From NCBI GenBank assembly GCA_964347045.1, contig CAYFXC010000032.1, forward strand, positions 1-14,695: a DNA stretch of 14,695 nucleotides, in the 5' to 3' direction. Under the pieces are notes generated by a model. It searched no databases and was not told the origin of the DNA. It saw nothing but the letters and a program-made list of their open reading frames with translations. Below are positions 1 to 14,695 of the stretch, piece by piece; the first letter of the stretch is position 1, and each line of letters begins with the position of its first letter. The DNA is from an uncultured archaeon. Lineage in GTDB: Archaea > Asgardarchaeota > Hermodarchaeia > Hermodarchaeales > Hermodarchaeaceae. A program made the translations under genes and the position numbers.

Positions 1-613
1 CTACATCCCCTCCTTCTAGTGACCCAATGGTCACAATCAATGGTTTATCTGACACTTTTCCTTGTAACAGCAGAGATTTAGTTCGCTTTATGTATAGGTC
101 TTCATCCCACCACAAGCTGGGACTAATAGCTAGATAAGCCGAGAAAAGGTCAGGGTGATACAAGAAACTATGAATGGTGAGCAATCCACCTAGTGACCAA
201 CCTGCTAAAATTCTGTATGGGTGCGTCCTGTATTTTTCTTCCAATAGGGGAATTAGTTCTTTTCGTAAAAATTGAATAAATTTCTCAGCTTTTCCACTTG
301 TTGGAAATTCTAACCCCTCTCGTTGCATGGGAGCAAAAGTTGGTGTATAGTCCCGATTTCGATCTACATTAACAATTCCAACGATAATCATCTCTGGAAT
401 TGGTTTGGTGCTAATATATCCACATTCTGATAGGAATTCAACGGCTGCAATAGCTTGTTGGAAAAAGAATTCAGCATCTAACAGAAAAAGTATGGGGTAT
501 TTTTTGTCAGTAGCTTCATAATTTTTGGGACATCTAACAAGAATTGCCCTCTCTTCTCCAAGAACTTCCGAGTTCACTACAATCTTTTCTCCTAGAACGA
601 TTTTCTCGGTCAT
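1..613 (-). CDS. Alpha/beta-hydrolase fold putative esterase (IroE/Fes-like); runs off the left window edge
   Basis: Not in the ORF track because there is no stop in the window. Manual translation from ATG at 613 gives MTEKIVLGEKIVVNSEVLGEERAILVRCPKNY..KYPILFLLDAE..IPEMIIVGIVNVDRNRDYTPT..LAGWSLGGL..YLAISPSLWW. GWSLG is a GxSxG nucleophile motif. The SD-like GGTGA lies 5 nt upstream (GGTGATTGAGATG). Confidence 0.9.
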   Translation of the reverse strand, partial: MTEKIVLGEKIVVNSEVLGEERAILVRCPKNYEATDKKYPILFLLDAEFFFQQAIAAVEFLSECGYISTKPIPEMIIVGIVNVDRNRDYTPTFAPMQREGLEFPTSGKAEKFIQFLRKELIPLLEEKYRTHPYRILAGWSLGGLLTIHSFLYHPDLFSAYLAISPSLWWDEDLYIKRTKSLLLQGKVSDKPLIVTIGSLEGGDV

Positions 614-771
614 CTCAATCACCTAACCCGAAATATTTTCCAACTTAAAGTGAGAAAGACTTTCCAGTTATTATATAAAAAATAAGTATTCGGTAAAACA
701 AGAACAGATTGAATTAATGGAGCTAGGCGTTATCATAATAATTTCAATGATGTAAACCTCTTACTAGAACC

Positions 772-829
772 ATGATGTGAACCAAATCATCTTTCATGTC
801 ATTTGCAAAGAAGCAGTATCCTGGTATTC
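772..829 (+). repeat. Inter-module repeat copy R1 (core intact, 3' part degenerate)
   Basis: ATGATGTGAACC-AAATCAT-CTTTCATGTCAT (772-802), then TTGCAAAGAA..GTATTC. Confidence 0.85.
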
Positions 830-1056
830 TCTTTTCAACTGATGAAAGAGGTGGAAGAGGAACAGATTTAGTCAGAAAACATTATGGGCGTTCGCCATTT
901 TTTAGATAATAATTTGCATCCGGTTTCATCATATTTTTATAGCCGAAGAAATTAATTTTCTCAATATTTGAGAATGTTTTTACCATTCGCGATACATAAT
1001 GCTCTTACACTAAGAATATTTGTCTTAACAAAGACCATCAAGGAGGTTGATAGACC

Positions 1057-1998
1057 ATGAAAGTCATCTATCGTCATTATGAACCGGAGCAGAAATTAGA
1101 AGAAATTCGGGCACAGATCTACACCACCGCTTCAGGTCTTCCCGCAACCGCTGATCAAATCAGAGTTCAAGCACTGAATAGTGATCCAAAACTGATGCGT
1201 TTTGCTTTCACTGAAAAAGATGAACCACTCGCGTACATCTCAGCGAGCGGCTCTGATTCCCAACCTTGGACGATTGGCATGGGTTATCCTTGGTCCCTAC
1301 CCGGATGCCCCTCCAATGTCCAGGAGAAAATCTTCAAGGACCTAATTAGCTACATCAAACGTAATGAAAAAATCCAAGAAATCACTACCGGAGTGGTTTG
1401 GGCGTCAAAAATAGCTAATGATCAAATCCAGTTTTTCCAAGAGAATGGCTTCACCGAGAAAGAAAGGGTATTCCTATACTCCCTTGACTATGACATCACA
1501 GAAGTTAGTCAATGGAAATTAACCAAAGATATAAGCTCCTTTAGTAGTCGAGTAGCAACGAGTAAAGATGTTAATCAGTTGGTTGAACTATGCCAGTCTG
1601 ATCCCATCATACGAAATGCCTTCCCAACCCAAGAAGCTTGGAAAAGCTACTTCGAAGACAGAGTTCTAAAAGATGGACACGCTGTAATGGTTTTCAAGGG
1701 GAACCAAGTCGTTGCTGCAAGCGCTCCCCTCAGGTTTAAACCCGATGGTATTTTCCTAAGAGGAAATGAAGAACGAATCATAATGAGATTCCGAGCAGTC
1801 AGGCCAGGCCATCAAGAAGCTTGGAAAAGGCTGCTAATAGAACTAACCAAGGAAGCTGTAGCTGCAGGATGGACCGATCTTCCACTTAGAGAAAGCATTT
1901 TCTTCTCTACAAATTCATTAACTGCAACTATTTTGGCCGAACAACACCCAGATATCGAAGAAACCCAAATAATACTATCCTACCAACCTCAATCCTAA
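1057..1998 (+). CDS. Hypothetical protein, possibly tandem GNAT-like fold
   Basis: 313-aa ORF with AGGAGGT SD upstream. The IYRHYEPE start, FFQENGFTE motif and SRVATSKDVNQLVEL segment resemble a two-domain GNAT layout. The function is not established. Confidence 0.75.
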   Translation: MKVIYRHYEPEQKLEEIRAQIYTTASGLPATADQIRVQALNSDPKLMRFAFTEKDEPLAYISASGSDSQPWTIGMGYPWSLPGCPSNVQEKIFKDLISYIKRNEKIQEITTGVVWASKIANDQIQFFQENGFTEKERVFLYSLDYDITEVSQWKLTKDISSFSSRVATSKDVNQLVELCQSDPIIRNAFPTQEAWKSYFEDRVLKDGHAVMVFKGNQVVAASAPLRFKPDGIFLRGNEERIIMRFRAVRPGHQEAWKRLLIELTKEAVAAGWTDLPLRESIFFSTNSLTATILAEQHPDIEETQIILSYQPQS

Positions 1999-2089
1999 AC
2001 CACTCTGCCACACATTGTTTTCATGTAGATTACACAGTAAACAAATTTGCGAATTCAACATCACCCTGATGAACTTCTTTCAGCAATAA

Positions 2090-2196
2090 ACGATATGAAC
2101 AAAATCATCTTTCCCGTCATTTGTAAGAAATTGAATGTCCGTCTTCAGCACTTAATGCAGCACATAACTCACTAAAAATAAACTGACGATAATAAA
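2090..2196 (+). repeat. Inter-module repeat copy R2
   Basis: ACGATATGAACA-AAATCAT-CTTTCCCGTCAT (2090-2120), TTGTAAGAAA, GTCTTC (2141-2146), ATAACTC, AAAAATA. Confidence 0.85.
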
Positions 2197-2363
2197 TGTA
2201 GGCTAATTCACCCCAGATGACACATTATTATCTGAATTAACAGATGGTTAAGCTCTGTTTATTATAATATTTATTTAAATATATAGCTAAACATTATTGT
2301 TTCTTCGGCTTATATTAAGCACGGCTACCATTAATTCACGCAAGACCTTCACGAGGGAGTTGC

Positions 2364-3734
2364 ATGAAACTGACAATAAAAAATCTTAGAAGCGTCCTAG
2401 CACTAATACTGCTTTTTTCAGCGGTTTCTCCGGTTTTTTATTACCTGCTAAATTCTGATGGTTCTCCATGGGACCCTAACCCTTCAGAAACACAGCACGC
2501 CACATTACCGCATCATAAAATACTAGTGAATAATGAGCATTATCCAGAGTGGAATGTAACATTAGGAGGAACTGGTACTCAAACCGGTGCTTCGATTATT
2601 GAATGCCGAAATGGTGGTTATGCCTTAGTTGGCCAGGGCGCTGGCTGGGGAGACAGAGACGCGTTTCTAATCCGTCTTGATCAGGATGGAACGTTTCTCT
2701 GGAACCAGACCTATGGCGGGGAGGACAGGGATGGAGCGGGAGGCATTGTCGAATGTAGCGATGGTGGCTTTGCTATCACCGGGGGATCATCGAATTTCAC
2801 CACCGGAAACCACGCATGGTTACTTCGCACCGATGCGAACGGTAACCAACTTTGGAACTATACTTATCCAAGTCTTAATTTTGATGGATTTGGGGCAATT
2901 ATCGAGCTCTCAGGTGGCGGATTCGCCGTCTCAGGGTATACCGGGACTTTTGGGGCAGGAGGAATCGATGCTTGGTTGGTCTTTTTTGATGCTCTTGGAC
3001 AGCCGATTCAGAATTTCACATATGGTGGTATTGACGACGATTACGCAATTCGGATGATCCAGTGTCAAAGTGGTGGGTTTGCCATTGTTGGGACGACTGG
3101 CAGTTATGGGGAAGGAATAAGGAGCTTGTGGTTGCTACGTGTAAACGACAACGGCGATTTAGCTTGGAATAGAACCTATGGTGGCGCTGGTTGGGATACA
3201 TTGTACGGTGTTACCGAATGCCTTGATGGAAATCTAGCTCTCGCTGGATCTGGAAATAGCACGGGTGCCGGTAGTTGGGACATGATTCTCATTCTGACCG
3301 ATATGAATGGGAATGAGCTCTGGAACCAAACCTTTGGGGGCACCGCGAGTGATGGCGCCTTTGGGCTTGTTCAACTAGCCGATTTAGGCTTTGCCCTAGC
3401 TGGTTGGACTTACTCCTTTGGGGCAGGCTCCGAGGATATCTGGGTTGTCCGCACCGACCAAAATGGAAATCAACTTTGGAATCAGACCCTTGGTGGAGCA
3501 AGTTTTGATGAATGCTTTGATGTCGAAAAAACCTCAGATGGCGGATTCATCCTGGTTGGTGATACCTACAACTTTGGAGACCCCATCGATGTGTGGGTCC
3601 TTTATTTCAAAGACGACTCTCCACCTTTCACGCCCTCACTTCCAATAGAACTCATTGGACTCGTAGTGATCATCATTCTCGTAATCGTTATAGCAGGTCT
3701 ACTATTAATTCGGCGCCGGCAAACAGCGACTTGA
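2364..3734 (+). CDS. Secreted, C-terminally membrane-anchored repeat protein (probable beta-propeller)
   Basis: N-terminal hydrophobic signal or TM segment. About 7 repeats of roughly 50 aa of the form DGGFALAG.T..FGAG..D.WL.R.D.NGN.LWNQTYGG. C-terminal TM IGLVVIIILVIVIAGLLLI followed by RRR. Confidence 0.85.
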   Translation: MKLTIKNLRSVLALILLFSAVSPVFYYLLNSDGSPWDPNPSETQHATLPHHKILVNNEHYPEWNVTLGGTGTQTGASIIECRNGGYALVGQGAGWGDRDAFLIRLDQDGTFLWNQTYGGEDRDGAGGIVECSDGGFAITGGSSNFTTGNHAWLLRTDANGNQLWNYTYPSLNFDGFGAIIELSGGGFAVSGYTGTFGAGGIDAWLVFFDALGQPIQNFTYGGIDDDYAIRMIQCQSGGFAIVGTTGSYGEGIRSLWLLRVNDNGDLAWNRTYGGAGWDTLYGVTECLDGNLALAGSGNSTGAGSWDMILILTDMNGNELWNQTFGGTASDGAFGLVQLADLGFALAGWTYSFGAGSEDIWVVRTDQNGNQLWNQTLGGASFDECFDVEKTSDGGFILVGDTYNFGDPIDVWVLYFKDDSPPFTPSLPIELIGLVVIIILVIVIAGLLLIRRRQTAT

Positions 3735-3811
3735 TCACCATCGCTAACTCCAGGCAAAGCAGGAAATTGCGTAAGGAATTTTACAAATTCCAAAACGGTC
3801 AATCTAACAGT

Positions 3812-3925
3812 ATGACGTGAAGCAGATCATCTTTCACATCGTTTGTAAGAAACCGCTTGTGCGTCTTCGAAAGTAGGGAAAACCGCAAATAACTCGTCCA
3901 GAAATAGTCTACGGCAATTAAAAAA
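3812..3925 (+). repeat. Inter-module repeat copy R3 (most complete)
   Basis: ATGACGTGAAGC-AGATCAT-CTTTCACATCGT (3812-3842), TTGTAAGAAA, then GTCTTCGAAAGTAGGGAAAACCGCAAATAACTCGTCCAGAAATAGTCTAC (3863-3912), which matches R5 at 43/50 by hand alignment. Confidence 0.9.
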
Positions 3926-4184
3926 AATGCCCGAAGATTTGAGTATGCCTTGAGTATCTCCCTGCAAGGGTAGCGGTACCAGTCTCCACCAACCTAAAAT
4001 CGGTACGCCCCATACATATTTCCTTGAAGCCCTCAGCCTCAATGTTCAGTCTCGAATTCTGATCCCGGGCCATCACTAAACCACAGACCGAACAGGAATA
4101 CACTCGCTCATCCACGCGAACCTCGCGGATGGCTCCATACCCTGAACAGATTTTAGTAGAGGGGAACCAGCGATCCACATGCAC
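3918..4184 (-). pseudogene. tnpB: TnpB C-terminal fragment (zinc ribbon / RuvC III region)
   Basis: VDRWFPSTKICSGYG..ERVYSCSVCGLVMARDQNSRLNI matches the TnpB pattern V.R.FPSSK.CS.CG..R...C..CG...DRD.NAA.NI. One Cys is changed to Tyr, and the N-terminal ~300 aa are missing. Confidence 0.85.
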
Positions 4185-4316
4185 CGGCGTATTGGTTATG
4201 GTGTTCGTCTGGGTTTGGTGCTGTGGGTTCTACATGTTGTATCGATTGTGGCTTCTTTAATCCCCCGCGTATTTCATTCCACTCCTAAAGGATGTGGGCT
4301 TTCTTGCGCGGGGTAC
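3930..4316 (-). mobile_element. Internally deleted IS200/IS605-family remnant (end hairpin plus tnpB 3' fragment); boundaries approximate
   Basis: A tnpB C-terminal fragment lies about 80 bp from a subterminal hairpin typical of IS605 ends. On the minus strand the hairpin reads AAGCCCACATCCTTTAGGAGTGG, within an outer CCCCGCG..CGCGGGG stem (4263-4313). Confidence 0.75.
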
Positions 4317-4317
4317 C

Positions 4318-4360
4318 TTGTAAAAATTTCAAATATGTCTTCGAGTTTCATTCAAATAGT
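4318..4360 (+). repeat. Partial (right-half) repeat copy R3b abutting the IS remnant
   Basis: TTGTAAAAATTTCAAATAT-GTCTTCGAG (4318-4345) matches the TTGTAAGAA..GTCTTCGAA part of the repeat at the usual spacing. The palindromic core is absent. Confidence 0.55.
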
Positions 4361-4426
4361 TAGAAACTTTTCGAACAACATTAGAATTCAATACTGTTAA
4401 TTCAAAAGTAGCACTTGGTGATTGAA

Positions 4427-5410
4427 ATGAAAATCAGCATTAGTATCGAACCTCATGCAGGGTATACATACGATGATATCGTTACCTTAGCGAAAGCAGC
4501 TGAAGATGCAGGATTTTATCGATTCACCGTATCAGATCATTTCTTTGGATGGATTGAAGGCAGAGAGAATCAATGTTATGAGGCTTGGACCACCCTTGCA
4601 TTACTCACTCCACAAACAGAGAGGATTCACCTCGGAACTCAGGTCACTTGTCAATCCTATCGGAATCCGGCGCTTCTTGCGAAGATCGCGGCTAACCTAG
4701 ACAACGCTTCCAATGGTCGAATCACCCTTGATATTGGAGCTGGGTGGAAGAAGCCGGAGTACGAAGCATACGGATATCCGTATCCTTCCACCAAGACCCG
4801 AATTCTCCAATTGCGAGAGGCACTCCAAATCATCACTCTGCTATGGACAGAAGAACGACCTAGCTTTGATGGAGAGTTCTACAGTATCAAGGAAACGACG
4901 TTCCTCCCAAAACCCGTTCAAAGTCCGCACATCCCCATTTGGGTGGGAACAGAAACGCTCAAGGCACCGCTGATGGAAGAAACCGCGGCGAGATATGCAG
5001 ACGGCGTGGATTATATCAAAGGAACAGTGGCAGACTATGCCCAAAAGAAGGAACGCATGAGAGTAATGTGTGAAACGGTTGGCCGCAACTTTGAGGAGTT
5101 AGGATGGTCTACAGGACTCATGGTAGCCGTCATCGGTGAGGATAATGATGATTTTGAAAATCGAAAGCGCGATGTGATACGTCAGGAATGGCTTCACGGG
5201 AATTATACAGAGGAATTTAAGAAGAAGGCACTAGAGGCGGGTTGTAAGCAGGATTTAGCCGGACCACCTGAGAGGGTCATTGAAAGATTACGTCAATACA
5301 AGGAGCGTGTAGACGTTTTCAATATCGGCTTACCTTTCGTGGGGAATGTTCGACAAATGGGGTTAGATACGGTTCGGATTCTGAAGGATCACATTGTTTC
5401 AAAAATATGA
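4427..5410 (+). CDS. LLM-class flavin/F420-dependent oxidoreductase (luciferase-like)
   Basis: Motifs AEDAGF..VSDHF, EAWTTLA, TERIHLGT, YRNPALLAKIAANLD.ASNGR..L.IGAGW, PKPVQSPHIPIWVG. ATG at 4427 is preferred over TTG at 4415 because SD GGTGA lies at 4417-4421. Confidence 0.93.
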   Translation: MKISISIEPHAGYTYDDIVTLAKAAEDAGFYRFTVSDHFFGWIEGRENQCYEAWTTLALLTPQTERIHLGTQVTCQSYRNPALLAKIAANLDNASNGRITLDIGAGWKKPEYEAYGYPYPSTKTRILQLREALQIITLLWTEERPSFDGEFYSIKETTFLPKPVQSPHIPIWVGTETLKAPLMEETAARYADGVDYIKGTVADYAQKKERMRVMCETVGRNFEELGWSTGLMVAVIGEDNDDFENRKRDVIRQEWLHGNYTEEFKKKALEAGCKQDLAGPPERVIERLRQYKERVDVFNIGLPFVGNVRQMGLDTVRILKDHIVSKI

Positions 5411-5433
5411 GTGACAAAAAATCATTAGAAATA

Positions 5434-5542
5434 GCGATGTGAAACAAATCTATCCTTCACGTCATTAGTACGAATTAGCACGTTTGTCTTCAACATCTTG
5501 TAAACTGTCTAATAACACAAGGAAAATCTGGCTGCAGCAATA
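5434..5542 (+). repeat. Inter-module repeat copy R4 (between convergent genes)
   Basis: GCGATGTGAAAC-AAATCTAT-CCTTCACGTCAT (5434-5465), TAGTACGAA, GTCTTC (5486-5491), AATAACAC, AAAAT. Confidence 0.85.
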
Positions 5543-5543
5543 T

Positions 5544-5577
5544 TCACCGCTAACCCTTCTGAGAGAGGTTCGGGTGA
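5544..5577. terminator. Imperfect hairpin just past the regulator stop codon; possible terminator
   Basis: TCACCG-ct-AACC-cttctgagaga-GGTT-CGGGTGA inverted repeat. Confidence 0.35.
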
Positions 5578-5583
5578 GTTGGT

Positions 5584-6192
5584 TTACGAGGTTGAGCGGG
5601 ATTTTGGAAGTTTCATTCTTAGTTTTTCAATACTGATTTTTCCTTCCTCTAGGTGCAATTTTGTATATTCAAGTAGGAGTGAAAGATAAAGGAACTCCGC
5701 CGTTTCTTCATCACTTTCTTTGGCTTCATCGACTCGTTCCTCAATGGCTTCTGCGATTTCTTGAGCATATTGATCGATTAACGGACTCGCGACCTCTTGG
5801 AGATCAAGGTTTTGGCTTCCAATTTTTCCTAACAAATACCCCCACAGAAAGGTCTTAATGGGGAGTAACTGGGCTTCCTGTTCGGCTGGCGAGAGGGCCC
5901 GAAGTTTGGGTACTTGCAACGGAAACACGGCGCGATAGAATTTCCGAATTCCCCCGCGGTAATATTCCTCTCGAGTTTTTCTGATTAGGTGCTCTTCCTC
6001 AAGACGTTTTAGGTGGTAGCTGATTCGGCTTTTGCTCAAGCCTAACATCCTTGCTAATTCGCCGAGAGAGCGTTCTTCTTTCGTTAAGTGTCGTAAAATA
6101 CTAGCAGTAATAGGGCGAACGAGCATGGATGCGGACTTGGGCTGTTTGATAGACCGAGTTTGTGTTCGAGGAGCATCTCCCAGAGTCTTCAC
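5584..6192 (-). CDS. ArsR/HTH_20-type winged-helix transcriptional regulator
   Basis: PITASILRHL..SLGELARMLGLSKSRISYHLKRLEEEHLIR..RKFYR. It is divergent from the opine dehydrogenase operon. Confidence 0.88.
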   Translation of the reverse strand: MKTLGDAPRTQTRSIKQPKSASMLVRPITASILRHLTKEERSLGELARMLGLSKSRISYHLKRLEEEHLIRKTREEYYRGGIRKFYRAVFPLQVPKLRALSPAEQEAQLLPIKTFLWGYLLGKIGSQNLDLQEVASPLIDQYAQEIAEAIEERVDEAKESDEETAEFLYLSLLLEYTKLHLEEGKISIEKLRMKLPKSRSTS

Positions 6193-6211
6193 TTCCGCGT
6201 TAGTGTTCTGA

Positions 6212-6230
6212 TTTTATAAAACTTATAAAA
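6212..6230. promoter_or_regulatory. Archaeal TATA-like boxes in the divergent promoter
   Basis: TTTTATAAAA (6212-6221, palindromic) and TTATAAAA lie 20-38 bp from the regulator GTG, compatible with a leaderless transcript. Confidence 0.5.
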
Positions 6231-6260
6231 GGCTGCAAAACACTTATATCTAATACTGTA

Positions 6261-6307
6261 AAATTTTTGACGGTTAAAAATTTGACGGTTATGTAATTGA
6301 CGGTCAA
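6261..6307. promoter_or_regulatory. Triple operator-like repeat, 15-bp period
   Basis: TTGACGGT at 6267, 6282 and 6297. The third copy forms the palindrome TTGAC-G-GTCAA. Confidence 0.7.
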
Positions 6308-6419
6308 ATAATTCCAAGTTCACCACAGAAGCTAGTTTGAGTGCAGGGCTAGAATTTTCCTCCTCACAAAATACAGCCCCACCACAGCATCTGTAAATTC
6401 TCCTCAGGAGACGAATGCA

Positions 6420-7568
6420 ATGTCGGTTAAACTAGCAATCTTAGGCGCGGGACATGGGGGCCAAGGGCTTGCAGCCTATCTTGCCCTTGACGGTCACGAG
6501 GTAAGTCTGTACAATCGATCAAAATCTCGACTGCGTCCAATACAAAAGCAAAATGGAATTCATGTTGAAGGTGAAGTTAATGGGTTCGCACAGTTAACCA
6601 GTTGTACCTCAAGCATTCAACACGCGCTCTCCGATGTAGATATTGTCTTTCTTGTGGTTCCTGCATCCGCGCATCGCGATTTAGCACGAAAATGTTCGCC
6701 CTATCTAACGCCCGAGCAACTGGTTGTACTAATTCCTGGACGAACGGGTGGCGCTTTAGAGTTCTCCACCATTGTGGAAGGACTCACTGGTTGGCGACCA
6801 ATCATTGCAGAAGCCCAAACATTTCCACTTGTAAGTCGTGTGATCAAGTCAGGATACGCCCACGTCTCGGCAATTAAATCAGAACTACCCGTGGCTGCTT
6901 TTCCTGCAAAACACACCGAAATTATCTGTGATCGGATTTCGTCTGTTCTCCCAAATGTCCGAAATGCCGAAGATGTACTCGAAACAGGCCTTGCCAATAT
7001 TGGGTCGGTTTTTCATCCAGCGCCATTGATTCTAAATATTGGTCGGGCTGAAACCACCAATGGTCAATATAATCACTATCTTGAAGGTGTCTCGCCTTCG
7101 GTTGCCCGTTTCCTCGAGCAAATTGATGCGGAAAGAGTTGCAGTGGGAACCGCTTTTGGGAAAGATATTCTTTCCGCCGCTAAATGGCTACGAGTAGTCT
7201 ACGACGCTGAAGGGACCACCTTGTATGAATGCTTGCATACGACTTCTGCCTACCAAGGTTTGGGAGCCCCGAGTTCGTTGGACCATCGATATCTCCATGA
7301 AGATGTACCCACCGGATTAGTGCCTATTGCAGCATTGGGTGAACTAGCAGGCGTACCAACTCCTACTATTCGCGCAACAATCGCGATGGCTTCACAGTTA
7401 TGTGGTCGTGATTTCTGGCAGGAAGGACGAAATGCTGAGAATCTTGGAATTACTGATTTTTCGCCAGCTGAATTACTGATGTTTGTGTGGGATGGATCGC
7501 TTGTAGCCTTGGAAGTTGCCGAGGAACTGGCAGTAGTTCAAGAATGGGAGGAGGTTGATTCCGAATGA
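6420..7568 (+). CDS. NAD/NADP octopine/nopaline (opine) dehydrogenase family protein
   Basis: Rossmann motif LAILGAGHGG, PGRTGGALEF, IAEAQTFP, L.NIGSVFHP and C-terminal HRYLHEDVPTGLVP. SD AGGAG lies upstream. Confidence 0.9.
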   Translation: MSVKLAILGAGHGGQGLAAYLALDGHEVSLYNRSKSRLRPIQKQNGIHVEGEVNGFAQLTSCTSSIQHALSDVDIVFLVVPASAHRDLARKCSPYLTPEQLVVLIPGRTGGALEFSTIVEGLTGWRPIIAEAQTFPLVSRVIKSGYAHVSAIKSELPVAAFPAKHTEIICDRISSVLPNVRNAEDVLETGLANIGSVFHPAPLILNIGRAETTNGQYNHYLEGVSPSVARFLEQIDAERVAVGTAFGKDILSAAKWLRVVYDAEGTTLYECLHTTSAYQGLGAPSSLDHRYLHEDVPTGLVPIAALGELAGVPTPTIRATIAMASQLCGRDFWQEGRNAENLGITDFSPAELLMFVWDGSLVALEVAEELAVVQEWEEVDSE

Positions 7569-9310
7569 CTAAGATGCGTAAATCCACAAGAACAAACAAA
7601 CTCATTCTCGGTGCGTGTTTAGGGAATTGTGTCCACGTTGCCGGGACGTTAAATTTCTTGCAACTGGCAAAAGCCAAAGGATATCAAACGAAGTTTCTAG
7701 GTCCGGCAACCCCTATCTCTACGATTCTCGATGAAGTAGAGCAAACGGATGCACCAATTATCGGGTTAAGCTACCGACTTACACCCACAGTGGCATATCG
7801 GTTGACACTGAAACTCAAAAAAGAAGTACACAAACGTAATCTTACAAATCGCATCTGGCTTTTTGGCGGAACAACCCCTGTTACCGAGAAGGTACGCAAA
7901 GTGGGGTTCTTCGACTATTATTTTGATGGGAATTCAACCGAGGAAGATGTACTATTGTTTTTAGCCGCTGACTGTAACCCGCAACAGTTAGCGGAAAAGG
8001 CTCAATGCATGGGTCCTGTAACTTATGCCACGACGTTATTGGCACGGATGGCTGAACGAAAGCCTTGGCCAGTGATCCGACATCATTTTGGTCTTCCAAA
8101 TTTGGAAGAAACGATTCAAGGAATTGCAAAGATTGCCGACGCTAAATGTTTGGATATCCTCTCTATTGGTCCCGATCAAAATGCTCAACAGTTCTTCTTC
8201 CACCCAGACAAAATGAAAGACACCGTTGAAGGTGCCGGTGGTGTCCCAATTCGCACAAAAAAGGATCTTCAAGCCATGTTTGATGCCTCACAGCGTGGTA
8301 ACTATCCGCTTCTCCGATGCTACAGTGGCACTCAAGATCTTCTGAAATGGGCCAAGCTTCTCCATATGACCATCCATAACGCGTGGACTGCAACACCCAT
8401 TAACTGGTATAGTGTTCTCGATGGACGGGGCACACGCTCCTTAACAGAAGCCATCCAAGAAAATATGGACAATATTGCCTGGCATGGCAAACAGGGCATC
8501 CCTGTTGAAGTCAATGAACCACACCATTGGAGTCTACGGCAGGCGCATGATACCATTGCAGTGGCATCCGCATTCTGGTCAGCGTTCATTAGTAAGTCAA
8601 AGGGTGTACGGCATTACATTGCGCAATTAATGATGAACACTCCTCTCGGCACATCGCCTGCTATGGATTTGGCGAAGATGTGGGCTAAACTCGTCTTAGT
8701 CGAGTCATTACAAGATAATTCCTTCCAGGTTATTCGGCAAGTACGGGCTGGACTTTTCAGCTTTCCTGTGGACCTCGATGCGGCCAAGGGTCAATTGGCA
8801 GCCTCGGCATATACCTCGATGATGTTACAACCAGCAATTGTTCATGTTGTAGGGTTCAGTGAAGCCGATCATGCGGCAACCGCTGATGATGTAATCACAA
8901 GCTGCAAGATTGTCCGGCAAGTGATCAAAGAATGTAGAAGCGGCATTCCAAATCCTTGGCTGGATTCACAGATAATTGCACGAAAAGAACAACTCGTCAG
9001 CGAAGCGAGCCTTCTTTTAAGGGTGTTAAACGAGCTTCCTGAAGATAAAACTCCTCATCCGCTCTTGAACCCCACAACCTACGAACTTGCCATAAAGCAA
9101 GGAATTCTAGATGCCCCAGGTTTGAAAGGTAACCCCATTGCACGTGGACGACTGCACACTCAGATGATTGAGGGAGCCTGCTGTGCCGTTGATGAAAATG
9201 GTGAAATTCTCTCCGAGTTCACCCGTCTTGAGGAACTCGTTCCCAAGAAACTAGCGGCTTCAGAGGAACGAGAAAAACAACATGAAAAGTTAGTGCACCA
9301 AATTGCTTAA
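7565..9310 (+). CDS. Cobalamin-binding domain protein fused to a probable TIM-barrel domain (putative B12-dependent mutase-like enzyme)
   Basis: N-terminal base-off/His-on signature variant GNCVHVAG..GLSYRL..LFGG, followed by a ~420-aa catalytic-size domain. It overlaps the upstream gene by ATGA and has a GGAGGT SD. Confidence 0.8.
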   Translation: MTKMRKSTRTNKLILGACLGNCVHVAGTLNFLQLAKAKGYQTKFLGPATPISTILDEVEQTDAPIIGLSYRLTPTVAYRLTLKLKKEVHKRNLTNRIWLFGGTTPVTEKVRKVGFFDYYFDGNSTEEDVLLFLAADCNPQQLAEKAQCMGPVTYATTLLARMAERKPWPVIRHHFGLPNLEETIQGIAKIADAKCLDILSIGPDQNAQQFFFHPDKMKDTVEGAGGVPIRTKKDLQAMFDASQRGNYPLLRCYSGTQDLLKWAKLLHMTIHNAWTATPINWYSVLDGRGTRSLTEAIQENMDNIAWHGKQGIPVEVNEPHHWSLRQAHDTIAVASAFWSAFISKSKGVRHYIAQLMMNTPLGTSPAMDLAKMWAKLVLVESLQDNSFQVIRQVRAGLFSFPVDLDAAKGQLAASAYTSMMLQPAIVHVVGFSEADHAATADDVITSCKIVRQVIKECRSGIPNPWLDSQIIARKEQLVSEASLLLRVLNELPEDKTPHPLLNPTTYELAIKQGILDAPGLKGNPIARGRLHTQMIEGACCAVDENGEILSEFTRLEELVPKKLAASEEREKQHEKLVHQIA

Positions 9311-9483
9311 AGAATCAGGATCAGGAACTGAACAACATTGTCAATGTGCCCTTCCACAGCTGAACAAGGATGATATTTTTGTCGCGTGACTACCTCCCCA
9401 ATTTCGAATGACAATTGGTCAACAAGCCAATTGGTATCAATCTTGTTTTGAAAATTCAAATGAATAATGTGCGATTCAATTCT

Positions 9484-9595
9484 ATTTGGTAAACCTAATC
9501 ATCTTTCATGTCATTTTGAAGAATAGCACATATGTCTTCGAAAGTAGGAAAAAACGCCAATAACACATCAAAAAATAGTCTACTACCATTCAAAA
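9484..9595 (+). repeat. Inter-module repeat copy R5 (between convergent genes)
   Basis: ATTTGGTAAACC-TAATCAT-CTTTCATGTCAT (9484-9514, left arm degenerate), TTTGAAGAA, then GTCTTCGAAAGTAGGAAAAAACGCCAATAACACATCAAAAAATAGTCTAC (9534-9583). Confidence 0.9.
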
Positions 9596-9676
9596 GAATA
9601 CACACAAACCGAATTTACAGATAGAAGAAGAAAGGACTGGTATCCGGATTCCTGACGCCTGTCGAAAGACGGTGGT

Positions 9677-12472
9677 CTAATCCTTGCGTAGTCTCTTTGC
9701 TACGAGCTTCCTTATCTCCTCAAGGAGGATAACCAGGGATCCGAACAGGGCCACTCCTACCCATTCATACCAAGCAAGCGGTACAAGTCTGAAGATTGCG
9801 GCTAGCGCGGGGACCACAAAGAGGATTCCAACCAGTATGATGTCGATGAGATAGACGACGAGGATGTACCGATTCCGAAGGATTCCCATCTCTCGGATTG
9901 ATTTGGTGGGAGATCTGCAATTCTGGACACTGAACCACTGAACCACGATTAGAGTAACGAACATCATTGTCCTGATTTTGTCCTCTGGCAGGCCAAGATA
10001 CTGGTAGTAGATGATGATAACTAAGGATGCCATGATGCCACCATAGAAGAGCGCTCTGCTGAGGGTTCCCCAAGAGAGAATTCGATCCTTAAGGGAGCCT
10101 GGTCCTTCATCCAAGAGACCCTCCTCTTTAGGCTCGAGAGAGAGAGCAATGTCTAGCATGCCATCGGTAACGAGATTGATCCAAAGAATTTGAATCGGAA
10201 GCAGAAGAACAGGATTCACGAATAGCCAGAGCACTGCAAGGATAGTGAAGCTCTCGGCTAGATTCGTCGATGTCAGAAAGAGAACAACACGCCGAAGCGA
10301 GGTCAGGATGTTTCTGCCCTCTTCAATGCCATCGACTACCGCCTCAAAGCGCTCGTCCTGCAGCACGATATCGGAGGCCTCCTTGGCGATGTCAGTCCCT
10401 GTGACGCCCATGGCTATGCCAATGTTTGCTTGTCTTAGGGCTGGGCTGTCATTCACGCCATCGCCTGTCATACTGACGAGCTTGTCGAGGCTCTGCAGTG
10501 CTTTCACAACCCTGAGCTTGTGGATTGGGTTCGTTCTGGAGAGAACTGTGGCACCATGAGTCATTGCATCCTGAAGCTGCTGGTCATCCATAGCATCTAA
10601 CTCATCACCAGTAAGTGTCAGATCTCCCCTCTGCTCAACAAAGATGCCTACTTCCTGCCCAATTGCCTTAGCTGTAAAGGCATTGTCACCAGTTATCATG
10701 ATGACATCAATGCCTGCACTATTTGCTTTCTTGATGTAGTCACGGACTCCTTCCCTTGGCGGGTCGTTGATTCCACAGAGCCCAACGAATGTCATATCTC
10801 TGAGGTCCTCGTTGGTAATCTGGGTCTTATCAGAGGGCACAGTCCTGACTGCGCATGCTAGCATTCTGAGTCCTTGTGAAGCGAACTCCGTCACGATATC
10901 CTCTGTGTTGGACGGGTTCGAAAGGAACTGCTCTATGACCTCTGGGGCTCCCTTGACTATGACCAGATTTCCATCGCCTTCTGAACCCACAAGTCTGCTA
11001 GGCTGATGATGCGTTGCCATGAATTTCCTCTCACTGTTGAAGGGAATCTCAGAAATACGTGGCAAGGCCTCATCGAGCACATACTTGTGAAGACCGACCT
11101 TTTCCAGCGCCACCAGCAGAGCTGCTTCGGTAGGTGAACCGCGTATCCTCCATGCTCGATCAGCTCCGGTGCAGATTCGCGTTAGATCGTCTTCTGTAAG
11201 GCACTCCGAATAGACTTCTGAGTCGTTACAGAGAGCCATCATCGTCAGAAACCTTTCGAGGTCCGGGTACTCCTTGAGCTGATCCCCCTCGATAGGCTCT
11301 TCTGAAGACGCTTGGCTCACATCGAGGTCGGGCGACCGCAGGCATCCTTCTGGGCCGCAGCCTGCAAGGAAGATTCCTCCGCTTTCGACATCAAATCCTG
11401 AGCCACTTAATTCGAACATATTGTTCGGAGTAAATATTCTGCGGGTCATCATTTCGTTCTTCGTAAGGGTTCCGGTCTTATCCGAGCAAATGACATTAAC
11501 TAGGCCTAGTGTTTCTACAACACCCAAGTTTCTCACAATGACATTCTTCTGTGATAGCTTGTAAACTCCAACAGAGAGCACTATGGTGACAATGGTGATG
11601 AGACCCTCAGGAATCGCAGACACAAGTGCAGATAGTGAGAACAAAAAGAGCTCCACAATGGGTATGTTCCGGTAGAGCCCCAAGGATACAGTGAGCACCA
11701 AGAAGAGCATTGCTGCAGCAAGAAAGAAGATGCTCAGTCGCTTTAATCGAATCATAATGGTTGTTTCTTTTTTAACGACGCCCGCGAGCTCCTTGTTGAT
11801 TTCGCCCAAGGTGGTGTTATCACCAGTAGCCTGCACCAGAATACGGGCGCGGCCTTCTGTGACATACGAGCCAGCAAAGACCTTGTTGGACTCCTCATAG
11901 TAGCGTGGGTTCTCAACCGCACAGAACACCTCTTTCTTGATTGGCACGCTCTCTCCAGTTAGGAGACTCTCATCGACATGCAGGTTGCTCTCGAATAACA
12001 CCCTTCCGTCTGCAGTGACCTTCTCTCCAGCTCTGAGAAGGAGCAGATCCCCAGGAACCAGCTCCGCGGAGGGGATTTCAGTCTCCTCTCCATCGCGAAT
12101 GACAAGGGACCTCTGTTCTATTAGCTTCTTGATTGACTCGATGGTTCTTTCTGCCTTCCACTCTTGGACGAAGCCTATGATCGCATTGATCAAGAGAATG
12201 ATTGCGATAACCGCGGCGTCTATTGCATGATCTACTAGAACAGAGACAACAGCTGCAAAAATGAGAACATACACCAGAGGCGACTTGAACTGACGGAGGA
12301 AGAGCGAAACAGGACTCTGCCTCTCCTTCATTGTGAGTTCGTTACGTCCGTATTCCAAGAGCCTCTTTTTCACCTCTTCCGGTTTCAGCCCTTCAGGGTC
12401 TGTACCGAGGCTTACTAGACATTCCGAATAATCGAGGAACTCTTCTGGTGGAGATTCTTTGCTCGTGGCCAT
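9677..12472 (-). CDS. Cation-transporting P-type ATPase, type II (Ca2+-ATPase-like)
   Basis: Motifs LTGES, IPEGL, CSDKTGTLT (phosphorylation site), KGAPE, DPPR, MITGD, TGDGVNDSPAL, ILWINLVTDG. The start is ATG 12472 or the adjacent GTG 12475. A TATA-like ATATATAG lies about 30 bp upstream. Confidence 0.96.
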   Translation of the reverse strand: MATSKESPPEEFLDYSECLVSLGTDPEGLKPEEVKKRLLEYGRNELTMKERQSPVSLFLRQFKSPLVYVLIFAAVVSVLVDHAIDAAVIAIILLINAIIGFVQEWKAERTIESIKKLIEQRSLVIRDGEETEIPSAELVPGDLLLLRAGEKVTADGRVLFESNLHVDESLLTGESVPIKKEVFCAVENPRYYEESNKVFAGSYVTEGRARILVQATGDNTTLGEINKELAGVVKKETTIMIRLKRLSIFFLAAAMLFLVLTVSLGLYRNIPIVELFLFSLSALVSAIPEGLITIVTIVLSVGVYKLSQKNVIVRNLGVVETLGLVNVICSDKTGTLTKNEMMTRRIFTPNNMFELSGSGFDVESGGIFLAGCGPEGCLRSPDLDVSQASSEEPIEGDQLKEYPDLERFLTMMALCNDSEVYSECLTEDDLTRICTGADRAWRIRGSPTEAALLVALEKVGLHKYVLDEALPRISEIPFNSERKFMATHHQPSRLVGSEGDGNLVIVKGAPEVIEQFLSNPSNTEDIVTEFASQGLRMLACAVRTVPSDKTQITNEDLRDMTFVGLCGINDPPREGVRDYIKKANSAGIDVIMITGDNAFTAKAIGQEVGIFVEQRGDLTLTGDELDAMDDQQLQDAMTHGATVLSRTNPIHKLRVVKALQSLDKLVSMTGDGVNDSPALRQANIGIAMGVTGTDIAKEASDIVLQDERFEAVVDGIEEGRNILTSLRRVVLFLTSTNLAESFTILAVLWLFVNPVLLLPIQILWINLVTDGMLDIALSLEPKEEGLLDEGPGSLKDRILSWGTLSRALFYGGIMASLVIIIYYQYLGLPEDKIRTMMFVTLIVVQWFSVQNCRSPTKSIREMGILRNRYILVVYLIDIILVGILFVVPALAAIFRLVPLAWYEWVGVALFGSLVILLEEIRKLVAKRLRKD

Positions 12473-12537
12473 CACCGGTCCGATTGTCTAGACTTGAGGT
12501 CCCTATATATGCTTCATGCTGGGTGATGATTTGCCCA

Positions 12538-12643
12538 ATGATGTGACACAAATCCTCTCCAAAACTATCAAGAATTGTATATTTGTCTTCGAAATTTGGA
12601 AGAAAGGCGAATAACACCCTGGAAAGGCTTCTTCGCAATAAAA
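12538..12643 (+). repeat. Inter-module repeat copy R6 (right arm of core degenerate)
   Basis: ATGATGTGACAC-AAATCCT-CT.., CAAGAA, GTCTTCGAAA (12585-12594), GGAAGAAAGGCGAATAACAC, GCAATAAAA. Confidence 0.8.
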
Positions 12644-12649
12644 GAGGAG

Positions 12650-12719
12650 CGAAGGAAGCGATGCGCCTTCCTTCGGTGACGTGACGCTGAAGAAAGAAGA
12701 GAGGGTCGCCGAGACCCTC
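12650..12719 (-). terminator. Two GC-rich hairpins downstream of the 279-aa gene; probable terminator region
   Basis: GAGGGTC-gccga-GACCCTC (12701-12719) is followed on the minus strand by TCTTCTTTCTT. A second stem CGAAGGAAG..CTTCCTTCG spans 12650-12675. Confidence 0.5.
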
Positions 12720-12723
12720 ATCT

Positions 12724-13563
12724 CTATTGTGCCGTTCTTCTTCGCCTCAGGAACACGATTACTACCACAATGACCACTACAGCAACAACGACTCCAATGA
12801 CAATCGGTATCCAAAGTGGGATTCCGCACTGTATGGGTAGAACCTCATCGTCTACTACAATGTTATCAATCGAGTGCCAAGCTTGAGATCGCATACAAAA
12901 CGTCTCAGATGTGTCGATGACTGTGTTCACTGCCTGCATGATTAGACAACCGTTATGGTATACTGAGATTAAACCATCTGTAGTCCTAGTCACATCGATG
13001 TGATGCCAACCTGTAAGAGGTACAGGGAATGTATAATTAGCGAGTACTGTCCCTTCACCATAATTGAACCATCCAAGAGATATAGCGAGATCATAGTCTA
13101 GTCCCCATCTAACAGGAAAAATTCGAATACCGTAGTTATATCCATCGTCCGAATCATTCATATCGTGTGGATCGTTGCTCATGAATGCGATTTGAACAAA
13201 ACCAATAATGCTTGCCAAAGAGTCAATAAAAGGCTCGGTCAAATTAAGGTTGAAATCAAAACTCCAAGTCCCATAGGCTACATCACTAGAACGTCTTATT
13301 GTACCCCACCGGCCGATTGATGGGAGCATTTGTACATAATCATTGGCAGCCGACCAATTTGAACCTCTGAACCCCCATTCAGGGTTTTCCATCCATCCTG
13401 TTGCAGTGTTGTTAACGCTGGTCCATTCAGGTTCAAAGGTACCATCATCAAAGTTGTCAGTCCAAATCACTGCGCCTCGACATGTTTGGGGAGCCAAGCC
13501 CATCCAACCGAGGAGCAACACGATTCCGAGGCCCACTAGCTTGTACTTCAATCTCTCGACCAT
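12724..13563 (-). CDS. Secreted, C-terminally anchored protein with a probable concanavalin A/LamG-like beta-sandwich
   Basis: Signal peptide, WTDNFDDG, GWHHIDVTRTTDGLISVYHNG, IDNIVV, and a C-terminal TM followed by RRRR. SD GGAGGTG lies upstream. Confidence 0.8.
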   Translation of the reverse strand: MVERLKYKLVGLGIVLLLGWMGLAPQTCRGAVIWTDNFDDGTFEPEWTSVNNTATGWMENPEWGFRGSNWSAANDYVQMLPSIGRWGTIRRSSDVAYGTWSFDFNLNLTEPFIDSLASIIGFVQIAFMSNDPHDMNDSDDGYNYGIRIFPVRWGLDYDLAISLGWFNYGEGTVLANYTFPVPLTGWHHIDVTRTTDGLISVYHNGCLIMQAVNTVIDTSETFCMRSQAWHSIDNIVVDDEVLPIQCGIPLWIPIVIGVVVAVVVIVVVIVFLRRRRTAQ

Positions 13564-13731
13564 AGTGAATACACCTCCAATGTTCGGTCCTTTCAGGACC
13601 TAACGGTAATTTCGAAACCAGATCGATCTTACCCTCCAATTCGACGCTGAAATCATATCAGCGAGAATTCAAAACCGCCCTGTTCAACTCACATTATATA
13701 AATTAACCGGTTTTCGGCAACTCTATTAATC

Positions 13732-13803
13732 ATAACGTGGCAATCAAGCCACCCTCTCGTGACCAACGAGAATCATCTCCGCATCTACGTCTTCGAAAGA
13801 CGT
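13732..13803 (+). repeat. Highly degenerate repeat copy R7
   Basis: ATAACGTGG (13732), AATCATCT (13771-13778) and GTCTTCGAAAG (13789-13799). The spacing differs from the consensus. GTCTTCGAAAG is part of the hairpin ACGTCTT-CGA-AAGACGT. Confidence 0.4.
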
Positions 13804-13817
13804 TCTAACGTGGAATT

Positions 13818-14684
13818 TTAGCTTTGTATGTCCAATTGCAGATTCCTTTGGCGAATACTGTTGAGCTTTAATAGCGTTCCAAGAAACAACACCAACGATA
13901 CTATCAGAATTGATGTCCAAAATATGAAGTTGAAATCAACTCCTGTAATAAAAATTGGTAGTTCACTGAATGTTCCTAGGAGATTCGACCACCAATATGA
14001 GAACAAAAATACATCCATCCCGGTGTGGGCGATCATGGCTGGAATTAGTGAGCCGGTAAGAAAGGCAAGATACCCTAAGAAGACACTAAGAATTAGACCA
14101 TGGATAAAAATGGGGGGTAACCATGATTGATTGAGGTGGATGAGGATGAATGTAACTGATACAATGGCAATTGCTACATTGGCAGTGTAACGCTTCTCAA
14201 GTGGCACCTGACCGTATCCTCGAAACCCAATTTCCTCACAAATTCCTGCCACTACTGCGGCCATGAAGATTCCCAACCAAGCCACCCAAAGCGACATCCC
14301 CTCGAAATTATAGATCGTGAATAATTCAGCCGGAAATGGGAGGAGCCGAAACGTTACTACAAGCATTGATTGTGAAATGACCACGAAGAGAATTATGGCC
14401 ACAATGCTCCATAACCACACAGCCGATGGTAGTTGAACCGATCGAAAATAAGTGCGTCGAGCCTCTTTAGTTGCTTCATGGCCCCTGCGACCACTAAAAA
14501 ATAGCACATACCCAATTAGTATGGCACCCATAATGACAATTGCCCAGGGTAGTGGTGTCAAGATCATTAGTAGTGACCAGGATAAAGTTCCAATCATTGT
14601 AACCGACAGCATAAGCAGTATGGCTTGAATGATTGTGGGTAATCTGTTCCAAAACATTGCGATTCTATTTTTCATTGTGTTCAT
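13818..14684 (-). CDS. CPBP (CAAX protease / Abi family) intramembrane glutamic endopeptidase
   Basis: Multi-TM protein with EEIGFRG (EExxxR), FILIH (FxxxH) and AHTGMD (HxxxB) motifs. Confidence 0.92.
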   Translation of the reverse strand: MNTMKNRIAMFWNRLPTIIQAILLMLSVTMIGTLSWSLLMILTPLPWAIVIMGAILIGYVLFFSGRRGHEATKEARRTYFRSVQLPSAVWLWSIVAIILFVVISQSMLVVTFRLLPFPAELFTIYNFEGMSLWVAWLGIFMAAVVAGICEEIGFRGYGQVPLEKRYTANVAIAIVSVTFILIHLNQSWLPPIFIHGLILSVFLGYLAFLTGSLIPAMIAHTGMDVFLFSYWWSNLLGTFSELPIFITGVDFNFIFWTSILIVSLVLFLGTLLKLNSIRQRNLQLDIQS

Positions 14685-14695
14685 CTCCCCATAAG

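Follow-up and report, generated by a model that had tools for sequence, protein, structure and literature searches.

Why should one and the same repeat stand, in a single orientation, between the unrelated genes of an archaeal chromosome, and what would it do there? This question is raised by a contig of the Asgard archaeon Candidatus Hermodarchaeum, which in its entirety (14,695 nucleotides) forms the window analyzed here and which belongs to a hypervariable chromosomal region of ~80 kb in the assembly. A first-pass annotation, made from the sequence alone, had read the repeats as recombination sites of a system that captures genes and stacks them in tandem. Our data support this reading as the likely one: the hypervariable region probably consists of gene units that are joined by a co-oriented duplex recombination site and reshuffled site specifically. 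No published description of this system was found in the literature that we searched.

Repeat copies and gene units in the window

A ~105-bp repeat is present in the window in six full copies and two partial ones, always on the plus strand. The full copies, sites S1 to S6 (R1 to R6), were delimited by repeat search, MAFFT and nhmmer (E values of 1e-11 to 1e-20), while the partial copies comprise the last bases of the left arm, the core motif GTCTTC, and the right arm. The window opens with a putative esterase gene (unit 0; positions 2 to 622, minus strand) that is truncated by the contig end. S1 (772 to 885) follows, with an intact left-arm palindrome, a degenerate core that lacks GTCTTC, and a poorly conserved right arm. 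Unit 1 encodes a 313-amino-acid protein (1057 to 1998, plus strand) and recurs, over ~887 to 2122, in seven relatives. At S2 (2090 to 2203; GTCTTC at 2141 to 2146), the right arm and the unit behind it, unit 2, recur jointly on contig G003:C1; this unit encodes a 456-amino-acid protein with internal repeats (2364 to 3734, plus strand), the most widespread array family, found in 10 genomes. Homology with the same G003 contig in the unit upstream of S3 (3812 to 3925; GTCTTC at 3863 to 3868) stops at 3872. Unit 3 (3918 to 4184, minus strand) is the remnant of a TnpB/Cas12f-like gene, of which only the TNB domain is left.

The first partial site (4318 to 4400; GTCTTC at 4337 to 4342) is of the core-plus-right-arm type, and the homology of the following unit in three relatives (G007, G008, and G010) begins at 4324 to 4334; this unit 4 encodes a luciferase-like monooxygenase (4415 to 5410, plus strand). 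The right arm of S4 (5434 to 5548; GTCTTC at 5486 to 5491) accompanies unit 5 on G014:C9 and G012:C66. Unit 5 (5584 to 9310, mixed strands) moves as one block of three genes, which encode a winged helix-turn-helix regulator (5584 to 6192, minus strand), an opine dehydrogenase (6420 to 7568, plus strand), and a protein with a B12-binding domain (7565 to 9310, plus strand). S5 (9484 to 9597; GTCTTC at 9534 to 9539) and S6 (12538 to 12648; GTCTTC at 12585 to 12590) enclose unit 6, with a P-type cation ATPase gene of 2.8 kb (9677 to 12475, minus strand); this unit is 90 to 92% identical in six other species. Unit 7, encoding a 279-amino-acid protein (12724 to 13563, minus strand), is followed by the second partial site (13745 to 13830; GTCTTC at 13789 to 13794), which has an internal deletion in its left arm, and by a CPBP/Rce1-like protease gene (unit 8; 13818 to 14684, minus strand) that adjoins the contig end.

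Most of what the first-pass annotation had described in the window held, namely the positions of the copies, their shared strand, their internal motifs, and their gene contexts (divergent genes at R1, tandem genes at R2 and R6, convergent genes at R4 and R5), as well as the likeness of R3 and R5, whose right arms are 82% identical over 66 nucleotides. The claim that cargo lies in both orientations between directly repeated sites was also borne out, and the gap at 6193 to 6419 carries no repeat copy because the three-gene unit between R4 and R5 travels, with its own regulator, as one block. Of the gene labels, "IS remnant" corresponds to the TnpB/Cas12f fragment, and "GNAT-like," "repeat surface protein," and "lectin-like" are without Pfam support; the 313-, 456-, and 279-amino-acid proteins have no Pfam match.

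Clustering, polarity, and genus restriction

Using nhmmer, we found 21 to 25 copies in assembly G000, located only on contigs C32, C40, C31, C38, C44, and C55 and at the ends of C11 and C21, and none outside array contigs or contig ends across the rest of the 2.58-Mb assembly. The repeat is present in 13 of the 14 genomes of the genus, at 5 to 35 copies each, and in none of four genomes of the sister genus. Among GTDB species representatives (~185,000 species), an exact 18-mer from the spacer region is multicopy only in Hermodarchaeota metagenome-assembled genomes (MAGs). Across 41 contigs from 13 genomes, 177 of 178 copies agree in orientation with the rest of their contig, with a single copy in the minority. 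Sites lie at a median spacing of 1.5 kb with one to three genes per unit, and the arrays contain 409 open reading frames in 246 families. The repeat family, its clustering, its strict polarity, and its restriction to the genus are shown.

A short, noncoding, intergenic, palindrome-bearing, and multicopy repeat could also be a MITE, a REP, or another dispersed selfish element that is frequent here by chance. This is all but excluded, as the copies are co-oriented and restricted to one hypervariable region of the 2.58-Mb assembly, no Y1 transposases were found in five genomes, and the palindrome shows no covariation. Dispersal of the MITE/REP type, in both orientations, is ruled out by the copy distribution.

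Exchange of units between species

Relatives carry the units of the window in a different order and in different surroundings, and the blocks of homology start and stop inside the repeats. Among 5,460 site pairs, none has both neighbors in common. Recurring units are 80 to 92% identical, compared with 67 to 79% for syntenic flank DNA and 56 to 73% amino acid identity for a flank protein between relatives, a baseline for core identity that rests on two flank regions only. We consider the exchange of units between species shown by these data. The first-pass annotation had named three outcomes that would speak against its reading, and none of them came about: copies are not scattered genome-wide in both orientations, relatives do not keep the order of the genes, and synteny breakpoints do not fall away from the repeats. 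It had also proposed a search for excised circles; neither a circle nor a deletion variant was directly seen, in a search of assembled contigs only and not of reads. That recombination is conservative and site specific and passes through circular intermediates is our inference.

Anatomy of the site

The left arm, of ~56 nucleotides, consists of an 11-9-11 inverted repeat (ATGATGTGAAA-N9-TTTCACATCAT, also readable as 12-7-12), whose asymmetric spacer is highly conserved, and of ~20 variable bases behind it. The core is the invariant GTCTTC, mostly GTCTTCGAA, and the right arm, of ~50 nucleotides, carries the conserved blocks AATAAC and GAAAA. The TTGTAAGAA block, GTCTTC(GAA), and AATAACAC are all found in the repeat. 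The inverted repeat with its conserved asymmetric spacer occurs in ~70% of sites, without binding data to support its recognition by a protein, and the palindrome is absent from 36 of 178 sites (20%).

The site is likely to be a duplex sequence motif rather than a structure folded like attC, given that RNAalifold predicted no pairs in 17 copies and that covariation is lacking in the palindrome of 99 copies, where pairing amounts to 81.0%, compared with 81.7% in shuffles. In this respect, the earlier statement that the repeat is not attC-like was correct. Its companion, that nothing dif-like is present, held for the sequence, since a search with the Thermococcales-type dif motif gave no match to the palindrome or the site, but failed for the architecture, as the left-arm palindrome has the layout of two arms and an asymmetric spacer seen in lox/dif-type tyrosine recombinase sites.

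A different origin is suggested by the minus strand of the left arm, which in several copies reads as a peptide resembling D-V/M-K-D-D-L-F/V-H-I, with apparently synonymous differences. In this scenario, the repeats would be att scars of integrative elements inserted successively at the end of one protein-coding gene, by tandem accretion or gene-tail replacement. We regard this as very unlikely: 3-nucleotide periodicity over 98 copies is weak (1.13/1.37/1.14 bits), many copies contain frameshifts or stops, a full-length parent gene is absent from the genome and from the array borders, and the units carry no integrases.

Two junctions and the linkage of the arms

The positions of the junctions are shown. 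On contigs from other samples and studies, the ATPase unit starts at 9533/9534 and runs to 12593, preceded by a different left arm at S5 and followed by a different right arm at S6; such contigs also contain the hybrid joints 3853>9534 and 805>13781, the latter (in run X4) joining a full left arm to the sequence from 13781 onward. In 28 pairs of sites with homologous downstream units (11 families), right-arm identity is 0.84/0.74, versus a background of 0.48/0.42 (z of +19.5/+15.5). This linkage begins immediately after the core, and core positions 7 to 9 covary with the right arm. In 19 pairs with homologous upstream units (16 families), linkage is confined to the left palindrome arm and is weak there (0.75 versus 0.65; z of +2.2); it fades over this arm and the spacer (z of +2.2 and +1.0), and the variable part of the left arm is at background level (0.58 versus 0.56). 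The sharper junction is GTCTTC, 45 nucleotides away. At the 36 palindrome-less sites, homologous upstream units abut GTCTTC and then enter different right arms. The linkage pairs are few and stem from related genomes.

The left arm follows neither neighbor. Its variable stretch between palindrome and core shows no linkage to the right arm (z of +0.2), and identical left-arm variants are found between unrelated neighbors. For 22.8% of left arms, the nearest one belongs to the same genome, versus 8.7% in shuffles (z of 4.8), and G001 has a variant of its own; right arms show no such clustering by genome (z of -0.9). A plain lox- or attC-type reaction is thus too simple, because a single exchange point leaves unexplained why the left arm goes with neither neighbor. 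We correct the count to two exchange points instead of one. In the model that we propose, site-specific recombination between direct repeats would excise, insert, and reorder the units, which would also be passed from one species to another. Exchange would take place mainly at GTCTTC, with the right arm belonging to the following unit, and at a second point at or within the palindrome, which would account for the independence of the left arm and its partial homogenization within genomes.

Homologous recombination offers another explanation, in which the repeats are kept for some other reason, such as gene regulation or the binding of a chromosome-organization protein, and merely serve as portable homology. 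In its favor, the left arm is tied to neither neighbor and is partly homogenized within genomes, as by gene conversion; no dedicated recombinase was found; and both junctions fall on the two best-conserved blocks. However, the sharpest and commonest junction lies at a block of 6 to 9 nucleotides despite a conserved block of 29 nucleotides only 20 nucleotides away, the lack of linkage between the variable stretch and the right arm is beyond what crossovers confined to the long block could produce, and palindrome-less sites still exchange precisely at GTCTTC. Moreover, long perfect left-arm matches are rare, because pairwise left-arm identity is only ~70%, and the polarity of 177 of 178 copies, together with the conserved right-arm motifs, points to a directional protein-DNA reaction. 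We therefore consider this explanation improbable.

Alternatively, right arm and cargo could be inserted by cuts at both ends of the left arm, whose ~56 nucleotides the host would duplicate with each insertion, in the manner of CRISPR adaptation or of long target-site duplications. The two sharp boundaries of the left arm, its lack of linkage to either neighbor, and its clustering by genome are in keeping with such a reaction. Against it, searches of 19 genomes returned neither Cas1 (PF01867) nor a casposase, neighboring left arms resemble each other no more than nonadjacent ones do (0.66 versus 0.65), left-arm identity within genomes is just 0.72, compared with 0.70 between genomes, the left arm is missing at 20% of sites, and the far end of the units lacks a conserved terminus that a transposase could recognize. 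We doubt that it applies.

Search for the recombinase

A recombinase, the search for which at the array ends had been suggested at the outset, was not found adjoining any array or among the 409 array open reading frames. As the arrays encode no recombinase, the enzyme would act in trans. No serine recombinase was found. Both tyrosine recombinases of G000 fall short of the integron-integrase cutoffs (TIGR02249, 154.9 versus 265; NF011946, 114 versus 435), and the better of the two fits XerA (NF040815, 271 bits with a cutoff of 220; best PDB match, 4a8e). An XerA-type gene is present in 12 of 14 genomes of the genus, including 9 of 9 at ≥80% completeness, and in none of four genomes of the sister genus. 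G004 lacks both this gene and the repeat, and G007 (77% complete) has arrays with no XerA detected. Since XerA, a single-copy gene, is common among Asgard archaea (72 of 151 sampled genomes), its match with the arrays is essentially one genus-level event. The host's single XerA-type enzyme, the only conserved recombinase, may perhaps be involved, but it is a weak candidate, whose identification as the enzyme is inferred and whose requirement is conjectural.

Comparison with known systems

Integrons, the textbook platform for accessory genes, are defined by IntI, a tyrosine recombinase with an integron-specific additional domain, and by the folded attC site, for which a conserved single-strand hairpin (R''-L''/L'-R' pairing), not the sequence, is the defining feature; their cassettes are mostly promoterless, single-gene, and co-oriented with the array. 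Like sedentary chromosomal integrons and CALINs, which are attC clusters without an integrase, the arrays described here are long chromosomal series of unrelated accessory genes with a co-oriented site at each unit boundary, units are gained, lost, reordered, and common to several species, exchange takes place at a short invariant core, and most arrays have no adjoining recombinase. They differ in having an unfolded duplex motif, no detected IntI with the integron-specific insertion, an independently assorting 56-nucleotide left arm, a unit-specific part of the site on the opposite side of the crossover from that of attC cassettes, and cargo in both orientations that includes multigene operons and genes of 3 to 4 kb. 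The survey of archaeal CALINs by Ghaly et al. (2022, PMC9668308) reports for Hermodarchaeum no more than one contig, from a single MAG, with a CALIN of two attC sites, in contrast to the 5 to 35 repeat copies per genome found here.

Xer-dependent sites consist of two inverted recombinase-binding arms around a central region of 6 to 8 bp within which crossover occurs. Similarly to the pdif modules of Acinetobacter plasmids and to IMEX, our units are gene modules bounded by sites in which a short spacer separates two inverted arms, and they lack a recombinase of their own; pdif and IMEX use the host's housekeeping Xer in trans. IMEX at dif (the CTX, TLC, and VGJ phages of Vibrio cholerae) likewise stack in tandem at a single chromosomal locus. 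However, pdif orientations alternate while our sites are all direct, the palindrome spacer here is 9 bp (or 7 bp) with no likeness to the Thermococcales-type dif motif, and the best-defined junction, GTCTTC, lies ~45 nucleotides from the palindrome. Any involvement of Xer is hypothetical.

With CRISPR arrays and casposons, the arrays share a repeated, partly palindromic element of ~56 nucleotides that has two sharp ends, lies between unrelated inserts without being passed on together with them, and groups according to host. They are set apart by the failure to find Cas1 in 19 genomes, by kilobase-sized gene units that carry a conserved arm, by repeats that are only ~70% identical, and by junctions that are repeat-less in 20% of cases. 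A bolder reading would be that of a third way of building gene-capture arrays, wherein only right arm and cargo move between cells and the host remakes the left arm with every insertion by cutting at its two ends, much as CRISPR repeats are duplicated, using some enzyme other than IntI and Cas1, possibly a redeployed XerA; we hold this to be unlikely.

The arrays thus combine integron-like architecture and behavior with a site that is defined by its sequence and does not fold, with two exchange points, and with the lack of an integron integrase, and their units turn over and are exchanged between species whose core genomes are only ~70 to 75% identical. This suggests that gene capture in cassette arrays has more than one evolutionary origin and that platforms of this kind escape surveys that rely on attC. 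For Asgard archaea, which are the closest archaeal relatives of eukaryotes, the arrays moreover provide a concrete route of horizontal gene flow. As the site is short and well defined, the reaction is directly testable in vitro.

With regard to what the arrays carry, their cargo makes up ~3% of the assembly and ranges over transporters, redox enzymes, cold-shock proteins, and even a TBP paralogue.

Distribution and mobility of the repeat-bounded units

Our data supported the interpretation proposed by a first-pass annotation from the sequence alone, in which the window is a cassette array of unrelated gene modules separated by recombination sites, integron-like yet not attC. The observation behind this proposal held, and only the mechanism past exchange at GTCTTC is still inferred. 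The window is the complete contig C32 of the source genome, a Candidatus Hermodarchaeum assembly (G000; 2.58 Mb in 83 contigs, 43% G+C). Repeat finding, alignment and profile searches recovered all of the annotated copies of a repeat of about 105 bp: six full copies on the plus strand, starting at 772, 2090, 3812, 5434, 9484 and 12538 (sites S1 to S6), and two partial copies, near 4318 and at 13745-13830. The genes that these copies separate show no relationship among them: an esterase; two proteins, of 313 and 456 aa, without a Pfam match; a TnpB/Cas12f fragment; a luciferase-like monooxygenase (LLM); a trio of regulator, opine dehydrogenase and B12-domain protein; a P-type ATPase; a protein of 279 aa; and a CPBP protease. 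Searches of the window with Rfam at gathering thresholds and with the ARAGORN tRNA scan gave no matches.

In G000, 21 copies were found with an iterated nhmmer profile versus 25 with a covariance-model search. They are confined to six short contigs (C32, C40, C31, C38, C44 and C55) and the ends of C11 and C21, and they share one orientation within each contig; the array contigs total about 80 kb, or about 3% of the assembly. An unfiltered search added weaker copies on C21, where the array then reaches back to around 10.4 kb. At C11:82296, a core in reverse orientation had an E value of only 0.03 and could be a chance match. Beyond G000, the repeat was found in 13 of the 14 genomes of the genus, at 1 to 35 copies each (5 to 35 except in G006), and all four sister-genus genomes lacked it. 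When an exact 18-mer from the spacer region was searched in about 185,000 species representatives, it was multi-copy in Hermodarchaeota metagenome-assembled genomes (MAGs) only, and the remaining matches were single occurrences, apparently due to chance. Counted over 41 contigs from 13 genomes, the sites lie at a median spacing of 1.5 kb, and a single one of 178 copies is in the minority orientation. Genome-wide scatter in both orientations, which would have refuted the first-pass annotation, was thus looked for and not seen; confinement, co-orientation and genus-limited occurrence of the copies argue that the repeat is not a dispersed MITE or REP element.

The flank on the DinB side adjoins the array in G009, G010 and G012, and the gene of the other flank is frequently found at contig ends, which suggests a fixed chromosomal locus for the array. 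No empty-site comparison with the sister genus was possible, as its two flanks are on separate contigs. The flank gene on G000:C11 (9810-12896, minus strand) encodes a 1028-aa protein without a Pfam match that both genera of the family retain, with 41-73% identity.

When the window was compared with the genus by BLAST, each of its units, consisting of one to three cargo genes between sites, recurred in several other species, in a different order and on different contigs, and the homology blocks began and ended within the repeats. The unit at 887-2122 was found in seven genomes, that at 2085-3872 in G003 and G001, the LLM unit (4330-5425) in five genomes, the three-gene unit (5436-9542) in G014, G003, G005, G012 and G013, and the ATPase unit (9636-12533), with 90-92% identity, in seven. 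In G010, the LLM unit almost adjoins the ATPase unit, and in G008 the order of these two relative to the first unit is altered. Not one of 5,460 pairs of full sites had both neighbors homologous. Neither conserved gene order in relatives nor breakpoints off the repeats, the other findings that would have spoken against a cassette array, was met with.

With the same genomes, the units share 80-92% identity versus 67-79% for a 10-kb conserved flank (G000:C25), and the 1028-aa flank protein shares 56-73%. Since the units exceed the flank in identity, we infer that their spread between species is far more recent than the divergence of the species, with the reservation that two flank regions alone provide this core baseline.

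Site structure and exchange points

In a consensus drawn from about 100 copies, each site comprises a left arm of about 56 nt, the core and a right arm. The left arm carries an 11-9-11 inverted repeat (ATGATGTGAAA, a 9-nt spacer and TTTCACATCAT), whose asymmetric spacer, CAAATCATC, is among the best-conserved blocks of this arm, and about 20 weakly conserved bases follow the palindrome. The core GTCTTC is nearly invariant, mostly as GTCTTCGAA, and in the right arm of about 50 nt, the blocks AATAAC and GAAAA are conserved. The palindrome is lacking at a fifth of all sites, 36 out of 178. RNAalifold gave zero pairs for the site; taken as a helix, the palindrome is paired in 81.0% of cells versus 81.7% in shuffles, and compensatory changes are not in excess. 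In the absence of any pairing or covariation signal, we infer that the palindrome halves are conserved as sequence, in the manner of a duplex binding site for a putative protein dimer, and not through attC-like pairing. A scan for dyad symmetry around GTCTTC revealed nothing on a par with the left-arm palindrome (best score, 0.46).

The left arm had also been suspected of being a decayed gene end, since the minus strand of some copies resembles a conserved peptide; this reading was dropped, as 3-nt periodicity over 98 copies was weak, frameshifts and stops were frequent and no parent gene was found. The only core-like sequence within coding DNA of the window lies at 8085-8111 in the B12-domain gene, where 27 nt with 89% identity to the core region of S6 contain GTCTTC and an 18-nt palindrome; this is probably a chance resemblance.

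Assembled contigs from three sediment metagenomes of other studies were aligned to the window. Metagenome contigs hold the ATPase unit from 9533/9534, where 9534 is the first base of GTCTTC in S5, to 12593, the end of GTCTTCGAA in S6, and the arms beyond those points differ. In two hybrid joints, 3853>9534 and 805>13781, the right arm at 9534 and that at 13781 each follow another left arm. As the contigs are assembled, the window parts left uncovered in runs X2-X4 and the lack of clean deletion joints are uninformative either way.

A pairwise comparison of 105 full sites from 13 genomes showed how the two arms are inherited. Among the 28 pairs (11 families) with homology confined to the downstream units, the right-arm halves have identities of 0.84 and 0.74 versus a background of 0.48 and 0.42 (z +19.5 and +15.5), with the rise immediately after the core, and rare variants at core positions 7-9 co-segregate with the right arm. 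Among the 19 pairs (16 families) with homology confined to the upstream units, identity reaches 0.84 over the last 10 bases before the site; the left palindrome arm has 0.75 against a background of 0.65 (z +2.2), and between the spacer and GTCTTC no excess over background is left (0.58 versus 0.56 for the variable part). The same left-arm variants stand between unrelated neighbors in different genomes, G001 having a private variant, and the closest relative of a left arm comes from its own genome in 22.8% of cases versus 8.7% in shuffles (z 4.8); right arms showed no such same-genome clustering. At palindrome-less sites, homologous upstream units reach GTCTTC and are followed by different right arms. 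From the arm linkage and the palindrome-less sites, we infer two exchange points, one sharp at GTCTTC and the other within or at the palindrome. The intervening stretch of roughly 45-56 nt assorts independently, and the right arm belongs to the downstream unit, the left arm being an independent, locally homogenized module.

We propose that units would be excised and inserted by conservative site-specific recombination between direct repeats, in the fashion of integrons. This mechanism is favored by the strict polarity, the invariant short junction block, the conserved arms and the palindrome with its asymmetric conserved spacer; beyond site-specific exchange at GTCTTC, it is inference only. 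Ordinary homologous recombination via the repeats would account for the free left arm, but it explains neither the dominant junction at a 6-9-nt block, with a 29-nt conserved block adjoining, nor the exchange at the core of palindrome-less sites, and we regard it as unlikely. The free, genome-clustered left arm may result from two alternative crossover points, gene conversion or duplication at insertion. Duplication is improbable: it is left without an enzyme, Cas1 having been found in 0 of 19 genomes, and adjacent left arms are not more alike than distant ones (0.66 versus 0.65).

Search for the recombinase

No integrase was found at the array borders on C11, C21 and C25 and no recombinase among 409 array ORFs or at borders; five genomes yielded neither serine recombinases nor Y1 HUH transposases, and IS110 occurs sporadically. 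The sole conserved recombinase (G000:C12:27252-28055) is a XerA-type protein of 315 aa that lacks the IntI insertion; its gene is present in 12 of the 14 genomes of the genus and in all nine with completeness of at least 80%. It was not found in G004, from which the repeat is likewise absent, or in the sister genus. Because 72 of 151 sampled Asgard genomes carry one such gene, we consider XerA a housekeeping enzyme and its correlation with the repeat the outcome of one or two events. The arrays might use XerA in trans, in the way pdif and IMEX elements rely on host enzymes, although we lean against this. The survey thus leaves XerA as the single, weak candidate, and the actual enzyme is not identified. 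No Thermococcales-type dif motif turned up in G000.

The four sister-genus genomes G015-G018, in none of which a XerA-type recombinase was found, are 80-83% complete. Among Asgard families, XerA presence is all or none, for example, 33 of 35 genomes in one family and 0 of 37 in another.

Another tyrosine recombinase, 350 aa long and ending in a double zinc ribbon, is encoded at the very end of contig G000:C9 (1210-2262), beside a Maf-like gene. It was rejected as the array enzyme, having no repeat nearby and no conservation across the genus; given this and a G+C content above that of its surroundings, it probably belongs to an integrated element.

Comparison with known systems

The array behaves like a sedentary chromosomal integron or CALIN, yet both defining features of the integron family, the folded attC and IntI, are missing from it. 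Archaeal integrons are likewise defined by the attC fold and IntI (Ghaly et al. 2022, PMC9668308). For Hermodarchaeum, the tables of that study contain no more than a cluster of two attC sites on a single contig of the MAG GCA_016550395.1, so attC models did not pick up these arrays; overlap of both attC calls with the repeat is unverified. Like Xer-dependent modules, the array has an arm-spacer-arm layout and does not bring its own enzyme; it differs from them in the orientation pattern and the position of the main junction. No earlier description of such arrays was found in the full-text literature searched (Hermodarchaeum, Hermodarchaeota integrons and Asgard cassette arrays). We read the system as a platform for gene cassettes in which both the site and the still unidentified enzyme are different. 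The present analysis adds genus-wide counts, the excess of unit over core identity, hybrid junctions in independent metagenomes, the split inheritance of right and left arms and the enzyme survey.

Cargo of the arrays

The 409 array ORFs fall into 246 families, of which 174 are singletons; recurrent families include transporters, redox enzymes, methyltransferases, LRR proteins, CBS proteins and a TATA-binding-protein paralogue. The last (PF00352, E value 8e-54; G000:C40, 3966-4517) is array cargo in four genomes, and a basal transcription factor is an odd passenger for a cassette array. Cold-shock protein genes are repeated cargo in the arrays of at least 6 genomes, and one (G000:C25, 1082-1318, minus strand) lies at an array border beside an alkylmercury lyase gene. 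A recurring piece of about 350 bp at the C25 border proved to be such a frequent-cargo cold-shock gene.

Between S3 and the palindrome-less site at 4318, the entire unit is a minus-strand remnant of a TnpB/Cas12f-like gene (3918-4184, TNB domain only; flanks 3930-4317), pieces of which match contig C81 of G010, about 1 kb apart there. An IS200/IS605-type element presumably inserted into or beside a site and later decayed.

The opine dehydrogenase and B12-domain pair (6420-9310) has remoter copies outside arrays, at 65-67% identity, on G008:C3, G009:C25, G010:C4 and G001:C340. Given these copies, the array pair resembles a mobile duplicate of a chromosomal pair.

Follow-up and report, generated by a model that had tools for sequence, protein, structure and literature searches.

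The 31-base near-palindrome at 3812-3842 is real and is better conserved than any other part of the ~120-base repeat to which it belongs, which is a genus-specific, conserved cassette-junction element of Hermodarchaeum with the dyad as its core. Cassettes have been replaced or moved by exchange at both edges of a module within this repeat, one edge lying at the ACGT core of the left dyad arm and the other in or just after an invariant 9-mer. Our best explanation, to which we assign a probability of roughly 0.45, is a co-oriented junction element of ~120 bp at whose two module edges cassettes are exchanged and whose dyad likely is a duplex site for a dimeric protein. At such a junction about five outer bases of the left arm would travel with the left cassette, a ~55-bp module made up of the remaining dyad, a linker of 20 bp and the invariant 9-mer would stay with the array and follow neither cassette, and a leader of ~60 bp would travel with the right cassette.

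The window, i.e. the whole stretch of DNA analysed, is the entire 14.7-kb contig C32 of a metagenome-assembled genome (MAG) of 2.58 Mb and 89% completeness (G000, the source assembly; other G numbers denote genomes of relatives and L numbers their loci). The four cores quoted in the initial annotation were recovered at 772-802, 2090-2120, 3812-3842 and 5434-5465 with their letters exactly as written, and further cores begin at 9484 and 12538. Each core forms the left end of a repeat of ~105-120 bp, and all copies in the window, including partial ones, lie on one strand (plus). R1 (772-860) carries its dyad at 772-802 and a diverged right part, and R2 (2087-2198) carries its dyad at 2090-2120. 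The R3 dyad core (3812-3842) has 11-nt arms at 3812-3822 and 3832-3842 and a 9-nt asymmetric centre at 3823-3831. The central ~55-bp module of this copy, which is its best-conserved part, occupies 3817-3871 (consensus columns 33-87, column n corresponding in R3 to window position 3784+n) and ends in the invariant 9-mer at 3863-3871; the moderately conserved R3 leader with its 5-nt blocks extends over 3872-3934 (columns 88-150). R4 (5430-5545, dyad at 5434-5465) has a 1-nt insertion in the centre, R5 (9481-9600) a degenerate left arm and a leader 82% identical to that of R3, and R6 (12533-12646) a decayed right arm and a 4-nt deletion. A partial copy at 4320-4349, consisting of the 3' part of the module with the 9-mer, opens a luciferase-like cassette, and homology to the orthologous luciferase-like cassettes begins within it at 4324-4330. 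A decayed partial copy at 13732-13803 is devoid of a leader.

A profile built from the six window copies detected about 20 copies in G000, located on contigs C32, C40, C31, C55, C38, C21, C44 and C11 in a single orientation per contig and with a spacing of 0.5-5 kb; these eight array contigs are mostly short. Among 80 copies listed from loci of relatives, all but one were co-oriented on their own contig, again spaced by 0.5-5 kb. With a translated profile the repeat family was found in 11 of the 14 other genomes of the genus, G002, G010 and G012 giving no match, and in 0 of 46 genomes sampled more widely from the family and phylum, and an exact 21-mer at the heart of the core was confined to Hermodarchaeota MAGs in a search of 185,579 species. 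Every one of these genomes is a fragmented MAG, and arrays often end where their contig does. Ten G000 contigs checked for tRNA genes, all eight array contigs among them, contained none, and tRNA-linked integration was rejected on these grounds. A conserved chromosomal anchor was likewise rejected, as the array edges of four genomes lacked common synteny. No Rfam family matched the element, the one sub-threshold match lying elsewhere in the window. A C/D-box RNA was dropped because no D box was seen on inspection by eye, and Aloposons (PMC8813620), which are giant-gene transposons, were set aside as unrelated.

The genes between the copies are mutually unrelated and form cassettes of one to three genes in either orientation. 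Cargo of the window comprises an esterase, a surface protein, a luciferase-like oxidoreductase, a P-type ATPase, a CAAX protease, and an ArsR regulator together with an opine dehydrogenase and a protein with a B12-binding domain, while that of relatives includes LRR proteins, Ras-family GTPases, transporters and methyltransferases; genes recurring in the arrays are ordinary cargo. Gene orientation is unbiased, with 28 minus and 23 plus among right neighbours and 28 plus and 25 minus among left neighbours. The window gene at 2364-3734 (plus strand) encodes a protein of 456 aa with internal repeats of ~50 codons and no Pfam match; its DNA contains direct repeats at 2817, 3285 and 3441 and, judged from the DNA, apparently specifies a hydrophobic C-terminal stretch. 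Paralogues of this protein recur in arrays of relatives and at array edges.

Over 1-4 kb, cassettes of the window and their counterparts in G006, G008 and G011 had 80-91% identity, which extended into the non-coding flanks (~87-88%), whereas the XerA locus of the same genomes was only 63-74% identical over ~9 kb, except for a 386-bp stretch at 80%. This difference indicates horizontal movement of the cassettes. Furthermore, among 61 copies 17 pairs had a common left flank, 15 a common right flank and none both, and among 72 copies 15 pairs were left-sharing, 21 right-sharing and one shared both sides. Since flank-sharing pairs almost never share both sides, cassette order has been almost completely reshuffled between species. 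The element occupies cassette boundaries in co-oriented arrays and is a site of cassette reshuffling. About 22 junctions carried the leader only (from about column 59-75 on) and about 12 the module only, which implies that the dyad is not required at every boundary.

Symmetry and conservation of the dyad were assessed on alignments of 61-72 full copies from 12 Hermodarchaeum genomes, with pairing statistics calculated on a 50-copy alignment. In 61 full-length copies from the 12 genomes, all 11 positions of the consensus arms were complementary and the arms enclosed a 9-nt centre, giving two inverted arms within the range of about 11-13 bp. In terms of an overlap of 6-8 bp, the centre measures 9 nt between the perfect arms and 7 nt if the unpaired 12th position is counted. 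Arm cells were paired in 82.7% of cases compared to 30-43% when one arm was slid by 1-3 columns, and when the arm consensus was searched for in the window with three mismatches allowed, it matched at 772 and 3812, compared to 0 matches in 100 shuffles. The inverted-arm dyad that had been read from four copies is therefore genuine across species, and the excess of dyad symmetry is present in the larger alignment. R3 (3812-3842) is one of the weaker dyads with 8 of 11 Watson-Crick pairs, and its core, taken as single-stranded DNA, showed no folding advantage over shuffles (z -0.45). The asymmetric centre was conserved at 84-100%, in agreement with its earlier description as one of the best-kept parts, the downstream 9-mer at 93-100% and a 5-mer at 87-92%. 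Variation in the arms consisted mostly of transitions, also as previously described.

Three ACGT cores were recognized in the module at columns 31-34, 52-55 and 77-80 (R3 positions 3815-3818, 3836-3839 and 3861-3864). Two of these are mirror images in the arms, and the third is located 46 bp from the first with the same polarity. The hypervariable arm positions correspond to the C or G of the ACGT cores, always on the outer side, and vary by transitions (35:5, 7:33, 26:2). This outer-side polarity of the variable base makes the first and third ACGT cores direct repeats 46 bp apart. The frequency of ACGT is unremarkable with an observed/expected ratio of 0.90, and avoidance of this motif was rejected for that reason.

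To locate switches of ancestry within the repeat, cassette orthologues across species were used to determine which repeat part was co-inherited with which neighbour. At informative columns, left-sharing pairs matched at 0.80 in the flank, at 0.83 in columns 28-32 against a background of 0.56, at 0.60 in column 38 (9 of 15 matches; background 0.51) and near background beyond. Right-sharing pairs remained at background over columns 28-87 and reached 0.68 in columns 88-100 (background 0.39). Left linkage was thus lost within the left arm, somewhere from column 32 to column 38 (R3 ~3816/3817 to 3822), and right linkage set in around columns 86-88, either in the invariant 9-mer or directly behind it (R3 3863-3871). 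The left boundary lies at the first ACGT core and the right one just past the third, in or after the 9-mer. Concordantly, inspection of single pairs placed the right boundary in or just after the 9-mer in 7 of 8 independent cases. Because few columns are informative, the exchange points are resolved only to within 5-9 bases. In R2, the start of the left arm was common to orthologues of the left cassette and the leader to the orthologue of the right cassette; in R3, the leader was co-inherited with the right-hand cassette and the module with neither neighbour.

These boundaries bear directly on the model proposed in the initial annotation, i.e. a core of the loxP/dif type at which a tyrosine recombinase would exchange strands inside the asymmetric centre, with the downstream blocks acting as accessory arm sites. 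An ancestry switch inside the spacer had been named there as the decisive test. The ~55 bases between the boundaries, including most of the dyad, track neither cassette, which is incompatible with one crossover in the spacer. The left arm has lost its linkage to the left cassette by its innermost base, column 38 (9 of 15 against a background of 0.51), and the right arm and the next 20 bases are unlinked to the right cassette. Since right linkage starts at the 9-mer, this block is a second exchange boundary and not an accessory arm site, which leaves the conservation claimed for the downstream blocks intact but removes the role assigned to the 9-mer. Inverted 11-nt arms, a conserved asymmetric centre and uniformly direct sites are what the model predicts, and XerA-type recombinases occur in 12 of 15 genomes and a second tyrosine recombinase in about half. 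However, the arm distance of 9, counted between the perfect 11-nt arms, lies outside the usual 6-8 and is 2 nt shorter in G014, no recombinase gene adjoins any array examined, and the second recombinases have no repeat nearby. Dyad, conserved asymmetric centre and cassette-boundary position were thus retained from the loxP-like reading, whereas the spacer crossover and a linked recombinase gene, none being present near the arrays examined, were not, and we consider the model as a whole quite improbable.

The modules themselves provide a further view of these junctions. Modules beside recently shared cassettes differed as much as any two modules, which suggests that cassettes arrive with their leader and that the module is that of the recipient array or is reshuffled there. 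In G014, all five copies (locus L066, contig C402; 1898, 5966, 7355, 8270 and 11634) share a dyad centre that is 2-3 nt shorter, with a stem shortened by one pair and a 9-nt loop kept. The short centre was also detected in one G006 copy (L052 near 9260). The short-centre copies of G014 adjoin cassettes that have the standard centre in other species, implying that the module tracks the genome and not the cassette. Adjacent modules were no more alike than distant ones (0.49 vs 0.47), and duplication of the module at each insertion, in the manner of target sites or CRISPR repeats, was rejected on this basis. Within-genome similarity at variable columns was slightly raised (0.50 vs 0.47; permutation p 0.0005).

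Gene conversion among conserved modules could erase linkage without a dedicated enzyme, which counts against our best explanation. In an alternative that we regard as unlikely, the repeat is a passive intergenic regulatory or insulator unit, an operator-like dyad with a T-run terminator on the minus strand, that is kept for transcription, and homologous recombination and gene conversion between its copies would produce the shuffling and the unlinked module incidentally. The conserved block ends at the two linkage boundaries, as if conversion tracts stopped at non-homologous flanks, and the slight homogenisation within genomes, the genome-wide occurrence of the G014 variant, T-runs following small hairpins on the minus strand of the leader, and the failure to find a dedicated enzyme all point in the same direction. 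However, near-strict co-orientation is unexpected for a regulatory site serving genes of both orientations, and homology-led crossovers should fall in the perfectly conserved 21-bp core and leave columns 53-78 right-linked, which was not seen. Greater similarity of adjacent than of distant copies was not observed either.

The initial annotation had also considered recognition of the dyad as a hairpin of single-stranded DNA or RNA. Such a folded strand would serve an integron-type integrase or an HUH enzyme, in the manner of attC or of IS200/IS605 ends. Well-kept copies do form an 11-bp stem (-5.7 kcal/mol, z -3.5), mismatches are mostly transitions, and the G014 variant with its 9-nt loop and a stem reduced by one pair would be tolerated better by a hairpin than by a duplex dimer site. 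The covariation check, however, turned out negative: at the two variable arm pairs the four base combinations occurred at the frequencies expected from independence, 446 of 500 shuffles equalled or exceeded the data in pairing, and covariation scored below the shuffled mean. Moreover, RNAalifold gave no consensus structure for the element, single-strand folds showed local stems only and no attC-like hairpin of the whole element, Rfam contained no matching family, a Y1 transposase was absent from five genomes, and an integron integrase was not found. This makes a folded strand very improbable. Independent variation of the arms provides no evidence for a hairpin.

Returning to our best explanation, the dyad is probably a protein-binding site in duplex DNA, judged from its sequence features. 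The tolerated arm positions, second and fifth when counted inwards from either outer end, mirror each other, as would suit a dimer that reads duplex DNA. Because of the perfect dyad consensus, the independent arm variation and these mirror-symmetric tolerated positions, we infer a double-stranded site for a dimeric recombinase or nuclease that would direct or stimulate the exchanges. Candidate drivers are the XerA-type recombinase, a sporadic zinc-ribbon tyrosine recombinase, and break-induced homologous recombination.

Against this explanation stands the finding that no gene for a recombinase, a transposase or a nuclease of the LAGLIDADG family was recovered from any array contig examined. 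Of the 15 genomes searched, 12 yielded XerA-type genes and about half a second tyrosine recombinase, which is sporadic across the genus. In G000 these are one XerA-type recombinase on C12, with its ORF at ~27.17-28.12 kb and its catalytic domain at 27555-28043, and a tyrosine recombinase of 350 aa with a C-terminal zinc ribbon at C9:121087-122139 (L017:1210-2262), 127 bp from the contig end; second recombinases of relatives that resemble the latter are often also near contig ends. The integron-integrase scores of both G000 recombinases were 49.8 and 154.9 bits, with a cut-off of 265. No repeat copies were found around the second tyrosine recombinases of five genomes, no tyrosine recombinase gene near any array examined, and a serine recombinase was not found, which led us to reject an integrase at the array edges. 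A Y1 transposase (PF01797) had no match in five genomes, and none of the array contigs examined carried a gene for an integrase, a serine recombinase, a Y1 transposase or a LAGLIDADG protein. LAGLIDADG matches in G000 were confined to C1 and C14; array heads lie mostly at contig ends. Scanning G000 for dif-like patterns yielded 0 matches with two strict patterns and three scattered matches with a looser one, and a canonical dif-like pattern was rejected accordingly.

A TnpB fragment beside R3 raised the possibility of an IS200/IS605 right end or an omega-RNA. This relic, 88 aa of the C-terminus on the minus strand at 3918-4184 (Cas12f1-like TNB domain, E 2.8e-8; truncated at both ends), is a gene-less cassette between R3 and the partial copy at 4320 and does not belong to the repeat. 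G000 contains no intact TnpB, and about 25 TnpB matches were obtained in G006. The many TnpB genes of relatives are off the array contigs, except for one sub-threshold match and one located ~64 kb from the copies; in L074 an intact TnpB and the repeat are 1.4 kb apart and separated by other genes. The element resembles IS200/IS605 ends and TnpB omega-RNA regions in its subterminal imperfect palindrome, its strand-specific orientation and the neighbouring TnpB fragment. In contrast to these, no Y1 transposase is present in five genomes, and TnpB in the window and in L074 is just another cassette. This candidate was therefore rejected, given the absence of Y1 transposase and the position of TnpB genes off the array contigs.

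The minus strand of the repeat shows a pattern reminiscent of coding sequence. Over 3811-3909 and its equivalents, it contains a conserved frame of ~20 codons with third-base variation, and columns 54-88 vary mainly at every third base. An open frame of 21 codons is kept in 21 of 61 copies, whereas a stop occurs at one particular codon in 19 of 61 and indels affect 28 of 61. The encoded peptide was carried by only three short predicted proteins of 29-69 aa (P0001-P0003) among 1.84 billion representatives, and by no open frame of more than about 100 aa in 61 genomes. A host gene ending or starting in repeat sequence was not found either in the 61 genomes or among the 1.84 billion protein representatives. 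The third-base pattern is at most an unexplained echo of a coding origin.

Such an echo would arise if the module derived from ~20 codons at the start or end of a host gene, a former copy left behind each time a homing-endonuclease element supplied a replacement end. The third-base variation in columns 54-88 and the frame left open in 21 of 61 copies speak for this scenario. Yet no frame longer than about 100 aa contains the peptide, the only proteins with it are those of 29-69 aa, and the stop in 19 of 61 copies and the indels in 28 of 61 count against it as well. Moreover, the conserved frame enters the non-conserved flank without a shared stop, array contigs have no LAGLIDADG gene, the 16S trailer of G006 is unrelated, and array edges are not syntenic between species. 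A cast-off gene end thus appears a rather poor candidate for the origin of the module. Unlike the end-swapping homing-endonuclease arrays of yeasts (WHO elements), no host gene with the sequence and no LAGLIDADG endonuclease gene in the arrays were found here, and the repeat is linked to neither neighbouring cassette. An SSU rRNA gene was not found in the G000 assembly, and SSU rRNA was assembled in only 3 of 15 genomes of the genus. The SSU match in G006 spans 3.6 kb compared to a model of 1,478 positions, which suggests insertions or introns.

Comparison with known systems revealed partial likeness in each case. The cores of loxP, FRT, dif and lambda att consist of inverted 11-13-bp arms around an asymmetric centre and act as directly repeated sites. 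Inverted arms, an asymmetric centre and direct repeats are features common to these and the Hermodarchaeum element, whereas the latter shows no ancestry switch in the centre, has a 9-nt centre and is not accompanied by a linked cognate recombinase. Sites of pdif modules have an 11-6-11 layout and alternate in orientation around each module; in contrast, all sites here are direct, with a 9-nt centre and unrelated arm sequences, and they are located on chromosomal-looking contigs of an archaeon. Identity with an Acinetobacter-type dif module site was rejected because of the direct sites and the 9-nt centre. The pdif/dif modules of Acinetobacter plasmids (PMC6449649, PMC13141974) resemble the cassettes in that short dyad sites of recombinase type enclose a single gene or a few genes, which may point either way. 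They are reported to be shuffled between replicons by a housekeeping Xer encoded elsewhere; in the present arrays Xer is only a candidate for this role.

Likeness to integrons, which have been described in archaea (Ghaly et al. 2022, PMC9668308), extends to the organisation of whole arrays. As in integron arrays with their attC sites, co-oriented repeats of ~60-140 bp mark each boundary between cassettes, the cargo consists of diverse genes unrelated to one another, the order of cassettes varies between relatives, and many arrays are without a nearby integrase (CALIN-like). Unlike attC, the element contains a local 31-bp dyad only and no imperfect hairpin spanning the whole site. Integron integrases and a bias in gene orientation are missing here, cassettes reach up to 4 kb and up to three genes, and there are two exchange boundaries ~55 bp apart and not one point near the end of the site. 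Identity with attC was rejected on account of the missing whole-site hairpin, integrase scores far below 265 bits and mixed gene orientation.

A bolder reading, which we hold to be possible but doubtful, regards the element as the docking site of an undescribed Asgard gene-capture system, in which the module of ~50 bp would be resident and leader-bearing cassettes would be swapped between two directly repeated, ACGT-centred edge sites through a two-site exchange by a protein unrecognisable from its sequence. If this were true, the two-site exchange would differ from integrons, dif modules and transposons, and it would have moved genes for a Ras-family GTPase and an LRR protein between Hermodarchaeum species. 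The arrays of G006/G008 contain a small GTPase of the Ras family (E 7e-48) along with an LRR protein as cargo (L052:1093-1650 and L054:444-1292, both plus strand), i.e. eukaryote-like signalling genes carried as exchangeable cassettes.

Eukaryotes have their closest known relatives in the Asgard archaea, in which the gain and shuffling of accessory genes are poorly understood. The junction element described here belongs to a cassette platform that is confined to one genus among those searched and is neither an integron nor a known transposon. As the cassettes are more alike between species than the one core-genome locus compared, this platform represents a route of recent gene flow, and eukaryote-like signalling genes are among its cargo. 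From the ancestry of the junctions in three parts follow precise, testable predictions on the sites at which the DNA is cut and joined, and the 31-bp dyad can be used directly as bait for the protein responsible.
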